Virus record (IMG/VR): IMGVR_UViG_3300032004_000003
Location: 3,965 to 67,964 of that record
DNA length: 64,000 nt
Strand: one strand, 5' to 3'
From: a virus
Taxonomy: Duplodnaviria; Caudoviricetes
The translations under genes and the position numbers were made by a program. The notes beneath the pieces were generated by a model. The model saw nothing but the letters and a program-made list of their open reading frames with translations. It was not told where the DNA came from and ran no database searches. Below, piece after piece: positions 1 through 64,000 of the stretch (within the stretch, counting starts at the first letter, position 1; the number at the start of each line of letters is the position of its first letter).

Positions 1-265
1 GCGCCGCCAGCCGCCGGGCCTCCTGCGTGCCGCCGTCCTGCGGCACGAAGATCTGATTCACCACCACGCCGACATCGCGGTAGCGCGGGGTGGTCTCGAG
101 GCTGATCTGGCTGCTGGCGCCGTCGAGCAGGTAGAGCGCCACCCAGGCCCGGCCGGCGGGCTCGATGAACGGCACGCCGTCCCATTTGACCGGCGTCGTG
201 CTGGCCCACTGCGCCTGGAAGCGGTTCTCGACCACGCGTCGCAATTCGCCCCAGTCCGTGGTCAT
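1..265 (-). CDS. Phage tail terminator-like protein (DUF4128-like), partial, runs off the window start
   Basis: Hand translation MTTDWGELRRVVENRFQAQWASTTPVKWDGVPF...GVVVNQIFVP; follows the neck genes. Confidence 0.75.
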   Translation of the reverse strand, partial: MTTDWGELRRVVENRFQAQWASTTPVKWDGVPFIEPAGRAWVALYLLDGASSQISLETTPRYRDVGVVVNQIFVPQDGGTQEARRLAA

Positions 266-426
266 GCGAAGCTCTCCAGCGCGCGCCGTGCCAGCCGACG
301 GCAGCGGCGCCGGTAGCTGTGCTTGATCCACTTGCGCACGCCGGCGCGCCAGCGGATCAGCCGCTTGCCGCGGCGGCTGAGGGCGTCGTGCTCGTGACCG
401 TCCCGCAAAGGTATGCGCCCGATCAT
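262..426 (-). CDS. Small basic phage protein (54 aa)
   Basis: Hand translation MIGRIPLRDGHEHDALSRRGKRLIRWRAGVRKWIKHSYRRR...; ATGA overlaps with both neighbours. Confidence 0.6.
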   Translation of the reverse strand: MIGRIPLRDGHEHDALSRRGKRLIRWRAGVRKWIKHSYRRRCRRLARRALESFA

Positions 427-848
427 GACCGCCTCGCGATCTCGCGGTCGATCTCAGCCTCGGCCTCGGCCAGGCTGATCGCCACCATGCCCTGCGCCGC
501 CTTCTTGGAATGCCCGTGCTCGAGCGCCAGGATGTAGACCACGTTCGAGAAGATCCACACCTGCCGGTAGGGGTCGGCTTGCAGCGCGCTGAGCACCGCC
601 GGGTCCGGCGGCGCCGGCTTGGCGTCCTGCACCGGGCCGGGATCGCCCGCCCCCTGCGGGGTGTCGAGGCTCATCGTCCAGCTCGCCCGGGCGCGGCCGG
701 TGTCGACCGGCGTCCGGCGCACGATCTTGTCGTGCAGGTCGACGGCGACCTTGCGCACCACCGTGCCGAGCTGCACGTCGATCAGCTTGGCGAAGGCGTC
801 GAGGTCGGCGCCGAACTGGTGCAGCTGGTTCTCATGCCGTGGCGGCAT
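423..848 (-). CDS. HK97 gp10-like neck/tail completion protein
   Basis: RTPVDTGRARASW motif; NVVYILALEHGHSKKAAQGMV. Confidence 0.85.
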   Translation of the reverse strand: MPPRHENQLHQFGADLDAFAKLIDVQLGTVVRKVAVDLHDKIVRRTPVDTGRARASWTMSLDTPQGAGDPGPVQDAKPAPPDPAVLSALQADPYRQVWIFSNVVYILALEHGHSKKAAQGMVAISLAEAEAEIDREIARRS

Positions 849-1071
849 CGCCCAGGCCTCCCCGATGCTTCGGGTGGCGCAGGATGCGCTGGATCCGGGC
901 GATGATCTGCCGGACGCGTGATTGGCTCAGCCCGTGCCGCTCGGCGACGTTCCGGAGCGTGGCGCCGTCTCGGCGCGCCCAGAAGATCGCCGCGTCCCGC
1001 TGCGGGTCGCGGTGGCGGTGGCCACAGCGCGCCACGTAGGCGGCGACGAAGGTGGCCTGGTCCGCGATCAT
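832..1071 (-). CDS. Small HTH protein (sigma70 region 4-like)
   Basis: GATLRNVAERHGLSQSRVRQI helix-turn-helix pattern; coupled overlaps. Confidence 0.6.
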   Translation of the reverse strand: MIADQATFVAAYVARCGHRHRDPQRDAAIFWARRDGATLRNVAERHGLSQSRVRQIIARIQRILRHPKHRGGLGDAATA

Positions 1072-1442
1072 TTGCGCACCTGCAGCTGGTAGTGGGCATC
1101 GGCAGGGTCGGTGGCCACCCGCTGCACCGCCCAGGCCTCGCCCGTGGCGGTCTCGACCAGCCGGTCGTTGACGCTCGGCGTGTAGGCGGTCGGCAGGTCG
1201 AGCGCCGCGATCAGCACCAGGCGGTCCTCGGCCAGCACGTTCTGCCCGTCGACCTGGGCGGTGCTGAAGTCGATGAAAAAGACCGGCACGGCGCTGGCCA
1301 GGGTCTCGTACACCACAAGGTTGCCGGCGTCGGGGTCGTAGACCGTGCTGGCGTGGGCATAATAGGAGACGCTGACCGGCACGTCGTCGAACGCGGTGCG
1401 GATGGTCAGCGCGGCGCGCTGGAAGACGTCACGCAACGCCAC
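1068..1442 (-). CDS. Head-closure / head-tail adaptor protein
   Basis: GTG start at 1442; STVYDPDAG...VDGQNVLAEDRLVLI...WAVQRV...HYQLQVRK; position between DnaT-like and gp10-like genes. Confidence 0.7.
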   Translation of the reverse strand: MALRDVFQRAALTIRTAFDDVPVSVSYYAHASTVYDPDAGNLVVYETLASAVPVFFIDFSTAQVDGQNVLAEDRLVLIAALDLPTAYTPSVNDRLVETATGEAWAVQRVATDPADAHYQLQVRK

Positions 1443-2313
1443 GCTGGGTCTCCCGCAGGATGCGCCACGCCGCGCCCGACCGGAACTCATCCAGATGGAA
1501 CTGGCCGTAGGCCAGGCTGTGCAACCATGCCTCGCGGTCGGGGTAAGCCGGGCTCTCCACCATGGAGAGATCCATTAGCCCAACAGGCGCGGCAGCACTA
1601 GAGGGAGCCACGACCACCGGTATCCCCGCCAGCGCCGCCTCGATCGCCGCGACGCTGTGCTGGGTCACCAGCGCGTGGCAGTCGGCGAGGTCGGCGCTCA
1701 ACGGCGGGTTGCCCATCTGGTGCTTGTGGCGCACGCGGATCGGCCGGTCGGTGTGCCGCGCCAGCTCGGCCAGCGTCTCCTCGAGCCAGTTGCCCGCCGC
1801 CGTCGCCTGCAGCACCGGCCAGGTTGGCGGGCAGACCAGCACGTGATGGCCGCCCGTGCGCCAGGGCCGCACCGGCACGTGCGGCGCCAGCCGGCGCCAG
1901 CGATCGCCCGGCACGTCGAGCCGCCGGCTGAGCTGCCAGCCGCGCAACGTCACGCGGTAGTTGGCCGTGGCATGCCCGCGCAGGAAATAGGCGTGGTCGG
2001 CGTACCACCACGGCTGCCCGCCGAGCCGCGCCGCGGCGATCACCTCGAGCGTGCCGCGCAACAGGCCCCACAGCCAGACGTCCCAACCCGACCGCGCCGG
2101 CTCGGCCAGCTCGCACAGCCGCGCCCGGGCACCCTCGGCGAACGCCCAGGCCAGCCGGTTGCCGTGCCCGCCGCACAGGTAGACCTGCAGCCGCGTGCTG
2201 CCGTAGGCGCGTGGCCGACGCTGGCCCGGCATGCCGATAACCGGCGTGTCGCCGGTCGGCTCGGGCGGCAAGGGACGCGCCGGCACCGTCCTGAGCACCC
2301 GGCGCGTCGCCAC
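1429..2313 (-). CDS. Glycosyltransferase-like protein (capsule-synthesis/GT-B-like C-terminus)
   Basis: WYADHAYF; IRVRHK; DLADCHALVTQHSVAAIEAALAGIPVVV resembles capsular polysaccharide synthesis-type GT-B domains. Confidence 0.6.
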   Translation of the reverse strand: MATRRVLRTVPARPLPPEPTGDTPVIGMPGQRRPRAYGSTRLQVYLCGGHGNRLAWAFAEGARARLCELAEPARSGWDVWLWGLLRGTLEVIAAARLGGQPWWYADHAYFLRGHATANYRVTLRGWQLSRRLDVPGDRWRRLAPHVPVRPWRTGGHHVLVCPPTWPVLQATAAGNWLEETLAELARHTDRPIRVRHKHQMGNPPLSADLADCHALVTQHSVAAIEAALAGIPVVVAPSSAAAPVGLMDLSMVESPAYPDREAWLHSLAYGQFHLDEFRSGAAWRILRETQRGVA

Positions 2314-2314
2314 C

Positions 2315-2836
2315 TCAGGTGCGGGCCAGCCGCGCGAAGCGCACCCGGCCGGCGGTATCGCCCTCGATCAAGCCGTGCAGCATGCTCAGCACCGAGGCGG
2401 TGAGCACCGGCTTCTGCTGGTCGCGCCGATCGAAGGCGATCCGCAGCGGTCCGGCCTCGAGCTCGGAATAGCCCAGCGTCTCGGCCTCGGCGGTCCGGTC
2501 GCTGAGCAGGAGCAGCCGTGCCAGCTCGCTGGTCGCGCGCTGGACCTGGGTCGGCACCACGTTGGAGGCGATGGCGTAGCCGTCGCGGTCCCAGACCTGG
2601 TAGCGCGGCCAGCCCAGCGCCTGGCTCTCGCTGACCCGCTGCCCGACCCAGACCACGCCATCGTCGAGCAGCTGCGTCGCCCAGACCAGGCAGGCCTCCT
2701 TGTCGGCCGTGGTCGCCGCGACCCAGCCATCGGCGTAGATGTTGCGATCCAGGAAGGCGTCGGCGAAAGTCCGGTCGGCGTACGAATTGGCGCCGCTGAC
2801 GATCTGGCCCGTCTCGAGAATCAGGGTTACCGTCAT
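2315..2836 (-). CDS. DnaT-like phage head-tail connector protein
   Basis: LILETGQIVSGANSYADRTFADAF...ALGWPR...VPTQVQRATSELA pattern of the phage DnaT-like adaptor family. Confidence 0.8.
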   Translation of the reverse strand: MTVTLILETGQIVSGANSYADRTFADAFLDRNIYADGWVAATTADKEACLVWATQLLDDGVVWVGQRVSESQALGWPRYQVWDRDGYAIASNVVPTQVQRATSELARLLLLSDRTAEAETLGYSELEAGPLRIAFDRRDQQKPVLTASVLSMLHGLIEGDTAGRVRFARLART

Positions 2837-3447
2837 TGGTCACGTCTCCCGAGCCAGCCGATGAACCCGCCGCCGGCGTCGCCGGCTGGCATCTGCATCA
2901 GAACACGAAGATCCGCGCGGCGCTGCCCGATCTGGTCGAGGCGCTGCGGGCCGTCACCGCCGCGAGCGAGCCGTGCTGGCCGCTGCTGTACCTGTTCGGC
3001 GAGGGGCTGTTCGTGCTCGCGACCGTCACGCTGCACGATGACACCCGCATCACCGTGCGGGTGCGCCAGGGGCCCAACGACGGGCTGGCCGAGCGCCTGG
3101 CGCCGCTGGCCTTGGTGCGTCGCCGCAGCATCGCCGCGTGGCTGGCGCGGGAAGCCTGGTATCGCGGCCTGCCGCGGCGCCAGAAGTCGCGCGCCATCGA
3201 CATCGCCAACCACTCGGCCGTGCTGCCGAAGCTGATCGCCGCGGTCCGGCCGGCGACCGGGTGCGAGATCGTCGCCTGGCTCGCCAGCCACCCGCTCGAG
3301 GCGCTCGATCTGCGCGGCGTGCATGGCCGGCGCGACGGGCTCAACCTGTGCGCCGAGGACAGCCACGCCCGGCGTGCCGCGCGCGGTCATTCCGCCGCCA
3401 CCTCCTCGCCCGCCAGCAGCGTGGCCACCGCACCGCCCAGGGTCTGA
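2836..3447 (+). CDS. Hypothetical protein, antisense to the late operon (start uncertain)
   Basis: Strong G/C third-position bias in this + frame; the two minus frames look like shadows. Confidence 0.4.
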   Translation: MVTSPEPADEPAAGVAGWHLHQNTKIRAALPDLVEALRAVTAASEPCWPLLYLFGEGLFVLATVTLHDDTRITVRVRQGPNDGLAERLAPLALVRRRSIAAWLAREAWYRGLPRRQKSRAIDIANHSAVLPKLIAAVRPATGCEIVAWLASHPLEALDLRGVHGRRDGLNLCAEDSHARRAARGHSAATSSPASSVATAPPRV

Positions 3448-4181
3448 TCGGTCTCGAGCGCGCGGCGCTCCTCCCGCCACCGCTCGGCGAACGCCACGTC
3501 CTGCCAGCCCGCGAACCACGGACCGCCCCGGGTGAAATGGACCACCGCCGGCGGATCATCCGGCGCCCGCGGCGAGCTGTAGCCCTCGAGCCAGTTCCAG
3601 GTCTCGGGCAGGCCGCCGATCTGCTCGTCCTTGAGCCAGGACAGCCCGTGCAGCCAACGACCCTCCTCGAGATTGACGCTCGGCGCCGACAGCGCGTCGT
3701 GCACGGGGTCGGCCATGTTGAAGGCCATGAACGACGACCAGTTCTTCCTGGGATAGGCCTGCTGCGGCTGCCCGTCCATCTTGGTGCCGCCGTCGGCCGC
3801 GATCGTCTGCTGGTGCTGGACGCACATCAGCGCCTTCCCGGGGTCGAGCAGCGGCAGCAGACCGGCAATGTCGGCCGTCCAGAGCATGTCGCAGTCGACG
3901 AACAGCGCCCAGCCGCGGTAGTCGTCGGCCCGGCACAGGGCGGGGACCAGGAACCGCGTGAACGCGAACGCGGTCGAGAACGGTCGCCCGTCGAGCTCGT
4001 CGACCATGACCTGACCGTCGCGGCGCCATTTGCGCCAGAAGAGCCCCTGCGCCCGCAGCTGATGATCGTCGAGCTTCGTGACCTCGAGGTCGATCGAGGT
4101 CCGGCGCACCAGCGAGGCGGCGCAGACCCGCCAGGCCTCGTGCTCGCGACCGTCGTAGCCGATAAAGACCCGGAGTCTCAT
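3387..4181 (-). CDS. GT-A fold glycosyltransferase (GT8-like phage family)
   Basis: MRLRVFIGYD..EHEAWRVC; STAFAFTRFLVP; FVDCDML (DxD); YPRKNWSSFM; VVHFTRGGPWF. Confidence 0.85.
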   Translation of the reverse strand: MRLRVFIGYDGREHEAWRVCAASLVRRTSIDLEVTKLDDHQLRAQGLFWRKWRRDGQVMVDELDGRPFSTAFAFTRFLVPALCRADDYRGWALFVDCDMLWTADIAGLLPLLDPGKALMCVQHQQTIAADGGTKMDGQPQQAYPRKNWSSFMAFNMADPVHDALSAPSVNLEEGRWLHGLSWLKDEQIGGLPETWNWLEGYSSPRAPDDPPAVVHFTRGGPWFAGWQDVAFAERWREERRALETDQTLGGAVATLLAGEEVAAE

Positions 4182-4846
4182 GCCGCCTCCTTCTTGCCGC
4201 CGGTTGGCGCGTAGATCAGGTCGCCGCGGATGCGCTCGACCGGGTGCAGCCCATGCGCGGCCATGAGCGCCAGCACGTCCGGATCTGGACCCAGATCCTT
4301 CCAGAACTCGCAGATCACCACGGGCTGGTGCCGCGCGAGCGTGGCTTGCGCCCCCTGCAGCGCCGACAGCTCGCCGCCCTGCAGGTCGAGCTTGAGGAAG
4401 TCGACCGCCGGCCGGGGCGCCAACAGATCGTCGAGGCGCACGATGCCGACCGCGGGAGCGGTGCCGTCGCCGGGGCCGGGATCGACCGCGCAATCGCCGC
4501 TGTTGGTCGGGCAGACGCGGCGGACATGGCCGACGCCCTCGACCGCGCCGGCCGCGGCGCGCACCAGCTCGACGTTGCCGATCTGCCGATCCGCCAGGTT
4601 GCGCCGCAGGCAGTCGTGGTTGCTCGGGTCGGCCTCGATCGCGACCACCTCGTCGAACAGCCTGGCGAGGCGCACGGTCCAGGTGCCGACATGCGCGCCG
4701 ACGTCGACCGCCAGCCGGCGGCGAGCCTTCGGCACCCGGCGCAAGGCGGCGTCGAAGGCCACCTGCTGGTACAGGATCAGGTCGCCCAGCCCGGCGAAGT
4801 GGGTATCGTTGTCGGGCAGCCACCAGCCCGCCGCCGCCTGCTTCAC
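4178..4846 (-). CDS. FkbM family SAM-dependent methyltransferase
   Basis: AVDVGAHVGTW; VVAIEADPSN; VRLDDLL; VDFLKLDLQGGELSALQGA. Confidence 0.9.
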   Translation of the reverse strand: MKQAAAGWWLPDNDTHFAGLGDLILYQQVAFDAALRRVPKARRRLAVDVGAHVGTWTVRLARLFDEVVAIEADPSNHDCLRRNLADRQIGNVELVRAAAGAVEGVGHVRRVCPTNSGDCAVDPGPGDGTAPAVGIVRLDDLLAPRPAVDFLKLDLQGGELSALQGAQATLARHQPVVICEFWKDLGPDPDVLALMAAHGLHPVERIRGDLIYAPTGGKKEAA

Positions 4847-6549
4847 GCGGCGTCCTCCTCGCCGAACAGCGCCCACTGCGCCGGCTCGGGCGTGGGCGCG
4901 GGCTCGGCGGGCTCGGCCGCCGGCTCCGGCGCGGTCAGCAGCGGCGCGTCGTTGCGGAGCCTTTCCGCTGCCAAAGTGAAATATTCCGCCTCACGCTCGA
5001 TCCCGATGGCACGCAGCCCCAGCCGCGAGGCCGCGACCAGGGTCGAACCGCTTCCGGCGAAGCAGTCGAGCACGACACCGCCGGGCGGGGTCACCAGCTT
5101 GCACAGCCACTGCATCAGCGCGACGGGCTTGACCGTGGGATGGTGGTTGCGCAGTGGGCCGCGGTCATAGTCCGTCCCCGAAGCGGTGCGACCGTCCTGG
5201 ATCGAGCCGTACTTGCCTTCGCGCTCCTGCGGCGGCAGCCCGTCCAGCCCATAGTCCCGTTCCGCTCCGCTCGCCTTGCCGCTGTAGAACAGGCGCAGCT
5301 CGCCGGGCTCGTAGCCGAGCGCCGGGAAGAACCGGGCGGCGCTGCCTTGGTCCGCGTAGTCTTGGATGGCACGCGTGTTCAGGCCATGCTCGTACACACC
5401 GCCGTCACCGAACCGAGATGTCCTCCTGCTCGGACGATTGACCTTCCGCTCGCCGAACGCCGCGAACGCCGCCAGCACCTCGGGCGAGCCGTCGTGCAGC
5501 AGGTTCGGCGGCCAGCGGCCGGCGTCCTCCGTCGCGGCCGCAACCGGCGGCTGCCGCCATTGCTCGCGGTTCCGCGCGCCAACCGTGCGGCCATTCTGCC
5601 CGCCGCCCGACGTGCCGACGCGCGTGGCCTCGACGTTCAGGGCACCGGTGCCGGTCGCGAGCACCTGTGCCGCCACGGTCGGTTCGGCCAGGGGCTTCCT
5701 GGCAAGCACGATCGGCTCGACGCTCGGCTTCAGCGCCGTGTGCCATCCGGCCCATTGCCGGGCGGCGTCGGTGGCGGGCGCGGTGAGGTCGTAGGCACCA
5801 TCACTAAGCCCGGCAATCTGCACGAGGCTTTCGTGGCGCACGCGATGACCCCGCCCGATGACCTCGCGCTCGGCTTCCTCGATCCTGGCGAACGGCAGCG
5901 CCAGCACCTCGCACAAGGCGTTGAACTGCTCGGGTGTCGGCAGGTTGAGGCCCAGCTCCCAGTTGGCGACGCAGCCGGTCAGGTTGCCCGTTCGGCTCGG
6001 GAAGTGCCGTGCCAGATCCTTCTGCGTGATGCCGCGGCGTTCGCGTTCTTGGCGCAGCCATGGCCCAAACCATGCGATGTCGGCGCCGCCGCGCTTGTCG
6101 ATGGCCTTGCTCACGTCCAAGCTTTTCGGGAAGCCGGAGCCGTACAACCACATCAGGCTGTCGCGGATCTCGAACCCGGCATCCTCGATGGCGCAGGCGA
6201 GGCGGTGGTAGGTGCGGGTGCCGCCGAAGCAGACCATGTGCCCGCCCGGCTTCAGGACACGGAGCACCTCAACCCAGGTCTCGGGCCGGAAGGCGATATC
6301 GCCGCCATCCCAGCTCTTGCCCATGAAGCCAGCCTTGTGGCCACGGCCGCCGCGGTTGGTGGCGCCGATGTTCGGCCGCTTGTCGCCCGGCCCCATGGCG
6401 GACCAGTCGAACGCCGCATTGCCGCTGGTCAGGTGGTAGGGCGGATCGGTGACGACGGCGTCGACCGAGCACGGCTCCATGCCGGCCAGCACGTCCATGC
6501 AATCGCCGAGCACGAGCCTGCAGCCGCCAATCGTGACGTCCTCAGCCAT
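4843..6549 (-). CDS. DNA N6-adenine/N4-cytosine methyltransferase with internal XRE-type HTH insertion (568 aa)
   Basis: VTDPPY; HPTVKPVALM; VLDCFAGSGST; inserted WLRQERERRGITQKDLA...VANWELGLNLP HTH. Confidence 0.9.
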   Translation of the reverse strand: MAEDVTIGGCRLVLGDCMDVLAGMEPCSVDAVVTDPPYHLTSGNAAFDWSAMGPGDKRPNIGATNRGGRGHKAGFMGKSWDGGDIAFRPETWVEVLRVLKPGGHMVCFGGTRTYHRLACAIEDAGFEIRDSLMWLYGSGFPKSLDVSKAIDKRGGADIAWFGPWLRQERERRGITQKDLARHFPSRTGNLTGCVANWELGLNLPTPEQFNALCEVLALPFARIEEAEREVIGRGHRVRHESLVQIAGLSDGAYDLTAPATDAARQWAGWHTALKPSVEPIVLARKPLAEPTVAAQVLATGTGALNVEATRVGTSGGGQNGRTVGARNREQWRQPPVAAATEDAGRWPPNLLHDGSPEVLAAFAAFGERKVNRPSRRTSRFGDGGVYEHGLNTRAIQDYADQGSAARFFPALGYEPGELRLFYSGKASGAERDYGLDGLPPQEREGKYGSIQDGRTASGTDYDRGPLRNHHPTVKPVALMQWLCKLVTPPGGVVLDCFAGSGSTLVAASRLGLRAIGIEREAEYFTLAAERLRNDAPLLTAPEPAAEPAEPAPTPEPAQWALFGEEDAA

Positions 6550-7328
6550 CAGGCGGCCCCGTCCAGCAGATTCACCTGCACCGGCTTCGGCGGCGGCGGC
6601 GCGCGGAATAGGTCGCCCTGGCCATAAGCGGCCTCGATCCGCCGACAGGCCGCGGCGAAGTGTTTCGGGTCGCGCTCGATGCCAACGAAGCGTCGGCCGA
6701 GCCGGGCACAGGCCACGCCGCATGTCCCGCTACCCATGAAGGGATCGGCCACGAGGCCGGCGCGCGGCGATACCACCCGAACCAGCGCCTCGTAGAGCGC
6801 CGCGGGCTTCTCGGTTGGGTGGATCTCGCTTTGGCTGATCCGCTTGCAGCGCAGCACGTTCGGGATGCTGCGGTCGTAGACGGCGGGCGTGTCCTTGGCG
6901 GCGTGGATGATCAGCTCGTGCTGGTTCCTGAAGCCGTTGCCCAACGCCATGTCCTCCTTGTCCCAGACCACCATGCCTTGGATGCGGAGATTGCAGGCTT
7001 CCAGACAGCCATAGAGGGTCGGGTACTGCCGCCAGTCGATGAACGACAGGAACGAGCCGCCCTGCTTGAGCAGGCGCTCTGCTTCGCAACCCACCTGCCG
7101 CATGAGCCAGGAGAACCCCGTCGTGGTCATGCGGTCGTTATCCATCGGCCGCGACTTCCAGAGCTGGCCGCGAGACATGCCGCCGCGACCGCTAACCTCG
7201 GCCGTGGTCCGCGCGCCGCTGCAGTAGGGCGGATCGGCGATGACGGCGTCGGCCTCGTCCAGCTCGGGCAACACGTCGAGGCAGTCGCCCAAGATTAGCC
7301 GGCACTCGCCGATGACCTCCTCACGCAT
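6549..7328 (-). CDS. DNA N6/N4 methyltransferase (beta class)
   Basis: IADPPY; HPTEKP; VADPFMGSGT; FVGIERD. Confidence 0.9.
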   Translation of the reverse strand: MREEVIGECRLILGDCLDVLPELDEADAVIADPPYCSGARTTAEVSGRGGMSRGQLWKSRPMDNDRMTTTGFSWLMRQVGCEAERLLKQGGSFLSFIDWRQYPTLYGCLEACNLRIQGMVVWDKEDMALGNGFRNQHELIIHAAKDTPAVYDRSIPNVLRCKRISQSEIHPTEKPAALYEALVRVVSPRAGLVADPFMGSGTCGVACARLGRRFVGIERDPKHFAAACRRIEAAYGQGDLFRAPPPPKPVQVNLLDGAA

Positions 7329-7494
7329 CGGCCGGCTCCCGCACCATCAGGCAGGACCAGCAGCCGGCGTGGCCCGCCATAGGCCCGGCGACGATCCCAC
7401 CGAAGGTCCACCCCGCGGCCAGCCAGGACAGCCAGCCATCCAGCGGCACGTACGCCACCTCGAAGCCGTCGCCGTGGCCCGCCCGCGCGCTCAT
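7321..7494 (-). CDS. Small hypothetical protein (57 aa)
   Basis: ATG at 7494 coupled to the upstream stop; Trp/Gly-rich. Confidence 0.5.
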   Translation of the reverse strand: MSARAGHGDGFEVAYVPLDGWLSWLAAGWTFGGIVAGPMAGHAGCWSCLMVREPADA

Positions 7495-8075
7495 CCCCGG
7501 CGCACCTCGACCATCTGCACCAAGCCGCCGCCCCGCACCGGGTCCTGCGCCGGCAGGACGCGGATCTTCCACCCGGCCTCGAGCGCCAGATGCAGCAGCA
7601 GCTCGTTGCAGCCCCAGCGGGTCACGTCGGGGCAGCGCCCGTCGCGGTCGGGACCGTAGAAATCGTCGAGCACCAGGCAGCGGCTGCCCTTGAGCCGGTC
7701 GAAGTCGTTCTCGATGGTCGGCAACGAGTGCCCGCCATCGATGAACGCCAGGTCGGCCGCGGTCGAGGGCAGCACGTCGCGGCTGTTGCCCTTGAGCAGG
7801 AGGAGGTCAACCCCGCCCAGGTCGCGCAGCTCCGCCTCCAGCCGGTGCCGCACCCCGTCCCTGCTGTGGTGCGGCTTGACGTTCAGCTCGTCGCGGTCGG
7901 TCGCGGCCGATGCGTCCTCGAAAAGGTCGACGCCGAGATAGCTGACCCGCGGCTGCCACTGCCGGGCGCGGCGGATCATGGCCAGGGCGCGGTCCCCGTT
8001 CCAGGTGCCGACCTCGACCAGGCTGGCCGGCTTCTCGCGGTCGATGACGGTGAGCAGCTGGCCGTAGCGGTTCAT
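7491..8075 (-). CDS. Class I SAM-dependent methyltransferase (Methyltransf_24-like)
   Basis: LVEVGTWNG; YLGVDLF; GNSRDVLP; DLAFIDGGHS; LVLDDF. Confidence 0.85.
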   Translation of the reverse strand: MNRYGQLLTVIDREKPASLVEVGTWNGDRALAMIRRARQWQPRVSYLGVDLFEDASAATDRDELNVKPHHSRDGVRHRLEAELRDLGGVDLLLLKGNSRDVLPSTAADLAFIDGGHSLPTIENDFDRLKGSRCLVLDDFYGPDRDGRCPDVTRWGCNELLLHLALEAGWKIRVLPAQDPVRGGGLVQMVEVRRG

Positions 8076-8962
8076 GCCGCCGCCCCTGGATCGGTCGCGG
8101 GGAGCCCCGCGACCAAGGGCGCATCCCAGCGCGGGTGCTGGCCGGCGCGCACCGCCCGCCACCACGGCTCGGGTCGGGGCCAGCTCAGGTCGGCCGGGTG
8201 GCTGTGGCCAACTTGCTTCCTGGGTCCCTTGCAGTGATCCATGACCTCACCTAGGACCGAATTCACGAACACGTGGTGGTGCATGATCCCGGCACCCAGG
8301 TCGTGGCAGCTGATCAGCCCCGCCTTGGCGAAGTGGCGCCGCACGCAATCGAAGCTGAAGGCATCCTCCTGGCGCGCCAGCTCGAACACCGAGCCGCTGG
8401 CGTAGAGGCCGGTCCAGGCGGCCAGGAACGGGGCGTGGCCGGCATGAAGCTGGTCGAAGGCGAGGAGGCCGGTCTCGGGAACCAGCCGCACCGCGTCGCG
8501 CCCCAGGTAGGCGACGTAGGGCCGGGTGCCGCTGGCCTCGTCGAACGGGAGAAGCACCGCCTCGAGCCAGCCGAGCGGCACGTCGGCATGGGTGACGATG
8601 TCGGCGTCGATCCAGAGCAGCCGCTCGGCCCGGCGCAGATGCTCGGCGGCAGCACCGATGACAAAGACCTTGGGGGCGAAGCGGATGGCGTCGTGGCGGT
8701 AGTCGTAGCCGCCATTGATCTGGCCGTGCGCCGCCTTGTCGCCGCCGTGCTTGGCCAGGAACTCGGGCCAACGCGGCGCCCAGGTCTCGAGCGCATGCAC
8801 GTGCAGCCGCGAGCGGAACAGGTCGCGCGGCAGGTCACCCTGCAGGACCACGTGCAGCTCGACCTCGCGCGGCCAGCGGGCCAGGAACGACGCGACGAAC
8901 GTCCGCGCCCAGCCCTGCCAGTGGTCGGCGTGGAAGGTGGTCACGGCCGCCCAGCGGGTCAT
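8072..8962 (-). CDS. GT-A fold glycosyltransferase / nucleotide-diphospho-sugar transferase
   Basis: DAIRFAPKVF; LLWIDADIVTH (DxD); PETGLLAF; DAFSFD; MDHCKG. Confidence 0.75.
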   Translation of the reverse strand: MTRWAAVTTFHADHWQGWARTFVASFLARWPREVELHVVLQGDLPRDLFRSRLHVHALETWAPRWPEFLAKHGGDKAAHGQINGGYDYRHDAIRFAPKVFVIGAAAEHLRRAERLLWIDADIVTHADVPLGWLEAVLLPFDEASGTRPYVAYLGRDAVRLVPETGLLAFDQLHAGHAPFLAAWTGLYASGSVFELARQEDAFSFDCVRRHFAKAGLISCHDLGAGIMHHHVFVNSVLGEVMDHCKGPRKQVGHSHPADLSWPRPEPWWRAVRAGQHPRWDAPLVAGLPATDPGAAA

Positions 8963-10191
8963 GCCGCTTCCACGTCGGCGAGCAGCGGCGCGTCGGCGGT
9001 CAGCCGCGAGCGGATCAGATCGCAGAAGGCAGACGACAACTCGATGCCGATCGCGTGGCGCTGCAGGCGATCGGCTACGAGCAACGAGGTGCCGGCGCCG
9101 GCGAAAACGTCCAAAACGGTGCAGGGCACGGGGTCGCCGGCATCCGGGCAGGAGCAGGACGGCTGCCAGCCGAGGTGTCGCGGCGCGGTTTTGGCGAGAC
9201 TCTGCCCGGTCGGCGTGCGCAGCCGCTTGGGCTGCCGATCCGGCATCTGCGACAATTTCTGGTGGTCGCACGAGGCTAAGCCCATGCCGTGATCGACGGG
9301 CACGCGCTCCGTCACCCGCACCCACGGCGCCTGGCACGCCGGGCAGCAGCCCTTCTCGGACGTGCCCGCCTTGATGCAGATCTCGGCCAGCGCGGACGGC
9401 ATGACGGCGAAGTGGGCGAGCGAGCACGACTCGCTGGCGATGCTCCAGACGTTGCGGAGATTGCGGGTGTCCGAGGTGCCGCCCTGGCAGAGCGGGTTCT
9501 GCACCCCGGCCGCCGCCCGCGCCGCGCCTTTGGGCTGCTCCGCGGTGCCGGTCAACCGCGCCTGCAGCCTCGATGCCGCCCGCTCCGCAACCGCCTCGGC
9601 GTCGTAAAAGTAATTGGCCGAGCGCGTCAGCAGGAAGACGTGCTCGTGGGCCGACGTCGGCCGGTCGCGCACCGACTCCGGCATCGGATTCTGCTTCGCC
9701 CAAATGCAATCGGCTCGGAGGTACCAGCCGTCCTCCTGCAGCGCGATGGCGACCCGCGCCGGGATCATCAGCAGGTCCTTGGGCTTCAGGCCATGGCTGA
9801 CGCGACGAGGCTCGAACCTCTGATGCGCGATGCTCAGGTCAGCCGACCGCAAACGGGACTGCTCGTCTCGCCCGTCCTTGCGCAAGCCGCTGCTCTTGCC
9901 GGTGCCGCCGCTGCCTTTGGTGTCGCTGGCGTAGCTGTCGCCCAGGTTGAGCCAAGCGCAGCCGGTTGGGTGCAGAACCCTTCGCACCTCGCGGAACACC
10001 TCGACCAGCGCCTGGACGTACTCGGCAACCGAGGTCTCGGCGCCGATCTCCTTCGCCTTGTCCGGGTGGCCGTCGGGCAGATAGCTGCGTAAAGAAAAGT
10101 AGGGAGGGCTGCTGCAGACGCATTGCACGCTCTCGGGCTCGAGGCCCTTGAGCACCTCGCGGCAATCGCCGTGCAGCAGCCGCACGCTCAC
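8959..10191 (-). CDS. DNA N4-cytosine/N6-adenine methyltransferase
   Basis: CSSPPY; WLNLGDSY; WAKQNPMPESVRDRPT; HFAVMP; VLDVFAGAGT. Confidence 0.9.
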   Translation of the reverse strand: MSVRLLHGDCREVLKGLEPESVQCVCSSPPYFSLRSYLPDGHPDKAKEIGAETSVAEYVQALVEVFREVRRVLHPTGCAWLNLGDSYASDTKGSGGTGKSSGLRKDGRDEQSRLRSADLSIAHQRFEPRRVSHGLKPKDLLMIPARVAIALQEDGWYLRADCIWAKQNPMPESVRDRPTSAHEHVFLLTRSANYFYDAEAVAERAASRLQARLTGTAEQPKGAARAAAGVQNPLCQGGTSDTRNLRNVWSIASESCSLAHFAVMPSALAEICIKAGTSEKGCCPACQAPWVRVTERVPVDHGMGLASCDHQKLSQMPDRQPKRLRTPTGQSLAKTAPRHLGWQPSCSCPDAGDPVPCTVLDVFAGAGTSLLVADRLQRHAIGIELSSAFCDLIRSRLTADAPLLADVEAA

Positions 10192-10796
10192 TTCTTGTCG
10201 CTATCCTGCTCGCCGAGCTTGTCGGCGTCCTCAGGCTTGGTCTTGATCTCCTCCTCGGTCGCCGCCACCGGGGCCGTGGTCTCGCCGCCGCCACCGATCG
10301 CCCGCGGCGCGGTCGGCGCCCCCGGGTTGCTGCCGTCGCCGGTCAGCCGGGCGCGCTCCTGGGCCGCCTCCTTGCTGTAGAAGGCGGGGTTGCGGCTGGC
10401 CGGGGTGCGGTCGACGTCCTCGCTGCGGCTGCCCGGGATGCGGCCGCCCTGCCGTGGCTGCAGCTCGATCGGCTTGCCCAGCGGCCCGAACGGCGCGCTG
10501 ACCGGCGCGTCGGCGGCCGTGCCTTCCGGGATCGGGCTGTTGGTGTCGCTGGCCGCCGCCGGCGGCTTGGCGCCCTTGCCGGGCTCGCGCGTCGCCTGCG
10601 GGCCGCCTTCGGGCTCGTCACGGACCACCTGCCGCTGCCCGCCGGTGCGGGCGGTGGCCTGCGCCGTGTCGGCGTCCTTGGGCGAGACGGTCGGCGCCTT
10701 GGTGCTCGACTGCGGCGGCGTGGGCGCTGCAGCGCCCGTGCCGGCTGGCGACGGCGGGGTGATGGTCGGCTCGTCCTTGGACGGGGTGCTAGCCAT
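10188..10796 (-). CDS. Pro/Ala/Thr/Ser-rich low-complexity protein (possible head decoration)
   Basis: 202-aa low-complexity ORF just downstream of the capsid gene, translationally coupled. Confidence 0.6.
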   Translation of the reverse strand: MASTPSKDEPTITPPSPAGTGAAAPTPPQSSTKAPTVSPKDADTAQATARTGGQRQVVRDEPEGGPQATREPGKGAKPPAAASDTNSPIPEGTAADAPVSAPFGPLGKPIELQPRQGGRIPGSRSEDVDRTPASRNPAFYSKEAAQERARLTGDGSNPGAPTAPRAIGGGGETTAPVAATEEEIKTKPEDADKLGEQDSDKK

Positions 10797-11061
10797 GCTC
10801 TGGCTCCTTGGCGATAGGGGTGCCCAAACGGATGGCGCGCTGGGCCTGGTCCTTGGGCGGCTCGCGGGTCAGCGTCCGCTCGTGCTCGATCTCGGCCTCG
10901 TGCCGCCGACCGCGTTCCTGCAGATCGCCGGTCGCGCCACGGCTCTCGCCAACGCGCTTCCAGCCCTTGGCCTGCCAGCTGGCGAGGTTGATGGCGTACT
11001 CGTGCACATCGACGATCCGCTGGTCGCGGCCCTTCTTCAGAGTGACGGTCGGCGTGCGCAT
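10789..11061 (-). CDS. Small capsid-associated hypothetical protein (90 aa)
   Basis: ATG overlaps the capsid stop codon. Confidence 0.6.
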   Translation of the reverse strand: MRTPTVTLKKGRDQRIVDVHEYAINLASWQAKGWKRVGESRGATGDLQERGRRHEAEIEHERTLTREPPKDQAQRAIRLGTPIAKEPEHG

Positions 11062-12185
11062 CAGCCAGCCAGCCGCACGGCAAATTCCGGCCAGATCAGC
11101 TTGGTGCCCCACAGGACGTCGAAGTCCCATTGGACCATTTTGTATTGCCTGGATACTTCGAGCCGCAGGCTGATGCCCGACATCGGATCGGTCGCCGCGG
11201 TGATCCGATTGCCGAGTTCCATGTCGGACCTTAGCGGCCGGTTCGCGAACGCGAAGGCTTCCCGCGTGAAGCCGAGGTTGACCGTGTGCGAGGCCCGCTT
11301 GGTGACCGCGGTGCCGGCGGGCACGTTGGCCTGCAGCACCGGGTCGATCGCGGTCGCGATGGCGGTCGAGACGGTGACCGTCTCGCCCACGACGTAGGTC
11401 TGCGAATCGCCGGCGAAGGAGATGATGTCGCCGACCACCAGCGTGCCGGTGGTGCTGGCCGAGAGCGGCACCGAGGCCGCGCCGGCGGCGGTCGAGGCCT
11501 GGGTGACGATCGTTGCAGCTGTACCCGCCGTGTGGAGAGGGAGCTGCTGACTCATGAAGAATCGAAAACCCAGCTTGCGGCCCATCTCGCCTTCGATGCG
11601 CGGACCGCTGTCGCTGGTCGTGTCGAAGTCGGACAGCTGCGGCAGCGCCAGGGCGTTGGCTTCGGCCGACGGGTCGAGCACCAGCATGCGGCCGTCGAGC
11701 GGCGCCAGCTGCTCGTTGAGGACGCGGCGGACGTTGGTCGCGTCGAGGATGGACGAGCCAAACGGAGAGGTTCCGGCGGTGCCGACGTAGCCGTAGACGC
11801 CCGTGTACTGGGCCGAGATGCTCTGATCGATGGAGTTGGCCAGCGCCCTGATGGCGCCCGATGCCGCCATCGGCATGAAGTGCCGGTTCTCGTCGATCTC
11901 GACCAGCTCCTTGTCGGTCAAGTAAAACGGGACGTGCTTCCAGTTGTTCAGCGTGATCTGCACCAGCCCGGGGGCGCTGTCGGCCACCGAAGCATGCACC
12001 GGCGAGGGCGTGACGTCGGTCGCGGAGTAGCTGGGGGCGACCGGGACGTCGATCGTCTGTCCCTTCTGCGCCGCCTCGTTGCCGTAATCGACATTGACGA
12101 GACGCGCGAAGATCGCCTGCTCGCGCAGGGTCAGCAGCCCCTTGGCCAAGATTTGGGGCATGATGTAGGTGAAATTATTCGCCAC
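11061..12185 (-). CDS. Major capsid protein (P22 gp5 coat-like, HK97 fold)
   Basis: GTG start with AGGAA RBS; QKGQTIDVP; VQITLNNWKHV; HTVNLGFTREAFAFANRPL; FDVLWG. Confidence 0.9.
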   Translation of the reverse strand: MANNFTYIMPQILAKGLLTLREQAIFARLVNVDYGNEAAQKGQTIDVPVAPSYSATDVTPSPVHASVADSAPGLVQITLNNWKHVPFYLTDKELVEIDENRHFMPMAASGAIRALANSIDQSISAQYTGVYGYVGTAGTSPFGSSILDATNVRRVLNEQLAPLDGRMLVLDPSAEANALALPQLSDFDTTSDSGPRIEGEMGRKLGFRFFMSQQLPLHTAGTAATIVTQASTAAGAASVPLSASTTGTLVVGDIISFAGDSQTYVVGETVTVSTAIATAIDPVLQANVPAGTAVTKRASHTVNLGFTREAFAFANRPLRSDMELGNRITAATDPMSGISLRLEVSRQYKMVQWDFDVLWGTKLIWPEFAVRLAG

Positions 12186-12283
12186 GACGTGGTGTTCCTG
12201 TCGCAAGGGTTGACCTCACGACCACGACCACACCTCGTGTGACGGGCCGGGTGCGCCGCGCGCACCACATCGCCAGCATCGCC

Positions 12284-13093
12284 CTAGGAGTCGGTGAAGC
12301 GGACCTCGCCGCGCGCCACCGCCTCCAGGTTCTGACCGATGCCGCGATTATCGCTCAATGACAGTGTCTTTTTAAAGCCCCCATTCGCCTGCGGCGGTCG
12401 AGAGCCCGGCGCGCCCGCCCCGGTGCTGGGCTCGAACAGGTGCGGCGCGTCGCCGGCCAGCCCGGCGATCCACTCGTCCATGCTCATCGGGTCGAGCCCG
12501 GTCTTGCCGTTGACCACGCTGCCCTCGGCGTCGAGCGGCAGCACCTTGTCCTCGAGCAGCTTGAAGATGCTGCGGCCACGGTTGAGCACATCGGTCAGCG
12601 CCGTCTGCCGGACGCCGGCCTTGTTGGCGATGTTGGTGATCTCCTGGTCGACCAGCACCTGGCTGAGCCGGCTCGAGGCCTTGCCGAGCAGCCCGTCCTT
12701 CTCCTGCAGCTGCTGCTGCAGCGCCTGCAGCTGGCGCTCGTGGTCCTTCTTCATGCGCTCGACCCGCTGCGTCAGCAGCTCCTCGACCTTGCCGGCGTCC
12801 AGCAGCTGCTTGTCCTCGAGCTGCTGCAGCTTGCCGAGCTGCTCCTTGATCTGGTCGGGCTCCAGGTCGCCAAGCTCGCCGAACTGGCCGCGCAAGGCCT
12901 CGAGCTTCTGCGTGGCCTCGCCGCGCCGCTCCTTTTCCTTCCTGAACGCGGTGCGCAAGGACGCCACGCCGGGGTGGTCGTCGATGCCGTCGAGCGCCAG
13001 CACGTACCGGCCGTTGACCTCCTCGTACAGCTCGTGCAGGGCCTCGGGCAGCTCGTCGAGGCTGTCGAGGACGGATCTCAGCTTCTTGGCCAT
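12284..13093 (-). CDS. Capsid scaffolding protein
   Basis: Coiled-coil; LYEEVNGRYVL; APHLFEPSTGAGAPG; directly upstream of the capsid gene. Confidence 0.8.
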   Translation of the reverse strand: MAKKLRSVLDSLDELPEALHELYEEVNGRYVLALDGIDDHPGVASLRTAFRKEKERRGEATQKLEALRGQFGELGDLEPDQIKEQLGKLQQLEDKQLLDAGKVEELLTQRVERMKKDHERQLQALQQQLQEKDGLLGKASSRLSQVLVDQEITNIANKAGVRQTALTDVLNRGRSIFKLLEDKVLPLDAEGSVVNGKTGLDPMSMDEWIAGLAGDAPHLFEPSTGAGAPGSRPPQANGGFKKTLSLSDNRGIGQNLEAVARGEVRFTDS

Positions 13094-13097
13094 GGGG

Positions 13098-13991
13098 TCA
13101 GGCTGCCGGTTGGGGTGCGGGCGCGGCGCGGGCGGGGTGCTGCGGGTCGTTGGGCCACTGGCCGGGGAACAGGCGGTGCAGGAGGTCGTCGGGCTGGCGG
13201 GCGATGGCGCCGGCCAGGCTGTCGCCGGCGACGCTGCAGTCGCCCGCGCGAATGGCGATGGCGACGTGGATCGCCGAGGCGCACAGGTCGGGACGGGTCA
13301 GCCAGGAACGGTCGCCGGGCAGGTCGATCCTCAGGTCGTGACCCTGGTTGCCGGCGGCGCCGGTGACGCCCTGGGCGTAGTAGCCGCCCTCGGGACGCCA
13401 GCCGAACGGCGTGCCGAACAGCCGGACCTCGTCGGCGCCGAGATATTTCGCCAGCCCGAGCGCGCGGTTGCTGACCGTGTAGCCGCCGACGATGCAATCC
13501 GCGCGCTCGTAGGCGTAGCGGTAGAGGTGGATCTCGCAGATCTGCACCATCTCGCCGGTCTCGCGGTGCGGCACCTTGCCGAGCCAGCCGGTCGCCGAGT
13601 GGTAGATGCGGACGTCCAGGCCGGCGAGGTGGTCGAACAGCTCAGGGGCGCAGGAGCTGGCGAGCCAGTAGGTCACGCCGGGCGCGCGCGGGTACTTGGC
13701 GCGCTGGCCGGCGTCGGGATCCATGGCGACGGTCGCGTGCACCGGCACGTCCGCCGCGGTCAGGACGGTCATCGCCTCCTTGAGCGCCCAGATCTGCCAG
13801 CCGTGCGCCGCGAGCTGGCGCAGCTCGCCCAGCCGCTTGGCCGTCAGGGTCGGGCCGGTGGCGGCGACGGCGACGCGCGCGCCCTGCAGCTCGCCGTGCC
13901 GCGCCAGCTCGAGCCCGCGCTGGCTGGCCTGCAGGATGTGGTGGTGCAGGTGGGTCAGATGCGGGTTTGAGAACGAGAAGCTGCGCGTCAA
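13098..13991 (-). CDS. DUF115 / MAF (motility-associated factor, MptE-like) family protein
   Basis: VAATGPTL; QIWALKEA; TVAMDP; WLASSCAPELFDHL; IVGGYTVSNRALGLAKYLGADEVRLFG. Confidence 0.7.
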   Translation of the reverse strand: MTRSFSFSNPHLTHLHHHILQASQRGLELARHGELQGARVAVAATGPTLTAKRLGELRQLAAHGWQIWALKEAMTVLTAADVPVHATVAMDPDAGQRAKYPRAPGVTYWLASSCAPELFDHLAGLDVRIYHSATGWLGKVPHRETGEMVQICEIHLYRYAYERADCIVGGYTVSNRALGLAKYLGADEVRLFGTPFGWRPEGGYYAQGVTGAAGNQGHDLRIDLPGDRSWLTRPDLCASAIHVAIAIRAGDCSVAGDSLAGAIARQPDDLLHRLFPGQWPNDPQHPARAAPAPQPAA

Positions 13992-14085
13992 AGGCTAATC
14001 CCGATGGCTCCGGGGAAGCCTTACGACACTCAACTAGGAAATGGAAGGATCCAGGTACGGATGGCTTAGCAGGCGAACAAGGACC

Positions 14086-14310
14086 CTACGGCTTGGCGTC
14101 CTTCGCGTCATCCGGCGCCACCAGCCGTTCACCCTCGACCCGATAGGTGCCGTTGGGCCAGTCCTTGGCAGGACGGCCGAAGAACGGCTCGTCGGGATCG
14201 ACCGGGCCGACCTGGTCGACCATGACGCCGTCGCGGCGCGGCGGATCCTCGGCGAAGGCCGCCAGCCGCCGGCCGTCGGACAGGGTCGAGAGGTAGAGAA
14301 CAACCGTCAT
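14086..14310 (-). CDS. Small hypothetical protein (74 aa), candidate immunity protein for the MuF C-terminal domain
   Basis: ATG overlaps the stop of the MuF gene. Confidence 0.55.
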   Translation of the reverse strand: MTVVLYLSTLSDGRRLAAFAEDPPRRDGVMVDQVGPVDPDEPFFGRPAKDWPNGTYRVEGERLVAPDDAKDAKP

Positions 14311-17126
14311 GCCAGGCGATCCAGGTCTGCATCCTGCAGGATGTCGGAAACCGCGCTGATGGTACGCGCGAAGCGCCGTTGCATCCAGTGGCGGTCGTAC
14401 TGATAGGCCCAACGGCCGACCGGGCTGCGAAAGGTCGAGTACAGCTCGGCGAAGACCTCGAGCGGGTTCAGCAGCCAATACTTGCTGCGCTCCAGGAACG
14501 CCGCGCGCTCCTGCTCGGGCAGCGCCAACGCCTCTTCGGCCATCAGCTCGTGCAGGCGCATGCCGTCGACCCGGTGCTGGAACGACCGGTACGACTGCCC
14601 GAGCCGGGCGCCCAAGGCGTCGTCGAGGGCATGGCCGAACTCGTGCGCCTGGACGTTCAAGGGCGAGCTGAGCTTCGGCTGCAGGATGATCTCACGCAGG
14701 TTCGAATCGTGATGGCCGGCGGCCTGCTTGCCCGCCGACGGGCCGGACGTGAAGGTGAACGGCGTCCCGACCTCGTTCTTGCTCAGCGGCTTGTGCACCT
14801 GCACCGCCCACAGATCCTTTTCCGGCACGACGTCGCGGTACCAGGTCGCGATGACCTCGGCGGTCTTCTTGCCGTCCGGATCGCGCTTGAGCTTGTCCTC
14901 GATCGTGATCCGGCCGACGTAGGTGTCGCGCAGGTCGGACGGCGGACCACCCCAGGCGACACCGCCGCCGGCAGCCGCGGCCGTCCCGCCGGTCTTGGCC
15001 AGCGCCGCAAACCCCTTCCACAGGTCGCCGTTGCCGAGCGCTCGTGCCTCGGCCAAACGGCCGAGCGCCGCGGCCATGGTCTGCTTGTCCGCACCCAGCC
15101 GCATCGCCTCCATGGCGCGCTCGGCCGGCAGCAGCTCGACGCCGTCGACGCCGAGGCTGGCATCCCACGGCGCGCCGCCGGTGCGCCGGGCGAGGTAGAT
15201 CCGGCGCCAGGTCGTGCCGTCGATCACGTCGCCAGCGATGCCCTCGATCTTCACGGCGAGGCCGAGCTGGTCGTAGGCCGCGCGGATCGCCTCGCGCTGC
15301 AGGAGGACCGGCGTCGCCGCCTCGGTCCGCCCGTAGAAGGTCGAGGCCGGCTGCAGGTGGCCGCCGTCCTGGTCGAGGTGGGCGCGCACCATCCAGACCC
15401 GGCCGTCATCCTCGACCACGAGCACGCCGGCGCTCTGGTCAAGGCCGAGGGTCGGGATCCGCTCGCCGGCGATCCGCTTCGTGCCGGTGACCTTGTCCCA
15501 ATCCTCGGGCCGTTCGGCCGGCGCGAGCTTGGGTCCTTTCGGCGGGCTGATGTCGGTGGCGCCGCCGGGCCGGAACACGACGTGGCCGTTCGGATCCTTC
15601 AGCTTCGGGTGCGTCCGCGCGGCTTCCTTGAGCACCCGCTCCTTGAGCAGCGACCGGGCCGGGCCGGCGGCCTGCTCGGCCTCGAACACGGCGCGCGCGG
15701 CGCCGATCGCGTCGGCGAAGGCGGCCTTGACCGCGTCGGGCAGGTTGCTGAGCGAGATGTCGTCGGGCATCGGCCGGCCGCTGCGCGCCTCGCGCACCAC
15801 GCGGTTCAGCAGGCCGCGCACCGGCCCGCCCATGCCGGCGGCCGTGATCGCCTCGCGCGCGGCGCTCTCGGCCGTGTTCAGCGCGCTCCGGCGCTTCTCG
15901 GCCTGCTGCACCGCGGCTTCCCAGCCCTTGATCTCGGCTTCCTTGAGCGCCGCCGTGCTGCCCTTGGTGACCAGCTCCTCGAGCTGCTCGATGCTCAGCT
16001 CGTTGCCGGTCTGGTCGATCAGGTCGGCCATCTTGATCTTGCCGGCCGACCACAGCCGGTGCTTGGCCGCGGTGAGCACGCCGTTCCTGACCGCCCAGCC
16101 CGGCTCCTGCGCTTCCTTCAGCGTCAACCAGGAATCAAAATCCAAGGTGCTGGGCACGGCGCCGTCGAGCGAGCTTCGGGCGTTGGCCTTGGCGTCCGCG
16201 ATCTTCGCCGCCGACCAGCCGCGCGCCTGCAGCCGCTTGGTGAAGAGCTCCTCGAACGGCACCTCCTGCTTGCCGCGCTCGGGCGGCAGCGCCTTTGGCC
16301 CGGCCAGCTCGTCCCAGCTCTTGAGGACGGACACCCACGTGCTGCGGCAGTTCCAATGGTACGGAATGCCGGACTGGAACGGCTTGTCGTGGCCAACGGG
16401 CTCGCCATCCAACGTGTACAGCAAGCCATCCCTGGCCTTGCAGATTTCGCTCGTCCTGGTGTCGAGCGTCGAATGGTGCTGGATGTACTTGATGATGTCG
16501 CTGTTTTGCCGATAGCTCGCCAGCCGGGCGTCGCTGGCCACCTGCTGGATGCTGGTGCGAACGAGCGCTTCGGCTTGATGGCGCGGCCCGACGAACGCGC
16601 CCGGCGTGTCCTTGCTGCCCAGCAGCCGCTGGGTGATCTTGTCGACGCCCTCGCCGCTGAGATAGCCGTTGGTGATCTCGCGCCGCAGCACGCCCTTGTA
16701 GCTCTCGCCCTGCGCCGACCACCACTCCTTGACCCGCCGGCCCTCGATCAGCGCGTCGTCGGCGACGGCGGCCAGCTGGTGCTCGCTGAGCGCCGTGGTG
16801 GCGACGGGCACGCCAATCGCCTGGTCGAGGCTGGCGCGCGCGAAGCTGCTCTCGACCCCGGCCAGCTTGGCGAGGTCGCGAACGTGCTGCGCGGCGATGC
16901 CCTGGTAGCGCTCGTCGACCGTGCCGGCGAGCTGCGCCAGCAACGCCTTGGCGCGCTGCTGCTGAAACGCGGTCTGCCCGCCCTTGCGCAGCTTGGCCGC
17001 CACCTCGGTCGCCAGATCGTCGAGCTGGTCGATAACCTTAGCGACCTGGTCGGCTGATAGCCGCTGCAGATCGACCGCGTGCTGGATGGCGGCGTCCGCC
17101 AGCTGGTCGTTGACGCTGTCCGCCAC
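14307..17126 (-). CDS. Minor head protein (MuF / SPP1 gp7 family) with long C-terminal extension (Nudix-like and HExxH zincin-like domains)
   Basis: HHSTLDTRTSEIC...PYHWNCRS MuF motif; SAGVLVVEDDGRVWMV Nudix-like strand; QAHEFGH...EVFAE. Confidence 0.85.
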   Translation of the reverse strand: MADSVNDQLADAAIQHAVDLQRLSADQVAKVIDQLDDLATEVAAKLRKGGQTAFQQQRAKALLAQLAGTVDERYQGIAAQHVRDLAKLAGVESSFARASLDQAIGVPVATTALSEHQLAAVADDALIEGRRVKEWWSAQGESYKGVLRREITNGYLSGEGVDKITQRLLGSKDTPGAFVGPRHQAEALVRTSIQQVASDARLASYRQNSDIIKYIQHHSTLDTRTSEICKARDGLLYTLDGEPVGHDKPFQSGIPYHWNCRSTWVSVLKSWDELAGPKALPPERGKQEVPFEELFTKRLQARGWSAAKIADAKANARSSLDGAVPSTLDFDSWLTLKEAQEPGWAVRNGVLTAAKHRLWSAGKIKMADLIDQTGNELSIEQLEELVTKGSTAALKEAEIKGWEAAVQQAEKRRSALNTAESAAREAITAAGMGGPVRGLLNRVVREARSGRPMPDDISLSNLPDAVKAAFADAIGAARAVFEAEQAAGPARSLLKERVLKEAARTHPKLKDPNGHVVFRPGGATDISPPKGPKLAPAERPEDWDKVTGTKRIAGERIPTLGLDQSAGVLVVEDDGRVWMVRAHLDQDGGHLQPASTFYGRTEAATPVLLQREAIRAAYDQLGLAVKIEGIAGDVIDGTTWRRIYLARRTGGAPWDASLGVDGVELLPAERAMEAMRLGADKQTMAAALGRLAEARALGNGDLWKGFAALAKTGGTAAAAGGGVAWGGPPSDLRDTYVGRITIEDKLKRDPDGKKTAEVIATWYRDVVPEKDLWAVQVHKPLSKNEVGTPFTFTSGPSAGKQAAGHHDSNLREIILQPKLSSPLNVQAHEFGHALDDALGARLGQSYRSFQHRVDGMRLHELMAEEALALPEQERAAFLERSKYWLLNPLEVFAELYSTFRSPVGRWAYQYDRHWMQRRFARTISAVSDILQDADLDRLA

Positions 17127-17142
17127 GGCTGCCGGTCAGCCG

Positions 17143-18639
17143 TCAGGCGGCTTTGACGGCGACGGGCTTGGTGCCGGCCGGGACCGCCACCGGCGGCACC
17201 GCTGCCTGCCCCGGCCGCTGCCCAGGCACCGCCGCCGCCAGCATCGGCGGCATGGCCTTGGCGGTCTCGCTGTCGAGCTGGTCGCGCACGTCCTCGTCGC
17301 TCAGGTGGTCGGGGATCAGCTCGCCGCGCCGCAGGTTGTGCATCAGCACCTCCCACGAGAAGGCGCCGGCGTTCCAGGCGGCGACCATCTGCGCCAGATC
17401 CTGGCCGGTGAGGCCGGCATCGAAGAAGTCGGTGTTGAGCTGGACGTCGGCGTCGAGCGCGGCGGCGTCCTCGCCGGCCCCGGCCCACCACAAGGCGGTG
17501 CGCAGCGCCTTGGTCAGGGCAAAGCTGGAGGTGTTGGCGATGGCCGCCAGGATCGAGGTCTCGCCGGTCTGCCGCAGGCGCACGGTCTCGGCGGCCTCGG
17601 CATCCTTCTTCTGGCTTTCCAGGATCCTGCCGCCGGCGGCGGCCATGCGGCTTTCCAGGTGCTCGACCTGGGTCGAGAGCGAGCCGATGCCGGCGCCGCT
17701 GACCTCGAGCATCCCGGCCTTGCCCTGGCTGGTCAGCAGCCACGCCGTGCCTGAGCCGATGCGCCACTCGCGCGGCGCCGGGTCGGCGGCGCTGTGATCG
17801 TCGGCAACCCAGGGGGTTGGCAGGGCGACCATGTGCAAGGCGTGAGCCAGATCCGCCGAGCAGCGATAATGGGCGAGGTTAAGGTTGCAGACGTCGAGCA
17901 GCGGCGGCTTCTGCGGCTGCGGATCAAGGGAGAACGGGCCGCAGGTGACGAACGGGATGAAGTCGAGCGCGCGGCCGCGCCGTGCCGGCACGTAAGCGTC
18001 GACCCGGTTCCATTCGTCGCCGTCGCCTTGCTGCTTGTGGTCGCTCGGCTGCCACAGCTCGACGCCGTAGACGCCGTCCTTCAGCTGCAGGACCCGGAGC
18101 TGCCGCAGGGCGTGATCGCCGTAGCCGTCCTCTTCCGGGACGGTGACCTCGTCCTCAAGGATCAGCTGCTGCAGGAAGGGCAGGCCCGCGGCGTCGATGC
18201 CCACCGACCAGTTGCGGATGTGCTCGGCGGGGTACAAGCGAATGTACGGCCGGCCGTTCTCGCCCTGGGCCAGGTCGGTGATGATCCCGGCGCGGCCGGT
18301 GGCCAGCACCTCCTGCACCAGGTCGCGCGCCACGACATCGGCCGGGGTGCCGTCGAGGGTCAGGTTGTCGGCCCAATCCTCGTAGGCTGCAGGCAGATTG
18401 ACCGTCGGCGGCTTGCGGAAGATCAGCCCGGTCAAGCCGGCGCGGGTGCGCGCGACCGCGGCCTCGAACGGGGCGCGGGCCAAGAAGCTGCGGAAGTCGC
18501 GCCAGTCCTGGCCGCTGGGGCGGGGAAGGTAGGTCTCGCCCTTGGCCTTGATCGCCTCCTCGCCCTCAAGGGCGTCGCGGATCTTGGCCCAGACCTCGGC
18601 GCGATCCGCGTAGCAGCGATGGGTGTTGGTCACGGGCAT
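17143..18639 (-). CDS. Portal protein (DUF4055 family)
   Basis: YLPRPSG...FLARAPF...IFRKPP; KPPLLDVCNLNLAHYRCSAD...ALPTPW; LNTDFFD. Confidence 0.9.
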   Translation of the reverse strand: MPVTNTHRCYADRAEVWAKIRDALEGEEAIKAKGETYLPRPSGQDWRDFRSFLARAPFEAAVARTRAGLTGLIFRKPPTVNLPAAYEDWADNLTLDGTPADVVARDLVQEVLATGRAGIITDLAQGENGRPYIRLYPAEHIRNWSVGIDAAGLPFLQQLILEDEVTVPEEDGYGDHALRQLRVLQLKDGVYGVELWQPSDHKQQGDGDEWNRVDAYVPARRGRALDFIPFVTCGPFSLDPQPQKPPLLDVCNLNLAHYRCSADLAHALHMVALPTPWVADDHSAADPAPREWRIGSGTAWLLTSQGKAGMLEVSGAGIGSLSTQVEHLESRMAAAGGRILESQKKDAEAAETVRLRQTGETSILAAIANTSSFALTKALRTALWWAGAGEDAAALDADVQLNTDFFDAGLTGQDLAQMVAAWNAGAFSWEVLMHNLRRGELIPDHLSDEDVRDQLDSETAKAMPPMLAAAVPGQRPGQAAVPPVAVPAGTKPVAVKAA

Positions 18640-18749
18640 GGGCGCGTCCAAGGCGAAAGGATCGCACCTGGATAGAGCCGGGACGCGATTCAATCAAGCC
18701 GGGGGTCCATCCACGCCGCGTGGGGGGGCCAAGTCGAGCGCGCGGCGGC

Positions 18750-19652
18750 GCCTTGCCTTGCCTCGCCGTGCCTCGCCGGCCATGCCACGCCTCGCCCGGC
18801 CACGCCTCGCCCGGCCACGCCGCGCCAAGCCCGGCCTTACCGCGCCTCGCCGGCCGCGCCGAGCCATGCCCCGCCTTGCCGTGCCGAGCCGCGCCCAGCC
18901 TTGCCGAGCCCTGCCGGCCGCGCCCAGCCCCGACCCGCCACACCTTGCCGCACCGCGCCTTGCCATGCCGGACGCACCCTGCCTTGCCAGAACCAACCTG
19001 GCCCTGCCTTGCCACGCCGGCCACGCCCCGCCGCACCTCGCCGTGCCGTGCCTCACCGTGCCCTGCCCCGCCGCGCCGTACCCTACCGGCCGCACCCCGC
19101 CGCGCCGCGCCAGACCCCGCCATGCCTTGCCGCGCCTCGCCAGCCCGGCCCCGCCTAGCCCTGCCGGGCCCGGCCTAGCCCAGCCCCGCCGTGCCAAGCC
19201 CCGCCGGCCCTGCCATGCCGAGCCTTGCCACGCCCCGCCTTGCCGGCCGCACCCTGCCGTGCCATGCCACACCGCGCCGCGCCTCGCCACGCCGTGCCGC
19301 GCCCCGCCCTGCCGGCCACGCCAGACCGCGCCTTGCCCAACCGGATCACGCCGAGCCACGCCTCGCCGGCCGCGCCACGCCACACCGCACCTCGCCGCAA
19401 CCAGCCAGGCCATGCCGGTCCAGCCACGCCTTGCCAGGCCTCACCGCGCCATGCCGTGCCCGACCTCACCCCGCCTCGCCGGCCATGCCGTGCCGCGCCA
19501 TGCCCGACCTCGCCACGCCCTGCCAGCCACGCCGCGCCTAGCCAAGCCTGGCCAAGCCACGCCACGCCACGCCACGCCGGCCCTGCCAAACCCGACCTGG
19601 ACACGCCTTGCCGCGCCTGGCCATGCCATACCCGCGCCAGCCACACCACGCC
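18750..19652 (-). ncRNA. GGY-NN pentamer array (903 bp); predicted guide-like non-coding RNA array of 16 units
   Basis: Hand parse: 184 triplets (177 GGC/GGT) separated by 166 variable dinucleotides, one trinucleotide and 16 single-base hinges; counts sum to exactly 903 bp; starts 7 nt after the stop of 19660..20202. Confidence 0.85.
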
Positions 19653-19659
19653 TGTAGGA

Positions 19660-20202
19660 TCAGGCCTCGACCAGCTCGGGCGCCGGCTCCTCGAGCAGCG
19701 CATCGATCGCCATCATCACCTCGCCCAGGCCAACCAGCACCCGGTACCGCGCCCGGAACAGCCGCAGCTCGCGCAGCGCCTCGCGCAGCAACGCCGACTG
19801 GTGGCTCGGCTCCTGCATCGCCACCAGCGTCTCGCGGTAGCCGCGCACCTCGTCCCGCGGCTTGAAGCTGGCGTACACCGCCACCGGCTCGGAGCGCTCC
19901 TCGCGCCCGTCCTCGTGCCGGCGGATCACCACCACCCGCACCCCGCGCTGCAGGGTCTCCGCCTGCACCTCGCGCCAGCGCTCGGCCGCCACCGCGTCCT
20001 GCCAGGTGAAGGCACCATGCAGCTTGGCCTCCTCAGGCCGCGCCGCGTTCACCACCGCCCGCGGATCGAGCACCGGCGCGTTGCCCTGGATGCGCCGCAG
20101 CTCGCCCGCCACCATGGCGGCGCTCTCCTTGGTCCGCGGGAATCCTTTCTCGAGGGCGTAGGTCGAGGACCACTCGTAGCCGAGGTGGACGTCACGCGGC
20201 AT
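19660..20202 (-). CDS. Conserved phage protein (180 aa) between the RAMP-like gene and the array
   Basis: LDPRAVVNAARPEEAKLHGAFTWQDAVAAERWREVQA; start overlaps the upstream stop. Confidence 0.8.
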   Translation of the reverse strand: MPRDVHLGYEWSSTYALEKGFPRTKESAAMVAGELRRIQGNAPVLDPRAVVNAARPEEAKLHGAFTWQDAVAAERWREVQAETLQRGVRVVVIRRHEDGREERSEPVAVYASFKPRDEVRGYRETLVAMQEPSHQSALLREALRELRLFRARYRVLVGLGEVMMAIDALLEEPAPELVEA

Positions 20203-20896
20203 CCGCAAGGCGGCTCTCCTGCTCGATGTCGGCAACGATGCTCATCTCGGCCGCGGAGGCAGCGTGAAACCGGCCGTAGGTGCCATCCCGCTCAGCACGC
20301 CACTCGCCGATGCCGACCCCGAACCCGGCCGTGTTGATCAGGTTCATGATCTGCCCTTCCGACAACACGCCCTCGTTGTAGCTAACGTTGAGCCGCGCCG
20401 CCCACGGCCAGAACTGGCCCCGGTAGCGGAGATCCGCGGTGCCCATGCCGACGCGCACCATGTCCTCGCGCATCTCCGGCTCGCCGGCGATGATCCGCAC
20501 CAAATCGTAGCGCGCCTCCATGCGCCGGCCGTTGTGCTCGTAGGCGGACGGGATGCTGATCTGCTCGCCGACGATATGGAACGCCTGGCGGGCGGCGATC
20601 TTGGTCATGTCGGCCACGGACGTGCAGGCGGTCACCGCCGCCGCCTTGAACGCGACGCTGGGGAAGCCGTAGCCGCCGCCCGGCAGGCGGTAGAGGCTGT
20701 CCTGGAAATCCTGCCAGGGGTCCTTGGCCTCCTTCGCGCCCTTGGCGACCTTCATTTGCTTGCCGAGCATCTCGAGCTTGGCCTTCTGCGACCAGGCGTG
20801 AACGATCAACGGGCTGGCGCCGAGGACGGCCACCTCCATGGTTCTGATGCGCAGTTCCGGAACGACAACGGACGTGGTAGCGGCTTTGACGGCCAT
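20192..20896 (-). CDS. RAMP/Cas7-like RRM-fold protein (234 aa), putative guide-RNA-binding effector
   Basis: AGGAG RBS; N-terminal VLGASPLIVH, central YGFPSVAFKAA and C-terminal Gly-rich loop GFGVGIGEWRAERDGTYGRF match the three RAMP (Csm3/Cmr/Cas7-group) motifs in order. Confidence 0.75.
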   Translation of the reverse strand: MAVKAATTSVVVPELRIRTMEVAVLGASPLIVHAWSQKAKLEMLGKQMKVAKGAKEAKDPWQDFQDSLYRLPGGGYGFPSVAFKAAAVTACTSVADMTKIAARQAFHIVGEQISIPSAYEHNGRRMEARYDLVRIIAGEPEMREDMVRVGMGTADLRYRGQFWPWAARLNVSYNEGVLSEGQIMNLINTAGFGVGIGEWRAERDGTYGRFHAASAAEMSIVADIEQESRLADAA

Positions 20897-20970
20897 GCGG
20901 CGAGGCTCCTTCTCGCTTAGCGTGGGGGCGGCGCGTGTGGTGCCAGCACGCGCGTCGCCCATCCATGATC

Positions 20971-21026
20971 TGGTCAGATTGTGGCTGACCAAGACTATCG
21001 CTTAGCAGCCCACCGGTTGGCGTCAA
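20971..21026 (-). promoter_or_regulatory. Sigma70-like promoter and palindromic operator candidate for the RAMP cassette
   Basis: Minus strand TTGACG (21026-21021) then GCTAAG/TAAGCG -10 region about 16 nt downstream; inverted repeat TGGTCAG-N7-CTGACCA at 20971-20991. Confidence 0.55.
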
Positions 21027-21082
21027 TAGCAGATGAGGACAGGCGGGTCCGAGCCGGGATCGGGCGCGTCGTCGCTCATGAC

Positions 21083-22010
21083 GCCGCGCCGCCTGCCGGC
21101 CCTCCAGGGCCGCTCACCGCGGCGGCTCCTCTTCCAGCCGCGGGTCCCACTTCTTTTTCTCGATCGCCTCGGCCAGGACCTCGGCCGGATCCCTGCCTTT
21201 GGTGACAACCTGCCAATGCAGCGAGGACACCGCCATCCCGACCCGTTTCGCCCAGGCGTTCATGCTCATGGTCTCGCCGCGGAAGGTGATCTTCGACCGC
21301 GTCAGCTCCCGAGCAGGCTCGGTCAGCGCCCGCTCCACGGGCCAGCCCAGCTTGTCGAGCCGGTGGAGAAGCAACGGCACCGAGATGCCGATACGTTCCG
21401 CCCAGTGGGTGAGAACCAGGGTCTGGCCACGGAAGGTGAGCAGCCGGTTGTTGCGCTTGTTGGTCGCCTGCTCGTGCATCGGGATCCAGACGCAGTTGCC
21501 GGGCTCGTAGTGGCCGTTCACGTCGAGCCGCTCGATGCTGTAACGACCCTTCTTCGGCCGCTCGCCCATGTCGGCGAGGAAGTTCGCGAAGCTCTTGCGC
21601 CACCGCTCGCAGACCTCGATCCCGCGACCGCCGTAATCGGCATAGTACTTGTTGTTGGGATTGGTGCAGCGGTCGATCATGCCCCGCAAGGTGAGGTATT
21701 CTGGCGTTGTCTCTCCTCGCTTGCTGGCCCCATGCTTGGTGTTTCGGGCCATTCGTTGATCCCGGTCCAGGCAACCACAGCTTTTCGTGTGGCCCGAGCG
21801 GAGCGCGCCGGCCCAGACGATCACCTCCTCGCCGCAGTCGCACCGGCAACTCCACGTGACCTTGGTCTCGCCCCCGGTTTGCGCGGTGCCGGCACGGTTG
21901 AGCACCGTGAGCCGACCGAACCGCTGGCCGGTGAGATCGATGAATGCGGGCATGGCGGCTCCTCATCGGTCACGGCCGCGCCGCCCCCTGCCGGCCCTCC
22001 AGCGTGCTCA
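21083..22010. repeat. Imperfect direct repeats (21083-21116 and 21975-22010) flanking the HNH gene
   Basis: Exact shared blocks gccgcgccgcc and cctgccggccctccag. Confidence 0.7.
21114..21953 (-). CDS. HNH homing endonuclease-like protein
   Basis: DLTGQRFGRLTV; WSCRCDCG; LRSGHTKSCGC; YGGRGIEVCERW; SIERLDVNGHYEPGNCVW. Confidence 0.9.
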   Translation of the reverse strand: MPAFIDLTGQRFGRLTVLNRAGTAQTGGETKVTWSCRCDCGEEVIVWAGALRSGHTKSCGCLDRDQRMARNTKHGASKRGETTPEYLTLRGMIDRCTNPNNKYYADYGGRGIEVCERWRKSFANFLADMGERPKKGRYSIERLDVNGHYEPGNCVWIPMHEQATNKRNNRLLTFRGQTLVLTHWAERIGISVPLLLHRLDKLGWPVERALTEPARELTRSKITFRGETMSMNAWAKRVGMAVSSLHWQVVTKGRDPAEVLAEAIEKKKWDPRLEEEPPR

Positions 22011-22269
22011 GCCGTTGCAGCGCCTCGTCCAGCTGCCCCTGCAGCCGGTCCCGCTCGGCCTGCTCCCGCGCCTGCTCCTGGCCGCGCTGCAGCAGCTTGA
22101 GATCCCCGCAGCTGTTCATCTGCACCAGGACCAGCACCCAGACCACGAAGGTCAGCAGGCCCGTCCAGCCGAAATGGTAGCGCTGGTTGTCCTTGAGCAG
22201 CTTGAGCCGGTGGTGGAGGTAGGACAGCTTGCCCTCGGGTCCGTAGCTGTCGAAGGGGTCGTCGCTCAC
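21970..22269 (-). CDS. Single-TM coiled-coil hypothetical protein
   Basis: FGWTGLLTFVVWVLVLVQM hydrophobic segment followed by a coiled coil. Confidence 0.65.
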   Translation of the reverse strand: MSDDPFDSYGPEGKLSYLHHRLKLLKDNQRYHFGWTGLLTFVVWVLVLVQMNSCGDLKLLQRGQEQAREQAERDRLQGQLDEALQRLSTLEGRQGAARP

Positions 22270-22838
22270 GGCGCGACCTCGCTGCCGGCGTAGATCTCGT
22301 CCAGCGGCACGAGCGCCTCCAGCGTCGGGCTGGCGAACGCGTCGCCGGCATGGTCGGTGCCGTGCCAGACGCCGGCGGCGTCGCGCCGCCAGACCTGCAC
22401 CCAGCGCTGCTTGGTCTCGACCAGCCAGATCTCGCCCACGCTCGGCAGCGCCTTGTATTCCGGCACCTTCTCCAGCAGATCCGTGTCGCGGTTGCCGGGC
22501 GACAGCACCTCGACCAGCAGCAGCGGGTCGGCGGTGGTCGGCCCCGGCGGCTGGCAGGTCACCGCGACGTCGGGCTCACGCCAGCGCCCGCTCGCCACCG
22601 TCACGCTGCCGGGCGCCTCGGGCCGGCACGGGCGCCGCCCCTGGGGCGGTCCCCCGCCCCGAGCCAGCGCGTTGCCGATCAGCCGCGCGGCGTTGGCCGC
22701 GATCGTGCGGTGCGGCCCGCCGGGCGGGTTCATCGCCACCGGCTGGCCGTCGACCAGCTCGTAGCGCGTGCCGGTGCGGTCGTCCCAGGCCAGGAACTCG
22801 TCCACCGTCATCCCGCGCGGCGCCGACCGGGCGCTCAC
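22266..22838 (-). CDS. Uma2 family (PD-(D/E)xK-like) endonuclease
   Basis: MTVDEFLAW; RYELVDG..VAMNPP; REPDVAV; LLVEVLSPG; EKVPEYKALPSV.EIWLV. Confidence 0.9.
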   Translation of the reverse strand: MSARSAPRGMTVDEFLAWDDRTGTRYELVDGQPVAMNPPGGPHRTIAANAARLIGNALARGGGPPQGRRPCRPEAPGSVTVASGRWREPDVAVTCQPPGPTTADPLLLVEVLSPGNRDTDLLEKVPEYKALPSVGEIWLVETKQRWVQVWRRDAAGVWHGTDHAGDAFASPTLEALVPLDEIYAGSEVAP

Positions 22839-23209
22839 GGCTCTTGCTCCCGCCGCCGCTCCATCTCGTCCAGCCGCTGCTCGACCTTGCGCAGGCGCTG
22901 CTCCAGCTCGCGCAGATGGCCGTCCAGCTGCAGCACCCGGGTGCCGCGCTCGATCTGGCCGATCTCCAGCCGCGTCAGATCGTTCTCCAGCCGGCCAAGC
23001 CGCCGCTCGATCCCGTGGAGCCGGTCCAGAAGCGGCGGGACCGTCAGCCCCGCCATCGGTCCTGCGAGCGCGGTCCCCAGCTCCGGCAGCGGCCTCTCGT
23101 TGATCGCCTGCAGCTCGGCCCGCATCTCGCGCAGCATCGCGAGGCACTCATCCTGGAGGGCATGGATCTGCGCGATCTGCTCCGCCGCCTTGTCCCAGTC
23201 CGCCGCCAT
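22835..23209 (-). CDS. Coiled-coil hypothetical protein
   Basis: Heptad Leu repeats; coupled overlap. Confidence 0.6.
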   Translation of the reverse strand: MAADWDKAAEQIAQIHALQDECLAMLREMRAELQAINERPLPELGTALAGPMAGLTVPPLLDRLHGIERRLGRLENDLTRLEIGQIERGTRVLQLDGHLRELEQRLRKVEQRLDEMERRREQEP

Positions 23210-23275
23210 GCCCTGCCCTCCCCTGGACACGGCATCGTAGCGCGGTGCGGGGGCCGGTGCGCGCAATCCGTGCGA

Positions 23276-23889
23276 GCGCGCACCATGGGGCGGCGGCGCG
23301 CCCCGCTAGCAGCTGGCGAGCAGGCAAGCGCTTCGGTAGAAATTGGCGCGCTACCTCTCACTGCGGAGATGAACATGACCGAGAAGAAATGGTCGCCCTG
23401 GCCGCTGATCAGCTTCGGGCTGCTCGCGCGGTCGCCGGTGATGTGTCGCAAGCTTCTGGCCACGGCGGCGCTCGCCTCGAGCCTGGGCGCGTGCGCCTCG
23501 GTGCCTAGCCCGCTCGCCCCGCTGGATCACGAGCTGGCCCGCATGACGCGGCAGCCCGACGATCCGGCCCGGGACACGTGGCAGACAGCGGGCCAGATGG
23601 CGTCGACCCGGGTCGGCGACTGCGAGGACTTCGCCGCCTACTCGTTCGCCTGGCTCCAGGCCCGTGGCTTCCATCCCACGCTCGCGATCGGCACCCGCAG
23701 CGGGGGTGGCCTGCACGCCTGGGTCGAGGTCGAGATCGACGGCCAGACCTGGTTCGCCGATCTCGACCGGGTGACCCAGCAGCGGCCGACATGGGACCCC
23801 TTGGGGCCGGTGGCGGTGGAGCTGGTGCGGCTGGCCAAGGGTGGCCCGGCGTGGCCGGAGGAACGCGCCGGCGCGCACCATGGGGCGGC
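23276..23889. repeat. Exact 19-bp direct repeat flanking the BTLCP gene
   Basis: GCGCGCACCATGGGGCGGC at 23276-23294 and 23871-23889. Confidence 0.8.
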
Positions 23890-23899
23890 CGGCGCCTAG
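23369..23899 (+). CDS. Transglutaminase-like cysteine peptidase (BTLCP) lipoprotein
   Basis: Lipobox SLGAC; WQTA...GDCEDFA catalytic Cys motif; HAWVEV; GGAG RBS. Confidence 0.8.
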   Translation: MNMTEKKWSPWPLISFGLLARSPVMCRKLLATAALASSLGACASVPSPLAPLDHELARMTRQPDDPARDTWQTAGQMASTRVGDCEDFAAYSFAWLQARGFHPTLAIGTRSGGGLHAWVEVEIDGQTWFADLDRVTQQRPTWDPLGPVAVELVRLAKGGPAWPEERAGAHHGAAGA

Positions 23900-24369
23900 C
23901 GCGGCCCAGGCGCGCCGACCCGGGCGCTGGTGCGGTCACCCGCACCTTGGTCACCCCCGACCCGCACCATCCCGTGCGGCAGCGCGACCCCCTGCTCGCC
24001 GTCGGCCAGCCGGCGCGCGGCGTGCAAGGCCAGGATGATGTCCTCCGGGTCGTAGGGCTTGGCCATGGCCAGGCCCGGCGCGGCGCTCGGGTCGTGGAGC
24101 ACGGTCGAGACCCACGCCGTGCAATAGACCACGGCGCAGTCCTGGGCGCCTAGCGCGCGCGCGACCACGCGGCCGTCGCCTGGCGCCAGCTTGACATCCA
24201 CCAGCGCGTGGGTCGGATGGGTGAGCGCGGCCAGGACCAAAGCGCCGTGCTCGCTGCCGGCGACGCCGACCACCTCCAGCCCGGCCTCCTCAAGAACCTG
24301 CTGCGCCAAGATCGCGATCACCACCTCGTCCTCGACCACGAGAACCCGAGCCGCCCTGGGGGCGGTCAC
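23896..24369 (-). CDS. Single-domain response regulator (CheY-like receiver)
   Basis: VLVVEDEVVIA; ALVDVKL (phospho-acceptor Asp); VVYCTA; AKPY. Confidence 0.85.
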   Translation of the reverse strand: MTAPRAARVLVVEDEVVIAILAQQVLEEAGLEVVGVAGSEHGALVLAALTHPTHALVDVKLAPGDGRVVARALGAQDCAVVYCTAWVSTVLHDPSAAPGLAMAKPYDPEDIILALHAARRLADGEQGVALPHGMVRVGGDQGAGDRTSARVGAPGPR

Positions 24370-24626
24370 GGGTCGAGGCGGCGCACCGCCTCCTCCAGAA
24401 GCTGGAGCTGGCGGTACCCCTGGGCGTTGCGCTCGTCAGACAGGGTCAGATTGCGGGTGCCCTGCACGTTGCGCTCCACCAGCTGCTCTTCCATCGCCCC
24501 CAGCCGCAGGTAGGTCTGCCGCAGCAGCACGCAGGCCGTCACCAGCGCGATCACCATCGCGATGCTCGCCGCGGCGTTCAACACCTCCAGCTTGGTCAAG
24601 GTCGCGATCAAGGTCCTTTCGGGCAT
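24366..24626 (-). CDS. Small membrane protein
   Basis: AASIAMVIALVTACVLL TM segment. Confidence 0.55.
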   Translation of the reverse strand: MPERTLIATLTKLEVLNAAASIAMVIALVTACVLLRQTYLRLGAMEEQLVERNVQGTRNLTLSDERNAQGYRQLQLLEEAVRRLDP

Positions 24627-24748
24627 CGCCCTTCCTCCTGGCGTGCCACTGGCGCCGCAGGAGCAAAAGCGCGCCTGAAACCCAGCACAACGCCGACAAC
24701 CAGCCGAAGGCCAACACCACCCAGAACAGCACGGGCGGCTCGGACAGC

Positions 24749-26077
24749 TCAGTAGACCCCATGCAAACGGGTTGGGCCGCGCGGGCCAGAACCGACGATC
24801 GAAAATCTCCTGGTTACATAATAGCCCAAGGCGTCCGAAAGATGAGTCAGGCGTGGGTCGGCTTTCTTGTCAATCTCGCCGTCGCTGCCCGCGATGACGC
24901 GCACGCCCTCGAGGTCGCGCACCGTCCAGGGCGCCTTCGTCGGGTCGACCATCAGCCGAACCTCGCCCAGGGCGTTCTTGAGCCGGGCGTTGACGCTGTT
25001 GATCCGCACCCGCTCGGGCGGGTTGGCGGGCGGGATGTCGAGCGCCAGGCGGTCCTTGAAGTGGGCGCCGAGCAGCCGCCGGACGATGTCCCAGTCGCTG
25101 CCGGCGACCTTCGCCGAGCCCGCCGCGCCGCCGGTGGCATCGCCGTAGCACACCACGCGGCCGACGTGATGGCCCCAGTCGGCCAGGATCTTGCGGCAGA
25201 CCCTTTCCGTGTTGCTCGAGCGCTCGATGTGCACCTCGCCGATCACGCCGGTGCCGTCGTGGCCGCTGGGCAGCCGCAGCTCCTGCGCGATCACGGCCGT
25301 GCCTGGATCGACGTTGAAGTCGAGGCACAGGATCAGCGGCGCGCGCGGGTCATGCGACAGCCGGGCGCAGTGGGTCCGTTCCTCGAACGGGTAGTAGATC
25401 CGGCCGGCGAACGACAGGAACGACGCCTCGAACTCCTGCTGGAACGTCAGCTCGTCCATGTCGCGCCGCGCCGCCTCGATCTCGCCTGGCGACAGGATAT
25501 CGGCCGACACCCAGTGGAAGCCGGCCCATTCGCCCGACTCGTCGGCCAGCGCGTACCTAAATAGATCATAGTAATGGTTGCGTCCCTCCGGTGTGCCGAT
25601 CATCCAGCACCAACCGCCGCGGTCGGCCAGCGCCGGGCGGATGTTGGCGGTCCAGGCGGTGGCGCGCATGTTGCCGTATTCGTCCAGGCAGCCGCCGTTC
25701 CAGGACCGGCCCTCGATCCGTTCCGGCTTGTCCATGCCGACGACCCAGATCTCGGCGCCGTTGACCAGGCGGATCATCAGCTCGCTCTCGCGCGGGGTCT
25801 CGGCGAGCGCCCAGGGCGGGATCAAGCGCTTCAGATCCTGCCAATAGATCTGCTTGGCCTGATCGCGGGTCGGGGCGGCGGCGAAGAACCGAGCATCGGG
25901 CCAGCGGTCCTCGAGCAGGGCTTGCCTTACCAGGTTCCTCTTGGCGCGCTCGGTCTTGCCGCTGCGGCGCCCGGCCGGCACGACCCGGAACCGCGCCTTG
26001 CTGGTCACCAGCTTGTGCTGGATCGGGTGCGGCCGCAGCTGGTACCAGCGCGGGGTCAGCGCCTCCTGCAGGTTCAT
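24749..26077 (-). CDS. terL: Terminase large subunit
   Basis: Walker A VPAGRRSGKT; Walker B GCLDEY; IGTPEGRNHYY; nuclease LDFNVDP; YGDATG; HLSDALGY. Confidence 0.95.
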   Translation of the reverse strand: MNLQEALTPRWYQLRPHPIQHKLVTSKARFRVVPAGRRSGKTERAKRNLVRQALLEDRWPDARFFAAAPTRDQAKQIYWQDLKRLIPPWALAETPRESELMIRLVNGAEIWVVGMDKPERIEGRSWNGGCLDEYGNMRATAWTANIRPALADRGGWCWMIGTPEGRNHYYDLFRYALADESGEWAGFHWVSADILSPGEIEAARRDMDELTFQQEFEASFLSFAGRIYYPFEERTHCARLSHDPRAPLILCLDFNVDPGTAVIAQELRLPSGHDGTGVIGEVHIERSSNTERVCRKILADWGHHVGRVVCYGDATGGAAGSAKVAGSDWDIVRRLLGAHFKDRLALDIPPANPPERVRINSVNARLKNALGEVRLMVDPTKAPWTVRDLEGVRVIAGSDGEIDKKADPRLTHLSDALGYYVTRRFSIVGSGPRGPTRLHGVY

Positions 26078-26439
26078 GACCGGGCACCGCCGGCGTAAGC
26101 CCGGACCAGCCCCTCGGCGAGCAGCACCTGCGCGACGTAGCGGCCGTCGGGCAAAAGGATGTCGGCGAGGTAGCGGCCGTAGCGGTCGGTCTCGCGGGTC
26201 TTATGCGTCTGCACGATGACGGTCAGGTCGGGCGGCAAAAGCTGGCCCAGGCGGACCTTGGCCATCTGCGCCGCGAGCCGCGCGGTGGCGTCGGGGCTGT
26301 TGGTCTCGGGCGCGTCGATCCCGAGCAGGCGCACGGTCTGCTCGAGGCTGACGTGGAAGCCAAGCTGGAACAGGGCGCGGATCGTGTCGCCGTCAACGAC
26401 GCGGGCGCAGCGGGCGGCGTAGGTGTAGAGCGTCATCAC
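26074..26439 (-). CDS. Thermonuclease (SNase-like) family protein
   Basis: RVVDGDTI; VRLLGIDAPE; DRYGRYLADI; LLAEGLVRAY. Confidence 0.9.
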   Translation of the reverse strand: MMTLYTYAARCARVVDGDTIRALFQLGFHVSLEQTVRLLGIDAPETNSPDATARLAAQMAKVRLGQLLPPDLTVIVQTHKTRETDRYGRYLADILLPDGRYVAQVLLAEGLVRAYAGGARS

Positions 26440-26939
26440 CCCGCGCCTTCCTCGCGTGCCGCGTCATGCACCAGCTCGGGCTCGGGCGGGGCCAGGTCCT
26501 CGAGCAGCTTGATCGCCCGCGCGGCGTCGCGCAGCCGCTGCGCCAGCAGGTCGGCGGCGCTGCCGGCGCTGTTCGGGTCGGCCGAGGCGGCGGGGATCGG
26601 CTGGGTCTCGCGCCAGCCCATCTGCGTCTTGCTGTACCAGATCGCGGCCGTCATGTTGCCGGCCTTGGCCTGATCGAGGATCGCCTTGCCGACGTTGAGG
26701 TGGGCGTCGGCGCGGCCCTGGCTCAGCTCGAGCCGGAAGTGCTGCTTCAGCGTGGTCTCGCTGATCGGCAGCCCGGAGCCGCGATCGAGGATCAAGAGCG
26801 CGATGTAATGGTCCGCGACGCCGGCGCCGGACGCGGTCATGACCGCCTCGCGCTGCGCCTTCGACGGCTCGAACCGCGGCCGCCCGCGCCCGCGCTTCTT
26901 GGGCGACGGATCGGGCACCTTGGCCCGCGCTCTAGGCAT
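26436..26939 (-). CDS. terS: Terminase small subunit
   Basis: GRPRFEPS; ISETTLKQHFRLEL..GRA; AGNMTAAIWYSKTQMGWRE; upstream of terL. Confidence 0.8.
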   Translation of the reverse strand: MPRARAKVPDPSPKKRGRGRPRFEPSKAQREAVMTASGAGVADHYIALLILDRGSGLPISETTLKQHFRLELSQGRADAHLNVGKAILDQAKAGNMTAAIWYSKTQMGWRETQPIPAASADPNSAGSAADLLAQRLRDAARAIKLLEDLAPPEPELVHDAAREEGAG

Positions 26940-27171
26940 GACGGACCGTGCGGTCCAGGGCAGCGAGGGGGACGCGGGACAGGGCCAGGCTCTCCATGCT
27001 GGGCGGGGTGGCGCGCAAGCTAGACCCCGCGCGTGCGCTTGGCGAGATACCTGCCCCCTCGCGGCCACCCCGGAAGCGGCTGCCCGGCGCCTTGATGGCG
27101 AAAATCTGCTGGATTTGCCCTGACGCGACCCCGGTGAAGCGCTATCGTCCCGCTCAAAGTGGGAGAACACC

Positions 27172-27732
27172 ATGCAGAACCTGTCCCCAGGAGGCTGGGC
27201 CGCGGCCGTCTACGAGCTGACGCCGGACGGCGAGCCCGAGCACATCGTCTGGCACCCGCAACCCGAGCTGGCCGAAGCCGACTACCTGCTGCGCTGCCTG
27301 AGCGTGCGCCGGCCGGGCTGGCTGCGGCTGGTGCCGCACCCGGCCCTGACCCGCGCGGACGGCGCCGGCCTGTGGCCCGGGATGTTCGCGGCCGATGAGC
27401 CCATGAGCCCGAGCCTGGGCGCCCGCGAGGCGCACCCGGGCCGGCGGGCGGGCTGGGCGCCGCTCGATTTGCCGGGGCGCCAGCCGCTGGCCTCCTGGCG
27501 CCAGCCGACCAAGTCGATGCTGGCCGGGCTGCTGGGCGCCATCCAGCTCGAGGCCGAGGCGATCGTCCGCCTGAGCGGGCTCGCGCCGTGGCAGGTGGAG
27601 CGGTTCGAGCTGGGGGTGCTGCCGGACCAGGCCGAGGACGGGGAGCTGCGCCGGATGCTGCTGGCGCGCTGGGGCGGGCACCTCGACGGCAGCCGGCCGA
27701 TCCGGCCGATGGACGCGCTGCGGACGACCTGA
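27172..27732 (+). CDS. Hypothetical protein
   Basis: GGAG RBS; strong codon bias; divergent from terS. Confidence 0.6.
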   Translation: MQNLSPGGWAAAVYELTPDGEPEHIVWHPQPELAEADYLLRCLSVRRPGWLRLVPHPALTRADGAGLWPGMFAADEPMSPSLGAREAHPGRRAGWAPLDLPGRQPLASWRQPTKSMLAGLLGAIQLEAEAIVRLSGLAPWQVERFELGVLPDQAEDGELRRMLLARWGGHLDGSRPIRPMDALRTT

Positions 27733-27861
27733 GCCGGCGCGCCGCGCCGGATCGCGGCGTAGCATGGTGCGCTTCCGGTCGTTCCCGCGTGGCGGCGTTT
27801 CGTCCCGCACGATACAAGAAAAGGGCCAGGCGATGGAGCCCGGCGCTGCGGGAGACGAAAG

Positions 27862-28056
27862 ATGCGCTACCCCGAGAAGATGATGGCGAAGGTGGCGAAG
27901 TGCCCGCGCGACGTGCGCCACGATGGCCGCGACCACGCCTGGACCGGCAAGATCGGCCAGCGGATCAGCGACCCGCGGATTTGGGTGATCGAGCTGGAGG
28001 CCGACGACTGCAGCCGGATCTGGGTCGACGCCGCCGGCCGCATCTACCCCGACTGA
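27862..28056 (+). CDS. Small hypothetical protein
   Basis: Preceded by CGGGAGACGAAAGATG leader. Confidence 0.65.
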   Translation: MRYPEKMMAKVAKCPRDVRHDGRDHAWTGKIGQRISDPRIWVIELEADDCSRIWVDAAGRIYPD

Positions 28057-28146
28057 CACGACCCGGGGCGGCTCAGGTGCGGTCCAGGTGCGGTCACCCG
28101 CACCGCCCCGCACCGGGCCGCCCGCCACCCCTTCGGGAAACGAAAG

Positions 28147-28350
28147 ATGACCATGCCAACCGCCAAGCAGCTGGCCTACCTGCGCGTGCTCCTGACCCAG
28201 GCCGGCTTGGGCGACGAGCGTCACCTGGGCGCCTGGGCCAAACGCTACGGCCTGACCATGCGCGAGCGCCAGGGCCGCCTCGATCAGGCCGACAGCGTCA
28301 CCGTGTCGAAGCTGATCGACGCGCTCAAGGAGAAGGAGCAGGCACGCTGA
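28147..28350 (+). CDS. Small hypothetical protein (PTAKQLAYL..L; SKLIDAL motif)
   Basis: Preceded by CGGGAAACGAAAGATG leader; short helical phage domain. Confidence 0.65.
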   Translation: MTMPTAKQLAYLRVLLTQAGLGDERHLGAWAKRYGLTMRERQGRLDQADSVTVSKLIDALKEKEQAR

Positions 28351-28547
28351 TGACCCGCCACGAGATCGAGACCGCCGTCTTCAACTACCTCGACGGCCAG
28401 GACGTCGGCGACGTCGAGGCCGACCTCGAGGATTTCATGACCAACTCTGTCCTGCCCGCGGCCGGCGATGACGAGGATCTCGACGAGATCGCCGACGAGG
28501 CGAGGGAGATCCTCGAGTGGATCAAGGCAAGGCAGGAGCAGGCCTGA
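28350..28547 (+). CDS. Small highly acidic protein (65 aa)
   Basis: 20 Asp/Glu versus 4 Lys/Arg by hand count; coupled start. Confidence 0.65.
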   Translation: MTRHEIETAVFNYLDGQDVGDVEADLEDFMTNSVLPAAGDDEDLDEIADEAREILEWIKARQEQA

Positions 28548-28741
28548 TGCCCCGCCATGCCCTGGGCGACCGCGCCATGACCTCGACCGAGCGCTCGGCC
28601 CGGCGCCGGCAACGCGCCCTTCGGCTGCGGCTGGCGGTGGCGCAGGTGATCGACGCCTGGACGGCCGGCATCCCGGCGCGCGAGCTTCACCCGCTGATCG
28701 AGGATCTGCAGCACGCGCTGGCGGCCAACAACGATCGCTGA
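28547..28741 (+). CDS. Small hypothetical protein
   Basis: TGATG overlap with the previous gene. Confidence 0.5.
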   Translation: MPRHALGDRAMTSTERSARRRQRALRLRLAVAQVIDAWTAGIPARELHPLIEDLQHALAANNDR

Positions 28742-28799
28742 CCCTCAACCATCAACCGGCACGCGGCAATCCCGCCGCGCTCACTGCGAGGAACAACCG

Positions 28800-29210
28800 A
28801 TGACCACCCTCACACGGTGCATGCCGCTCAATCTAACGCTTGGCATGGCGGCGGGCGCTCTTGCCCTCGGCTACCTGACCGCCGGACCGGCGCCGCGGCC
28901 CGCCCAAGCGGCGGCGAGCGTGCCAACGCCGTCGGCAGCCGAGGCACCGCCCACGATCGTCGACCACATGCACCTGCTAGGCGACTTCCTGCGGACCGCG
29001 GGCGCGATCACCGCCTACGACGTCAACGTCGAGCTGTTCGACGACAGCATCTACGAGGTGACGATCGGCAGCCTTCTGCCCGGCGATGCCCGTCTCACGG
29101 CCGAGCAGATCTGCTCCACGCTGCGTCAGGCCGCTCCCGGCCACGAGCCGTGGCGGCTGGAGGTCTATCTGGCGGTAGGCAACAGGCCGGCCGCGACCTG
29201 CCGGTTCTGA
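28800..29210 (+). CDS. Hypothetical exported/membrane-anchored protein
   Basis: N-terminal hydrophobic segment, Pro/Ala linker, globular C-terminus. Confidence 0.6.
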   Translation: MTTLTRCMPLNLTLGMAAGALALGYLTAGPAPRPAQAAASVPTPSAAEAPPTIVDHMHLLGDFLRTAGAITAYDVNVELFDDSIYEVTIGSLLPGDARLTAEQICSTLRQAAPGHEPWRLEVYLAVGNRPAATCRF

Positions 29211-29338
29211 ACCAGGCTTGCGACCAGGGCCGGAAACGAGAGCGCCCGCGCGGAGCCGCTCATGACCGCGCGGGCGTCCCGTTTGGTTCGGACACCGGCA
29301 TCCTGGACGAGTCGATCCCAGGGCGCAAGCCCGGCTAG

Positions 29339-29665
29339 CTAGCCCGGTCCGGGCGTCATGGCCTCGACCATGTCCTCGAGCATGGCCTCGGTCAGCGCCG
29401 CGACGGCGCCGGGCCGGCGCAGGGCGAGCTGCTGCCGCAGCTCCACGGCCGCGCCGATCGTGCCGGGAAAGTTGGGCACCACGAGCTGACCCGTGTCGGT
29501 CGGCTGGCCCAGCACCAGGCACAGCGCCCGGGCGCGCTGCTGGCTGGCCTCGGCGGCGACCGGGAACACGTCGGAGCGCGGCAGCTTGGCGCCCCGCTCG
29601 GTCACCAGCAGCGCGCCGCAGCGCGCGACCAGGACCAGCCACGCGCCGTCCGGCCAGCCGCTCAT
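29339..29665 (-). CDS. Hypothetical protein
   Basis: ATG 29665 overlaps the upstream stop; codon bias. Confidence 0.5.
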   Translation of the reverse strand: MSGWPDGAWLVLVARCGALLVTERGAKLPRSDVFPVAAEASQQRARALCLVLGQPTDTGQLVVPNFPGTIGAAVELRQQLALRRPGAVAALTEAMLEDMVEAMTPGPG

Positions 29666-29991
29666 GTCGAGGTCTGCGCCACCAGATCCAGCGTGCCGAC
29701 CATCACCCAGGAGAGCAGCACCAGCGCCCATTCCGCGACGTCGTTCGGCGGGGCCGGCCCGACCGGGCAGGCGCTGAGCCACCAGAACGCCGACCAGCCG
29801 GCAGCCAGCCGGCAGCCGAGGGGGCGCACGCTGCGCCACCACAGCCCGAGCGTGCGGGCGCGCAGCCCGCGCGGCACCGGCCCGCGCGCCGGCAGCACCA
29901 CGATCGCGGCCTCGTACGGCGGGTCCGTCGTCGCGGCCGCGTTGCCGGCGGTGCCCGCCGCCGCCGCCGCCTGATCCTGCATGGGCGACAT
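29662..29991 (-). CDS. Hypothetical Trp-rich membrane protein
   Basis: Hydrophobic, Trp-rich C-terminus. Confidence 0.45.
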   Translation of the reverse strand: MSPMQDQAAAAAGTAGNAAATTDPPYEAAIVVLPARGPVPRGLRARTLGLWWRSVRPLGCRLAAGWSAFWWLSACPVGPAPPNDVAEWALVLLSWVMVGTLDLVAQTST

Positions 29992-30146
29992 CCCCGTTGA
30001 TCCTTTCGCGGCTGCGAACGGCATGCTTCCTTGCCGTCCAGGGAGATGGGAACCAAGTCGTCCCATGATGCAATGCAATATGCGGGGATGTCCAGCGCCG
30101 CGGTGTGGAAGTCTGCCGCCACCCAGGCTAGGCAGCTGCGCGCTGC

Positions 30147-31433
30147 CTAGCCCGCGGTGCCCCACAGCCGGCGGTAGGCCTGGGTCGCCGACCAGTCCGG
30201 GCGGCTGGTCATCGAGCAGGCCTCGCGCTCGAAGTAGCACTCGCACGCGACCAGGTGGCTGTGCTCGCGGAAGAAGTCGAACATGGCCTGAACGAAGATG
30301 CCGGCATCGGGGCCCGAGCGGTACGTGGTGCTCTCGGGCGGGTAGGGCGCCCATTCGACAATGGCGATGCCTTTGCGATACTTCTCGGCGACCTCGGCCA
30401 GCAGCTCGAGACCTTCCATGTCGACCGACCCGCTCTTGTCGAGGGCCGGCGTCCAGCAGGCGCGGGGCACCGTGGTGGTGCACCAGGGTTGATTGTCGTG
30501 GCAAGTAATGCCGATCGCGTCCCAAGTTCCGGGTGGCGGCAAGTAGCGATCGAGGCGGACGCCGGCAGGCAGCGCGCAGCGTCCCGGTCGGAAGATGAAC
30601 AAATACGGGCACTGCTTGCCGGCCTGCTTCAAGCAGCCGGCACGGATGTTCTCGACAATCCGCGCCCACGCCGTCGGGAATATTTCGTAGCACCAGCGGC
30701 CGTCCGGCAATTGACCGTGGATGCTATGTTGATACCACGCCCCCGACATTTCATGTCCAATTTCCAGGACCAGCGGTGCCGTCCGGCCCCATTTCTGGTC
30801 CTGGTAGGCGAGCCGCATGCCGAGGCGCCGCCAGACGTCGTCATGCTCGCCCTTGGCGATGCTCTCCCAGGTCCCGGGGTTGCGGCCGTCCTCGTTGCTG
30901 GCCGCCGGGTCGATCGGCACCGGCCGGATGGTGTAGGCGATCGGCAGCGCCCGGGTGGCCGGGTCGCCCCAGAGCACCTGCCCCTGCTTGGAGCCCTTGC
31001 TGAAGGTCAGCACGCCGTCCGTGGTCTCGGGCGAATCGCCGGCGCCGCCGGCCAGCGCGTCCCACGAATGCGCCAGCGGCTCGCTCGACGGGCCGAACAG
31101 CTGCAGCAGGTCGCAGCCGACGCCGTTCCTCGGGCCGGCGACGAACGCCTGCCACGAGGCGGCGTTGCCGCGCCACGCCATCCCTGACCACCACGGCATC
31201 CCGGACGCTCGCCCCCGCCCCCACGGCCCATTCTCCGGCGGCGGCGGCACCGGCTGGGCCAGGGCGTCGGCCAGGGCGGCGGTCTCGACCTTGAGCCGGT
31301 CGATGGCGTGCGCCGCCAGCACCAGGACTTGCGACAGGGAGTTCTGATCGTGCGCCAGCGTGGCCAGCTGGGTGGCGCTGCGGTCGATCCCCTCGGCCAG
31401 GGCGACGGCGCGCGCGAGGATCGGGCCGGTCAC
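30147..31433 (-). CDS. Glycoside hydrolase family 26-like (clan GH-A) protein with N-terminal helical extension
   Basis: IAKGEHDD.WR; LEIGHEMSGAWY (acid/base); AWARIVENIR; DAIGITCHD; KGIAIVEW (nucleophile). Confidence 0.7.
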   Translation of the reverse strand: MTGPILARAVALAEGIDRSATQLATLAHDQNSLSQVLVLAAHAIDRLKVETAALADALAQPVPPPPENGPWGRGRASGMPWWSGMAWRGNAASWQAFVAGPRNGVGCDLLQLFGPSSEPLAHSWDALAGGAGDSPETTDGVLTFSKGSKQGQVLWGDPATRALPIAYTIRPVPIDPAASNEDGRNPGTWESIAKGEHDDVWRRLGMRLAYQDQKWGRTAPLVLEIGHEMSGAWYQHSIHGQLPDGRWCYEIFPTAWARIVENIRAGCLKQAGKQCPYLFIFRPGRCALPAGVRLDRYLPPPGTWDAIGITCHDNQPWCTTTVPRACWTPALDKSGSVDMEGLELLAEVAEKYRKGIAIVEWAPYPPESTTYRSGPDAGIFVQAMFDFFREHSHLVACECYFEREACSMTSRPDWSATQAYRRLWGTAG

Positions 31434-31657
31434 CGGCGGCGCGCCGCGACGGTGGCGCCGGTGGCGCAGGTCGGGCAGACGCGGCGGCCGATGGGGTCGA
31501 GGGACCAGGCGGCCTCCTCGAGCTCCTGCATCAGCGCCTCGAGCACGGTGTAGCAGTCGGGGGCGGAAACGACGATGGCGCGGCTGCAGCCGGCGCAGCT
31601 GGCCCGGGCGACGCATTCGGACGTGGTGGCGGCGGTGGCGGCGGCGGTGGCGGTCAT
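31430..31657 (-). CDS. Small Zn-ribbon protein
   Basis: CAGC ... CPTC. Confidence 0.55.
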   Translation of the reverse strand: MTATAAATAATTSECVARASCAGCSRAIVVSAPDCYTVLEALMQELEEAAWSLDPIGRRVCPTCATGATVAARRR

Positions 31658-32043
31658 GGTGAGGTGATCCCGTGGGCGGCGCGCTGCGCCACGATCCGTC
31701 CGGGCGGCTGCTCGAGCCACTCGACCGGGCTGGCGTGCAGGATCGGGTAGTAGGTTCGGCCGCGGACGCGGGCGACCAGGTAGGCGCTGGTGCTGAGACG
31801 GCGCGCGACCTCGCGGTTGCTGATGCCGGGCTCAGCGGCGAGCAGCTCGGTCACCAGCAGCCGCTTGACCTCGCGGGCCTCGAGGTGGCCGTGGCGGGCG
31901 AGCCAGCTCTGCACGCTGTTCTGCGGCCGACCGAGGAAGGTGGCGATGCGCCGGCAGCCGTGGCCCTGCTCGGCCATGGCGCACATGATCGCGATTTCCT
32001 CGGCGCGGAAGGGGCGGCAGCGGCGGGTCCTCGGTTCGGTCAT
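31654..32043 (-). CDS. Tandem HTH protein
   Basis: GCRRIATFLGRPQNSVQSWL and ISNREVARRLSTSAYLV. Confidence 0.65.
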   Translation of the reverse strand: MTEPRTRRCRPFRAEEIAIMCAMAEQGHGCRRIATFLGRPQNSVQSWLARHGHLEAREVKRLLVTELLAAEPGISNREVARRLSTSAYLVARVRGRTYYPILHASPVEWLEQPPGRIVAQRAAHGITSP

Positions 32044-32699
32044 CGCTCGCGGCACCTCTCGATCCAGGCGATCAGGTCGGCGAGGGCGACCTTGCGCTGC
32101 TCGCCGAGGCGGAACACGGGCAGCTCGCCCGAGGCCAGGAACGCGTCCGCCTCGTCCTCGGCCATGTCGAGGCTGGCCATCAGCTGGTCGCGGCCGACCA
32201 GCCGGGGCACGGCGTCGTTGCTGGCGGCGAGCCTGGGCGGCAGCGGCGGCAGCGGCGGCGGCGCACGGAACGGCACCACGACGGGATCCTGGGGCTCGGC
32301 GGCGGTCGCGGCGCCGAGCGCGGCGACGGCATCGGCCGCGATCTCGGCCGCGGTGCGGCGGTGCCGCTTGGCCTGCCAGCCCTGCTGGATGAAGGCGACG
32401 GCGTCCGCGGTCAGCACCAGCAGCCGGCTGCCCTGCTTGCTGTAGGGCAGGCTGCCGTACCAGCAGCAGGCGCGCCAGATGTTGGCGTGCCTGGTGCGGC
32501 AGGCCCTGGCGATATCGGCCGGGGTCAGGTGCGACGGCAGCGCCTCGCCGGGCTGGAAGATGCGCCGCGGCGGGATCAGCACGCACGCGTGGCGATGGGA
32601 CGCGTCGGCCATGTCCGGCGGCGGCTCCGGGTCGTGGCCGTTGATCGGCGGCGCGGGGGGCTCGAGGTGCTCGAAGAGCGGCTCGTCGTGTTCGGACAT
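32040..32699 (-). CDS. DNA-binding protein with excisionase-like (HTH_17) domains
   Basis: LTPADIARAC...GSLP; ASGELPVFRLGEQRKVALADLIAWI. Confidence 0.6.
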   Translation of the reverse strand: MSEHDEPLFEHLEPPAPPINGHDPEPPPDMADASHRHACVLIPPRRIFQPGEALPSHLTPADIARACRTRHANIWRACCWYGSLPYSKQGSRLLVLTADAVAFIQQGWQAKRHRRTAAEIAADAVAALGAATAAEPQDPVVVPFRAPPPLPPLPPRLAASNDAVPRLVGRDQLMASLDMAEDEADAFLASGELPVFRLGEQRKVALADLIAWIERCRER

Positions 32700-32805
32700 C
32701 AGAGGCGGTCTCCTGGTGAGGGTTGGCCGCCACGACGGGCCGGGCTGTCATGGTCAACGGTGACGGTGTCATGGCTGACGGTGACGACGTCGTGGCGGCC
32801 GGGCA

Positions 32806-33543
32806 TCAAGCGGCTCTCGGGGCGGTGCCGACGATCGCGGCGCCGATCTCGGCCAGGAAGGCGGCACGCTCGTCCTCGGTCGCGGCGTGCCAGTCCCGGC
32901 GCATCCGCTCGACGCGGGTCGGCGTCTTGCGCCAGCCCTTGGCGACGGCGGCGGCGTTGGCGGTCAGCTCGCCGCGTTCCACCTGGGTGGCGAGGTCGGG
33001 GTCGTCACGGCGCAGGCGGGCGAGGGTACGGTCTTTGGTCTCACTCCTCGATAATGCGCGTAATCCCGCGCATTCCTCACCCTTCTTCGGCCTGCCCGCC
33101 TTGGCGCGGAGCTGGATCTCCTCCGCGCCCTGCTCCTGGGTGACCTCGCCCTTCTTGAACCGGGCGTAGGTCTTCTGCAGCTCGGCCCAGGACCCGAGCC
33201 ACGGCTCGACCAGCTCGGCGTACACGGCCTCGAAGCTGCCGAAGGTGCGGACGGTGAGGCCTCTGGCGTCACCGTCGGGCGGCACCACGACCATCGGCCG
33301 CGACCAATCCCGCCGTTGCGCGTCCTCCAGCAGGCGCACGATCTCCGGCCACATCCAGTTTTGAGCGGCGCTGATCCCGACCAGCTGGGCAAGCAGGAAC
33401 TCCTCCTGCTCGGGACGGACGCCCCGGATCGCACCCTTGCCGCGGATGGCGTCGCGCGACCGAGTCGAACGCAAGCTGATCTGTCGTTCCGCCTGCAGCA
33501 GGTCGGATTGGCCTTCGAGGCCGATCTCGTCCTTACGCGACAT
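32806..33543 (-). CDS. Hypothetical phage protein with C-terminal helical DNA-binding-like motif
   Basis: AGRPKK; RTLARLRRDDPDLATQVERGELTANAAAVAKGW. Confidence 0.65.
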   Translation of the reverse strand: MSRKDEIGLEGQSDLLQAERQISLRSTRSRDAIRGKGAIRGVRPEQEEFLLAQLVGISAAQNWMWPEIVRLLEDAQRRDWSRPMVVVPPDGDARGLTVRTFGSFEAVYAELVEPWLGSWAELQKTYARFKKGEVTQEQGAEEIQLRAKAGRPKKGEECAGLRALSRSETKDRTLARLRRDDPDLATQVERGELTANAAAVAKGWRKTPTRVERMRRDWHAATEDERAAFLAEIGAAIVGTAPRAA

Positions 33544-36025
33544 CGGCCCGGCTCCCGAAGTAGACGGCGCCGGCATGGGGAATGACGCCGCTGCGGATCA
33601 GCAGTCGAGCCGCCAGCTCCTTGATCTGCCCCTGCACCCGGGGCCGGGTCAGCTCATGGTGATAGCTGGGCTGGTCGAGAGGGCCGTCGTTGCTGGTGTC
33701 AGGGCAGCCGAACACCATGCCCACCGCCACGCTGACGGCCTTGAACACCTCCTTCCCTGCGCTCGACGGCAGCTGCAGGCGATGATCGAGATCCTTGTGC
33801 AGCACGTCGCCGATGCCGGTGACGATGCCGCGATCGCCTTTGCAGGTGTGCAGCCGGAACAGACGGATCGGCTGGCGGTAGTAGCGCATCTCTTCATCGT
33901 GCATGACTTGGCTGATGAGGCGCAGCGTTACCGGATGGCCTTCGGTGAGAGCCGCCAGGATCGAGGCCTCGCCGTACTTGCGCGAGCCGGTGGCGAACCG
34001 GATCAGCTCCTCCTGCGTGTGCTCGCCCGGCTTCTTCGGCTCCTCACGGCTGATCGGGCAGATGACCGCCGGAGGCGTTTCGGAGATCAGCTCGCCACGG
34101 TACCTCGAGTCGTGCAGCACGCGCTCGATGTGCTCCTCGGCGCGTTCCCGCCGCCCTTCCGTCAGCACCGGCGGCAGCCGGGACAGGATGCCCTCGATCA
34201 CCTCGGAATCGATTTTTTCGATCGGCGTGCCGCTCTCGATCACCCGGCCCAGCTCGGCATCGACCTGCACCCGGTCGCCGAGGGTGAACGGCTGCTCGGT
34301 AGCCTGTGGCAAGTGCCAGAGCGCCGTGTCCTCGCCGTCGAGAATGTCGGCCCAGCCGATCAGGCCGGCGCTCTCGAAGCGCGCGTCCATGTCGAGCACG
34401 AAGTCGAACGCCTGCTGCATGGCGCCGGGCGAGCCGCCGTGATCCGGGTAGAAGTACCGGATCGCCACGAACTCCCTCAGCTTCTTGTCGCGCGCCGCGT
34501 CCTGCAGCCAGAACGGCAGCCGCATCGGCCGCCCGAGGATCTGCACCTGCACGTTGACGCTGTTGCCGCGGGCGATGTCGACCACGATCAGGGTCGGCCA
34601 GTTGTTGAGCCCGCGCAGACCCATGTCGACGCAGAACAGAATGCGTGACGAGCGCCGATCGCAACGACCGCGGTGATCCTTGGCGCGCAGGAACGGATGC
34701 ACCACGCCCTTCTGGTCGTGGAACAGCCGCGACTCCTCGGCCGGCACGCCGCGCATGCCCTGATGGATGATCGTGGTGCGCCAGCCCTCGCCGACCGTGT
34801 CGAACATCCCGGCTTCGAGGTCGCGGTCGACCTGAGCTTTGAGATGCTTGGCCTCGGCCTTGCTGTCGCAGCGGATCAGGATATGCGGCGAATACCAGTG
34901 CTCCGGCATCGCCTTGCGCATCTCGCGCTCGATCTCCGACGCCTGGACGATCGCGTGCCGGATGGCGGCGAGCCCACCCGGCAGGGAGGACTTGACGCCG
35001 TGCTGGCCCTCCCGATGGACCTCGATGCCGGCGTCAAGCGTGCAATAGGCCGAGTGCGGCACGGCCATGACCCAGCCGTGATCGCGCGCTTCCTGCCAGT
35101 CGACGAGCAGGGATAGGCAACGGTCGTGGTCGAAGACGGCCCGGTAGCTCGCCTTGCCGGCGAGCGCGAAATGGCGCAGGAACTCGCCGCTGCCGTCGAT
35201 CGGGGTGGCGGTGAGCCCGAACTTGAGCGCGTGCGGCGCCAGCCGGGCAAGGCGGCCGATCTGGTCGGCGGCGAAATCGCACTCGTCCCAGACGATGACG
35301 TCCCACTTGGACAGCGTCTCGGCGATCTCGGCGTCGCTGCGCTTCTGGTCCTTGCGCTCCCAGAGCGCGTGCGGGCAGGAGATGGTGAAGTCGTGGTGCA
35401 TCGGCCCACGCTCGAGGTCGCCGGTCTCGTTGCAGATCTGCACCGACGGCGGCGAGGCGTGGATCCCGAGATCCACGATCTCCTTGAGCAGCTCGCGCTT
35501 GAGCTGGTCGCCCAAGGCCCGTTCCTGCACGAACCAGAGCACCTTGCGCACGCGGGGCGCGTGCTCGATCTGCCGATTGACCTCCTCGTTGATCGCGAGC
35601 AGCAGCGCCACCATCGTCAGGGTCTTGCCGGCGCCGGTGACCATCGCCAGCAGCGAGACGTAGCGCAGCAGCTCGCGGCGCTTGGTCGTGAACAGCTCGG
35701 CGCAATTCAAGACCGCGTCGGGACCGCAAGCCATCTGCATGCGGCGCAGGTTCTCGAAGTTAGGCCGCTCGTCGAACCACGTCGGCCGCCGCCATTTCGG
35801 GTCGGGCTGCATGCCACGCTCGCGGTTGAAGCGCGCGCACACCAGCCGGCAGTTGGCCAAGCTGGTCTCGCCACCCAGCGCCTGGGCGTGCAGGTGGTCG
35901 ACCTCCAGCCGCCGGTCGCACGGCTGGTCGCATTTGATCTCGCAGGCGTTCTGCGCGCGTCGCAGCAGCGCCGTCCAGATCTCGAGCGGCATGTCGTCAG
36001 GCTTGTGAGGAATCTCGAACAACAT
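33533..36025 (-). CDS. HNH endonuclease - SF2 (DExD) helicase fusion, restriction Res-subunit-like (830 aa)
   Basis: CEIKC...LEVDHLHAQALGGETSLANCRLVCARFN; MVTGAGKT; VWDECD; FGLTATP; CVDMGLRGLN; VQILGRPMR. Confidence 0.8.
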   Translation of the reverse strand: MLFEIPHKPDDMPLEIWTALLRRAQNACEIKCDQPCDRRLEVDHLHAQALGGETSLANCRLVCARFNRERGMQPDPKWRRPTWFDERPNFENLRRMQMACGPDAVLNCAELFTTKRRELLRYVSLLAMVTGAGKTLTMVALLLAINEEVNRQIEHAPRVRKVLWFVQERALGDQLKRELLKEIVDLGIHASPPSVQICNETGDLERGPMHHDFTISCPHALWERKDQKRSDAEIAETLSKWDVIVWDECDFAADQIGRLARLAPHALKFGLTATPIDGSGEFLRHFALAGKASYRAVFDHDRCLSLLVDWQEARDHGWVMAVPHSAYCTLDAGIEVHREGQHGVKSSLPGGLAAIRHAIVQASEIEREMRKAMPEHWYSPHILIRCDSKAEAKHLKAQVDRDLEAGMFDTVGEGWRTTIIHQGMRGVPAEESRLFHDQKGVVHPFLRAKDHRGRCDRRSSRILFCVDMGLRGLNNWPTLIVVDIARGNSVNVQVQILGRPMRLPFWLQDAARDKKLREFVAIRYFYPDHGGSPGAMQQAFDFVLDMDARFESAGLIGWADILDGEDTALWHLPQATEQPFTLGDRVQVDAELGRVIESGTPIEKIDSEVIEGILSRLPPVLTEGRRERAEEHIERVLHDSRYRGELISETPPAVICPISREEPKKPGEHTQEELIRFATGSRKYGEASILAALTEGHPVTLRLISQVMHDEEMRYYRQPIRLFRLHTCKGDRGIVTGIGDVLHKDLDHRLQLPSSAGKEVFKAVSVAVGMVFGCPDTSNDGPLDQPSYHHELTRPRVQGQIKELAARLLIRSGVIPHAGAVYFGSRADVA

Positions 36026-36351
36026 CGGTGTTATCCGCGGGCATCGGCCCGTTTGACGCCTAAGCGTCGAGCCCGCTCTGGCGGGCGATGGAGTCGTGGC
36101 ACCCGCGGCGCATCACGCCACCGCATGGCCGGGATCGTCGGCAGGCATCGTCCTTGGGCTCAGTTCCTCCGCCGCCGCCACCGCACGCGCTACAGCGTCG
36201 CCAAGCGGCAGCCTGATCTCTTCAGAGACTACCGCATTACGCCGGCCGGCTGGATCGATCAACGAAGAGATGGATGAAGCCTGGTTCTGGATGCCCTGCG
36301 GTACTGCCACGCGCGCCAAAACCGAATCAAAACGCTTTTTAACGAGGGCGG

Positions 36352-36840
36352 TTAATCACCCTCAGGTCGTGTCACCAGCACCAGCTCGAGGTGCGGGTAG
36401 CGGGCGCGGACCGCGGCGCGCTTGGCCCGGCTGCGCTCGGTGTCGCTCAGCCCGTTGCGGCTCTTGACGTCCTCGAGCCGCACCAGGCCGTTGTCGAGCA
36501 CGACCAGGAAGTCGGCCAGGTACATCACCGGCTTGCCGGCCTCGTCGATGCCGACGAACAGCGGCACCTGCGGCAGCCACAGGCGGATGCGCCCCTGGCG
36601 GTAGAGCTCGTCGAGCCGGACGGCGCGCGCCGCCTCGGCTGCGCTATGGTACAGCCGCGGACCGTTCAGCGGGCTGGTGTAGCGGGTCAGCCGGCGCGGG
36701 TGGCGACCGCCGCCTGGCGCCAGCTGGCCCTTGGCCGGGGCGGTCGGAGCCAGCGCCGCGGCCAGGGATGCCGCCAGCCCGGGGATGGATTTAGCCTTGC
36801 TGGCGACCGCGCGCCGCTTTGGAAAGCCTATGGGATTCAT
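36352..36840 (-). CDS. DUF1064-like PD-(D/E)xK nuclease
   Basis: YHSAAEA.R; QVPL; YLADFLV; RLEDVKS. Confidence 0.75.
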   Translation of the reverse strand: MNPIGFPKRRAVASKAKSIPGLAASLAAALAPTAPAKGQLAPGGGRHPRRLTRYTSPLNGPRLYHSAAEAARAVRLDELYRQGRIRLWLPQVPLFVGIDEAGKPVMYLADFLVVLDNGLVRLEDVKSRNGLSDTERSRAKRAAVRARYPHLELVLVTRPEGD

Positions 36841-37184
36841 GCGGCCGGACCGCCGCCAACCCGCGCCGTTGCTGGCTTTTCGCGGCCTGCCTGCAGGGAA
36901 CTATCCAGCGGCTTTTGCCCTGTGTTAGGAGGGATGACGAGGGATCGGCTTCGAGGTGCGGCGCGCGGGCGGCGTCGCGGACGGACGGCAGGGCAGGCCG
37001 GCGAGGCGGAGGAGGGGCGACGATGGCTATGGCGGCGGCGCATGCTTGGCGTGACCTGGAGTGCTCGCCGGTCGACACACCATCAGGACCGGCGGATGTC
37101 AACCGCGCTAGGCGACCGGCTCCTGGCGCGGACGCCAAGGAGGCGGCTGCGGCCGGCACCGGGGCGCCGGCGCTGACCGAGCGC

Positions 37185-37826
37185 ATGCTGGCCGAGGAGC
37201 GGCTGTGGGACGTCCTGCGGCGGCGGATCGTCGAGATCGCCGAGAAGCGGCGGGTGACCTTGCGCGACGTCGCGGTGCGCGCCGGGCTGCCCGAGGGCGC
37301 GGTTCGCGACGTCGTGGTGGGCCGGTCGCTGAACCCGCGGATCAGCACGCTGATGCTGATCGCCGAAAGCCTGAACGTCTCGCCGGCGGCGCTGTTGCCC
37401 GACAAGGCCGCGACCGCGGGCGGCGACGTCGAGGTGTTCCACGTGCGGCTGCTCGAGCCCGGCGGCAAGGCGGCGGCGGGGGACGCGCCGGCGAGGAGCG
37501 CGGTGATCGCGCTGCCGCCGCAGCTGGCGCCGGCGGCGCGCGCCGGGCGGCTGCTGGCCTGGCAGGTGACCGGGGAGCCGCAGGTGGCGGCGCTGCAGCG
37601 CGGCGACCTTGTCGTGGCCGACACCGCGCAGACCGGCGGCACGGACCGGGCGCCCTACCTGTGCGAGCTGGCGCACGAGCTGCGGGTGGTGCGGGTCAGC
37701 ACGACGCTGCGGCCGGGCGAGCGGCGGCTGAGCGTGGATGACGGCGACGAGCCGGTGACCGTGCCCGTCGACGCGGTGCGGATCCTGGGCCGCATCGTCT
37801 ACCTGGCGCGGCTCCAGATCGCCTAG
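37185..37826 (+). CDS. CI-like repressor: XRE HTH plus degenerate S24-like C-terminal domain (start uncertain)
   Basis: TLRDVAVRAGLPEGAVRDV..GRSLNPRISTLMLIAESLNVS; LQRGDLVVAD; ILGRIVY. Confidence 0.75.
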   Translation: MLAEERLWDVLRRRIVEIAEKRRVTLRDVAVRAGLPEGAVRDVVVGRSLNPRISTLMLIAESLNVSPAALLPDKAATAGGDVEVFHVRLLEPGGKAAAGDAPARSAVIALPPQLAPAARAGRLLAWQVTGEPQVAALQRGDLVVADTAQTGGTDRAPYLCELAHELRVVRVSTTLRPGERRLSVDDGDEPVTVPVDAVRILGRIVYLARLQIA

Positions 37827-38139
37827 CCTGGGGGCAGGCCGGACGGCGTGATGAGCGCGCGGCGCAGCTCCTCGATCAGCCTATCCCCGTAAGGATCCCC
37901 CCTGCTTTCAAGCAGGGGAATCCAGCGCGCGAGATCGCTGGCTGGATCGTTGGCAACGAAACCGGCTGGGGCGATCCCGCGGGCGCCGATGCACGCCGGC
38001 ACGCCCTCCTGCGCCGCCGTCCGCTCGCTTACCGGCGTACGGGACAAATCCACGACTTTTCGGGATTTGCGCTGGAAAAGGGGTCATGGATTGCCTAAAA
38101 TTCCCGTCACGGCACCGGACATGCCGTAGGGAGATCAAC

Positions 38140-38385
38140 TTGACCGCTCATTCTGACTTGGCCGCGCTGCGGCCGCGCTTCGTCGGCCTGCCCTTGAGCC
38201 ACAGCGATCAGCAGACCCTGCTGATCTTCGCCGAGGCCCTGGCCAACCTGTACCAGGAGACGATCGAGCGTGCCGCCGGGCGGCCGATCAGCTGCGAATT
38301 GGTCAACGAGATCCGCGAGATCGTCGAGCGCGCGCAGCTCGCGGCCAAGGTCGAGGTGCTGCAGATCCTGTCGGAGGTGGCGTGA
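38140..38385 (+). CDS. Hypothetical protein
   Basis: TTG start with GGGAG RBS; overlaps the next gene. Confidence 0.55.
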   Translation: MTAHSDLAALRPRFVGLPLSHSDQQTLLIFAEALANLYQETIERAAGRPISCELVNEIREIVERAQLAAKVEVLQILSEVA

Positions 38386-38996
38386 TGTCGGACCACACGC
38401 TCAGGCTCGAGGCCCTGGCCTCGACCGGTCTGGTCCAAGCCCTGCGCGAGCGGGGCGAGGATGACGACGGCGTCCAGTGCGGGCTCGAGAGCGAGACCAC
38501 GTTCGTCGAGCTGGCGCGCGGCGTGGTGCGCGAGATCGTCGAGGCCGAGGCCCACGCCGCGGCGGCGAAGGAGGTCGCGCGCGGCTACCGCGACCGCGCC
38601 GGCCGGCGCGAGGACCGGGCCGGGCGGCTGCGCGGCGCCTTGCTCGGCGCGCTCGAGGTGCTCGGCATCCGCAAGCTGACCTTGCCCGAGGCGACCGTCT
38701 CGAGCGCCGGTGGCGCGCCCGGCGTGGTGATCACCGACGCGGAGCTGGTGCCGCTGCGGCTCCGGCAGGCGTCGCCCAAGGTCGAGGCCGCGTTCCACGG
38801 CCTGCTGCGTGCCGCCGCCTTGCTGCAGGCCTGCGACCAGCCCGAGGCCGGCGCCGAGATCGAGGCCATCGCCCACACCCTGCTGCCGCTGTTCGAGCCC
38901 AACCGCAAGGCCATCGGCGCCGAGCTGAAGCAGCACGGCCACGTGCCGGGCGCCATGCTCGGGAACTGCGCCCCGTCGCTCCAGATCAGGAAGTAG
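38382..38996 (+). CDS. Siphovirus Gp157 family protein
   Basis: Coiled coil then LGIRKLTLPEATVS..VVITDAELVP; PNRKAIGAELK.HGHVPGA. Confidence 0.75.
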   Translation: MMSDHTLRLEALASTGLVQALRERGEDDDGVQCGLESETTFVELARGVVREIVEAEAHAAAAKEVARGYRDRAGRREDRAGRLRGALLGALEVLGIRKLTLPEATVSSAGGAPGVVITDAELVPLRLRQASPKVEAAFHGLLRAAALLQACDQPEAGAEIEAIAHTLLPLFEPNRKAIGAELKQHGHVPGAMLGNCAPSLQIRK

Positions 38997-38999
38997 ACC

Positions 39000-40001
39000 A
39001 TGAACGTCATCGCCACGCCCGACGGCCACGAGATCATGGAGCGCGTGATCACCGTTGGTGATCTGGCGCTGCTCACCCCGGCCGAGCGCAACGCCTACTA
39101 TCTGTCGACCTGCACCTCGCTCGGGCTCAACCCGCTCACCCGCCCGTTCGACTACCTCAAGCTCAACGGCCGGGTGGTGCTCTACGCGCGAAAGGACGCG
39201 ACGGACCAGCTGCGCAAGATCAACGGCATCTCGCTCCGCATCCTCGAGCAGAAGACCGAGAACGGGCTGTTCGTGGTCACCGTCGAGGCGCGGGACAAGG
39301 AGGGCCGGGTCGACACCGACATCGGCGCCGTGGCGATCCAGAACCTCCAGGGGGAAGCGCGGGCGAACGCCATCCTGAAAACCGTGACCAAAGGCAAGCG
39401 CCGGGTGACGCTGTCCATCTGCGGCCTCGGCCTCCTCGACGAGACCGAGACCTCGGACATCCCCGCCAGCGAGCGGCAGGCGTGGGCCGAGAGCGAACCG
39501 GACGCGCCGCCGGTCGAGACGAAGCCCGAGCCGTCGCCGGTCCTCGCGAGCCGGCCCGCGTCCCTCATCGAGGTCAAGCCCGAGCCGTCGCCGGCCTCGA
39601 CGCTGGCCCAAACCCCGGCAACCGTGGAGCCGCCCCCCATGCAGACCGTCGTCAAGATCCTCAGCCTCGACGGCCGGGCGGTCTACACCGGCTCGATCGC
39701 CAGCGAGGCCTTGACGGCCTACGGCAAGGCCAAGAAGCGCTCGACCGACGCCGGCGCGGTCGCCGTCGCCAACGTCGACGCGCTCAAGGCGGTGCTGCCC
39801 TACGTCAAGAACGGCTGGCACAAGGCGCTGAAGCAGGAGATCGAGGCCGCCGAGGCCCTGATCGACACGCTCGAGCATGAGCGCCTGGCGGCGATCGACG
39901 ACAACGAGGTCGACGAGGACGGCGTCGTGCTGAACCACGCGAGCGACGACGGCGAGCCCGGTCTGGCCGCCATGGGCCCTGACGAGCCCGGGCCGGCGTG
40001 A
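39000..40001 (+). CDS. Single-strand annealing / recombination protein (RecT/ERF-like phage family)
   Basis: GDLALLTPAER..YY...LGLNPLTRPFDY; LYARKDATDQLR; KTVTKGKRRVTLSICGLG; next to Gp157. Confidence 0.7.
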   Translation: MNVIATPDGHEIMERVITVGDLALLTPAERNAYYLSTCTSLGLNPLTRPFDYLKLNGRVVLYARKDATDQLRKINGISLRILEQKTENGLFVVTVEARDKEGRVDTDIGAVAIQNLQGEARANAILKTVTKGKRRVTLSICGLGLLDETETSDIPASERQAWAESEPDAPPVETKPEPSPVLASRPASLIEVKPEPSPASTLAQTPATVEPPPMQTVVKILSLDGRAVYTGSIASEALTAYGKAKKRSTDAGAVAVANVDALKAVLPYVKNGWHKALKQEIEAAEALIDTLEHERLAAIDDNEVDEDGVVLNHASDDGEPGLAAMGPDEPGPA

Positions 40002-40228
40002 CCTGCCTGCTGCAGGCGCAGCTGGCGGCGCTGGGCCGGGTGGTCCGGCGCCGTCGGCGCGTGGTCGGGCTGACGCTGGCCGAGCTGGCGGCGGCGTCCG
40101 GCGTGAGCGAGAGCACCCTCAAGGGATGGGAGGCTGGCAGGCGAAATCCAAGCGTCCGTGGTTTCTTTGCCCTAGCGTCTGCGTTAGGAGTCCGACCGGG
40201 GGAGCTGCTCGACGAGAGGGACGGATGA
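39998..40228 (+). CDS. XRE family HTH regulator
   Basis: GLTLAELAAASGVSESTLKGWEAGRRNPS. Confidence 0.85.
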   Translation: MTCLLQAQLAALGRVVRRRRRVVGLTLAELAAASGVSESTLKGWEAGRRNPSVRGFFALASALGVRPGELLDERDG

Positions 40229-40377
40229 CGGGACCGACCGATCTGGCGCGGATGGTGGCATGGATGCTCATGCTCGAGGACACGCACCTGGCGCGGGTGT
40301 GGCAGGCGCGGACCCGCTGGCAGGGGCTGGACCCGAAAGCTGGCCGGAGCCGGGCTGATGCCCCCGTCAAGGCGTGA
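40225..40377 (+). CDS. Small hypothetical protein
   Basis: Coupled ATGA overlap. Confidence 0.45.
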   Translation: MTGPTDLARMVAWMLMLEDTHLARVWQARTRWQGLDPKAGRSRADAPVKA

Positions 40378-40469
40378 AAAAGAGGCCCGTCCAGGGTGAG
40401 CCGGACGGGCCGAGCGAGCAAGGATCAGGGAGGCTTTATGCGCGCCAGCGTGCCCCGGCCGGGACCGGG
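40377..40469 (-). ncRNA. Putative antisense sRNA element 1 with intrinsic terminator
   Basis: Minus strand: CCCGGTCCCGG ... AGCCTCCCTGATC ... 9-bp stem hairpin (40384-40411) followed by TCTTTTT. Confidence 0.4.
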
Positions 40470-40517
40470 CCGGCAGGGGACATCTTCGCCTGCGACAACG
40501 CCTACCAGCGAGGTGCC

Positions 40518-40901
40518 ATGACCGACGATCGGGACACGGAAGACGCGGACGACACGGACGCGAGCGCAGGCTTCCAGCGTCTGGCGCAGGCGGCGTTCGC
40601 CGACCACGACCCGGCGGCGCTCGCCGAGCTGGTGCGCGTGTGCGGGCCGAGCGCGCCGTTCCTGGCCGCGGCGCTCGACCACGCCACCAACGCCGGCCAG
40701 GCGCCGTGCGCGGTGATCGTGGCGCCGGACGTGACCACGGGGCGCTGGCAGGTGATCGGCGCCAGCCGGCAGCCCGAGGACATGCCCTACGTCAACATCC
40801 TGGCCGCGCGCATCCGCGACCTGATCGAGGAGCTGGCGGACGAGAACCGCGAGACGGCCGAGGCCGACCTGGCGACGCGGCCCAGCGAAGGGAACGCGTG
40901 A
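40518..40901 (+). CDS. Hypothetical protein
   Basis: GAGGT RBS; codon bias. Confidence 0.55.
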   Translation: MTDDRDTEDADDTDASAGFQRLAQAAFADHDPAALAELVRVCGPSAPFLAAALDHATNAGQAPCAVIVAPDVTTGRWQVIGASRQPEDMPYVNILAARIRDLIEELADENRETAEADLATRPSEGNA

Positions 40902-41086
40902 TGGAGCGCATCCTGGTCGAGCTGCTCGTCGTGCTGCTGGTCGCCGGCGCGATCTTCGCCGTGGTCCGGCTGGTGGCGGGCGGCCTCGGCCTGCCCGGCT
41001 GGGTGGTGCAGGCGACCGGCATCGTGCTGGCGGTGGTGCTGATCATCTGGCTGATCCGGCTGCTGCCGCTGGCAGGCATCGGCTGA
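40901..41086 (+). CDS. Small two-TM membrane protein
   Basis: Two hydrophobic helices ending IWLIRLLP. Confidence 0.6.
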   Translation: MERILVELLVVLLVAGAIFAVVRLVAGGLGLPGWVVQATGIVLAVVLIIWLIRLLPLAGIG

Positions 41087-41131
41087 TGACGGACCGTCAG
41101 GTTGCCACCGAGGTTCGTTTCGGGTCGCGCC

Positions 41132-41362
41132 ATGCTGCTGGGTGAGTGGCTCGAGCGCCACCAGCGCCGTCTGCCCGGCCTCGCCGGTGCCCTCGGCCGC
41201 GCGCGCAAGGCGTTCGCGCGCATGGACCTGCTCAGCCTCGAGCAGCTGTGCGCCTACACCCCGGCCGAGCTGCTGCGCGTGCCGTGGCTTGGGCCGGTCA
41301 CCGTCGCCGTGCTCGAGGAGCTGCTGGCCGAGGACGGCCTGCGCCTGCGGGACCGCCGGTGA
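41132..41362 (+). CDS. RNA polymerase alpha C-terminal-domain-like (HhH) protein
   Basis: RARKAFARMDLLSLEQL...AELLRVPWLGPVTVAVLEELL..GLRL mirrors the alphaCTD pattern RsyNcLkr.I.ti.dL....dLlki.nlG.kS..EI. Confidence 0.7.
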   Translation: MLLGEWLERHQRRLPGLAGALGRARKAFARMDLLSLEQLCAYTPAELLRVPWLGPVTVAVLEELLAEDGLRLRDRR

Positions 41363-41688
41363 GGCGCGGAGGACCGCGCCTGAGGCGCTGGTTCAGCCGG
41401 TTCGCCGCCGCCGCCGCGCGCTGGACCGGGTCGGCGACGGCGTTCGTGCTGGCGGCCGGGTTCGTGGTGGCATGGGTGATCGGCGGGTTGTGGTGGACCT
41501 GGACCGACCCAACCTATGCGCTTATCCTGAACTCGGTGACCACAATTTGCACGTTCTTGATGGTTTTCTTGATTCAGCACGAGGGCGACCGCGACACCCG
41601 GGCGGTGCAGCTCAAGCTCGACGAGATCGTCAGGGCGCAGCCGGGCGCGCGCGACGACGTCGCCGGGATCGAGCGCCAGGAGGGCTGA
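41359..41688 (+). CDS. Low-affinity iron permease (Fet4-like) family protein
   Basis: FSRFAAAAARWTGS..AF; NSVTTICTFLMVFLIQH..DRDTRAVQLKLDEIVRA. Confidence 0.85.
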   Translation: MRRGGPRLRRWFSRFAAAAARWTGSATAFVLAAGFVVAWVIGGLWWTWTDPTYALILNSVTTICTFLMVFLIQHEGDRDTRAVQLKLDEIVRAQPGARDDVAGIERQEG

Positions 41689-41693
41689 CAGGC

Positions 41694-42077
41694 ATGGACG
41701 ACGACGACGACGGCTCGCTGGCCGACCGGATCCACGCGGCGTTCGAGCGGGGCGCCGCCGACGCGCGGCACGCCGAGGTGACGCTGGCCAAGCTGGTGCG
41801 CGACCAGCGGTGGGATCCGGCGGAGGCCGCGCAATATCTGGCCGCCGCCGCCGCGGACCAGGTGCTGCTGTCGAGCGAGCACAGCATCGACCGGTTCGAG
41901 GTCGCCAGCGACGCGCTGCTGGCGTTCGCGGTCGCCATGGAGATGGTCGACCCGCACGCCATCCCGGCCTGCCTGGAAGAGCTGGCCGAGGCCACCGGCC
42001 TCGAGCCGGAGCTGGACGCGCTCACCGACGAGCTGTTCGAGGAGGCGGCGCGGCGGCGGCGCGAGGCCGCGTCGTGA
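41694..42077 (+). CDS. Acidic hypothetical protein
   Basis: Codon bias; coupled to neighbours. Confidence 0.55.
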   Translation: MDDDDDGSLADRIHAAFERGAADARHAEVTLAKLVRDQRWDPAEAAQYLAAAAADQVLLSSEHSIDRFEVASDALLAFAVAMEMVDPHAIPACLEELAEATGLEPELDALTDELFEEAARRRREAAS

Positions 42078-42192
42078 GGCGGGCGGTGGCGGTGGCGCGG
42101 GCACGGCGATGCGAGACGCTGGCCTGGCGCCTGTGGCTGCTGCAGGGGGCCGTGTCGCTGGCCGTGATCTGGCGGCTGACCGCCGGTTCTCC

Positions 42193-42510
42193 CTAGCAGC
42201 CAGGAGGGGGCGGCGGCGAGCGCAGGAACAGCGTCTCGCCGAGCAGCATCTCGGTCGGCCGCGATTCGGCGACCAGATCCTCCAGCCGCCCCCGGCTCCA
42301 CGCGCGCGCCAGATCGATCCCGGCGACCAGCTGCGGCCGACGCTCGAACACCATCAGGCTCAGGCACAGCCTGTCGACGCAGCATGCCGCCAGGTGCAGC
42401 CGGAAGCCGGGCAGCACGGCAAGCTCCTGGGTCAACCCGACCTCGACCCGGGCGCACATCCTTCGGAACGCCGGGTCGTGCCCCGGGAAAGCGCGAATGG
42501 CTAGGTGCAT
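42193..42510 (-). CDS. Hypothetical protein (possible ABM-like ferredoxin fold)
   Basis: GGAGG-like RBS; LAVLPGFRLH...LSLMVFE..pattern. Confidence 0.4.
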   Translation of the reverse strand: MHLAIRAFPGHDPAFRRMCARVEVGLTQELAVLPGFRLHLAACCVDRLCLSLMVFERRPQLVAGIDLARAWSRGRLEDLVAESRPTEMLLGETLFLRSPPPPPGC

Positions 42511-43085
42511 CTTCTTGCCTCCCGCGAGCGGCGGTCTGGGATGGTCATGGCCCCCGGAGCACGGCGCCCCGGGGTGCCAAAGGCAGCTCGAGCCGGCGGT
42601 GTAGCTTGGCAGCTGGACCGCGTCCAGCCTTGGACGCATCGAGATTGACAGTCGGCGACCAAGCGCCCACCCTGCGGGCACGGTCGAGGGGCGCGGTATG
42701 CCAGCGAGCTCTTGCCGCAGCTAATGCCGAAGGGCGTCGGGTAGCACCCGGCGCCTTTTGGCGTTCTTGGACGCGTCGGAATTGAAGTCGGCGAACCTGC
42801 ATTATGGAACCTTGGGACCGTCTGCCGCCGACCCGGGACCTGACCTCGCCCGCCCGACGTCAGGTCCTGTCCTGGCCGCGGCGGATGGGACCGCCGCCCC
42901 AGCCGACCGGCGGCGCCGCGGCCGCCACGAGCCTCCTGGTCGCGTCGCGCGCGTAGGATTGGATGCCACAGCAGCGATCCTAACGTTGCGGCAGGCGCGT
43001 CGCCCTGCCCGACCGCTTGACAACGGTCGGCCAAGCGCGAGGATTTATCGCAAATCCCAGGCTAGGCGAGCAACGAGCAACCCCC

Positions 43086-43991
43086 ATGGACCAGCCGTCC
43101 TTCGCCCACGACGCCCTGCCGGGCGGCGTTGACGACTTCCTCCTCGAGGAGGAGATCCAGCGCGACCGCGAGCTGCTGGCGGTCGAGGTGCCGCTGATGC
43201 GCGAGCGTCGGCTGAAGCACCTCGAGCGACGCGCCCAGCGCGCGGCGGCCGAGCCCGAGCGGCCGCGCCGGCCGCCGCCGCGGTCGTCCGGCTACTACAT
43301 CGCGCTGCTCGCCAGCGGGATGCCCAAGAGCGAGCGGCTGCGGCAGGCCGCGGCGACGGTCCGCGCGGTGGTGACCGACGATGGCGCGCCGCTGCCGGTG
43401 CCGGTGCCGGTGACGGTGGCCGGGGCCGAGCGCGCGGCGCCGAGCGCGGCCACGGCGGCCAAGGTGGCGGCCGCGACCGTGCCGCCGCCCCCGCCCGGGT
43501 CGGGGGTGACCCCGCCCGAGCCGCTGTCCACCTACCTGACCCAGCTGCCGTTCCTGCCGCCGGTGCCCCAGCTGCGGGACCAGGCGGTGAAGCTGGCTGA
43601 GGCGCAGGCGGAGCGCCGGGCGGCGCTCGAGCAGTTCCGCGCCGGCTTGCTCGCCGACGAGGCCAAGGCCCGCCGGCTCGAGGCCGCCAGGCGCGCGGCC
43701 GACAGGCCGGCGACTATCGCGACGCCGAAAGCCGAGCCCGTGGCGAATGGCGCGGTGATTGCCGCGGCGAATGCCGCAGCGATTGCCAAGCCGGCCGAGG
43801 CGCCCGAGCCCAAGGCGCCGCCCGCGCTCGACGAGGCCAAGCTGCGGCAGCAGGTGCAGGAGTTCCAGGCGCGCCGGGGCCGGCCCGGCCTGGACCAGGA
43901 CCCGCGGGTGCAGGAGCTCCTGACCCGCGTCGAGCGCAAGCGGCGGCCGGTGCCGATCGAGGCCACGCCGACCCCCCGGCGCCGACGCTGA
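43086..43991 (+). CDS. Pro/Ala-rich hypothetical protein
   Basis: Long ORF with codon bias. Confidence 0.55.
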   Translation: MDQPSFAHDALPGGVDDFLLEEEIQRDRELLAVEVPLMRERRLKHLERRAQRAAAEPERPRRPPPRSSGYYIALLASGMPKSERLRQAAATVRAVVTDDGAPLPVPVPVTVAGAERAAPSAATAAKVAAATVPPPPPGSGVTPPEPLSTYLTQLPFLPPVPQLRDQAVKLAEAQAERRAALEQFRAGLLADEAKARRLEAARRAADRPATIATPKAEPVANGAVIAAANAAAIAKPAEAPEPKAPPALDEAKLRQQVQEFQARRGRPGLDQDPRVQELLTRVERKRRPVPIEATPTPRRRR

Positions 43992-44319
43992 CGGGAGGCC
44001 GACGGGAGGCTGGACACCTCCAAGGCGGCTGTGCTCTCTTGCGGGTCCCATAGGCCGCAGATAGGTCCCACGGCCCGGCACGACCTCCCGGGCCGACGGT
44101 CGTTCGGACGATGCTCGCTGTCTGTTCGCCGTAGAAGAGACCTAGGAGCACCCAACTATGCTTGCAGTTATCCTGCCAAGCGACTCGGCCGGAATCAGCA
44201 TCGGCGACCCGCCAAGCGTGTTGCATGGGGTGTTGGGCAGGATTAACGTCAATGGCGGTTGGCTTGGCGGGCCGACACCGGCTGGCGTGACGCGGTCGGA
44301 TCGCACCCCTCAAAAAGCC

Positions 44320-44393
44320 GTCGACCCCGAAGCAGGGATCAACTGCGTTCGGGGTCGACTGGGTATTGCCGCTTAGAAAGGTATTGCCGCTTA
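44320..44393. promoter_or_regulatory. Long hairpin plus tandem 14-bp direct repeats upstream of the replication gene
   Basis: GTCGACCCCGAAGCAG-loop-CTGCGTTCGGGGTCGAC (44320-44359); GGTATTGCCGCTTA at 44362-44375 and 44380-44393. Confidence 0.55.
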
Positions 44394-44508
44394 TGAACGT
44401 AGCGACGAATGCGGGCGCATGCAAGCCCCACAACCAAACTCCCACTGACAATCAGGCCGCAGTTCTCCCGATCAGCCCGCACGACACGCCGCACGCGGGC
44501 GCGCCGTC

Positions 44509-45483
44509 ATGACCGGCGAGAACGGCTCAGGCTGGGTGCGTGCCCCGCGCGCGCTCGAGGATCACCCCGCCCTGCAGAACGCCACCCGGCGCGGCCTGTT
44601 CGACCGGCTGGTGCTGCGGGCGGCACGTCGCCCGGCCAAGGTCAATTGGCGCAGCCGCTCGGTCGAGCTTGGCACCTGCCAGCTGGCGCTCTCGGTGCGC
44701 GAGTTCGCCGAGCTGAACGAGCTGTCCTACAAGGAGACGCGCAACCACCTGGCCCGGCTCAGGCAGGAAGGCCTGATCCAGGATGGGCCGATACTGGTGG
44801 GCGCAAACGGGGGCGCAAGCGGCGTGGCCCTCGGCACCATGATAACCATTTGTGAACCTTGGGCTTCTTTGATCTGGCCGCCCGCAGAGGACGAGACCAG
44901 GGGCGCAAGCACGGGCGCGGCAGGGGCGCAAGAGGGGCGCATAGAACAAGAAGATCAAGACTCTAAGAACGTAGAAGATTCCCCCCCGTCGTCCCCCCCC
45001 ATGGCTGCCGATGCGCCGCCGGACAAGCCGGCGTCGCCGCAACCCCAGGCAGCGCCGCCGGTTCAGCCTGAGATCAGGCTCGAGGTCGAGCCCGAGAAGC
45101 CGCCCGAGAAGCCGCCGAAGCGCAAGCGCCGAACCGAAGGCACGCGACTGCCGGATGACTGGCAGCTCAACGACAACGGATATGCGTTCGCTTCAGGAAA
45201 AGGCTTGAGCCATGACGACACCATCTGGGAAGCCGACAAGTTCCGACGCTACTTCCTTGCAGCCGCTGGGCAGCGTGCTCGAAAATGCGATTGGGATCTT
45301 ACTTGGGAAAGCTGGGTCTGCCGTGCCGTCGAAGACCGCGGCGGGTCTGCCGCGCGTCCCGGTCCTGGCCGCCGGCCAAGCGGTGCTGACCGAGGAAGGG
45401 GTGGACCGACCGGCGTCATGGCCTGGACCAGTGAAGTTGCTCGTCAGGAGCAGCCGATGGCGCGAAAGGTCGTCAGTTGGTGA
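44509..45483 (+). CDS. Phage replication initiator protein (lambda O-like organisation)
   Basis: N-terminal winged-helix-like region; GTRLPDDWQL...EADKFRRYF...KCDWDLTWESW C-terminal domain; internal iterons. Confidence 0.8.
   Translation: MTGENGSGWVRAPRALEDHPALQNATRRGLFDRLVLRAARRPAKVNWRSRSVELGTCQLALSVREFAELNELSYKETRNHLARLRQEGLIQDGPILVGANGGASGVALGTMITICEPWASLIWPPAEDETRGASTGAAGAQEGRIEQEDQDSKNVEDSPPSSPPMAADAPPDKPASPQPQAAPPVQPEIRLEVEPEKPPEKPPKRKRRTEGTRLPDDWQLNDNGYAFASGKGLSHDDTIWEADKFRRYFLAAAGQRARKCDWDLTWESWVCRAVEDRGGSAARPGPGRRPSGADRGRGGPTGVMAWTSEVARQEQPMARKVVSW
44799..44980. repeat. Putative replication origin: GGGCGCAA iterons followed by an A-rich tract
   Basis: GGGCGCAA at 44799, 44811, 44901 and 44924; variants at 44913 and 44935; A-rich 44941-44980. 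Confidence 0.65.
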
Positions 45484-45895
45484 CGCCGGCTGGGACGGCT
45501 TCCCGATCGAGCACGAGATCGCCGCCCAGGTTCCGCCCGGGACCGCTGAGCTGGCGGAACGCCTGCTCGCTCAATACCAGCGGCTCTGCGCACCGATGGC
45601 CCGCTCGGATCTGGCGTACCTGCTCGGCAAGCTTCGCCTGTCGGTTGCCAAGAAGCACGACGAAGAATTCGACTGGAAGATGATCCTCGACGTCTGGCTG
45701 GATGATCTCTCGCACTATCCCGCCGACATCGTGCTCTGGGCGCTCGGCTACTGGCATCGCAATGAAAAATGGTGGCCGATCTGGTGCGAGTTCATGCCGC
45801 TCCTCGAGCGCCGTACGGAACAGCGCAAGGCGGCGATGGACGCCCTGCGGACGATCATCGACCGAGGCCGCGCCAGCCAGGAGGCCGTGCCATGA
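45431..45895 (+). CDS. Replication-associated protein (possible helicase loader; start uncertain)
   Basis: Follows the initiator; ILDVWLDDLSHYPADIV.WAL..W....WWP. Confidence 0.55.
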   Translation: MKLLVRSSRWRERSSVGDAGWDGFPIEHEIAAQVPPGTAELAERLLAQYQRLCAPMARSDLAYLLGKLRLSVAKKHDEEFDWKMILDVWLDDLSHYPADIVLWALGYWHRNEKWWPIWCEFMPLLERRTEQRKAAMDALRTIIDRGRASQEAVP

Positions 45896-46107
45896 CCCGG
45901 ATGGCGCTGCTGGTCGAGCTGGACCCCAAGGAGCTGGCGGTGCGCCTCGGCGAGGCGATCACCTGCGTGTTCCGCCCGCCCGGCATGAGCGCGGACCAGG
46001 CGCTGCGCGGCGTCGACGCCGAGGCCCGCGAGGCCTTCCTGCGCGGCGCCGATGCCGCCATCGGCTACTTCATGGCCCAGACCCGAGGCCAGGGACGGCC
46101 GCAGTGA
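45892..46107 (+). CDS. Small hypothetical protein
   Basis: Coupled overlap. Confidence 0.55.
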   Translation: MTRMALLVELDPKELAVRLGEAITCVFRPPGMSADQALRGVDAEAREAFLRGADAAIGYFMAQTRGQGRPQ

Positions 46108-46349
46108 TCCCCGAAACCCGCGACCCCATGATCGCCGAGTGCGTCCGGTGCGGCCACTGCTGGCCGTGCGCCTACCTGCCGCTGCCGATGCGCGACCTGC
46201 TCGTCCTGCTGCGCCGCGCGACGTGCCCGAGCTGCGCCGCCACCGCCGAGAAGCTGCTGGCCAGCGAGCCGCTCGCGCCCGCCGGCCGGCGCCATCCCAC
46301 GCCGCGCACCCTGGAGCTGCCGGTGCCCTATCCAAGAGAGCCGTCATGA
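46104..46349 (+). CDS. Small Zn-ribbon protein
   Basis: CVRCGHCW...CPSC. Confidence 0.55.
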   Translation: MIPETRDPMIAECVRCGHCWPCAYLPLPMRDLLVLLRRATCPSCAATAEKLLASEPLAPAGRRHPTPRTLELPVPYPREPS

Positions 46350-46570
46350 GCGCCGGCGTGCCGCTTGCCGGCTGGGCGGTGGTGCTGCCGCCGGAATACA
46401 GCAGCTCCAAGCGCGAGAGCCGGATCGTCGTCGAGATCGGCGCGGATGCCTGCGAGAAGATGGCCTGGACGATCGCGCTCGGCTGGCCGACGGAGGGCGA
46501 GGTGGCCGAGGCGAGGATGCGCGGCGCTCGGGCGTTCCGGTGCCGCGTGGTCGAGGACCAGCCGTCATGA
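46346..46570 (+). CDS. Small hypothetical protein
   Basis: Coupled overlap; AWTIALGWP. Confidence 0.55.
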   Translation: MSAGVPLAGWAVVLPPEYSSSKRESRIVVEIGADACEKMAWTIALGWPTEGEVAEARMRGARAFRCRVVEDQPS

Positions 46571-46676
46571 TCCGGGTGCTGGCCCTCGCCTGGATCTGGC
46601 TGCGGCTGCTCCTGGTGCTGCCCTGCCTCCTCGCCCTCGCCTGCCTCGACGTGCACCGCTACCCGAAGGTCCGCCG

Positions 46677-46898
46677 ATGACCGCCGACCTCGCGCGCTGC
46701 CGCTTCTGCGGCAAGAAGGCCGCCAGCCCGCTGCTGGTCTGCTGGAACACCCGCGACATGGAGGATTGGGCGGTCGAGGGCGACATGCGCTGCTACCAGG
46801 CCCTGGCGGCAGCGGGCGGCGGCGAGCGCGGGATGCGGCGCGTCGACCAGCTGCGGGCCGACCGCCGGCGCGTCGTCATCCTGGAGGCCCGCCGATGA
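46677..46898 (+). CDS. Small Cys-containing hypothetical protein
   Basis: CRFCG; coupled overlap. Confidence 0.5.
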   Translation: MTADLARCRFCGKKAASPLLVCWNTRDMEDWAVEGDMRCYQALAAAGGGERGMRRVDQLRADRRRVVILEARR

Positions 46899-47494
46899 TC
46901 GCCTGCGATGAGCCCGCCGCGGAACCGTCGCCGCCCGCGCCACGGGAACCCCGGGAACAAAGGTTCGGCCGCGGCTACGACGCCGGCCAGCTCGAGACGG
47001 TGGCGGCGTGCGTCGAGGCGTACGACGCGCTCCTGCTCGAGATCGCCGTGATCGAGAACCAGCTGACCACGTTCTACGGCATGCCGGCCGACACGCTGTC
47101 CGCGGCAAGGCGCGCGTGGCTCAAGCGGGCCAAGTCCGCGCTCGCGCTCAAGCACCGCATCCGCCATGCCATCGCCTACCGCAAGGGCATGCTGCTGATC
47201 GAGGAACGCCGGGCCGTCGGCGAGGAGCAGATCCTGCGCGAGCACCAGCTGCGCCGCGAGCGGCTGCAAAAGCAGCTCGATCACGAGGCCCAGGTGCGCG
47301 CCCGCCGGGAACGCGAGCACGAGAAGAAGATGCAGCGCATCGCCGCCTCGAACGCCCAGACCGACGCCGACCACCGATTGTTCGTGCGGCTGGTGCGCGA
47401 ACGCTTGGGTGACGCGGTTGCCGAGGACATCTGGGCCGAGGTCCACCGCCGCGCCACGCAGGGCACCGCGACGCTCGCGGCGGCCGCGCCATGA
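46895..47494 (+). CDS. Coiled-coil hypothetical protein
   Basis: Codon bias; coupled overlaps. Confidence 0.6.
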   Translation: MIACDEPAAEPSPPAPREPREQRFGRGYDAGQLETVAACVEAYDALLLEIAVIENQLTTFYGMPADTLSAARRAWLKRAKSALALKHRIRHAIAYRKGMLLIEERRAVGEEQILREHQLRRERLQKQLDHEAQVRARREREHEKKMQRIAASNAQTDADHRLFVRLVRERLGDAVAEDIWAEVHRRATQGTATLAAAAP

Positions 47495-47790
47495 AGCCGG
47501 CCGACCTCGACCGCCTCGACGAGCTGCTCAAGAAGCTCGTCGCCATGTGCCACCACGCCGCCGAGCAGGACACGCCGCTGCTCGCCATCCAGCGCGCCGA
47601 GCTGTGGGACCTCCTGGTGCTGCTCGACCTCGAGCGCGCGCACTACCGGATGACCGACTTCTGGATGCTGCTCCAGGACAACCAGCGGCTGCGCAAGCTG
47701 ATGAACGACATCGTCCTGGCCGCGGACCCGAGCACCCCGGCGTGGCAGCTCGCGCGCCAGGCCCTGACCGAGCCCGAGACCAAGCCATGA
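47491..47790 (+). CDS. Hypothetical protein
   Basis: Codon bias; coupled overlaps. Confidence 0.6.
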   Translation: MKPADLDRLDELLKKLVAMCHHAAEQDTPLLAIQRAELWDLLVLLDLERAHYRMTDFWMLLQDNQRLRKLMNDIVLAADPSTPAWQLARQALTEPETKP

Positions 47791-47987
47791 GCGACGCGTC
47801 GTTGACCGCCGAGCAGGACGAGCACCTGTTCGGCCCGACGCTCGAGGCGGTCCTGGCCCGGGTGCGCGCCGAGGTCGGACCGCCCGACCCGTTTTCCGAC
47901 GAGCACGTGGCGTTGCGCGTCGGCGACGTCTGGACTCTGCTCGCCGCGCTCGACTGGCGGCGTGGCGAACGCGAGGACGAGCGCTGA
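47787..47987 (+). CDS. Small hypothetical protein
   Basis: Coupled overlap. Confidence 0.5.
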   Translation: MSDASLTAEQDEHLFGPTLEAVLARVRAEVGPPDPFSDEHVALRVGDVWTLLAALDWRRGEREDER

Positions 47988-48271
47988 TGGCGGCGTGCAG
48001 CGATCTGGCCGTGGTCGGCTTGCCCGCCGTGGTGCGCCAGCTGCTGTGGCGCGAGCGCCAGGGCGAGGTCGCCTGCGTCAGCGGCGGGCAGGTGCCGGCC
48101 GAGACCCTCGGGCTCGGGCTGGCGCTGGGCGTGCTCGAGATCGACGGTCCAAGCTGGCGCCGCGGCGAGCTGCTCTACGGGCCGGGCAGCGCCGCCAAGG
48201 GCTGGCTGAAGCGCGAGGACAAGGCGCGTCGGCTGGCGACCACCGCCAAGCGGTCGGGAGCCGCGCCCTGA
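47987..48271 (+). CDS. Hypothetical protein
   Basis: TGATG overlap. Confidence 0.5.
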   Translation: MAACSDLAVVGLPAVVRQLLWRERQGEVACVSGGQVPAETLGLGLALGVLEIDGPSWRRGELLYGPGSAAKGWLKREDKARRLATTAKRSGAAP

Positions 48272-48294
48272 TGGCGCTGCGGCGCCAGAGCCGA

Positions 48295-48489
48295 CAAAGA
48301 AAGCCCCGGCGTGAGCCGGGGCAGGAGATCAGGGAGGCTAAACGAAACAAAGTCAAGGGAGAGGAGCCGGCTCATCGAGGGAGGAGATGAGCCGACGCTC
48401 AGATACGACGACATGACAAAGTCCGGGACCGGGAAGTGCCAGTAACCTTGCCCACTTCACAGGCTAATATTGACCGCTCTATGATGCAA
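48295..48489 (-). ncRNA. Putative sRNA element 2 (about 160 nt) with sigma70 promoter, CU-rich loop hairpin and intrinsic terminator
   Basis: Minus strand TTGCAT-N17-TAGCCT (48489-48461); hairpin CGGCTCATC-TCCTCCCTC-GATGAGCCG (48368-48394); AGCCTCCCTGATC; GCCCCGGC-TCAC-GCCGGGGC-TTTCTTTG. Confidence 0.55.
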
Positions 48490-48526
48490 ACAGGCATTTC
48501 TAGCGGTCGTCTTGCAGGGTACACCC

Positions 48527-48994
48527 ATGCGTCCTATCGATGGTCTGGTAATCCACTGCAGCGCGACGGTCCCGTCGCTAAACATCGGAAAAGTTGAGAT
48601 AAACAGCTGGCACATGGCTCGAGGGTTCAACGGAATAGGTTACCATTTTGTAATTAGGCGGAATGGTTCCGTTGAGGACGGCCGTCCGGTCGAGGTGCCC
48701 GGCGCGCACGTCCACGGCCACAACGCGCGGACCATCGGCATCTGCCTCGTCGGCGGCTTGGACGCCAACCAGCGCGCCTGCTCCGACTTCATGGCCGCCT
48801 ACAACCCGGTCATGGACGCGGCGCTGGCCAAGCTGGTCAAGCAGCTGCTGCAGCGCTGGCCAAGGGCGACGGTGCTCGGCCACCGCGATTACCCGGACGT
48901 CGCCAAAAGCTGTCCATGCTTCAGCGTGCGCGACTGGTGCCGGGCGCACGGCATCAAGGCCAACGGTGCGGCGGCGGGCCACGCGCTGGCATGA
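48527..48994 (+). CDS. N-acetylmuramoyl-L-alanine amidase (Amidase_2, T7 lysozyme-like endolysin)
   Basis: LVIHCSAT; IGYHFVIRRNG.VE.GRP; GAHVHGHNARTIGICLVGG; GHRD; KSCPCF. Confidence 0.95.
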   Translation: MRPIDGLVIHCSATVPSLNIGKVEINSWHMARGFNGIGYHFVIRRNGSVEDGRPVEVPGAHVHGHNARTIGICLVGGLDANQRACSDFMAAYNPVMDAALAKLVKQLLQRWPRATVLGHRDYPDVAKSCPCFSVRDWCRAHGIKANGAAAGHALA

Positions 48995-49060
48995 CGACCG
49001 CAACGCCCGCGCCGTGGAATGCTATCAGCCCACGTCCGAACGACGAGCAGGAGCAAGGAC

Positions 49061-49201
49061 ATGGATCTGCAGCTGTTTTTGCTGGTCTCTGGCCTGGTGG
49101 TCATCGCGGTGGCGGCGCCAGGGCTGATGCTGCAGGCCGAGGAGTGGGTCGCGCGGCGGCGGGAGCAGGAGCGGGAGCGGCGCGGGGCCCGTAGGTCTTG
49201 A
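49061..49201 (+). CDS. Small single-TM protein
   Basis: AAGGA RBS; N-terminal TM and basic tail; follows the endolysin. Confidence 0.4.
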   Translation: MDLQLFLLVSGLVVIAVAAPGLMLQAEEWVARRREQERERRGARRS

Positions 49202-49568
49202 CCAAGGCCAGCAACAGATGGTCGGTCGGCGGTCCCCTGCCCTTCCTCGCCTTGGGCGCCTCGAGCACCCTGGGCTCGGCGGCCTTGGGCTTGTGACCGA
49301 GCTCGAGCAGCCGCTGGCGCAGCTTCTCGGCCTTGACGTTGTGGCGCTGGGCGAGCTTGGTCACGGCGCAGCCCGGCGACCATTCGACGATCGCCGCGGC
49401 CATCCGCGCCGCCGCCTTGGCCAGATGCGTGCGGCTGCGCAGCTCATCGCGGCAGGCGGCGTCGCCGCAGGTGCGCCGTGCCAGGAAGAACGAAAGGTGC
49501 TCGCCCTTGACCGGCAGCACCGGCCGGACGCAGACCACGCACGGCGCGTGCTCGGCGTAGGTCCTCAC
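49101..49568 (-). CDS. Hypothetical protein with Cys cluster and HTH-like segment
   Basis: CVVC...TCGDAAC; AVTKLAQRHNV. Confidence 0.5.
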   Translation of the reverse strand: MRTYAEHAPCVVCVRPVLPVKGEHLSFFLARRTCGDAACRDELRSRTHLAKAAARMAAAIVEWSPGCAVTKLAQRHNVKAEKLRQRLLELGHKPKAAEPRVLEAPKARKGRGPPTDHLLLALVKTYGPRAAPAPAPAAARPTPRPAASALAPPPR

Positions 49569-49981
49569 CGCCGGCTCCAGCGCAAGACCGCCGGCTCGAG
49601 CGCCTGCCGGTCCTGCTGGTCCTGCCAGCCCTCGAGGCTGCTCCTGTTGCGCCGCGTGTCGAGCCCGGCGCCGGTGTCCAGCCTGACCTCGACCCGGGCC
49701 AACCTGTCCGAGAGGTTAGCCAGCCGCTCCTCGAAGGAGCGCCATGTCGCCTCGACGCCGACGCGCCGCGCCTCGCCGCGCGCGTCCATGCTCTCGAGCC
49801 GCCGCTCCAGCGTCTCGATCTGCAGGCTCATCGTGCTGCGGCCCACGGTCTGCGACACGCCCCACGAGCCGAGCGCCATCACGGCGCCGACGAGCGTGCC
49901 GGTGATCGCCAGCCAGCCGCGGCTGATGACGAGCGCGCCCTCCTGGCCGTCAGCCATCGAGGTCGTCCTCGTCGGCGTCAC
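49565..49981 (-). CDS. Membrane-anchored coiled-coil protein (lysis-associated candidate)
   Basis: TM WLAITGTLVGAVMALGSWGV followed by a coiled coil. Confidence 0.55.
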   Translation of the reverse strand: MTPTRTTSMADGQEGALVISRGWLAITGTLVGAVMALGSWGVSQTVGRSTMSLQIETLERRLESMDARGEARRVGVEATWRSFEERLANLSDRLARVEVRLDTGAGLDTRRNRSSLEGWQDQQDRQALEPAVLRWSRR

Positions 49982-50090
49982 GGCGCCGCGGCCGGCGGCC
50001 GTTGTAGGTGAAGAAGACCAGAAGCATCAGGGCGGCGACGCCCCAGGCGGCGACGTGGCAGCCGATGGCGATCGCGGTGGCGGAAAGCAT
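49950..50090 (-). CDS. Small membrane protein
   Basis: Single TM with charged tail. Confidence 0.4.
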   Translation of the reverse strand: MLSATAIAIGCHVAAWGVAALMLLVFFTYNGRRPRRRDADEDDLDG

Positions 50091-50209
50091 ATTTTTGTTC
50101 GACCCGCAGCAGGCTTGCTTGTCGGCCAGCTTAGCACCGCCGCCGGGACCGCGGGTGGCGCCGCGCCGGCATGCCCCTGCGACTCGATGGCGAAGCACGA
50201 GGAGAGACG

Positions 50210-50593
50210 ATGCCCGACGCGGCGATTCACCGGGTGCAGGATCCGGACGGCCGCGGGCCGTTCAAGCCGGGGCGCAGCCAACTCTGGTGCGCGCCGGACA
50301 GGGATGGTCCGCCGAGCATCGTGGATGAGTTCGGGTTGGAGTGGCAGGCCGAGATCCCGACGGGATGGCACGCCGGCTGCGGCTTCGAGCGCGTCGAGCA
50401 GGTCGCGGCGTGGTTCTCGGCCGAGGAAATCCGCCGCCTGGAGCTGCTGGGCTACCGGCTCGTGGTGCTGCGCGGTTGCCGGGTGCTGCGACGGTCACCG
50501 GATCAGGTGCTGTTCGTCCGCGAGCCGCCCTTGCGGCGTGGGGCGACCGTGCTCCCGTGGCCGCGGCCGACCGGAGCCCCCCATGGCCGCTGA
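50210..50593 (+). CDS. Hypothetical phage protein
   Basis: GAGGAG RBS; HRVQDPDGRGPF; QVAAWFS.EE. Confidence 0.65.
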   Translation: MPDAAIHRVQDPDGRGPFKPGRSQLWCAPDRDGPPSIVDEFGLEWQAEIPTGWHAGCGFERVEQVAAWFSAEEIRRLELLGYRLVVLRGCRVLRRSPDQVLFVREPPLRRGATVLPWPRPTGAPHGR

Positions 50594-50746
50594 GGGCCGG
50601 CGCAGCTGGCTGTTGCGGCGCGAGAACGCGCTGATGACCGCGGTCTATGCCCGTCGCATGTGGCGGCTGCCCGTCGACCCCGCCTTGGCCGAGGCCTTGG
50701 CCACGACGCGGCGGGAGCTGGCTGCCATCCGCTGACCGCGGCCGGC

Positions 50747-50774
50747 AAAAAAAGAGCCGCCCCGAGGGGGCGGC
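50747..50774 (-). terminator. Intrinsic terminator ending the minus-strand tail operon
   Basis: GCCGCCCC-GAG-GGGGCGGC stem; T7 run on the minus strand. Confidence 0.75.
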
Positions 50775-50963
50775 CGTTCTAGTCACTGCGGGGAACAGAA
50801 AACTGTCCTGCTGCTACAACTCCTAGCTGACAGGATGGTTGCGTTGGACGCCTTTATGTCGCAGTCGCCCAGAACGCGAGCCACCCGGCCAGCGCCACCG
50901 CCGCCCAGAGCGCCGCGGCCATCAGCAGGGCGAGCACGACCGGGTGCATCCTGGGCGTGCCGC

Positions 50964-53663
50964 TCAGGTGCTCATCGCCACCAGCCGGGCGTCGGTCGCG
51001 GGGGTCGAGTACCTCCTGATCCGCCGAATGTAGCCGTTGAATTGCTGCCCCCCCGTGGAATCCGTGCCGAGGCGCTCGGTCACCAGACCGACCGGCAGGG
51101 TCACCGAGGTGTCGGTCAACGCGGCGGCGCCGCCGATCGAGCTGGCGGCGTCGACGCTCGACCACCGGGCGGCCTGCTTGAAGGTCGCCAAGGCGGTCGC
51201 GCCCGACGTGCTCAGGGTCGCGAAGGTGCTGCCGCCCGAGTTGAGCTGGAAGATCTGGTTGGTGGTGCCCGACTGTTTGTACGCGAACACGCGGTTGTTC
51301 GGGGTGCCGTCGTCCGCCTGCCACAGATAGTGGTGGGTGCTCGGATTGAACCCGGTCGCGTGCGTCGCATCGATCGCCACCGACCCTCGATCCAGCAGCC
51401 CCGCCGCCCGGGTCGCGACGCAGGTCTCGGCGTTGCGGGTCACGGAGCTGGCGGTGGTCACCATGGGTGAGGTCGGGAAGCTGGAAGCTTCGACCTGGGA
51501 TTGAAAGAGCAGGATGCCGCTGGTGCCGTCGCCGGCATAGGTCGAGGTGCCGAGGGTGTTCAGCGCCATGGCCACCTGCACCGCCGAGCTTACCGTCGCG
51601 GTCGCGGCGGCGACGATGCTGCAGCGCCACCATCCGTTGCCGATCGACACGGCCGTCGTCGTCGGCGACCCGGAGGTGGCGGTGGCCGCGCCCGTGCTCA
51701 AATCGAAGTTGACGGCCTGCGCGGTGCCGAACGCTGTGCTGGCCAGGATCAGCCGCAGATAGCGCGTGCCGGCGAGGGCCTTGGCGTAGCAGGAGAACGC
51801 GTAGGTTGTGCCCGAGGTGAAGCTGACGTTTTGCGATGCGTTGTGCCCTTCGTTGAGCGCGGACTCGATGAACGAGCTGGCCACGCTGGCGCCATTCGGC
51901 GCGACCGCGGCGGCGTCGGTGGCAGTGACGCCGGCTTTGGTCCACGTCGCGTTCGCGAAGGTCTGGCTTTGCAGGCAGATGTTGGTGCGGGCCGCCTCAA
52001 GCAGCAGGCCCTGCGCCGTGATCCTCGGTATGCCGCTGCTATAAGCAACGCCATCCAAATCCCAAGCAGTTCCGCTTCTTGCGAAAGTAAATCCGGCCGC
52101 CGTTATTGACGCAGCATTTGCGCCGCCGATCAGGTCCAGGTCATACACCAGCTCGGAGGTGGCCGCCGCCTGCAGGTCGGCGTCGCTGGCCACGGTCAAA
52201 TAGCGGCGCACCCGGCGGAGGTTGGCGTGGCTCTCGGACCCCGCGCTGTTGCCGTAGCCGACGTACTCGTTGTCGCTGCCGAGCGTCAGGGTGCCGGCGG
52301 CGCTGGCGACGGTGCCGCCGTTGAGGCTGCTGGCGGCCCGCGAGGCCGCGACGCTCCAGGTGACGGCCGCGGCGAAGCCCGAGCCGAAGGCGACCGAGCC
52401 CGGCGCCATGTTGGCGGCGATGCCGGTGACGCCCACGTTGATGCTGGTGCCGGCGCCGGCCGCGCGGAACAGAACGACCCGGTTGCTCACCCCGTAGCGA
52501 TAGAACTGCATGCTGTCCGGCGTGACCGGCCCGGCTAGGGCCGTGTTGCCGGCGACGATCGCGACCGTGCCCTGCTGGATGTCGGCCGCCGGGCGTGCGG
52601 TCGCGGTCAGGACGTCCCGCGCCCGGGTGACCGCGGCCGACGTGGTCACTATGGGCGAGGAAGGCCAAGCGCCAGCCTCAATCTGAGATTGCCAAAGATG
52701 GACCGCCGAGCCGATGCCCGCGCCCGCGCCCACGTTGGCGCGGGTCGTGCTGGCATCCGCATCCGCGGTCTGGACGCCGCCATAGATCGTGGTCACGGTG
52801 GTCGTGAAGGTCAGCGAGCACCTGAACCAGCCGCCGCCGACGCTCACGATGGCGTTGCTCGGCGCGGTGAACCCGGCACCCGCGACGCTGGCCACGCCGG
52901 CCGTGCCGCTCGCCAGGTTGAACCACGCCCTGGCCACGTTCGTGGCGAGGCCAGAGTTGTCGGCGACGAGAATCCTGAACCAATCGGTGTTCGACCGCTT
53001 GGCGAAGATCGAGAAGCTGTACGTCGTGCCAGAGACCGTGGTGATCGCCGCGGTGCGGATGTGGGAGCTGGCGCCGTTCTCGACGTAGGTGTCGCCGCTC
53101 ACGACGCCGTCCGGTGCCGTGACCGCGTTGGCGGTCACCGAGGCGGTGCTTGTGGTCCAGGACGCGTTGTCGAGTTCCTGCGAGCGCAATGACAGGTTGG
53201 TGCGGGCGCCCTCAAAAAGCAACCCGGAGGCGTCCACGCGCGGCGTCCCGCTGGCCACCTGCACGCCCTTCATCGTCCAGGCGATGGAGCTGCGGCTGTA
53301 GGTCAGGCCCGCCGCGGTCATCGCCGACGTGCTGTCGCCCTGGTCGAACCTCAGGTCGAACATCAGCTGGTTCGGGGTCAGCGCGGCCGTGCCGGCAAGG
53401 CTCACCGCGGCCGACCCGGCGAGCTGCAGCGCGTGCGGCCCCAGGCTCAGGCTGGCCGTGCCGGCGAGGCTCACCGCCGCCGACCCGGCGAGCCGCAGCG
53501 CGTGCGGCCCCAGGTCCAGCGCGGCCGTGCCGCCGAGGCTCAGCGCCGCCGTCCCGGCCATGTGCCGATCCGGCTGGGTGCGGTAGCTTGGCGCCGCCAC
53601 GGCCCCCGGCGCGGCGGCCGCGAAGCCGCCCGGGTGATAGAAGAGCGGCGTCAGGCTCAGCAT
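50964..53663 (-). CDS. Tail/head fiber protein with two tandem beta-sandwich (LamG-like) modules
   Basis: Duplicated motif: GLTYSRSSIAW...GLLFEGARTNL..RSQEL.NASW and GFTFARSGTAW...GLLLEAARTNI..QSQTF.NATW. Confidence 0.75.
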   Translation of the reverse strand: MLSLTPLFYHPGGFAAAAPGAVAAPSYRTQPDRHMAGTAALSLGGTAALDLGPHALRLAGSAAVSLAGTASLSLGPHALQLAGSAAVSLAGTAALTPNQLMFDLRFDQGDSTSAMTAAGLTYSRSSIAWTMKGVQVASGTPRVDASGLLFEGARTNLSLRSQELDNASWTTSTASVTANAVTAPDGVVSGDTYVENGASSHIRTAAITTVSGTTYSFSIFAKRSNTDWFRILVADNSGLATNVARAWFNLASGTAGVASVAGAGFTAPSNAIVSVGGGWFRCSLTFTTTVTTIYGGVQTADADASTTRANVGAGAGIGSAVHLWQSQIEAGAWPSSPIVTTSAAVTRARDVLTATARPAADIQQGTVAIVAGNTALAGPVTPDSMQFYRYGVSNRVVLFRAAGAGTSINVGVTGIAANMAPGSVAFGSGFAAAVTWSVAASRAASSLNGGTVASAAGTLTLGSDNEYVGYGNSAGSESHANLRRVRRYLTVASDADLQAAATSELVYDLDLIGGANAASITAAGFTFARSGTAWDLDGVAYSSGIPRITAQGLLLEAARTNICLQSQTFANATWTKAGVTATDAAAVAPNGASVASSFIESALNEGHNASQNVSFTSGTTYAFSCYAKALAGTRYLRLILASTAFGTAQAVNFDLSTGAATATSGSPTTTAVSIGNGWWRCSIVAAATATVSSAVQVAMALNTLGTSTYAGDGTSGILLFQSQVEASSFPTSPMVTTASSVTRNAETCVATRAAGLLDRGSVAIDATHATGFNPSTHHYLWQADDGTPNNRVFAYKQSGTTNQIFQLNSGGSTFATLSTSGATALATFKQAARWSSVDAASSIGGAAALTDTSVTLPVGLVTERLGTDSTGGQQFNGYIRRIRRYSTPATDARLVAMST
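53386..53556. repeat. 69-bp tandem repeat (about 2.4 copies) within the fiber gene
   Basis: Units start at 53386, 53455 and 53524; encode LGPHAL(R/Q)LAGSAAVSLAGTA. Confidence 0.8.
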
Positions 53664-53667
53664 CGGC

Positions 53668-54000
53668 TTAGCCCTCCGTCACCGGCACGAGCTGCAGGGT
53701 GCCGGTCGAGCCGCCCATGCCGATGACGCTCACCTTGTGCCCGTCCGGGACCAGCAGGGGGATCATGGCGGCGCCGTAGAACGGCAGGTTCGCCGCGCCC
53801 GTGGTCGCGGTCGGCGCCAAGCCGATGGCGACGTAGCAGCTCGTGGACGGGCAGAAATAGTAGACCGCGCCGGTGAGCGCGCTCGAGGTCACCGCGGCGC
53901 CGCCGATGCTCAGCTGGATGCCGTCGGCCGTGTTGGCGGCGACCACGGGCAGGCTGTCGAGTCGGCTCGACAAGGCGGTGGTGACGAGGGTGCGGGCCAT
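53668..54000 (-). CDS. Small virion-associated hypothetical protein
   Basis: GGAGG RBS; beta-rich; within the tail operon. Confidence 0.6.
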   Translation of the reverse strand: MARTLVTTALSSRLDSLPVVAANTADGIQLSIGGAAVTSSALTGAVYYFCPSTSCYVAIGLAPTATTGAANLPFYGAAMIPLLVPDGHKVSVIGMGGSTGTLQLVPVTEG

Positions 54001-54010
54001 CGCGGCCTCC

Positions 54011-54412
54011 TTAGTCGAGGGTGAACAGCAGGCTGCCCGGGTTGAATTGAACCGGCGCGTTCGCCGCCCCGATGCTCACCGTCGTGGCCAGGGCGCCGTA
54101 GATCCAGACGTTGCCGCCGGTCGAGGCATCGGCAACGAAGAAATGCGTCGGCGAGCCCCAAGAACCCGTAGGCGTCGGCATGACCACCGTGGCCAAGTTC
54201 GACTTGGCGACGCTTGCCTGCTGCCACGCGGTGCTCGAGTTGACGATCGCCACCCGGCCGTAGCCGTTGCCGCTCGGCTCGCTGGCGGTCGAGCCGGTCT
54301 CGCCCGGGTCGCCGACCGACAAGCCGATGTACCAGCTCGCCGGCAGGCTCACGGCCTCGGCGCCGATCAGCCAGTCCAGGACTCGCAGCTCGGCAAGGTT
54401 CGTTGCGGACAT
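54011..54412 (-). CDS. Phage tail fiber-associated protein
   Basis: WYIGLSVGDPGE...EPSGNGYGRV; FFVADASTGGNVWIYGAL. Confidence 0.75.
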   Translation of the reverse strand: MSATNLAELRVLDWLIGAEAVSLPASWYIGLSVGDPGETGSTASEPSGNGYGRVAIVNSSTAWQQASVAKSNLATVVMPTPTGSWGSPTHFFVADASTGGNVWIYGALATTVSIGAANAPVQFNPGSLLFTLD

Positions 54413-54423
54413 GCTCTCATCTC

Positions 54424-55122
54424 CTAGCTCGTGATGCAGACGATGCGCCGCCGCGGGCGCCGGGTGACAAGCAGGCTGGCGCTGGCGGCCAGGGTCAGCG
54501 CCGCCGAGCCCTGCAGCCGCGCCGGGTTGGCGGTCATGGTCAGCGCGGCGCTGCCGGCCAGCGTGAGCGCGGCGCTGCCGGCCAGCCGCAGGGTGTCCGT
54601 GCCCGCCCCGGTCTGGATCAGCTCCAGCGCGCACAGGGACGCGGCGGCGGTGCTGCCGCTGAGCCCGGTCTGCGCGCTGATCACGCCGCCGCTCGGGCTG
54701 AGGCCGGTCCAGTCCTGGTAGGCGCCGGTGCTCCAGCTGCGGGCGTCGGCGTTGCACGTGAACCGGGTCGTCGGGTTGTCGTTGGCGTCGGTGTGGTGCA
54801 ACCTCAAGGTGTATGTGCCGGCGGGGACGCTGGTGAACGCCACGGTCACCGCCGGGCTGCCGCCGTTGTGGACTTGATAGGTGTAGGCGATCTCGGCGTG
54901 CAGCCCGGTGGTCCCGGCCGTGCCGAGGTCGGTGGCGTAGTCCCACCACTCGGTCTGCGTGAAGCCGACGGCGGTCGCGGCCGCGGCGGTGTCGATCAGG
55001 CTGGACTGGCTGCCCGGCGCCGACGTGGTGCGCGTGTTCCAGCCCGGGAAGCCGCCGGGCGGCGTGGTGCCGGTCCAGTCCTCGGTGAGATCAGCGGCGA
55101 GCTTCATGCGCACGTGCAGCAC
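54424..55122 (-). CDS. Virion-associated hypothetical protein (beta-sandwich)
   Basis: Thr/Gly-rich; C-terminal LAGSAALTLAGSAAL repeat. Confidence 0.6.
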   Translation of the reverse strand: MLHVRMKLAADLTEDWTGTTPPGGFPGWNTRTTSAPGSQSSLIDTAAAATAVGFTQTEWWDYATDLGTAGTTGLHAEIAYTYQVHNGGSPAVTVAFTSVPAGTYTLRLHHTDANDNPTTRFTCNADARSWSTGAYQDWTGLSPSGGVISAQTGLSGSTAAASLCALELIQTGAGTDTLRLAGSAALTLAGSAALTMTANPARLQGSAALTLAASASLLVTRRPRRRIVCITS

Positions 55123-55128
55123 GGCGTG

Positions 55129-55983
55129 TCAGCTCCGCGTGCCGAGCAGCGAGATCGAGACGTTGGCCAGCGTGGCGTCGGGTGCCACCGGCGCGACCAC
55201 GCCCAGCACGTCGCCGATCGCGAAGGAGGCGCCCGCGCCGCCGAACGTGCCCGAGGTGGCGGACGCGGCGAAGCTCAGGCTGCCGATGCCCGAGCCGTTC
55301 TTGGTCAACGAGAAGGCGGCGCTTGCCGTGGCCATGGTCTGCGTCCTGGCGACCGACCCGGCGAAGGCGGACGCGAACGCCACGGCGTACGGCAGCGCCA
55401 GCCGCGCCACGACCTCAGCCGCGTCCGGCGCGCCGTCGACATAGAGCAGCGCCGCGAACGGTGCCGCCGTCGAGACGGTGACCGTGACCTGCGAGCCCGA
55501 GCTGGCGACCGCGACACCCGAGCCGGCGAAGGTCATGCGGGTGGTGGAAGCGACCACGACCCCGCCACCGTCGGCGACCTGCAGCCCGGTCCCGGCCACC
55601 GGCGTGCCGGCCGTGACCTCGACCAGCCGCAGATCCTGGGCGATCATCGTCTTCACCTGCCCGGGGTCGAGCACGACCGAGCCGCTGCCGCCGGCGATCT
55701 GCGCCGTGATCACCCCGTCGCTGCCGTTGTCGAGCGCGAAGTAGCGGTTGCTCGGCGGCAGGGTGACCGTGACCGCCGCGCCCGTGCTGCCGGCCACCCG
55801 GAGGCAGAAGTTCGATAGGTAGGTGTCGAGCCCGACCACGACGCTAGCCACGGTTGAGACGTCGACCACGGCGTGCCCCTGCGTCGCCTGATCCAGGGCA
55901 TCCAGCGCCTCGTTGACGGTGATCTCCTTCTTCGCCTGGGCGGCGGCCAGGTGGGTGATCAGCAGGTTGGGGGTCGTGGCCAT
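55129..55983 (-). CDS. DUF2793 domain tail protein
   Basis: TTPNLLITHLAAAQAKKEITVNEALDALD N-terminal motif. Confidence 0.85.
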   Translation of the reverse strand: MATTPNLLITHLAAAQAKKEITVNEALDALDQATQGHAVVDVSTVASVVVGLDTYLSNFCLRVAGSTGAAVTVTLPPSNRYFALDNGSDGVITAQIAGGSGSVVLDPGQVKTMIAQDLRLVEVTAGTPVAGTGLQVADGGGVVVASTTRMTFAGSGVAVASSGSQVTVTVSTAAPFAALLYVDGAPDAAEVVARLALPYAVAFASAFAGSVARTQTMATASAAFSLTKNGSGIGSLSFAASATSGTFGGAGASFAIGDVLGVVAPVAPDATLANVSISLLGTRS

Positions 55984-55991
55984 GGCTGTCC

Positions 55992-58900
55992 TTAGACGTC
56001 CGTGTTGGCGGGCCAGCCGCGGCCGACCGTGGTGGAGCGCTGGAAGACGCGGAGCAGCCGCTGGCCGACGATCTCGTTCAGGTAGAGCCTGACGTCATCG
56101 ACCGCGACGTGCCGGGTGCTGCCGCCCGGGGTGGCCACCGCGATCGCCACCGTCGCCGCCACCGTGCTGGCCGGCGCCGCCACGGTCAGCTCGACCGTGC
56201 CCCAGGCGCGCGCCGCGACCCCCAGGGCTGCCGGATTGGCGTAGCTCACGCTGGCGTTGGCCACGACGCTGCCGGCGGCGTTGGCGAGGTCGAGCCGCAG
56301 CGTCACCGCCGGTCCCGCGGTCTCGCGCCACGCCACCTGCAGCTCGCAGCGCGCCTCCAGCCGGCCGCTCTCGACCTGGGCGAAATCGAGCCCGTGCCAG
56401 TCCTCCTGCCGCAGGTCGCAGCGCTGCTCCAGCGCGCACGCCGCCCCGGCGCTGGCCTGGGTGATCAGGTAGGACCGACCGTCGACCGGGCTCGGCATGG
56501 CGCTGACCGTCGAAGCTGTCCAGGTGCCGGCGGTCACCGTCCAACCCGTGCTGCCGGTCTCGAACGAGCCGCCGGCGAGCGCGCAACGCCAGCCGTGGCG
56601 GTCGCCGTGGTCGGTCTGCGCGTCGGCCAGGACGTAGAAAGCTGCTTGGCTACTGTTATCCACAAACGAGCCGGCCGCCGTGCTGGCGCTGGTCAATGTC
56701 CGCGCGAGATTGCCGTCCTCGTCGAGCACGTCGACCTCGTAGGTCTCGGGCACCTCGTCGTCGGCCAGCTCGACGTCGCGCCACGGCAGCCAGCTCTGGT
56801 CACGCCCGGCGCGTCGGATCCAGGTGTAGCGCCGGTCGCCGCTGAGGGCGCTCGGGTGCGTGGCGGCAACCTGCGTCGGCGACCACGGCCGGACGCTGGC
56901 GGCATCCAGCGTGATCGAGAGCGCGGTGACGTCGTCGGTGGTCTGGCCGCTCGGCACCAGCTTGACCAGCCGGGTGGCGCCGACCTCGGCGTCGGTGATG
57001 CCGAGGAACAAGAGCGCGTCCGGGTCGAGCAGCCAGACGTCCTGCCCGGCGTGGTGCGTGCCGGTCAGGTGCTCGGTGCCGCGCAGGCCCCGCACCAGCC
57101 CGGTCAGCCGGTAGCGGCCGATCCGCAGCCAGGTGGCGGTCTCGAACTGGAGCAGCTCGTAGCCGGTCGTGGCATCGCCGACCAGGAGCAGGTTGGCCTC
57201 GCCGGTCAGCAGCTCGGCGCGGCTGATCGAGTCGAGCGTGCCGAAGGTCGAGAGCTGCACGTCGAGCCAGCCGGTGTCGTCGACCGTGGTCGTGGTCGCC
57301 GCGTCCGCCAGCCCGCCGGCCAGCGTGCCATGCGTGATCAGCTCGTTGACGCCGCCGGATGCCACCCAGGTCTCGCCGTCATCCTCGCTGACATAGACCG
57401 TGGCGCCGGACCACGTGCCGCCGTCGGTCGCCAGAGCCGCCCCGACCAAAAAGCCGACGTCGTTGCCGGTGACGTCCGGCAAGGTCAGCCCGTCGACCAG
57501 CGCCGTGCGCAGCGTCGGCGGCGTCGCCGGCGCGGTCTGCGTCGGGAACGAGGAGGAGGTGTCGGGCGCCAGGACGTCGCTGTCGTACAGCTCGCTCGAG
57601 AAGGTCTCGGCGTCGATCTCGACGGTCAGGTCGGCGCCGTCCGCGATCCGCCGCACCTGCAGGGTGTAGGCCGCGTTCAAGGCGGTGACGGTGATGACGT
57701 CGTTCGGCTCGAGCAGCGCCCATCTCGGGCCGAGCCGCAACCGCGCCGGCCGCCGGTTCCAGGCCTCCGACAACATCTTGTCGGCGATCCGCTTCGGTTC
57801 GGCCGGTCCGTCGAACACGATCGCGGCTTCCATGGTGGCCAGGTTGCGGGCGATGGTCGCGCCCCTGGGCCGCTTGGCGCCCATGGTGTTGGGTTGGTAG
57901 TCCCGCCGGTAGTCGCCGAACACCAGATCGACCCGCTCGGGCAGGTCCAGCTCGTCGGTGACCGTGTCCTCGATGGTCTCGCCGGGCTGGCCGGTGCCGC
58001 TGACAGCACCCGTGTCGGCGAGCGGCACGACGGAGGTCACGCTGCGGTCGCGCTTGCGGAACTTGAGGATCCAGTCCGATTCCACCGCGTCAAAGAAGTA
58101 GCAGGCGGTCAGCTGCTCGATCTGCGAGAAGCCGGATGAACGTCGGGTCAGCGTGTAGCCGAACACCTCGTCGGTCAGCTCGGACACGTCGAGGTCGGCG
58201 TTCTCGAGCCCGCAGCGGCGGCAGACGTCGGCGACGATGGCGGCCAGATCGGCGGCGGTGGTCGAGCCGTCGTTCTTGTCCAGCCACACCGTGCTCGTGC
58301 TGCCGCGGATGGCGTGCAGCGCCGGCAGGTAGACCCCGGTCTGCTGCGAGGTGGCGACGTCGGGCCACTTGTAGCGCGCCGTCCAGGTCATGGTGGTGAG
58401 GTCGGCTAGCCCCCAGGTCTGCGCGCTGTCCTCCTGCCCGGCGGTCGGGTCGTTCCACGCGTCGGCCAGGTTGCTGGCGCTGGGCAGCACCACCGTCGCC
58501 GGGTCGAGCGCCGCCGGGGCGCCGAGCCCGGTGCCCGGGTTCCAGAACAGCGAGCCGGCCGGCGAGCCCGAGGCGTCGCGCGCGTCGAACCAGTCGTCGC
58601 TGTCGGCCGTTTCCAGCGCCGTCGGCGCCAGCTGAAGCTGGGCGTCAATATTTCCCGTCAACAGGTTGATCTTGTGCAGGAAGCTGTAGTTGCTCAGGAA
58701 CAGGGTGTCGGGCAGCCGCTCGATCTCGAGCAGCGCGCACGGCACGTCGGTCAGGCCGGTCGCGCCCGAGGCCTGGTTGGTGAAGTAGCCCATGCGCGGC
58801 ATGGGCAGCTCGGCGGGCGTCCAGTGGTGCTGCAAGCGGATGCCGGACGGGCCGAGCAGCACCACGCCGAACGTGATCAGGCTGGCGTCGTGCCAGGCGT

Positions 58901-60383
58901 CGAGCGGCGAGGTGACCGTGGCGCCGGCGTAGGACAGCGCCGTGCCCCAGTCGACGTCGGCGGCGTAGAGCGGGTCGCTCCACACCTCGCTGCTGATCAG
59001 GTTGCTCGCCGTCACCCAGACGCTGTCCGGGTGCTGCTGGCTGCGGTGGCCGATGCGGCTCGGCAGCAGGCTGGCGACGCCGCGCGGGTCGCCGGCGGCG
59101 CGAAACACCGTCAGCCAGTAGGTGTTGACCACGGTCATGGTCGAGGTGGCGATCACGCTGACCCGGCCGAGCACCGCGCGGCTGTCGTCGTTGCTCAGCG
59201 CCGAATAGATGCCGCGGTTGTGCTGCCCGGGGAAGGTGTGCCACCGGTAGAGGTATTGGCCGTCGTGGCTGATGCACGAGCACGTGCCGGCGGCGGTGTC
59301 CGCGGTCCAGGAGGTCTTGTTCCAGCTCAGCGGCCCGGCCAGGACGTCGCCGGTCCAGGGATTGACCCGCTCGAGGTGATACTTGGTGTCGCTGTTGGTG
59401 TCGTACTCGACCACCACGGTCTCGATGGCGCCCGGCGCCGCTTCCAGCATGACGACCGAGGTCGTGCTGCCGGTGTGCGCCCGGTCGAGCCACACCCAGT
59501 TCAGCCCGTAGTTCTTGGTGTCGGCGATCCAGAGGTCCGGCTTGGTGGCGACCGCGAAGTAGGTCCGCGTCGGGACGGCGGCGTAGGTGAAATAGGTCTC
59601 GCTCGCGACCCGGTAGTAGCTGCCGCTGGTGTTGCTGCCGCCGATGATCCGGTCGCCGCTCTCATCGTGCGTGCCGCTCGAGGGTGGCTGCCAGGCGAAG
59701 GTGCTGGGCGTGCCGATCGCCACCTCGAACGTCAGGTTCGGCCGCCGGTTGCCGTAATCGGCGAGCGCGAAGCCCTCGAAGACCACGTAGCACAACCCGC
59801 GGTAGGCCGGCGTCCGGTCGACCCCCTGCGCCGCCTGGATCAGCGGGTCCGGCAGCTGGTCCTCGCCGCCGAGGTGGATCCGGATCGTGCCCTTGAGCAG
59901 CACGCCGGGGTCGGTGGCCGTGTTGACGATCTCGCCGGTGGCGTCGCGCACCGGCGAGGGGCCGTGGATCAGCTTGCCGTCGGCCCAGATGCGGTGGACG
60001 CCTTCGACCGGCCCGGCGCAGATGCCGATCGCCGCGTCCATGGCGTAGCTGTAGGTGGTGGTGACCGTCTTGATGCCGGCCTCGGTCTCGGTCTGCCGGT
60101 GCCTGGTCTCCTCGATCTTGGGGCTCCAGATGTACTGGCCAGCCAGCCGCACGCTGCCATAGGCGATGGGGATCGGCTCGCCGAGCGCGCTGTCGCTCGA
60201 CTGCAGGTCCGAGACCCGCGGCCCTTCGACCCGGACCTTCGACCCGCCGGCGCCCTCGATCATCGTGCCGCCGGCCACGCCCAAGGACCAGCCGATGCTG
60301 GCGCCAAGCGCCGGCATGCCGACCATGGAGCCAAGCGCGCCGCCGATGATCGCGCCGGTGACGCCGAGCGCTAGTGTGGCCAC
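55992..60383 (-). CDS. Host-specificity / tail-tip protein (GTA megatron-like, Phage-tail_3 domain)
   Basis: GEPIPIAYGSVRLAGQYIWS; RIWADGKL; PAYRGLCYVVFEGFALADYGNRRPNLTFEV; FDAVESDWILKFR; RGLRGTE. Confidence 0.9.
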   Translation of the reverse strand: MATLALGVTGAIIGGALGSMVGMPALGASIGWSLGVAGGTMIEGAGGSKVRVEGPRVSDLQSSDSALGEPIPIAYGSVRLAGQYIWSPKIEETRHRQTETEAGIKTVTTTYSYAMDAAIGICAGPVEGVHRIWADGKLIHGPSPVRDATGEIVNTATDPGVLLKGTIRIHLGGEDQLPDPLIQAAQGVDRTPAYRGLCYVVFEGFALADYGNRRPNLTFEVAIGTPSTFAWQPPSSGTHDESGDRIIGGSNTSGSYYRVASETYFTYAAVPTRTYFAVATKPDLWIADTKNYGLNWVWLDRAHTGSTTSVVMLEAAPGAIETVVVEYDTNSDTKYHLERVNPWTGDVLAGPLSWNKTSWTADTAAGTCSCISHDGQYLYRWHTFPGQHNRGIYSALSNDDSRAVLGRVSVIATSTMTVVNTYWLTVFRAAGDPRGVASLLPSRIGHRSQQHPDSVWVTASNLISSEVWSDPLYAADVDWGTALSYAGATVTSPLDAWHDASLITFGVVLLGPSGIRLQHHWTPAELPMPRMGYFTNQASGATGLTDVPCALLEIERLPDTLFLSNYSFLHKINLLTGNIDAQLQLAPTALETADSDDWFDARDASGSPAGSLFWNPGTGLGAPAALDPATVVLPSASNLADAWNDPTAGQEDSAQTWGLADLTTMTWTARYKWPDVATSQQTGVYLPALHAIRGSTSTVWLDKNDGSTTAADLAAIVADVCRRCGLENADLDVSELTDEVFGYTLTRRSSGFSQIEQLTACYFFDAVESDWILKFRKRDRSVTSVVPLADTGAVSGTGQPGETIEDTVTDELDLPERVDLVFGDYRRDYQPNTMGAKRPRGATIARNLATMEAAIVFDGPAEPKRIADKMLSEAWNRRPARLRLGPRWALLEPNDVITVTALNAAYTLQVRRIADGADLTVEIDAETFSSELYDSDVLAPDTSSSFPTQTAPATPPTLRTALVDGLTLPDVTGNDVGFLVGAALATDGGTWSGATVYVSEDDGETWVASGGVNELITHGTLAGGLADAATTTTVDDTGWLDVQLSTFGTLDSISRAELLTGEANLLLVGDATTGYELLQFETATWLRIGRYRLTGLVRGLRGTEHLTGTHHAGQDVWLLDPDALLFLGITDAEVGATRLVKLVPSGQTTDDVTALSITLDAASVRPWSPTQVAATHPSALSGDRRYTWIRRAGRDQSWLPWRDVELADDEVPETYEVDVLDEDGNLARTLTSASTAAGSFVDNSSQAAFYVLADAQTDHGDRHGWRCALAGGSFETGSTGWTVTAGTWTASTVSAMPSPVDGRSYLITQASAGAACALEQRCDLRQEDWHGLDFAQVESGRLEARCELQVAWRETAGPAVTLRLDLANAAGSVVANASVSYANPAALGVAARAWGTVELTVAAPASTVAATVAIAVATPGGSTRHVAVDDVRLYLNEIVGQRLLRVFQRSTTVGRGWPANTDV

Positions 60384-60838
60384 GCGGTCGCCCCCCGGTA
60401 GCGGTAGACGGCGGCCAGCCGGCCGGACCAGGGCGGCACCCAGCCGTGCTCGACGCACCAGCCCAGGCGCTGCTGGCCGGCCCGCCGCGCCAGCGTGTGC
60501 ACGTGAATCAGGGACAGCGACCCGTGCAGCCAGCCGAGCAGCCCGACGTGCTCCCAGCCGAGCCGCAGCCGCAGCGCCACCACGTCGCCCGGCCCGGCGT
60601 CGCTGAAGGTCCGCAGCGGCACCAGGTTGGCTTCCAGCCAGGTCCGCAGCCGCGGGCCGTCGCCGGCCATGCCGTAGCCGGTGGCGTCCGGCAGCGGCAG
60701 CCCGAGCGTCCAGCCGACGCGCAAGATCAAGCCGAAGCAGTCGAGGCCGGTCGCATCCCGGCCGTGCAGCCGGAACGGCGTGCCGACCCAGGCGCGCGCG
60801 TGCGGCGTCACGAGGTCGGCTTCGGGGTTGCGTACCAC
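60371..60838 (-). CDS. NlpC/P60 family phage cell-wall peptidase
   Basis: ARAWVGTPF..HGR...GLDCFGL; PGDVV; HVGL. Confidence 0.9.
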   Translation of the reverse strand: MVRNPEADLVTPHARAWVGTPFRLHGRDATGLDCFGLILRVGWTLGLPLPDATGYGMAGDGPRLRTWLEANLVPLRTFSDAGPGDVVALRLRLGWEHVGLLGWLHGSLSLIHVHTLARRAGQQRLGWCVEHGWVPPWSGRLAAVYRYRGATAWPH

Positions 60839-61662
60839 AGCAGCTCATCCCGGCCCGGCATGTGCAGACCATAGCCCCGAAAGTTCACAACGTTGTCGAA
60901 TTTATCCTTGCAGGTTGAGATCTGCTTGTTGCAGCCGACGTCGAGGCTGAACGTGTCGCCGACGGTCATGCCCAGCGGTGGCGCGACCATCAGCTCGATC
61001 CGCCCGACGGTGTAGGCGCGGATGTCGCTGGTCAGCCCGGCGCCGTTGCCGCTGGTCCAGGTGACGAGGCCGTTCTCCCAAAAGCCGTCGGACTCGCTCA
61101 GCCCGACCGTGAACACCCGGTCGCTGACCACGGACGCCACGGCTCCCGTCCGGTGCCAGCCGCTGATGTCCTTCTTGCAGCGCTCGTCGCCGAGATCGGC
61201 CAGGCACTCGGTCGAGTACAATTCCACGATCTCGTTGGTGAGCCGCTTGGCCAGCCCCTCGACCTCGGCCACGTAGTCGTTGTCGCGCACCGTCAGCCGG
61301 CCGATCCAGCCGCGCATCAGCTTCAGCGGGCCCTGGCTGCTGTCAGCCCAGTTGACCCGGAACACGAACACCTCGGCGCCCTTGAACCGGCCCGAGGCCA
61401 GATCGGCGGCGGTGATCGCGTCGCTGGTCAAAAGCGCGGTGATCTCCAGATTGCCGACCCGGTTGCCGGCCTGGCTATCGATCGCGCTGCGGCTGATGCC
61501 GGTGGCGGCGGCGTAGGTCACGCCGTCGATGATCAGGTCAGCGTCGTGGTCGGTGAAGCCCATCACCACGCCGTCCTGGCGCGCGACGCGCCAGCAGGTG
61601 GCCAGGGTGAGCTGCGTCCCGGCAAGGTGCGTCGCGAGCCCGGCGCTGACCGTCTTGGTCAC
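60808..61662 (-). CDS. DUF2163 baseplate hub protein (GTA-like)
   Basis: LATCWRVARQDGVVMGFTDHD; CLADLGDERC; GCNKQISTCKDKFDNVVNFRG. Confidence 0.92.
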   Translation of the reverse strand: MTKTVSAGLATHLAGTQLTLATCWRVARQDGVVMGFTDHDADLIIDGVTYAAATGISRSAIDSQAGNRVGNLEITALLTSDAITAADLASGRFKGAEVFVFRVNWADSSQGPLKLMRGWIGRLTVRDNDYVAEVEGLAKRLTNEIVELYSTECLADLGDERCKKDISGWHRTGAVASVVSDRVFTVGLSESDGFWENGLVTWTSGNGAGLTSDIRAYTVGRIELMVAPPLGMTVGDTFSLDVGCNKQISTCKDKFDNVVNFRGYGLHMPGRDELLWYATPKPTS

Positions 61663-61916
61663 CTGGGCGGGGTCGTCAGGCTGGTGGTGATCGTCCGGGT
61701 GGCGCGCACCCGGCCGTAGACCGACACCGCCCCGGTCAGGACCAGGATCACCGCGTCGGCCGGCAGGTTGATGCCGGCGGCGCTGAGCCCGGCGACGATC
61801 ACCGTGGCCAGCCCGCCGAGCACGCCGGTGCTTTGCCACCACGGCTTGGGCGGGGCCGTGGCCAGCGGCGGCGGGTCGAGGTCGACCTTGAGGTTCTGGT
61901 AGTCGGGGTTGAACAC
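61659..61916 (-). CDS. Small two-TM holin-like protein
   Basis: KPWWQSTGVLG...GAVSVYGRVRAT. Confidence 0.6.
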   Translation of the reverse strand: MFNPDYQNLKVDLDPPPLATAPPKPWWQSTGVLGGLATVIVAGLSAAGINLPADAVILVLTGAVSVYGRVRATRTITTSLTTPPR

Positions 61917-61964
61917 GGCGGCGGTCTCCTTGTGGCTAGCGGAGAGCTATCAGCTACCAGGGAG

Positions 61965-62321
61965 CTAGCTGGTATCCCGAACCTGCACGATGTCGACGTC
62001 GGCGAAATGGCCCTCGAAATACTGGGTCGTGACCTGCATCGCGTCCTCGGCGAAGCGGACGCGGTATTGGGTCGAGGTCACCGGGTCGGTGAGCAAAAAG
62101 CTGTCCCAGGCGCCCCGGCGCGCTTCGATGAACGCCACCAGGGTGACGCGCTCGGCCTCGGTCATGTTGGACAGCGGCAGCCGCCAGCGGCGCAGCGGCG
62201 TGCTCCATTGCGCGTTGCGCTGCTCGTGCCCGCCGGTCGTGGTGACGATCTGCGTCGAGTAGGCCGGCGCCACGCTGAGCCCGAAGGCGATCAAGGACAT
62301 GGGAAACGTGGCGTCGCTCAT
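61965..62321 (-). CDS. DUF2460 distal tail protein, short form (118 aa)
   Basis: GLSVAPAYSTQIVTTTGGHEQRNAQWS; FIEARRGAWDSFLLTDP; VRFAEDAM. Confidence 0.85.
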   Translation of the reverse strand: MSDATFPMSLIAFGLSVAPAYSTQIVTTTGGHEQRNAQWSTPLRRWRLPLSNMTEAERVTLVAFIEARRGAWDSFLLTDPVTSTQYRVRFAEDAMQVTTQYFEGHFADVDIVQVRDTS

Positions 62322-64000
62322 GCGCCGTGCCTCCGCGCCATGTCGACCGCGCGCCGCGTGTGCGCCGCCAGCTGCGCCGGGGTGTAGCCGGCGGCGTAGC
62401 GCTGCTGATCGGCGGCCATGCCCGGCGCCGCCTGGAACTGCAGGGTCACCGCCACCGGTCCGCCCGTGTCGTCCATGCCGGATGGCTTGCCGCGCGTCCG
62501 CTGCGCCCGCAGCTCGCGCACCACGTCGTGCGACAGGACACGCTCGCCGGCGTGCAGGATCGCCGGCACCTCGTCCGCCGCCAGGTGCCCGCCCGCGAAC
62601 CGCGGCGCCCCGGCCCACAGCGCCGCCGGCAGCCCGCCGCGCATCGCCCCGCCCGCCGGCACGCTGCCGCCGGTGCGGTAGGGACGCGCGGCGCCGCCGG
62701 GGCCGCCGATGGTGACCGGGGTGCCCGCCGCGGTGGAATTGGCGGTGGCGGTGGCGGGCGCGCCGCCGAAATAGCCGGCCGCGGCGCTGATGCCGGTGCC
62801 GACCAGCCCGGAGAGGAAATTGGCCAGAGGCTCGGTGACCAGCTTGCGGGTCATCATCTGCACCAGCTGGTTCTCGATGTCGGACAGCACGTCCTTGACG
62901 TCCTCGCCTTCCAGCGCCGCCCGGGTGAAGCCGTCGGCGAGCGCGTCGCCCCAGCCCTCGGCGATGTCCTCGAGCCGCTTTTGCTGCTCCTCCTGCCGTT
63001 CCAGCTCCTCGCGCTGGCGCTCGCGGTCGGCCAGGGCACCCTGCAGCTCGGCGCGCTCGCCGGGCAGCAGCTCGCGCCCCATGCGCTCCTCCATGGCGAG
63101 GATGTCGCCCATGACGGCGCGGTAGGCCTCGCGCTCCTTGGGCATCATGCGGACGCTGGCCAGCTGCATCTGCAGCTCCTTGGTCTCGCCGCGGGCGTCC
63201 TTGATGCCTTCCTTGAGGTCGCGCGCCTGCTCGGCCCGCTCGAGCGCTTCCGCCAGCTTGCCGACCGCCACGGCTTCGGCCTCGGCCTTGTCCGGCGCCA
63301 CGTCGGCATCAATCAGCTTCTGCTTGGTCTCGAGATAGGCCAGCTCGCGCGCCCGCGCCTCGGACGTCGCATCGACCAGCTCAACCTCGCGCTGCGCCGC
63401 GCCGAGATCGACCCGCAGGCCGCGGCGCTCCTCGCCGCTCGCCTTGAGCGCGTTGATCTGCTCCAGCTTGCTCGCCTGATCGGCCAGCGCCGCCGCCTCG
63501 GCCTCGGCCTGCGCGGCACCGATCCCGCCCGCGGTCAGCTCCTGCTTGGTCTGCAGCAGCACCAGCTCGCGGGCGCGGGCGCCGGACGTCGCGTCGACCA
63601 GCGCCAGCTCGCGCTCGGCCTGGGCGATCTGGTCGCCCGCGTCCCGGCCTTGCTGGCGGACCTTGCCCAGCGCCTGCGCCGCCTCGTCGGCGCGCACCCG
63701 GGCGTCGATCACCGTGTTGAGCGCCGCGAGCTGCGCGCCGCTGGCCTTGATCTCGGCCTGGTCCAGCTCGCGCTTGGCGGCCAGCTGCGCCGTTTCCGAC
63801 GCGATGGCGAGCGCGCTCTTGTCCCGGGCGCCGGTCAGCGCCAGGACGGCCTGGGCGTAGTCGCGCTCGGCCTGGGCGTCCTTGAGCACGTCGGCGAAGG
63901 TGCGCTTCTTGGCGCCCTTCTTGGCGTCGTCCTTGGGCTTCAGCGGCGCGGGAGGCTTGGGCGCGTTGCGGGCGTCGTAGTCGGGCGCCAGCAGCCCCGC
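62318..64000 (-). CDS. Tail tape measure protein, C-terminal part (runs off the window end)
   Basis: Long helical Ala/Glu/Arg repeats; APRFAGGHLAADEVPAILHAGERVLS C-terminal motif. Confidence 0.9.
   Translation of the reverse strand, partial: AGLLAPDYDARNAPKPPAPLKPKDDAKKGAKKRTFADVLKDAQAERDYAQAVLALTGARDKSALAIASETAQLAAKRELDQAEIKASGAQLAALNTVIDARVRADEAAQALGKVRQQGRDAGDQIAQAERELALVDATSGARARELVLLQTKQELTAGGIGAAQAEAEAAALADQASKLEQINALKASGEERRGLRVDLGAAQREVELVDATSEARARELAYLETKQKLIDADVAPDKAEAEAVAVGKLAEALERAEQARDLKEGIKDARGETKELQMQLASVRMMPKEREAYRAVMGDILAMEERMGRELLPGERAELQGALADRERQREELERQEEQQKRLEDIAEGWGDALADGFTRAALEGEDVKDVLSDIENQLVQMMTRKLVTEPLANFLSGLVGTGISAAAGYFGGAPATATANSTAAGTPVTIGGPGGAARPYRTGGSVPAGGAMRGGLPAALWAGAPRFAGGHLAADEVPAILHAGERVLSHDVVRELRAQRTRGKPSGMDDTGGPVAVTLQFQAAPGMAADQQRYAAGYTPAQLAAHTRRAVDMARRHGA

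What the first reader, a model, noticed from the sequence alone, without database searches (positions are those of the whole stretch)
18750..21026. Phage-encoded RAMP/Cas7-like protein + accessory gene + GGY-NN array: candidate RNA-guided system with a gapped guide code
Seen in sequence: a compact minus-strand cassette sits between the terminase/accessory region and the portal gene. It contains a sigma70-like promoter (about 21000-21026), a 234-aa gene (20192-20896), an overlapping 180-aa gene (19660-20202), and then, 7 nt after that stop, a 903-bp array of fixed GGY triplets alternating with variable dinucleotides. Established knowledge: the 234-aa protein has the three RAMP motifs in order (N-terminal xPLxV strand, 'FPSVAFKAA' equivalent to 'iPgSslKGa', and a C-terminal Gly-rich loop ending GxYGRF). 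RAMP/Cas7 proteins polymerise along guide RNAs with a fixed periodicity. No cas1, cas2, cas6 or nuclease gene and no CRISPR repeat-spacer array is nearby. Inference: each protomer grips a GGY and presents the NN for pairing, so a unit's dinucleotides together specify a non-contiguous target, possibly used to repress or interfere with competing phages or host genes without cutting. This matches my unverified recollection of recently described VIPR-type (Vipr protein plus GGY/NN RNA) systems. If it is not already catalogued, it is a new member or subtype that includes an accessory gene.
Basis: partly seen in the sequence, partly recalled or inferred. Interest (0 to 1): 0.97.

Follow-up and report, generated by a model that had tools for sequence, protein, structure and literature searches.

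The report
Phage VIPR locus, 16-guide array
This is a genuine member of the recently described phage VIPR family: a Cas7-like protein, a partner gene and an unusually long array of 16 GGY-NN guide RNAs, so it is a fine specimen of a known kind of system, not a new kind.

Summary
On the minus strand lie a 234-aa gene (20896-20192), an overlapping 180-aa gene (20202-19660) and, 7 nt later, a 905-nt array of GGY-NN pentamers (19652-18748). The array has 154 five-nt steps against about 10 in shuffles.

In 123 of 160 related loci a same-strand array adjoins the gene, against 1 on the opposite strand. In 118 of 160 the accessory gene is adjacent.

The array splits into 16 guides of 6-15 units, joined by 4-nt GGCY hinges. 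This is the "staggered array" already described for VIPR (bioRxiv 10.64898/2026.04.26.720920).

So this is a new member of a known kind. Its distinctive features:
- the largest array seen here (relatives: median 30 GGY units);
- GGCC/GGCT hinges where relatives use GGCA;
- no structured leader and no terminator;
- a sister contig with identical Vipr but 22 guides, differing by whole guides.

No credible natural target was found, and the host is unknown.

Other first-reader notes on this same stretch exist in the scan.

The parts
20897..21113 (-). Intergenic leader upstream of vipr. It holds a TTGACG hexamer (21026-21021), an inverted repeat TGGTCAG-N7-CTGACCA (20991-20971), a GC hairpin GCGCGTG-N9-CACGCGC, and the Shine-Dalgarno GAAGGAG (20912-20906).
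   Evidence: Read directly. The consensus scan finds no E. coli-type sigma-70 promoter. The covariance model of the structured leader found in relatives does not match here.
20192..20896 (-). vipr: a 234-aa RAMP/Cas7-like protein, the RNA-binding filament subunit.
19660..20202 (-). vap: a 180-aa (or 182-aa) VIPR accessory protein with no assigned fold. Its start overlaps the vipr stop by 11 nt.
   Evidence: It matches phrog_15946. A homologue at 23-40% identity lies next to vipr in 118 of 160 related loci. The AF2 model has pLDDT 89. It has no Pfam, NCBIfam or PADLOC match and no solved-fold match beyond a generic helical hairpin.
18748..19652 (-). Staggered vrRNA array of 16 guides of 6-15 GGY-NN units, joined by 4-nt hinges (GGCC 11 times, GGCT 4 times). 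Guide boundaries: 19652-19578, 19578-19524, 19524-19480, 19480-19416, 19416-19367, 19367-19313, 19313-19244, 19244-19205, 19205-19141, 19141-19087, 19087-19018, 19018-18969, 18969-18915, 18915-18851, 18851-18777, 18777-18748.
   Evidence: Parsing, statistics, TRF periods of 5 and 5n-1, hinge counts. Whole-guide differences from the sister contig L161 fall at exactly these boundaries.
18641..18747 (-). Post-array spacer with stable hairpins but no T-tract terminator. It runs into the portal start codon (ATG at 18640).
   Evidence: Sequence, fold, no terminator. The portal is called as 498 aa from this ATG in other contigs.

Best explanation
This is a VIPR (Viral Interference Programmable Repeat) locus carried by an uncultured 68-kb, 71% GC tailed phage. 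It sits as a mobile cassette between an HNH-like gene and the portal gene.

Shown here, by sequence, fold and comparative genomics:
- The 234-aa protein is a Vipr-family RAMP.
- Its partner is a conserved Vap.
- The downstream GGY-NN array is a family-wide companion on the same strand.
- The array is built of 16 modules, each 5n-1 nt long, separated by GGCY hinges.

Inferred from published work on SUSP1 VIPR:
- The array is transcribed with vipr and vap and gives rise to about 16 vrRNAs of roughly 30-75 nt.
- Vipr protomers polymerise one per pentamer. Each grips the GGY (H33, R159, E198, W199 and R200 are the equivalents of the SUSP1 contact residues) and presents the NN.
- The filament binds double-stranded DNA whose sequence matches the NN pairs with one skipped base between them (xNN).
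- This blocks transcription of genes of competing phages, prophages or satellites. Vap enhances the effect.

My own inference, untested: the 4-nt hinge breaks the 5-nt register of the filament and so sets the boundary of each vrRNA without a ribozyme or 3' tail. The conserved hinges also serve as recombination points at which whole guides are gained or lost.
For: Protein membership:
- phmmer and profile searches of the PDB find only SUSP1 Vipr.
- The residues that paper 10.64898/2026.04.26.720927 shows to hold G1, G2, Y3 and the skipped base map as follows: H17 to H33, K33 to K49, R138 to R159, D177 to E198, W178 to W199, R179 to R200. All are invariant in 30 homologues.

Array:
- 154 five-nt steps against 10 expected.
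- Guide lengths of 6-15 units agree with the published 9-16, apart from the short last block.
- The 1-nt overlap equals the published staggered architecture.

Association:
- 123 of 160 related loci have a same-strand array beside vipr, against 1 on the opposite strand.
- vap is adjacent in 118 of 160.
- The flanking HNH, portal and terminase genes are not conserved neighbours, so the cassette is the unit.

Modularity: contig L161 encodes the identical Vipr but has 22 guides. It shares guides 1-7, 10-13 and 13-16, with the differences at hinge boundaries.

No self-targets on the phage's own contig, as published for other VIPRs.

NN composition fits sense codon positions 1-2 better than any other phase, by 0.5-0.8 bits per slot.

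Viral context: terminase, portal, MuF, scaffold and major head genes surround the cassette.
Against: - No natural target was found. Exact xNN scans of viral contigs for 7 guides and of metagenome contigs for 2 guides gave nothing, or only hits consistent with chance.
- Transcription, processing and protein binding are untested.
- No canonical promoter or terminator is detectable.
- The N-terminal part of the alignment to SUSP1 Vipr is weak (domain scores -1.8 and 1.8 bits), so the H33 and K49 equivalences are tentative.
- D177 is E here.
- The NN composition test barely beats a uniform model (0.06 bits per slot).
- The last block has only 6 units and no hinge, and guide 15 contains internal repeats, so some guides may be degenerate.
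- According to the paper's text, staggered arrays have not themselves been confirmed by small-RNA sequencing.
Confidence: 0.88

Rival explanations
1. A nuclease-armed VIPR. The HNH-like gene immediately upstream (21953-21114, same strand) acts as a second accessory, so targets are cut and not merely silenced, as proposed for VIPR types III-V.
For: The gene is adjacent and on the same strand. It matches phrog_374 and phrog_3377 'HNH endonuclease' (E 1e-70). The paper notes HNH-containing Vaps in some types.
Against: An HNH homologue occurs in only 4 of 160 related loci, and there it lies about 6 kb away. A 217-nt gap separates it from vipr. HNH genes beside terminase and portal genes are a common packaging feature of phages (established knowledge). 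Pfam's HNH model does not match it.
Confidence: 0.06
2. The guides are aimed at the bacterial host, not at rival mobile elements. The phage would then reprogramme host transcription, for example of surface-polysaccharide genes, during infection or lysogeny.
For: A 10-unit seed of guide 14 matches a conserved phosphoglucomutase-like gene in two metagenome contigs. No phage target was found.
Against: About one chance seed hit was expected. The flanking guide units match at chance level. The skipped base falls on codon position 1, not the wobble position. The contigs have 57-58% GC against 71% for the phage. Published natural targets are overwhelmingly satellites and prophages.
Confidence: 0.1
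3. The array is mainly a decoy or sponge. Many of its units do not guide this phage's own Vipr but titrate or redirect the VIPR machinery of competitors, as described for satellite-encoded solo vrRNAs.
For: The third preprint shows stand-alone vrRNAs that redirect a rival's VIPR. This array is far larger than in relatives: 180 units against a median of 30. It uses a different hinge, GGCC/GGCT against GGCA. Some guides look internally repetitive.
Against: The array sits in the canonical position after its own vipr and vap, on the same strand, like 123 relatives. The GGY motifs are intact. Nothing here tests cross-reactivity with other Viprs.
Confidence: 0.05
4. A pentanucleotide microsatellite or spurious coding region without RNA-guide function, lying next to a RAMP-like gene by coincidence.
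For: Gene callers place ORFs over the array, for example a 396-aa ORF in L161. High-GC DNA has long open frames.
Against: GGY is fixed while NN varies across 16 dinucleotide types. The array co-occurs with vipr across phyla, on the same strand in 123 loci against 1. A period of 5 with regular -1 shifts cannot keep a reading frame. No ORF over the array passes the codon-composition filter that picks every real gene around it.
Confidence: 0.02

Closest known systems
VIPR systems with staggered vrRNA arrays (bioRxiv 10.64898/2026.04.26.720920, fig. S18)
   Same: A Vipr RAMP, an adjacent vap, a same-strand GGY/NN pentamer array, consecutive vrRNAs overlapping by one nucleotide, no 3' tails or ribozymes between guides, and a phage host.
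   Different: The array is much longer: 16 guides here and 22 in the sister contig, against a median of about 30 GGY units in 123 relatives. The hinge is GGCC/GGCT where relatives mostly use GGCA. The structured leader and the intrinsic terminator that frame the cassette in many relatives are missing. The cassette is inserted directly upstream of the portal gene.
SUSP1 / Pseudomonas fulva type II VIPR (the experimentally characterised systems; PDB 36pp)
   Same: The protein family and the GGY-contact residues, the GGY/NN code, guide lengths of about 9-16 units, the presence of a vap, and no self-targeting.
   Different: The sequence relationship is very distant: only the G-loop and thumb region aligns significantly, and tblastn does not find SUSP1. 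SUSP1 has 4 separate vrRNAs of about 100 nt, each with a pseudoknotted 3' tail, and one lies upstream of vipr. Here there are 16 tail-less guides in one continuous array. This Vap shows no detectable similarity to anything in SUSP1 at tblastn E up to 1.
Class 1 CRISPR-Cas backbone subunits (Cas7/Csm3/Cmr4)
   Different: There are no CRISPR repeats or spacers, none of the neighbouring genes scanned is a cas gene, and there is no large or small subunit. The period is 5 nt with three bases sequestered, against 6 nt with one flipped base. The system is phage-borne. It is not a CRISPR-Cas system.
Gordonia phage Ecliptus genes 19-20 (OP820472) and Mycobacterium phages Saal, Donkeykong and others
   Same: A Vipr homologue (about 39% identity), a staggered GGY-NN array with 4-nt hinges, and a Vap homologue, all inserted inside a structural gene module. 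Ecliptus was checked directly.
   Different: The gene order in Ecliptus is vipr-array-vap, the array is only about 230 nt, the hinge is GGCA, and the hosts are actinobacteria. All these genes are annotated 'hypothetical protein'.

Membership tests
VIPR | Sequence homology to an experimentally characterised Vipr. | tested here: met
   The only PDB hit is 36pp 'SUSP1 Vipr protein', at E 0.0056 with a single sequence and 2.4e-6 with a 30-sequence profile. The match covers the thumb and G-loop.
VIPR | Conservation of the residues that read GGY and hold the skipped base (SUSP1 H17, K33, R138, D177, W178, R179). | tested here: met
   They map to H33, K49, R159, E198, W199 and R200, all invariant in alignment A1. 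D is replaced conservatively by E. The H33 and K49 equivalences rest on a low-scoring N-terminal alignment.
VIPR | An adjacent same-strand RNA locus of alternating GGY/NN pentamers (at least 4 YNNGG repeats), with 9-16 repeats per vrRNA. | tested here: met
   180 GGY units fall into 16 blocks of 6-15 units. The same association holds in 123 of 160 relatives.
VIPR | A minimal locus: vipr plus one vap, with no CRISPR array and no cas1, cas2 or cas6. | tested here: met
   vap is conserved in 118 of 160 loci. The neighbours scanned are phage packaging and head genes. No repeat-spacer array lies within about 10 kb. The whole window was not scanned for cas genes.
VIPR | A viral or proviral genome context. 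| tested here: met
   The assembly is a single 67,964-bp virus record. Terminase, portal, MuF, scaffold and major head genes flank the cassette.
VIPR | No self-targeting by the locus's own guides (no site with at least 80% NN match on the source contig). | tested here: met
   For guides 1-15 the best match on the phage's own contig is 61-79% of NN positions. The 6-unit guide 16 reaches 11 of 12. No guide beats its shuffled versions.
VIPR | Natural targets in competing mobile elements under the 1-nt skip rule. | tested here: inconclusive
   Exact scans for 9 guides or seeds gave either no hits or hits consistent with chance. A mismatch-tolerant search of large collections was not possible with these tools, and the host is unknown.
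VIPR | vrRNAs are expressed, co-purify with Vipr, and direct programmable DNA binding and silencing. | not testable with these tools
   This needs small-RNA sequencing, pull-down and reporter assays.
VIPR | Assignment to one of types I-VII, by Vipr phylogeny, vap class and array architecture. | not testable with these tools
   The type-defining trees, figures and data files are not held. The locus is not close to type II SUSP1. Its vap is not recognisably enzymatic, which the text associates with types II, VI and VII.
CRISPR-Cas (class 1) | A CRISPR repeat-spacer array and cas adaptation or processing genes alongside the Cas7-like subunit. | tested here: not met
   There are no direct repeats of CRISPR type. 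None of the neighbouring genes scanned is a cas gene. The only repeat is the period-5 array.

The most novel reading that the evidence does not exclude
The 4-nt GGCY hinge may be a programmed break in the register of the Vipr filament. It would define vrRNA ends with no ribozyme, tail or dedicated nuclease, and would also serve as a recombination joint. Staggered arrays would then behave as modular guide libraries that gain and lose whole guides between otherwise identical phages (16 against 22 guides here). That would be a Cas1/Cas2-free analogue of spacer turnover. The held text of the VIPR papers neither confirms experimentally how staggered arrays are processed nor describes guide-level turnover.
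Probability: 0.35. Interest if true: 0.6.

Novelty: new member of a known kind. Interest (0 to 1): 0.36.

Why it matters
VIPR is a new class of RNA-guided DNA recognition, first posted in 2026, and only type II systems from enterobacterial and Pseudomonas phages have been dissected.

This locus is a clean natural example of the tail-less "staggered" architecture, from a high-GC environmental phage. It has the longest array among more than 160 loci examined here, and a sister genome differs from it by whole guides. That makes it a good substrate for three questions:
- how staggered arrays are cut into guides;
- how guide repertoires change over time;
- what a phage does with 16-22 guides at once.

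It does not change the picture of what VIPR is. It also shows that gene callers mis-annotate such arrays as ORFs, and that cultured Gordonia and Mycobacterium phages carry unannotated relatives that could be tested directly.

Tried and rejected
Annotation searches that found nothing:
- Pfam, NCBIfam and PADLOC give no match for either protein.
- Rfam finds no family in 18400-21300, so there are no hammerhead ribozymes between guides.
- The E. coli-type promoter and terminator scan finds none.
- Megablast of 18 kb against 50,697 phage records gives no match.

Vap fold:
- Foldseek against the PDB finds nothing at E up to 0.001.
- BFVD and the ESM Atlas return only uncharacterised viral proteins.
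- The profile search of the PDB gives only a marginal ssDNA-binding protein hit (E 0.61), which I rejected.

Targets:
- The phage's own contig and the 160 related loci score no better than shuffled guides.
- Viral-contig scans for guides 7, 15, 11, 4, 6 and 9 gave 0 hits. Guide 12 gave 2 hits on contigs of 37-44% GC, rejected as chance.
- Metagenome scans: guide 1 gave 0 hits. The guide 14 seed gave 2 hits in one conserved phosphoglucomutase-like gene, rejected as chance.

Host inference: the record is a virus, so no 'relatives' search is possible, and the portal has no named relative above 52% identity.

HNH-like neighbour as part of the system: rejected because it is not conserved with vipr.

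Leader of the relatives: sought in the window with a covariance model and not present.

Tool issues:
I reran it reading the files instead.
- The paper's supplements are not held, so no type could be assigned.
Full report
**What is there**

The minus strand of 18748-21113 holds four elements in order:
- a 217-nt intergenic leader;
- a 234-aa ORF (20896-20192) with a good Shine-Dalgarno;
- a 180-aa ORF (20202-19660) whose start overlaps the first ORF's stop;
- after 7 nt, a 905-nt tract in which GGY recurs every 5 nt.

Of 181 successive GGY-to-GGY steps, 154 are exactly 5 nt and 17 are 4 nt. Shuffles of the same bases give a mean of 10 and a maximum of 19 five-nt steps, and nothing else on the 68-kb contig resembles the tract. 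Tandem Repeats Finder independently reports periods 5, 15, 20 and 25, and also 44, 59, 64 and 69, which are all 5n-1.

Parsing shows why. The tract consists of 16 blocks of 6-15 pentamers. Nearly every block ends in GGCCG or GGCTG, and that last G is also the first G of the next block. Put another way, blocks are joined by a 4-nt GGCY hinge (GGCC 11 times, GGCT 4 times). Only the "sigma-70-like promoter" is unsupported: a TTGACG hexamer is present, but no consensus promoter or terminator is found.

**What it is**

A literature search found that VIPR systems are already described in three 2026 preprints.
- The discovery paper defines them as a Vipr RAMP protein, usually one accessory gene (vap), and vrRNAs of 9-16 YNNGG repeats. 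They lie mostly in phages and prophages and fall into seven types with several array architectures. One architecture is the "staggered array" whose vrRNAs overlap by 1 nt.
- The structural paper shows that one protomer binds per repeat. H17, R138, D177, W178 and R179 hold the GGY, K33 holds the backbone next to the skipped base, and the NN pairs with DNA while every third target base is skipped.

I tested membership directly.
- By sequence, the 234-aa protein hits only one thing in the PDB: 36pp, "SUSP1 Vipr protein". E is 0.0056 with the single sequence and 2.4e-6 with a 30-member profile.
- In those alignments the six functional residues fall on H33, K49, R159, E198, W199 and R200. All are invariant in the family alignment. 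The N-terminal part of the alignment is weak, so H33 and K49 are tentative.

Comparative genomics agrees. Among 160 related loci from viral contigs and from bacterial genomes of many phyla:
- 123 have a same-strand GGY period-5 array beside the gene, against 1 on the opposite strand;
- 118 have a homologue of the 180-aa protein adjacent, in the order vipr-vap-array or vipr-array-vap.

The HNH-like, portal and terminase neighbours of the window are not conserved with the cassette. The cassette is therefore a mobile module, and the HNH-like gene is not part of it.

In the window the module sits inside the packaging and head gene block: terminase 26077-24749, portal 18693-17143, then MuF, scaffold and major head genes. 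The assembly is a single virus record of 67,964 bp at 71% GC.

The scan found no CRISPR-type repeats nearby, and none of the neighbouring genes scanned is a cas gene. It also found no ribozyme or other Rfam family in the cassette.

**The accessory protein**

Vap folds confidently (pLDDT 89). It has no Pfam, NCBIfam or PADLOC match, and no solved-fold match beyond a generic helical hairpin. Its only look-alikes are uncharacterised phage proteins. It shows no nuclease or helicase signature. I can say only that it is a conserved partner. The paper reports that SUSP1 vap1 enhances protection.

**How it most likely works**

By homology with SUSP1, the array is transcribed with vipr and vap. Vipr then coats each guide, and the filament silences DNA that matches the NN pairs under the 1-nt skip rule.

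Three observations fit this model but do not prove it:
- Guides 1-15 match the phage's own contig at only 61-79% of NN positions, and none of the 16 guides matches better than its shuffled versions. The paper likewise found no self-targeting.
- Among codon phases, the NN composition fits sense positions 1-2 best, by 0.5-0.8 bits per slot. It is barely better than a uniform model.
- Contig L161 encodes the identical Vipr but carries 22 guides. It shares guides 1-7, 10-13 and 13-16 with the window and differs by whole guides at hinge boundaries. This supports the blocks being real functional modules.

I infer, without a test, that the 4-nt hinge breaks the filament register and so sets guide boundaries. 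According to the paper's text, ribozyme arrays and single-guide systems were confirmed by small-RNA sequencing, but staggered arrays were not.

**Targets**

I could not identify a natural target. Exact xNN scans were run in the viral collection for guides 7, 15, 11, 4, 6, 9 and 12, and in the metagenome collection for guide 1 and a 10-unit seed of guide 14. They gave either nothing or hits consistent with chance. The chance hits had the wrong GC content, flanking units that did not match, and the skipped base off the wobble position.

The host is unknown, because the portal has no named relative above 52% identity.

**How this locus differs from its relatives**

- Size: 180 GGY units, against a median of 30 and a maximum of 129 in the 123 array-bearing loci.
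- Hinge: GGCC/GGCT, where relatives mostly use GGCA (447 of about 640 hinges). The cultured Gordonia phage Ecliptus also uses GGCA.
- Framing: many relatives carry a structured leader of about 140 nt before vipr and an intrinsic terminator after the array. The window has neither, and its array runs to within 108 nt of the portal start codon.

**Verdict**

This is a bona fide VIPR locus with a staggered array. It is a new member of a known kind, not a new system. The accessory gene and the hinge grammar are already part of the published description. Interest is moderate, as a specimen for studying how staggered arrays are processed and how guide repertoires turn over.

Noticed in passing
Related loci, for example L013:5865-6003, L081:5867-6003, L041:5839-5979 (not in the window): A structured RNA leader of about 140 nt ends exactly at the vipr start codon in 50 of the first 100 related loci (covariance model R1, E 1e-13 to 1e-38). 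98% of cells are paired, 16 of 27 pairs show compensatory changes, 0 of 500 shuffles reach the observed score, and slid-partner controls fall to 34-53% paired; the alignment is model-fitted, which leans towards the structure. The outer helix pairs CUUC with the Shine-Dalgarno GGAG. By eye, the loop of hairpin 1 covaries with a downstream segment, which suggests a pseudoknot. It has no Rfam family and is not mentioned in the held text of the VIPR papers. It may be a translational control element for vipr. It is absent from the window.
   Followed up: partly
L161:7245-8473 compared with window 19652-18748: A 68,206-bp metagenome contig (ENA ERZ27248596) encodes the identical Vipr but has 22 guides against 16. 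Whole guides are inserted, replaced or duplicated at hinge boundaries, and one guide is chimeric: a new 5' unit joined to the last 8 units of window guide 9. Several shorter contigs end inside the array, so assemblies break there. The gene caller placed a spurious 396-aa ORF over the array.
   Followed up: partly
L175 (Gordonia phage Ecliptus OP820472, genes 19-20); also Mycobacterium phages Saal, Donkeykong, Mattes and others: Cultured actinobacteriophages carry Vipr homologues at about 39% identity, annotated 'hypothetical protein'. In Ecliptus a staggered GGY-NN array of about 230 nt with GGCA hinges lies between the vipr and vap homologues, inserted between the tail chaperone and tape measure genes.
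   Followed up: partly
Related loci, for example L010, L038, L044, L046, L050, L081, L103, L106, L114 (just after their arrays): Arrays in many relatives are followed directly by a GC-rich hairpin plus T-tract, typical of an intrinsic terminator. The cassette there is therefore a self-contained transcription unit. The window lacks this.
   Followed up: no
window 21114-21953 (-): A 279-aa protein matches PHROG 'HNH endonuclease' families (E 1e-70) but not Pfam's HNH model. It lies between an Uma2-like/orf99 region and the VIPR cassette. It is not conserved with vipr elsewhere and is probably packaging-associated.
   Followed up: partly
window 22844-24369: Between the terminase and the VIPR cassette lie a plus-strand gene with a transglutaminase-like core domain (22844-23899) and a small response-regulator receiver-domain gene (23896-24369, minus strand). 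These are unusual cargo for a packaging module.
   Followed up: no
window 33533-36025 (-): An 830-aa protein combines an N-terminal HNH domain with a ResIII/DEAD helicase core.
   Followed up: no

Follow-up and report, generated by a model that had tools for sequence, protein, structure and literature searches.

The 903-bp tract described here is almost certainly a guide-RNA (vrRNA) array of a phage VIPR system, and the fuller statement, that it is a VIPR array whose hinges separate approximately 16 guides, is in our judgment quite probable. The tract lies within a 64,000-nucleotide stretch of DNA (hereafter called the window) that is part of a 67,964-bp IMG/VR virus record with a GC content of 71%. 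A first-pass annotation of this DNA had proposed that the tract encodes a precursor with about 16 distinct guides of approximately 40-75 nt that are bound as protein filaments. This proposal fits the VIPR system described in 2026, and it also fits the presence of a Vipr homologue that is encoded two genes upstream on the same strand. The window contains a GGY/NN tract, an adjacent vipr RAMP gene on the same strand, the RNA contact residues of the encoded protein, and an accessory vap-like gene, all of which are features of VIPR. VIPR itself has already been described, and the locus in the window is a further, unusually long example.

VIPR (Viral Interference Programmable Repeat) is an RNA-guided DNA-silencing system that was reported in 2026 preprints (10.64898/2026.04.26.720920). 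The Vipr protein is a ~20-kDa RAMP, and its vrRNAs are composed of 9-16 GGY/NN repeats whose NN bases pair with dsDNA, with a skip of 1 nt at positions that correspond to codon wobble bases. The targets are competing phages, satellites, and prophages, and VIPR loci exhibit no self-targeting. Seven types and several array architectures (staggered, ribozyme-separated, and single) have been distinguished (10.64898/2026.04.26.720920). Structural data (PDB 36pp) reveal that Vipr forms a filament with one protomer per GGY-NN unit, and that each GGY is sequestered by two adjacent protomers via residues H17, R138, D177, W178, and R179 in the SUSP1 protein (10.64898/2026.04.26.720927). This newly described form of RNA-guided DNA recognition has been proposed to be ancestral to CRISPR.

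Organization of the array

The plus strand of positions 18750-19652 reads as (NNGCC)n, and the minus strand is an unbroken (GGY-NN)n tract of 903 bp. Within this tract, the start-to-start distances between GG[CT] triplets are 5 nt in 154 cases, 4 nt in 17, and 6 nt in four. A dynamic-programming parse yields 184 triplets, including 177 that are GGC or GGT and seven single-base variants, along with one 3-nt slot and 16 four-base units, which we call hinges. The tract begins with a 2-slot leader, which is followed by 16 units, and all 16 possible dinucleotides are present among the NN slots. The parse thereby reproduces the totals given by the first-pass annotation (184 triplets, one 3-nt slot, 16 hinges, and 903 bp). 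The array and its parts are as follows.

18750..19652, minus strand: vrRNA array of (GGY-NN)n form, 184 triplets and 16 four-base hinges, without a 3′ tail (very probable)
19639..19652, minus strand: leader, 2 slots, ends in the first hinge (GGCgt GGTgt GGCt)
19579..19638, minus strand: candidate guide unit 1, 11 slots, first slot 3 nt
19525..19578, minus strand: candidate guide unit 2, 10 slots
19481..19524, minus strand: candidate guide unit 3, 8 slots
19422..19480, minus strand: candidate guide unit 4, 11 slots (first-pass parse: 12, end 19417)
19368..19421, minus strand: candidate guide unit 5, 10 slots (first-pass parse: 9)
19314..19367, minus strand: candidate guide unit 6, 10 slots
19245..19313, minus strand: candidate guide unit 7, 13 slots
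19206..19244, minus strand: candidate guide unit 8, 7 slots
19142..19205, minus strand: candidate guide unit 9, 12 slots
19088..19141, minus strand: candidate guide unit 10, 10 slots
19019..19087, minus strand: candidate guide unit 11, 13 slots
18975..19018, minus strand: candidate guide unit 12, 8 slots (first-pass parse: 9, end 18970)
18916..18974, minus strand: candidate guide unit 13, 11 slots (first-pass parse: 10)
18852..18915, minus strand: candidate guide unit 14, 12 slots
18778..18851, minus strand: candidate guide unit 15, 14 slots
18750..18777, minus strand: terminal unit, 5 slots followed by a last GGC, without a closing hinge
18640..18749, minus strand: spacer, 110 nt, from the array to the portal start codon

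When the two parses are considered together, the units that follow the leader have 11, 10, 8, 11-12, 9-10, 10, 13, 7, 12, 10, 13, 8-9, 10-11, 12, 14, and 5-6 slots. For two of the 16 hinges, the position can be shifted by one unit. With a slash marking the break, the first of these can be read as GGC-t/GGA-cc or as GGC-tg GAC-c/, and the second as GGT-g/CGT-cc or as GGT-gc GTC-c/. The hinge bases are all pyrimidines in the first-pass parse (13 C and 3 T), and are T4 C11 G1 in the dynamic-programming parse.

The spacing between hinges is 10.7 ± 1.9 slots (CV 0.18), and the inter-hinge tracts span 7-14 slots, to be compared with the approximately 9-16 units of known VIPR guides. When the same number of hinges was placed at random 20,000 times, equal regularity was never reached. 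The hinge punctuation of the array is not due to chance. In agreement with this organization, Tandem Repeats Finder detects higher-order periods of 44, 59, 64, and 69 nt, each of which equals 5k+4.

The units all differ from one another. The mean NN similarity between units is 0.45, compared to 0.46 for slot-shuffled controls, and the maximum is 0.67, compared to a mean shuffle maximum of 0.71. Thus, units that the first-pass annotation had described as all unlike are indeed no more similar than shuffled controls, and the guides show no sign of local duplication. The same annotation had named random hinge spacing and local duplication as the observations that would speak against its reading. 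Because the spacing is ruler-like and the units have no excess similarity, neither pattern is found in this array.

The Vipr protein and the accessory vap gene

Two genes on the same strand precede the array.

20192..20896, minus strand: vipr, 234 aa from ATG, Cas7-like RAMP, SUSP1 Vipr homologue (from profile, fold, and identity)
19660..20208, minus strand: vap-like accessory gene, 182 aa, conserved beside vipr

The vipr ORF is annotated as phrog_4652 and has no Pfam family. A Vipr family profile built from 61 members matches PDB 36pp chain D ('SUSP1 Vipr protein') over almost its full length (E=2e-13). In the HMM alignment, the family G-loop GxGEWR corresponds to GVGDWR of SUSP1, which contains the G1, G2, and Y3 contacts D177, W178, and R179. 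Likewise, RYR of the family aligns with YRP of SUSP1, the invariant R159 corresponds to the thumb Arg, and H33 is located at the position of SUSP1 H17. R200 is also invariant in the family. Judging from this alignment, the residues that read G1, G2, and Y3 (SUSP1 H17, R138, D177, W178, and R179) are conserved in the window's Vipr.

An AF2 model of Vipr (pLDDT 96) was compared with the PDB by using Foldseek, and the top matches are all Cas7-family RAMPs with E values from 5e-6, including Csm3/Csm5, Cmr, type VII Cas7, and gRAMP proteins. The 234-aa protein is also 36-39% identical to the array-flanking proteins UmaThurman gp39 and Donkeykong gp49 of two actinophages. The family is very large, comprising >5,594 matches when clustered at 90% and 3,278 clusters when the identity threshold is 50% (E ≤ 0.001), and its named members are mostly alphaproteobacterial. 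A 191-aa ORF was also considered as a candidate for Vipr, but this was rejected because it exhibits no similarity to the actinophage array-adjacent proteins, whereas the 234-aa ORF does.

The start of vap overlaps the stop of vipr by 17 nt, and the vap stop codon is located 7 nt before the first GGC of the array. Because of this tight packing, vipr, vap, and the array are likely to be transcribed from the minus strand as a single unit. An ORF of approximately 180 aa is the next gene after vipr in every close relative and is found in 27 further Vipr-positive IMG/VR loci, and it corresponds to UmaThurman gp41 and Donkeykong gp50. Its fold model is of low confidence (pLDDT 62, pTM 0.34), and its Atlas matches are solely viral hypothetical proteins or unnamed viral clusters.

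The array sits between the 182-aa ORF and the portal gene (17143-18639; DUF4055, phrog_145), and all are on the same strand. Upstream of the 234-aa ORF are genes for an HNH endonuclease and for the large subunit of the terminase, and a MuF-type head protein is encoded downstream. The HNH endonuclease gene (window 21114-21953, minus strand; phrog_374/3377) is directly upstream of the cassette. Because it is absent from the cassette neighborhood in relatives, the protein is probably packaging-associated and not a vap product. There are no Cas families among the flanking genes, and no prophage relatives of the portal protein were found. An Rfam scan of the whole window at the gathering threshold gave zero matches, including none to hammerhead ribozymes between the candidate guides. 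No sigma-70 promoter or intrinsic terminator was found in a scan of 18400-21300, and the 110-nt spacer after the array exhibits neither conservation in relatives nor a consensus terminator.

Related arrays and mobility of the cassette

A blastn search of GenBank phages with the region produced matches that are confined to the array itself. These are in Mycobacterium phages (Cheoctovirus, e.g., Donkeykong gp48), Gordonia phage UmaThurman (gp40), and Achromobacter and cyanophage records. The arrays of Donkeykong and UmaThurman are punctuated by GGC-A-GGC units, and the hinge base is always A. In GenBank, these two GGY-NN arrays (Donkeykong gp48, L002:2977-3363; UmaThurman gp40, L003:2986-3309) are labelled as hypothetical proteins. 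They are flanked by genes for Vipr (Donkeykong gp49 and UmaThurman gp39) and for Vap-family homologues (gp50 and gp41, respectively), and the gene order of both cassettes is permuted relative to that of the window.

The vipr-vap-array module is also present in four other phage backbones (with a Mu-like portal, a podovirus-like connector, and others). Relatives with Vipr proteins that are 75-89% identical carry the same cassette in different backbones, with arrays of 539-1,932 bp that include 12-42 hinges and have NN content unrelated to that of the window's array. These arrays start directly at the vap stop codon or no more than 8 nt from it, and they open with a leader of 0-2 slots that is followed by a hinge. 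One such locus (L133:1752-3684; Vipr 89% identical) has an array of 1,932 bp, in which about 395 units and 42 hinges can be counted, and gene callers place ORFs of 262 aa and 407 aa on this array.

Near-identical contigs (L128-L132) carry arrays that are identical to that of the window and are therefore uninformative regarding the turnover of units. One of these contigs, L129, has a diverged and shorter vap (168 aa) beside an identical Vipr and array. Its 3597-4195 region differs from window 19660-20300 by ~29 substitutions and 2 gaps that are concentrated in vap. Many metagenome contigs with this vipr (including L128-L132 and L136) end inside or just before the array, and 19 of the 21 metagenome contigs that carry it are under 5 kb. 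Such arrays seem to break short-read assemblies.

We also examined 120 IMG/VR loci that were chosen solely by the presence of (GGCNN)x11, which corresponds to eleven perfect units. An ORF matching the Vipr profile is present within the fetched stretch in 80 of these 120 loci, and wherever an array in a Vipr-positive locus scored well (57 cases), it runs in the same direction as vipr. The fetched stretches of the other 40 loci (L016, L019, L021, and 37 others) have no Vipr-profile ORF. These loci may be truncated, may encode divergent Vipr types, or may represent 'solo' arrays like those reported elsewhere (10.64898/2026.10.15.759431).

Hinges are present in 43 arrays of unrelated loci. When the inter-hinge counts of these arrays are pooled, the peak is found at 8-12 slots (110 of 194), and doubled hinges form a minor class. 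A hinge occurs at once at the start of the array in 17 of these 43. The first-pass annotation had defined the hinge as GGC-Y-GGC, and the pyrimidine does hold for its own parse of the window's array, but the hinge base in other phages is mostly A (184 of 237 in the pooled arrays). Because the base is mostly A elsewhere and is C or T in the window, the GGC-Y-GGC hinge is a feature of a clade and not a rule.

Comparison with known systems

The locus shares many features with type II VIPR, which is represented by Escherichia phage SUSP1 and a Pseudomonas fulva prophage. In both, Vipr is a small RAMP whose G-loop and thumb are conserved, it is accompanied by an accessory vap gene, the GGY-NN vrRNAs are on the same strand, each guide or putative guide has approximately 10-12 units, and the system is phage-encoded. 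However, type II vrRNAs have ~40-nt pseudoknot tails and are produced as separate transcripts of ~100 nt, whereas the guides of the window, as read from its sequence, would have neither. Instead, approximately 16 putative guides abut in one 903-bp tract with 4-nt units between them. Furthermore, the window's Vipr is related to the type II protein at the profile level only (the match with E=2e-13 given above), and its vap-like gene appears to belong to a different family of ~180 aa. No conserved structured 3′ tail, which is a type II feature, was found between the units, nor was one found after the array in five related loci. This absence excludes a layout like that of type II but does not exclude VIPR, because other architectures are allowed (10.64898/2026.04.26.720920).

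Among those architectures, the tail-less and hinge-delimited layout of the window fits the 'staggered arrays' as they are depicted in Fig. S18 of that preprint, in which the end of each vrRNA and the start of the following one meet at 1-nt overlapping positions (10.64898/2026.04.26.720920). As far as this figure goes, the grammar is the same as that of the GGY-N-GGY hinge in the window. What the current analysis adds to the diagram in Fig. S18 is the statistics on hinge spacing, the finding that the hinge base is specific to a clade, and the observation that arrays open with a hinge. In the preprint, confirmation by sRNA-seq is named for the hammerhead-interspersed and single-vrRNA architectures, and staggered arrays are not listed (10.64898/2026.04.26.720920).

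A parallel can also be drawn with Class 1 CRISPR systems. By analogy, RAMP-fold protomers would polymerize on a guide RNA whose bases are flipped out periodically, and in each case many different guides are carried in one precursor. Unlike Class 1 CRISPR, the window lacks long direct repeats and spacers, cas1/cas2, Cas6, and Cas5. The 5-nt period, of which 3 nt would be sequestered and 2 nt would be read, the predicted 1-nt-skip targets, and the location on a phage genome are additional differences. CRISPR direct repeats of ~25-40 nt with spacers are absent, and the array exhibits only the 5-nt period and the 5k+4 super-periods.

The trp RNA-binding attenuation protein (TRAP) recognizes sites with 9-11 (G/U)AG triplets that are 2-3 nt apart. 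The array resembles these sites in its RNA grammar of a triplet plus a dinucleotide spacer, and in the use of an oligomeric protein with one subunit per triplet. TRAP differs in that it binds a single regulatory site as a closed ring, its spacers are uninformative, and the protein is unrelated to Vipr.

Proposed function of the hinges and alternative explanations

We consider it likely that the hinges are guide boundaries. If the structures of the SUSP1 protein are a valid guide for this locus, then one Vipr protomer would occupy each GGY-NN unit, and adjacent protomers would hide GGY and present NN. A four-base GGY-N unit would break the 5-nt register, and therefore a filament presumably could not continue across a hinge. 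Each inter-hinge tract (7-14 units, 39-74 nt) would then give rise to a separate, tail-less guide RNP, and these RNPs might be separated by trimming or might persist as beads on a string. The NN bases of each guide might pair with the dsDNA of a competing phage, prophage, or satellite, with every third (wobble) base skipped. By the published rule, if it holds for this Vipr clade as well, such pairing would silence the target DNA.

The sole serious alternative is that the tract is a VIPR array but that its guides are not delimited by the hinges. Perhaps guides are excised by a ruler or in response to another signal, or perhaps the array serves as one long or overlapping scaffold, such that the 4-nt units are simply tolerated slips. 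This possibility gains some support from the irregular spacing in some relatives, including L134 (CV 0.69, not significant) and L133 (several units of 0-3 slots), and from the fact that 14 of 57 arrays of other loci have no hinge at all. Likewise, the word 'overlapping' is applied to vrRNAs in the preprint (10.64898/2026.04.26.720920). However, the hinge spacing in the window is much less variable than expected by chance and matches the known guide length. Moreover, a hinge is found at the start of the array in several clades, and the hinge base is uniform within a clade, as it is always A in the two actinophages. Moreover, if the published structure is taken as a guide (10.64898/2026.04.26.720927), each protomer of the filament occupies 5 nt, and a 4-nt unit should therefore not be bindable without a loss of register. 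Given these observations, we regard this alternative as unlikely.

It is very improbable that the tract is a decayed pentanucleotide microsatellite or a DNA element, such as a G-quadruplex tract or a packaging site, between the terminase and portal genes. The array does reside within the packaging/head module and has GG every 5 nt. In addition, the fold energy of its RNA is slightly below that of shuffled sequences (z = -2.96), but this reflects periodic GGC/GCC self-pairing and is uninformative. More telling is that the same type of array moves with vipr and vap into unrelated contexts, including actinophage early regions. Neither the lack of a duplication signal in the NN slots nor the ruler-like spacing of the hinges matches such an element, and among near-identical contigs the array is identical while the adjacent vap differs in L129.

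The least credible explanation is that the tract is a low-complexity protein-coding gene, as gene callers and GenBank annotate such tracts, even though a 344-aa plus-strand ORF (window 18623-19657) spans the whole array, single sense ORFs span both actinophage arrays, and gene calls are made over the array, including one for a 396-aa ORF on a near-identical metagenome contig. The conserved period is 5 nt rather than 3 nt and is reset at 16 one-base deletions, and therefore any fixed frame passes through all three phases. Stops within the tract number 4, 4, and 1 in the frames of the minus (sense) strand. Stops are rare because they can arise solely as TAG at an NN-G junction or from codons that begin with T after GGT, and the chance that a plus-strand frame stays open given three out-of-frame TAGs is estimated to be about 0.3. 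Indeed, the 344-aa ORF has no Pfam match and is an expected by-product of composition, and GGC is retained where synonymous Gly or Arg codons could vary. Automatic annotation would probably call this ORF (18623-19657, plus strand).

Composition and possible targets of the guides

The first position of the NN slots (N1) is G in 47% and A in 29% of cases. The NN slots are fit better by the sense codon positions 1-2 of the phage's own genes than by antisense, uniform, or genome dinucleotide models. This composition is in line with a wobble-skipping code.

A search for self-targets by the 1-nt-skip rule in the window and 126 loci yielded best matches that do not rise above those of shuffled guides. 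Exact-core scans with seven guides (seven scans of IMG/VR, one of species-representative genomes, and one of metagenomes) identified no credible target. Because an exact core match was required, targets with scattered mismatches would be missed. For guides 4, 7, 11, 14, and 15, exact cores of 8-10 slots searched against IMG/VR gave either no match or core-only matches with flanks at chance level, and guide 14 had no match among species-representative genomes. In JGI metagenomes, guide 9 matched one locus on three sibling contigs, with 10 of 12 slots matching in a bacterial GT11 glycosyltransferase gene. In this match, the skip base is located at codon position 2, and one of the four bases in the other two slots agrees. 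We judged this to be a chance match rather than a target, because about one random match is expected for 20 fixed bases.

Implications for VIPR biology

This locus adds a tail-less example of VIPR with 16 putative guides from an uncultivated, high-GC phage, and it provides numbers for an architecture that is shown solely as a diagram in the preprint discussed above. A caution also emerges for genome annotation, as ORFs are routinely called over such arrays and assemblies often break inside them. The vipr-vap-array trio in well-studied Mycobacterium and Gordonia phages offers an easy experimental system for array processing.

Tentatively, we also suggest that hinge-delimited, tail-less arrays might represent a distinct mode of vrRNA biogenesis, with Vap as a dedicated capping or processing factor, although we hold this to be somewhat less probable than not. 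By this mode, one missing base per boundary would break the register of the Vipr filament, and so the length of each guide would be set by RNA grammar, without a ribozyme, a repeat handle, or a tail. If this is true, then phages would be able to pack 16-42 guides into 0.9-1.9 kb.

What the first reader, a model, noticed from the sequence alone, without database searches (positions are those of the whole stretch)
18750..19652. NN slots read like codon positions 1-2: possible wobble-skipping target code
Seen in sequence (minus strand): unit 4 = GA GG GA CG AC AT GC GA CT AA GT TG; unit 5 = AT CT TG GC GA GC GT GT GC; unit 7 = AG GG GC AC GT GA GC GC GT AT AC AG GC; unit 10 = GA GC AA AT GG CT GC GC GG GC; unit 13 = AT AA GC GC AA GT GG GG TG GC. 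The first base of the slot is a purine in 127 of 166 slots (G78, A49, C19, T20), and every unit starts with a purine. Inference: if targets are matched as NNx NNx with every third base skipped, the strings give plausible peptides (for example E-G-E-R-T-I-A-E-L-K-V-W and E-A-K-M-G-L-A-A-G-A), and recognition would be immune to synonymous escape. The purine bias could instead be a structural constraint of the array. I found no self-target in this window by eye, but that search was not exhaustive.
Basis: inference. Interest (0 to 1): 0.8.

Follow-up and report, generated by a model that had tools for sequence, protein, structure and literature searches.

The report
Phage VIPR guide-RNA array (GGY-NN repeats)

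Summary
On the minus strand, 19652-18750 holds about 185 pentamers GGY-NN. Sixteen single-base "hinges" (GGY-N-GGY) cut them into 16 units of 7-14 slots.

Directly upstream, same strand, lie a 234-aa protein and a 180-aa partner.
- The 234-aa protein has a Cas7/Csm3-type RAMP fold. A family profile hits only one solved protein, the SUSP1 Vipr protein (E = 2.9e-9), and the residues that read GGY there are conserved.
- The 180-aa partner recurs next to this protein in relatives.
- Of 90 related loci, 80 carry a same-strand GGY-NN array next to the gene.

This is therefore a VIPR locus (bioRxiv 10.64898/2026.04.26.720920 and .720927). The published rule is that NN pairs with the target, one base is skipped, and that base is usually the codon wobble.

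I reproduced the rule on this clade. Guides from related loci hit other related phages only under the 1-nt-skip model, mostly in frame and in sense.

No target was found for this window's own 16 units. Their slot composition fits codon positions 1-2 best.

Verdict: a new member of a known kind, with the published tail-less "staggered" array layout.

The parts
20192..20896 (-). vipr gene: 234-aa RAMP (Cas7-like) protein, P0001. The longer TTG-started ORF runs to 20992.
   Evidence: AF2 model pLDDT 89.3, pTM 0.84. The top Foldseek PDB hits are Cas7-type RAMPs (Csm3 8do6_E, E = 2e-5). VIA-align gives Z about 10 over residues 14-216. The family profile A1 hits only SUSP1 Vipr, 36pp_D, E = 2.9e-9. 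5690 homologues at E <= 1e-3, none with a Pfam domain among the 120 listed, all named ones 'hypothetical'. phrog_4652, unknown function.
19660..20202 (-). vap-like accessory gene: 180 aa. Its start overlaps the vipr stop and its stop lies 7 nt before the first GGY.
   Evidence: phrog_15946, unknown function. No Pfam, NCBIfam or PDB sequence hit. Homologous ORFs (136 phmmer hits at E <= 1e-3) lie next to vipr in the related loci: before the array in Alphaproteobacteria, after it in Firmicutes. AF2 pLDDT 90.8. Only weak matches, Z <= 5.3, mostly winged-helix domains.
18750..19652 (-). vrRNA array: about 185 GGY-NN pentamers in 16 units separated by GGY-N-GGY hinges (staggered, tail-less layout).
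   Evidence: No Rfam family, so no hammerhead spacers. Stops occur in five of the six frames.
19579..19652 (-). unit 1 (14 slots; the most degenerate triplets)
19525..19578 (-). unit 2 (10 slots; T hinge)
19481..19524 (-). unit 3 (8 slots)
19417..19480 (-). unit 4 (12 slots)
   Evidence: An IMG/VR seed scan found no extendable hit.
19368..19416 (-). unit 5 (9 slots)
19314..19367 (-). unit 6 (10 slots)
19245..19313 (-). unit 7 (13 slots)
   Evidence: 0 hits in IMG/VR with a 10-slot seed. 0 hits in 401 Alphaproteobacteria genomes at <= 3 mismatches.
19206..19244 (-). unit 8 (7 slots)
19142..19205 (-). unit 9 (12 slots; T hinge)
   Evidence: IMG/VR seed scan negative.
19088..19141 (-). unit 10 (10 slots)
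19019..19087 (-). unit 11 (13 slots)
   Evidence: The seed gave 79 IMG/VR hits, most in near-identical copies of one 121-141-aa ORF, with no extension: judged chance.
18970..19018 (-). unit 12 (9 slots). The only unit with a recognisable counterpart (14 of 18 bases) in the closest relative, L119.
18916..18969 (-). unit 13 (10 slots)
18852..18915 (-). unit 14 (12 slots)
   Evidence: IMG/VR seed scan negative.
18778..18851 (-). unit 15 (14 slots; contains an internal 15-nt duplication)
18743..18777 (-). unit 16 (7 slots; decays into the flank)
17143..18639 (-). context: portal gene (DUF4055, phrog_145), directly downstream of the array
24749..26077 (-). context: terminase large subunit, upstream. 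The VIPR cassette sits inside the packaging/head module.
   Evidence: In relative L032 the array is followed by an ORF that I read by eye as a terminase large subunit, in L012 by an ORF that I read as ParB-like; neither was scanned.

Best explanation
This is a complete phage-borne VIPR (Viral Interference Programmable Repeat) locus: vipr (234-aa minimal Cas7-like RAMP), a vap-like accessory gene, and a 16-unit array of guide RNAs (vrRNAs), all on the minus strand between the terminase and portal genes.

Inferred from the published homologous system: the array is transcribed with or after vipr-vap and cut at the single-base hinges into guides of 7-14 pentamers. One Vipr protomer binds each GGY and flips it out, leaving the NN dinucleotides exposed. 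The filament then pairs with double-stranded DNA in the register NN-x-NN-x. Because x usually falls on the codon wobble, synonymous changes in the target do not prevent recognition. Binding silences transcription of the target, most likely genes of competing phages, prophages or satellites in the same host.

Shown here: the array anatomy, the RAMP fold and profile homology to SUSP1 Vipr, the gene-array linkage across 80 of 90 related loci, the absence of self-targets, and the 1-nt-skip, in-frame rule for guides of related loci.

Inferred only: expression, processing at the hinges, and the actual targets of these 16 units.
For: (1) Array anatomy matches the vrRNA definition of alternating GGY/NN, 9-16 repeats (paper). 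Family-wide unit length peaks at 9-10 slots.

(2) Protein. The top-listed Foldseek and VIA matches are Cas7-family RAMPs. Profile A1 against all PDB sequences returns only SUSP1 Vipr, E = 2.9e-9. SUSP1 R138, D177, W178 and R179 align to invariant R159, E198, W199 and R200. H17 aligns tentatively to invariant H33 (residue roles).

(3) Linkage. 80 of 90 loci found with this protein, in viral contigs and in genomes of several phyla, carry a GGY-NN array on the gene's strand next to it. Only one has a run on the opposite strand.

(4) Rule reproduced. 611 unique guides were scanned against 2.5 Mb of related loci. The 1-nt skip gives 6 hits with <= 1 mismatch (2 perfect) and 24 with <= 2. Skip 0, skip 2, reversed, base-swapped and shuffled controls give 0-2 and 9-14. 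Among hits in GC-rich DNA, 13 of 20 put the skipped base on the wobble position (11 in sense), against 5 of 25 for controls; Fisher p = 0.0027. Targets include a conserved vipr motif of another phage, a DPPY-containing peptide that I read as a methylase motif, and a ParB-like motif.

(5) Window slots fit a 'sense codon positions 1-2' model built from 40 window ORFs better than any other phase or the genome background: logL -460.8 against -474.1, -486.7, and -514 to -567. Slot GC is 0.59/0.51 in a 0.71-GC window.

(6) No self-target above shuffles, as published.
Against: No natural target was found for any of the 16 window units. The searches were:
- 1.25 Mb of related loci;
- exact IMG/VR seed scans for units 4, 7, 9, 11 and 14;
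- 401 Alphaproteobacteria genomes for unit 7.

Slot composition departs from pure codon usage. C-first slots are 12% against 29% expected, and GT and AA are enriched.

There is no tail or pseudoknot between units, unlike the experimentally studied type II systems. The paper says the hammerhead and single-vrRNA layouts were confirmed by sRNA-seq and does not say so for the staggered layout.

No sigma-70-like promoter or intrinsic terminator was found by the simple scan.

The VIPR literature is preprints from one group.
Confidence: 0.9

Rival explanations
1. A VIPR array that is mostly decayed or serves as a decoy or sponge rather than as working guides. For example, it could titrate a rival phage's Vipr, as published for satellite-borne solo vrRNAs.
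For: Several units have degenerate triplets (unit 1: GCG, GTC; units 5, 6 and 12: GTT, GAT). Unit 15 has an internal duplication. No targets were found. Solo vrRNAs that redirect a Vipr are described in 10.64898/2026.10.15.759431.
Against: The array sits with an intact cognate vipr-vap pair whose RNA-reading residues are invariant. 177 of 192 triplets are GGY. Guides of sister loci do have in-frame targets. The target search here was shallow.
Confidence: 0.06
2. A structural or packaging DNA element, such as a pac site, a small-terminase binding array, or a G-rich R-loop or G-quadruplex origin. Its 5-bp period would be read as DNA or as a G-rich transcript, with no guide function.
For: It lies between terminase and portal genes. 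GC skew is strong, with G on the coding strand. The 3+2 period recalls TRAP-type RNA binding (my own knowledge).
Against: The array travels with the RAMP gene, not with packaging genes. In Firmicutes, Actinobacteria and others it again follows vipr. Neighbours downstream differ: portal here, a terminase-like ORF in L032 and a ParB-like ORF in L012, the last two read by eye. NN content is almost wholly different in a relative with 89% identical Vipr. Guides match other phages' genes in the NNx register.
Confidence: 0.02
3. A protein-coding low-complexity repeat. The + strand ORF 18623-19657 is open across the whole array.
For: One of the six frames has no stop across the array.
Against: A period of 5 with -1 hinges cannot keep a reading frame. 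The arrays of 750 bp or more in six other loci (L030, L032, L034, L089, L170, L191) carry stops in all six frames; L074 (1030 bp) and the window's own array each keep one frame open. Where a frame is open, it is not a consistent one. GC-rich DNA gives long spurious ORFs.
Confidence: 0.01

Closest known systems
VIPR systems (Vipr + vap + vrRNA); type II exemplars Escherichia phage SUSP1 and the Pseudomonas fulva prophage (bioRxiv 10.64898/2026.04.26.720920, .720927, 2026.10.15.759431)
   Same: A phage-borne two-gene operon with a minimal RAMP. Guides are made of GGY-NN pentamers, about 9-16 per guide. The G-loop and thumb residues that read GGY are conserved. There is no self-targeting. In the clade, 1-nt-skip matches to genes of rival phages (including rival vipr genes) have the skip on the wobble position.
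   Different: Sequence similarity to SUSP1 Vipr is remote: single-sequence E = 0.008, profile E = 2.9e-9, confined mainly to the C-terminal third. There is no 3' tail or pseudoknot per guide. Instead 16 guides abut through single-base hinges, which is probably the paper's 'staggered' layout (fig. S18), not reported there as confirmed by sRNA-seq. The array is much longer, about 900 bp here and up to about 2.4 kb in relatives L032 and L034. The vap here has no detectable sequence family, and which of vap1-6 it is could not be determined. The VIPR type (I-VII) could not be assigned from the text.
Class 1 CRISPR-Cas backbone (Cas7/Csm3 filament on crRNA)
   Same: The same protein fold (Z about 10) and the same logic: one RAMP per fixed RNA step, with a thumb that breaks pairing periodically.
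   Different: There are no direct repeats with unique spacers. No Cas-family match was seen among the neighbouring ORFs scanned. The guide is noncontiguous, with 2 paired bases per 5 RNA bases and per 3 DNA bases. It is carried by a phage.
TRAP-type 3+2 periodic RNA sites ((G/U)AG-NN repeats wrapped on an 11-mer ring)
   Same: A conserved triplet plus a 2-nt variable spacer, with one protein subunit per 5 nt.
   Different: In TRAP sites the spacers carry no information and the protein is a closed ring regulating its own operon. Here the spacers are the informative part and the protein is a RAMP filament. This was considered only as an early lead.

Membership tests
VIPR system | Vipr protein: minimal RAMP (RRM core, glycine-rich loop, thumb) homologous to characterised Vipr | tested here: met
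   AF2 pLDDT 89. The top-listed Foldseek and VIA hits are Cas7-type RAMPs, Z about 10, 155 residues aligned, rmsd 3.8. Profile A1 against PDB sequences returns only SUSP1 Vipr, E = 2.9e-9. The G-x-G-E-W-R loop and the Y-R thumb are invariant in A1.
VIPR system | vrRNA made of alternating conserved GGY and variable NN, about 9-16 repeats per guide | tested here: met
   177 of 192 triplets are GGY. Units have 7-14 slots. NN is variable, with 16 dinucleotide types. The family-wide mode is 9-10 slots.
VIPR system | Array physically linked to vipr on the same strand, conserved across relatives | tested here: met
   80 of 90 related loci have one; one has an opposite-strand run.
VIPR system | Accessory vap gene in the operon | tested here: met
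   The 180-aa gene overlaps the vipr stop. Homologous ORFs (136 phmmer hits) lie next to vipr in the related loci. Its identity with a published vap1-6 class is not testable here. The fold gives only weak winged-helix-like matches, Z <= 5.3.
VIPR system | Targets recognised with a 1-nt skip (NNx) | tested here: inconclusive
   For the clade it is met: skip 1 beats five controls. For this window's 16 units no target was found.
VIPR system | Skipped base falls mostly on the codon wobble | tested here: met
   Clade hits: 13 of 20 at wobble against 5 of 25 in controls, p = 0.0027. Window slots fit codon positions 1-2 best, by 13 to 106 log-likelihood units over the alternatives. That second test is indirect.
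VIPR system | No self-targeting of the source contig | tested here: met
   Best matches in the window equal shuffled controls for all four gap models.
VIPR system | Guides expressed, processed and bound by Vipr; binding represses transcription | not testable with these tools
   Needs sRNA-seq, pull-down and reporter assays.
VIPR type II (SUSP1-like) architecture | Each vrRNA ends in an invariant structured 3' tail or pseudoknot | tested here: not met
   Units abut via a single base. There is no Rfam hit. The 3' flank fold is not better than shuffles, z = -1.4. This fits the 'staggered' layout of fig. S18 instead.
CRISPR-Cas | Array of identical direct repeats (about 24-48 nt) with unique spacers, plus adaptation genes | tested here: not met
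   Only a 5-nt period is present. The neighbours are phage packaging and head genes and accessory genes not typical of that module.

The most novel reading that the evidence does not exclude
This large Vipr clade, seen in Alphaproteobacteria, Firmicutes and Actinobacteria prophages and in mycobacteriophages, may work differently from the studied type II systems in two respects not described in the text I read.

(a) Guides are made from a tail-less, back-to-back array in which a single-base hinge and A-rich edge slots define the cut sites or the filament length. This allows arrays of 16 to more than 40 guides.

(b) Guides are strongly biased to the mRNA-sense orientation. In-frame hits were 11 sense against 2 antisense. 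Slot base 1 is 67% purine family-wide and 75% here. This would mean a directional way of making new guides, or selection against guides that the target's mRNA could soak up.
Probability: 0.3. Interest if true: 0.55.

Novelty: new member of a known kind. Interest (0 to 1): 0.35.

Why it matters
It shows that the scan can recover, from raw sequence alone, a recently described class of RNA-guided DNA recognition. It adds a well-defined example from a 71%-GC, probably alphaproteobacterial phage, with one of the larger arrays.

The clade is very large: 5690 homologues at E <= 1e-3. It includes cultured Mycobacterium and Gordonia phages, which would be easy experimental models.

The independent all-against-all test is outside confirmation of the 1-nt-skip, wobble-aligned rule for a VIPR clade and an array layout that the original papers did not test experimentally.

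As a discovery, however, the mechanism is already published.

Tried and rejected
- **TRAP-like, pac-site and R-loop ideas.** These were my first readings. I dropped them once the upstream protein hit SUSP1 Vipr and the array proved linked to that gene across phyla.
- **Rfam.** No family in 18000-21500.
- **Promoter and terminator scan.** Nothing found.
- **Fold of the 3' flank.** Not significant.
- **Related loci.** The 180-aa protein as a single query found no close relatives in viral contigs. The portal found none in genome or viral contigs. Portal relatives among cultured phages are at most 36% identical, the best being Dinoroseobacter phages, so the host stays unknown. Cluster look-up gave no organism names.
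- **Target search for window units.** Local scans were negative. Five IMG/VR exact-seed scans were negative. The best extension was 21/24 in a 31%-GC phage and 23/26 in a 53%-GC giant ORF, both within chance. Unit 7 at <= 3 mismatches found nothing in 5 and then 401 genomes.
- **Coding frame by longest ORF.** This misled in GC-rich DNA. I replaced it with GC1/GC2/GC3 phase.
- **Slot GC against locus GC across 109 loci.** Only a weak trend (r = 0.36-0.47), not a clean codon signature.
- **VIPR type.** Could not be read from the paper or its supplement text.

Full report
**Observation**

Read on the minus strand, 19652 to about 18750 is a near-perfect run of pentamers: a conserved triplet GGY followed by two variable bases. 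A dynamic-programming parse gives 192 triplets (GGC 152, GGT 25), 176 two-base slots and 16 one-base slots (C 14 times, T twice). The one-base slots cut the run into 16 units of 7-14 slots, so every long TRF period is 5k+4.

Slot base 1 is G79 A49 C21 T21 of 170, and all 16 units begin with a purine. Unbroken GGY runs reach 72 copies, against at most 6 in random sequence of the same composition. There is no second array in the window.

**Context**

The window is an IMG/VR virus record of 67,964 bp. All genes here are on the minus strand, in this order:
- terminase large subunit (24749-26077), followed by several accessory genes;
- a 266-aa ORF, whose real product is 234 aa (P0001, 20192-20896);
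- a 180-aa ORF overlapping its stop (19660-20202);
- the array, 7 nt later;
- portal (DUF4055, phrog_145) and a MuF-like head protein.

Both small proteins match only PHROGs of unknown function.

**What it is**

P0001 alone gave a weak hit to one solved protein, "SUSP1 Vipr protein" (36pp_D, E = 0.008). That led to three 2026 preprints on VIPR systems.

These describe a phage-borne minimal RAMP (Vipr), an accessory gene (vap), and guide RNAs made of 9-16 YNNGG repeats. The GGY is held by the protein. The NN dinucleotides pair with double-stranded DNA while one target base per step is skipped, and the skipped base mostly falls on the codon wobble. [quoted passage not shown]

**Membership tests**

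*Protein.* An AF2 model of P0001 is confident (pLDDT 89, pTM 0.84). Its top-listed structural matches are Cas7-type RAMPs: Csm3, Cmr4/6, type VII Cas7, Cas7-11 and Csc2. Foldseek E goes down to 2e-5, and VIA Z is about 10 over residues 14-216.

A profile of 36 family members searched against all PDB sequences returns only SUSP1 Vipr, at E = 2.9e-9. In that alignment the residues the cryo-EM paper assigns to GGY recognition (R138, D177, W178, R179; tentatively H17) fall on invariant R159, E198, W199, R200 and H33 of the family.

*Linkage.* The protein has 5690 homologues at E <= 1e-3. I fetched 26 viral loci and 64 genomic loci from Alphaproteobacteria, Firmicutes, Actinobacteria, Planctomycetes and others. 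Of these, 80 of 90 carry a GGY-NN array on the gene's strand next to it, and one has an opposite-strand run. Array sizes range from about 100 bp to about 2.4 kb (L032, L034).

*Accessory gene.* The 180-aa protein is a conserved partner. Its gene lies between vipr and the array in Alphaproteobacteria, and after the array in Firmicutes. Its model is confident (pLDDT 91), but the only matches are weak and mostly winged-helix domains (Z <= 5.3).

*Array layout.* There is no per-guide tail, no ribozyme and no Rfam hit. Hinges of one base are the rule in this clade: A 647, C 208, T 163, G 106. I take this to be the published staggered layout. The paper says the hammerhead and single-vrRNA layouts were confirmed by sRNA-seq and does not say so for this one.

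*Self-targets.* There are none. For each unit and each gap of 0-3, the best match in the window equals the shuffled controls. This agrees with the papers.

*The rule in this clade.* I parsed 611 unique guides of at least 9 slots from 171 loci. Each was scanned against all the loci (2.5 Mb, both strands) under gap 0, 1 and 2, and three gap-1 controls: slot order reversed, bases swapped within slots, and slots shuffled.

| Model | Hits with <= 1 mismatch | Hits with <= 2 mismatches |
|---|---|---|
| Gap 1 | 6 (2 perfect) | 24 |
| Five controls | 0-2 | 9-14 |

(a first, smaller run gave the same picture.)

The good hits lie in other phages' genes:
- an 8-slot guide of a Sphingomonas prophage matches a conserved motif of the vipr gene of a Phyllobacterium prophage, 16/16;
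- two prophages (L053, L055) target each other;
- several guides hit a DPPY-containing peptide that I read as a methylase motif, or a ParB-like motif.

Coding phase was judged by GC at the three codon positions in GC-rich regions. On that basis, 13 of 20 gap-1 hits put the skipped base on the wobble position, 11 of them in sense. Pooled controls gave 5 of 25 (Fisher p = 0.0027).

*This window's own units.* No target was found:
- in 1.25 Mb of related loci;
- in IMG/VR by exact seeds for units 7, 14, 4, 11 and 9;
- in 401 Alphaproteobacteria genomes for unit 7.

The 79 hits of the unit 11 seed are mostly near-identical copies of one 121-141-aa ORF. They do not extend, which shows how an oversampled family can mimic enrichment.

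*Indirect evidence for the window.* Against dinucleotide models built from 40 window ORFs, the 170 slots fit "sense codon positions 1-2" best.

| Model | Log-likelihood |
|---|---|
| Sense, codon positions 1-2 | -460.8 |
| Antisense, wobble skipped | -474.1 |
| Genome background | -486.7 |
| Phases that include the wobble base | -514 to -567 |

Slot GC is 0.59/0.51 in a 0.71-GC window whose third codon positions are 0.90 GC. The fit is imperfect. C-first slots are 12% against 29% expected.

Family-wide, slot base 1 is 67% purine, and the first and last slots of a unit are A-rich (48% and 47% A, against 29% inside). So the purine bias is partly codon-like and partly a constraint at unit edges. 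"Every unit starts with a purine" belongs to the second part.

**Turnover**

In L119, whose Vipr is 89% identical, only one of seven units resembles a window unit (unit 12, 14 of 18 bases). The rest are unrelated. The guide set is therefore replaced much faster than the protein changes.

**Rivals**

- *Coding repeat.* A period of 5 with -1 hinges cannot hold a frame, and the long arrays of six other loci have stops in all six frames (L074 and the window's own each keep one frame open).
- *Packaging or structural DNA.* The array follows the RAMP gene, not the packaging genes, and its NN content matches other phages' genes in the NNx register.
- *Decayed or decoy array.* This cannot be excluded for individual units, since some triplets are degenerate. 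But the cognate genes are intact.

**Novelty**

The mechanism and the wobble argument are published, so this is a new member of a known kind. Three things may go beyond the text I could read: the size and tail-less grammar of arrays in this clade, the apparent sense-strand bias of its guides, and the unidentified vap family.

**Limits**

- The host is unknown.
- The VIPR type could not be assigned.
- All mechanistic statements about this locus rest on homology to systems described in preprints.

Noticed in passing
phages collection: hits H13-H37 (e.g. NC_023580.1 at 36991-37554; MW534375.1 at 10358-10966): Homologues of this Vipr clade (about 39% identity, 86-91% coverage) occur in 27 Mycobacterium phage records (Saal, Donkeykong, Mattes and others), 5 Gordonia phages and 1 cyanophage. 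All listed ones are annotated 'hypothetical protein'. These are cultured models for this clade. I did not check their arrays.
   Followed up: no
L053:5169 onward against L055:3924-3952; L055:5174 and 5228 onward against L053:158 and 1354: Two alphaproteobacterial prophages (a MAG and Hyphobacterium vulgare) carry guides that match each other under the 1-nt-skip rule: 20/20, 18/20 and 16/16. This looks like reciprocal targeting.
   Followed up: partly
L059:5078 onward against L038:4421-4443: A guide in a Sphingomonas soli prophage matches, 16/16 and in frame, the conserved E-D-M-V-R-V-G-M motif of the vipr gene of a Phyllobacterium phragmitis prophage. Targeting of rival vipr genes is described for SUSP1-family phages.
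   Followed up: partly
L010:6874-6939, L013:6935-6976, L014:6878-6943, L037:3351-3416: A second, small GGY-NN array (8-11 pentamers) lies about 1.7 kb downstream of the main array in several related loci. Its 10-slot guide matches L011 at position 7032 onward, 19/20 and in frame with a 495-aa ORF.
   Followed up: partly
L032:2400-4860; L034:1370-3645; L074:2839-3868; L191:1476-3044: Some relatives have very long arrays (1-2.4 kb, dozens of units), far beyond the 1-4 guides of the studied type II loci.
   Followed up: partly
window 20192-24749: The VIPR cassette and several unrelated accessory genes separate the terminase from the portal. In relatives the same cassette is followed by an ORF I read by eye as terminase (L032) or as ParB-like (L012).
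   Followed up: no
window 14307-17126: The MuF-like head protein is 939 aa, but the MuF match covers only the first 390 residues or so. The C-terminal 550 aa are unexplained.
   Followed up: no
L206-L284: The 16-base seed of unit 11 hit 79 IMG/VR contigs, most of them near-identical 121-141-aa ORFs. This is a reminder that raw hit counts in IMG/VR reflect sampling depth.
   Followed up: yes
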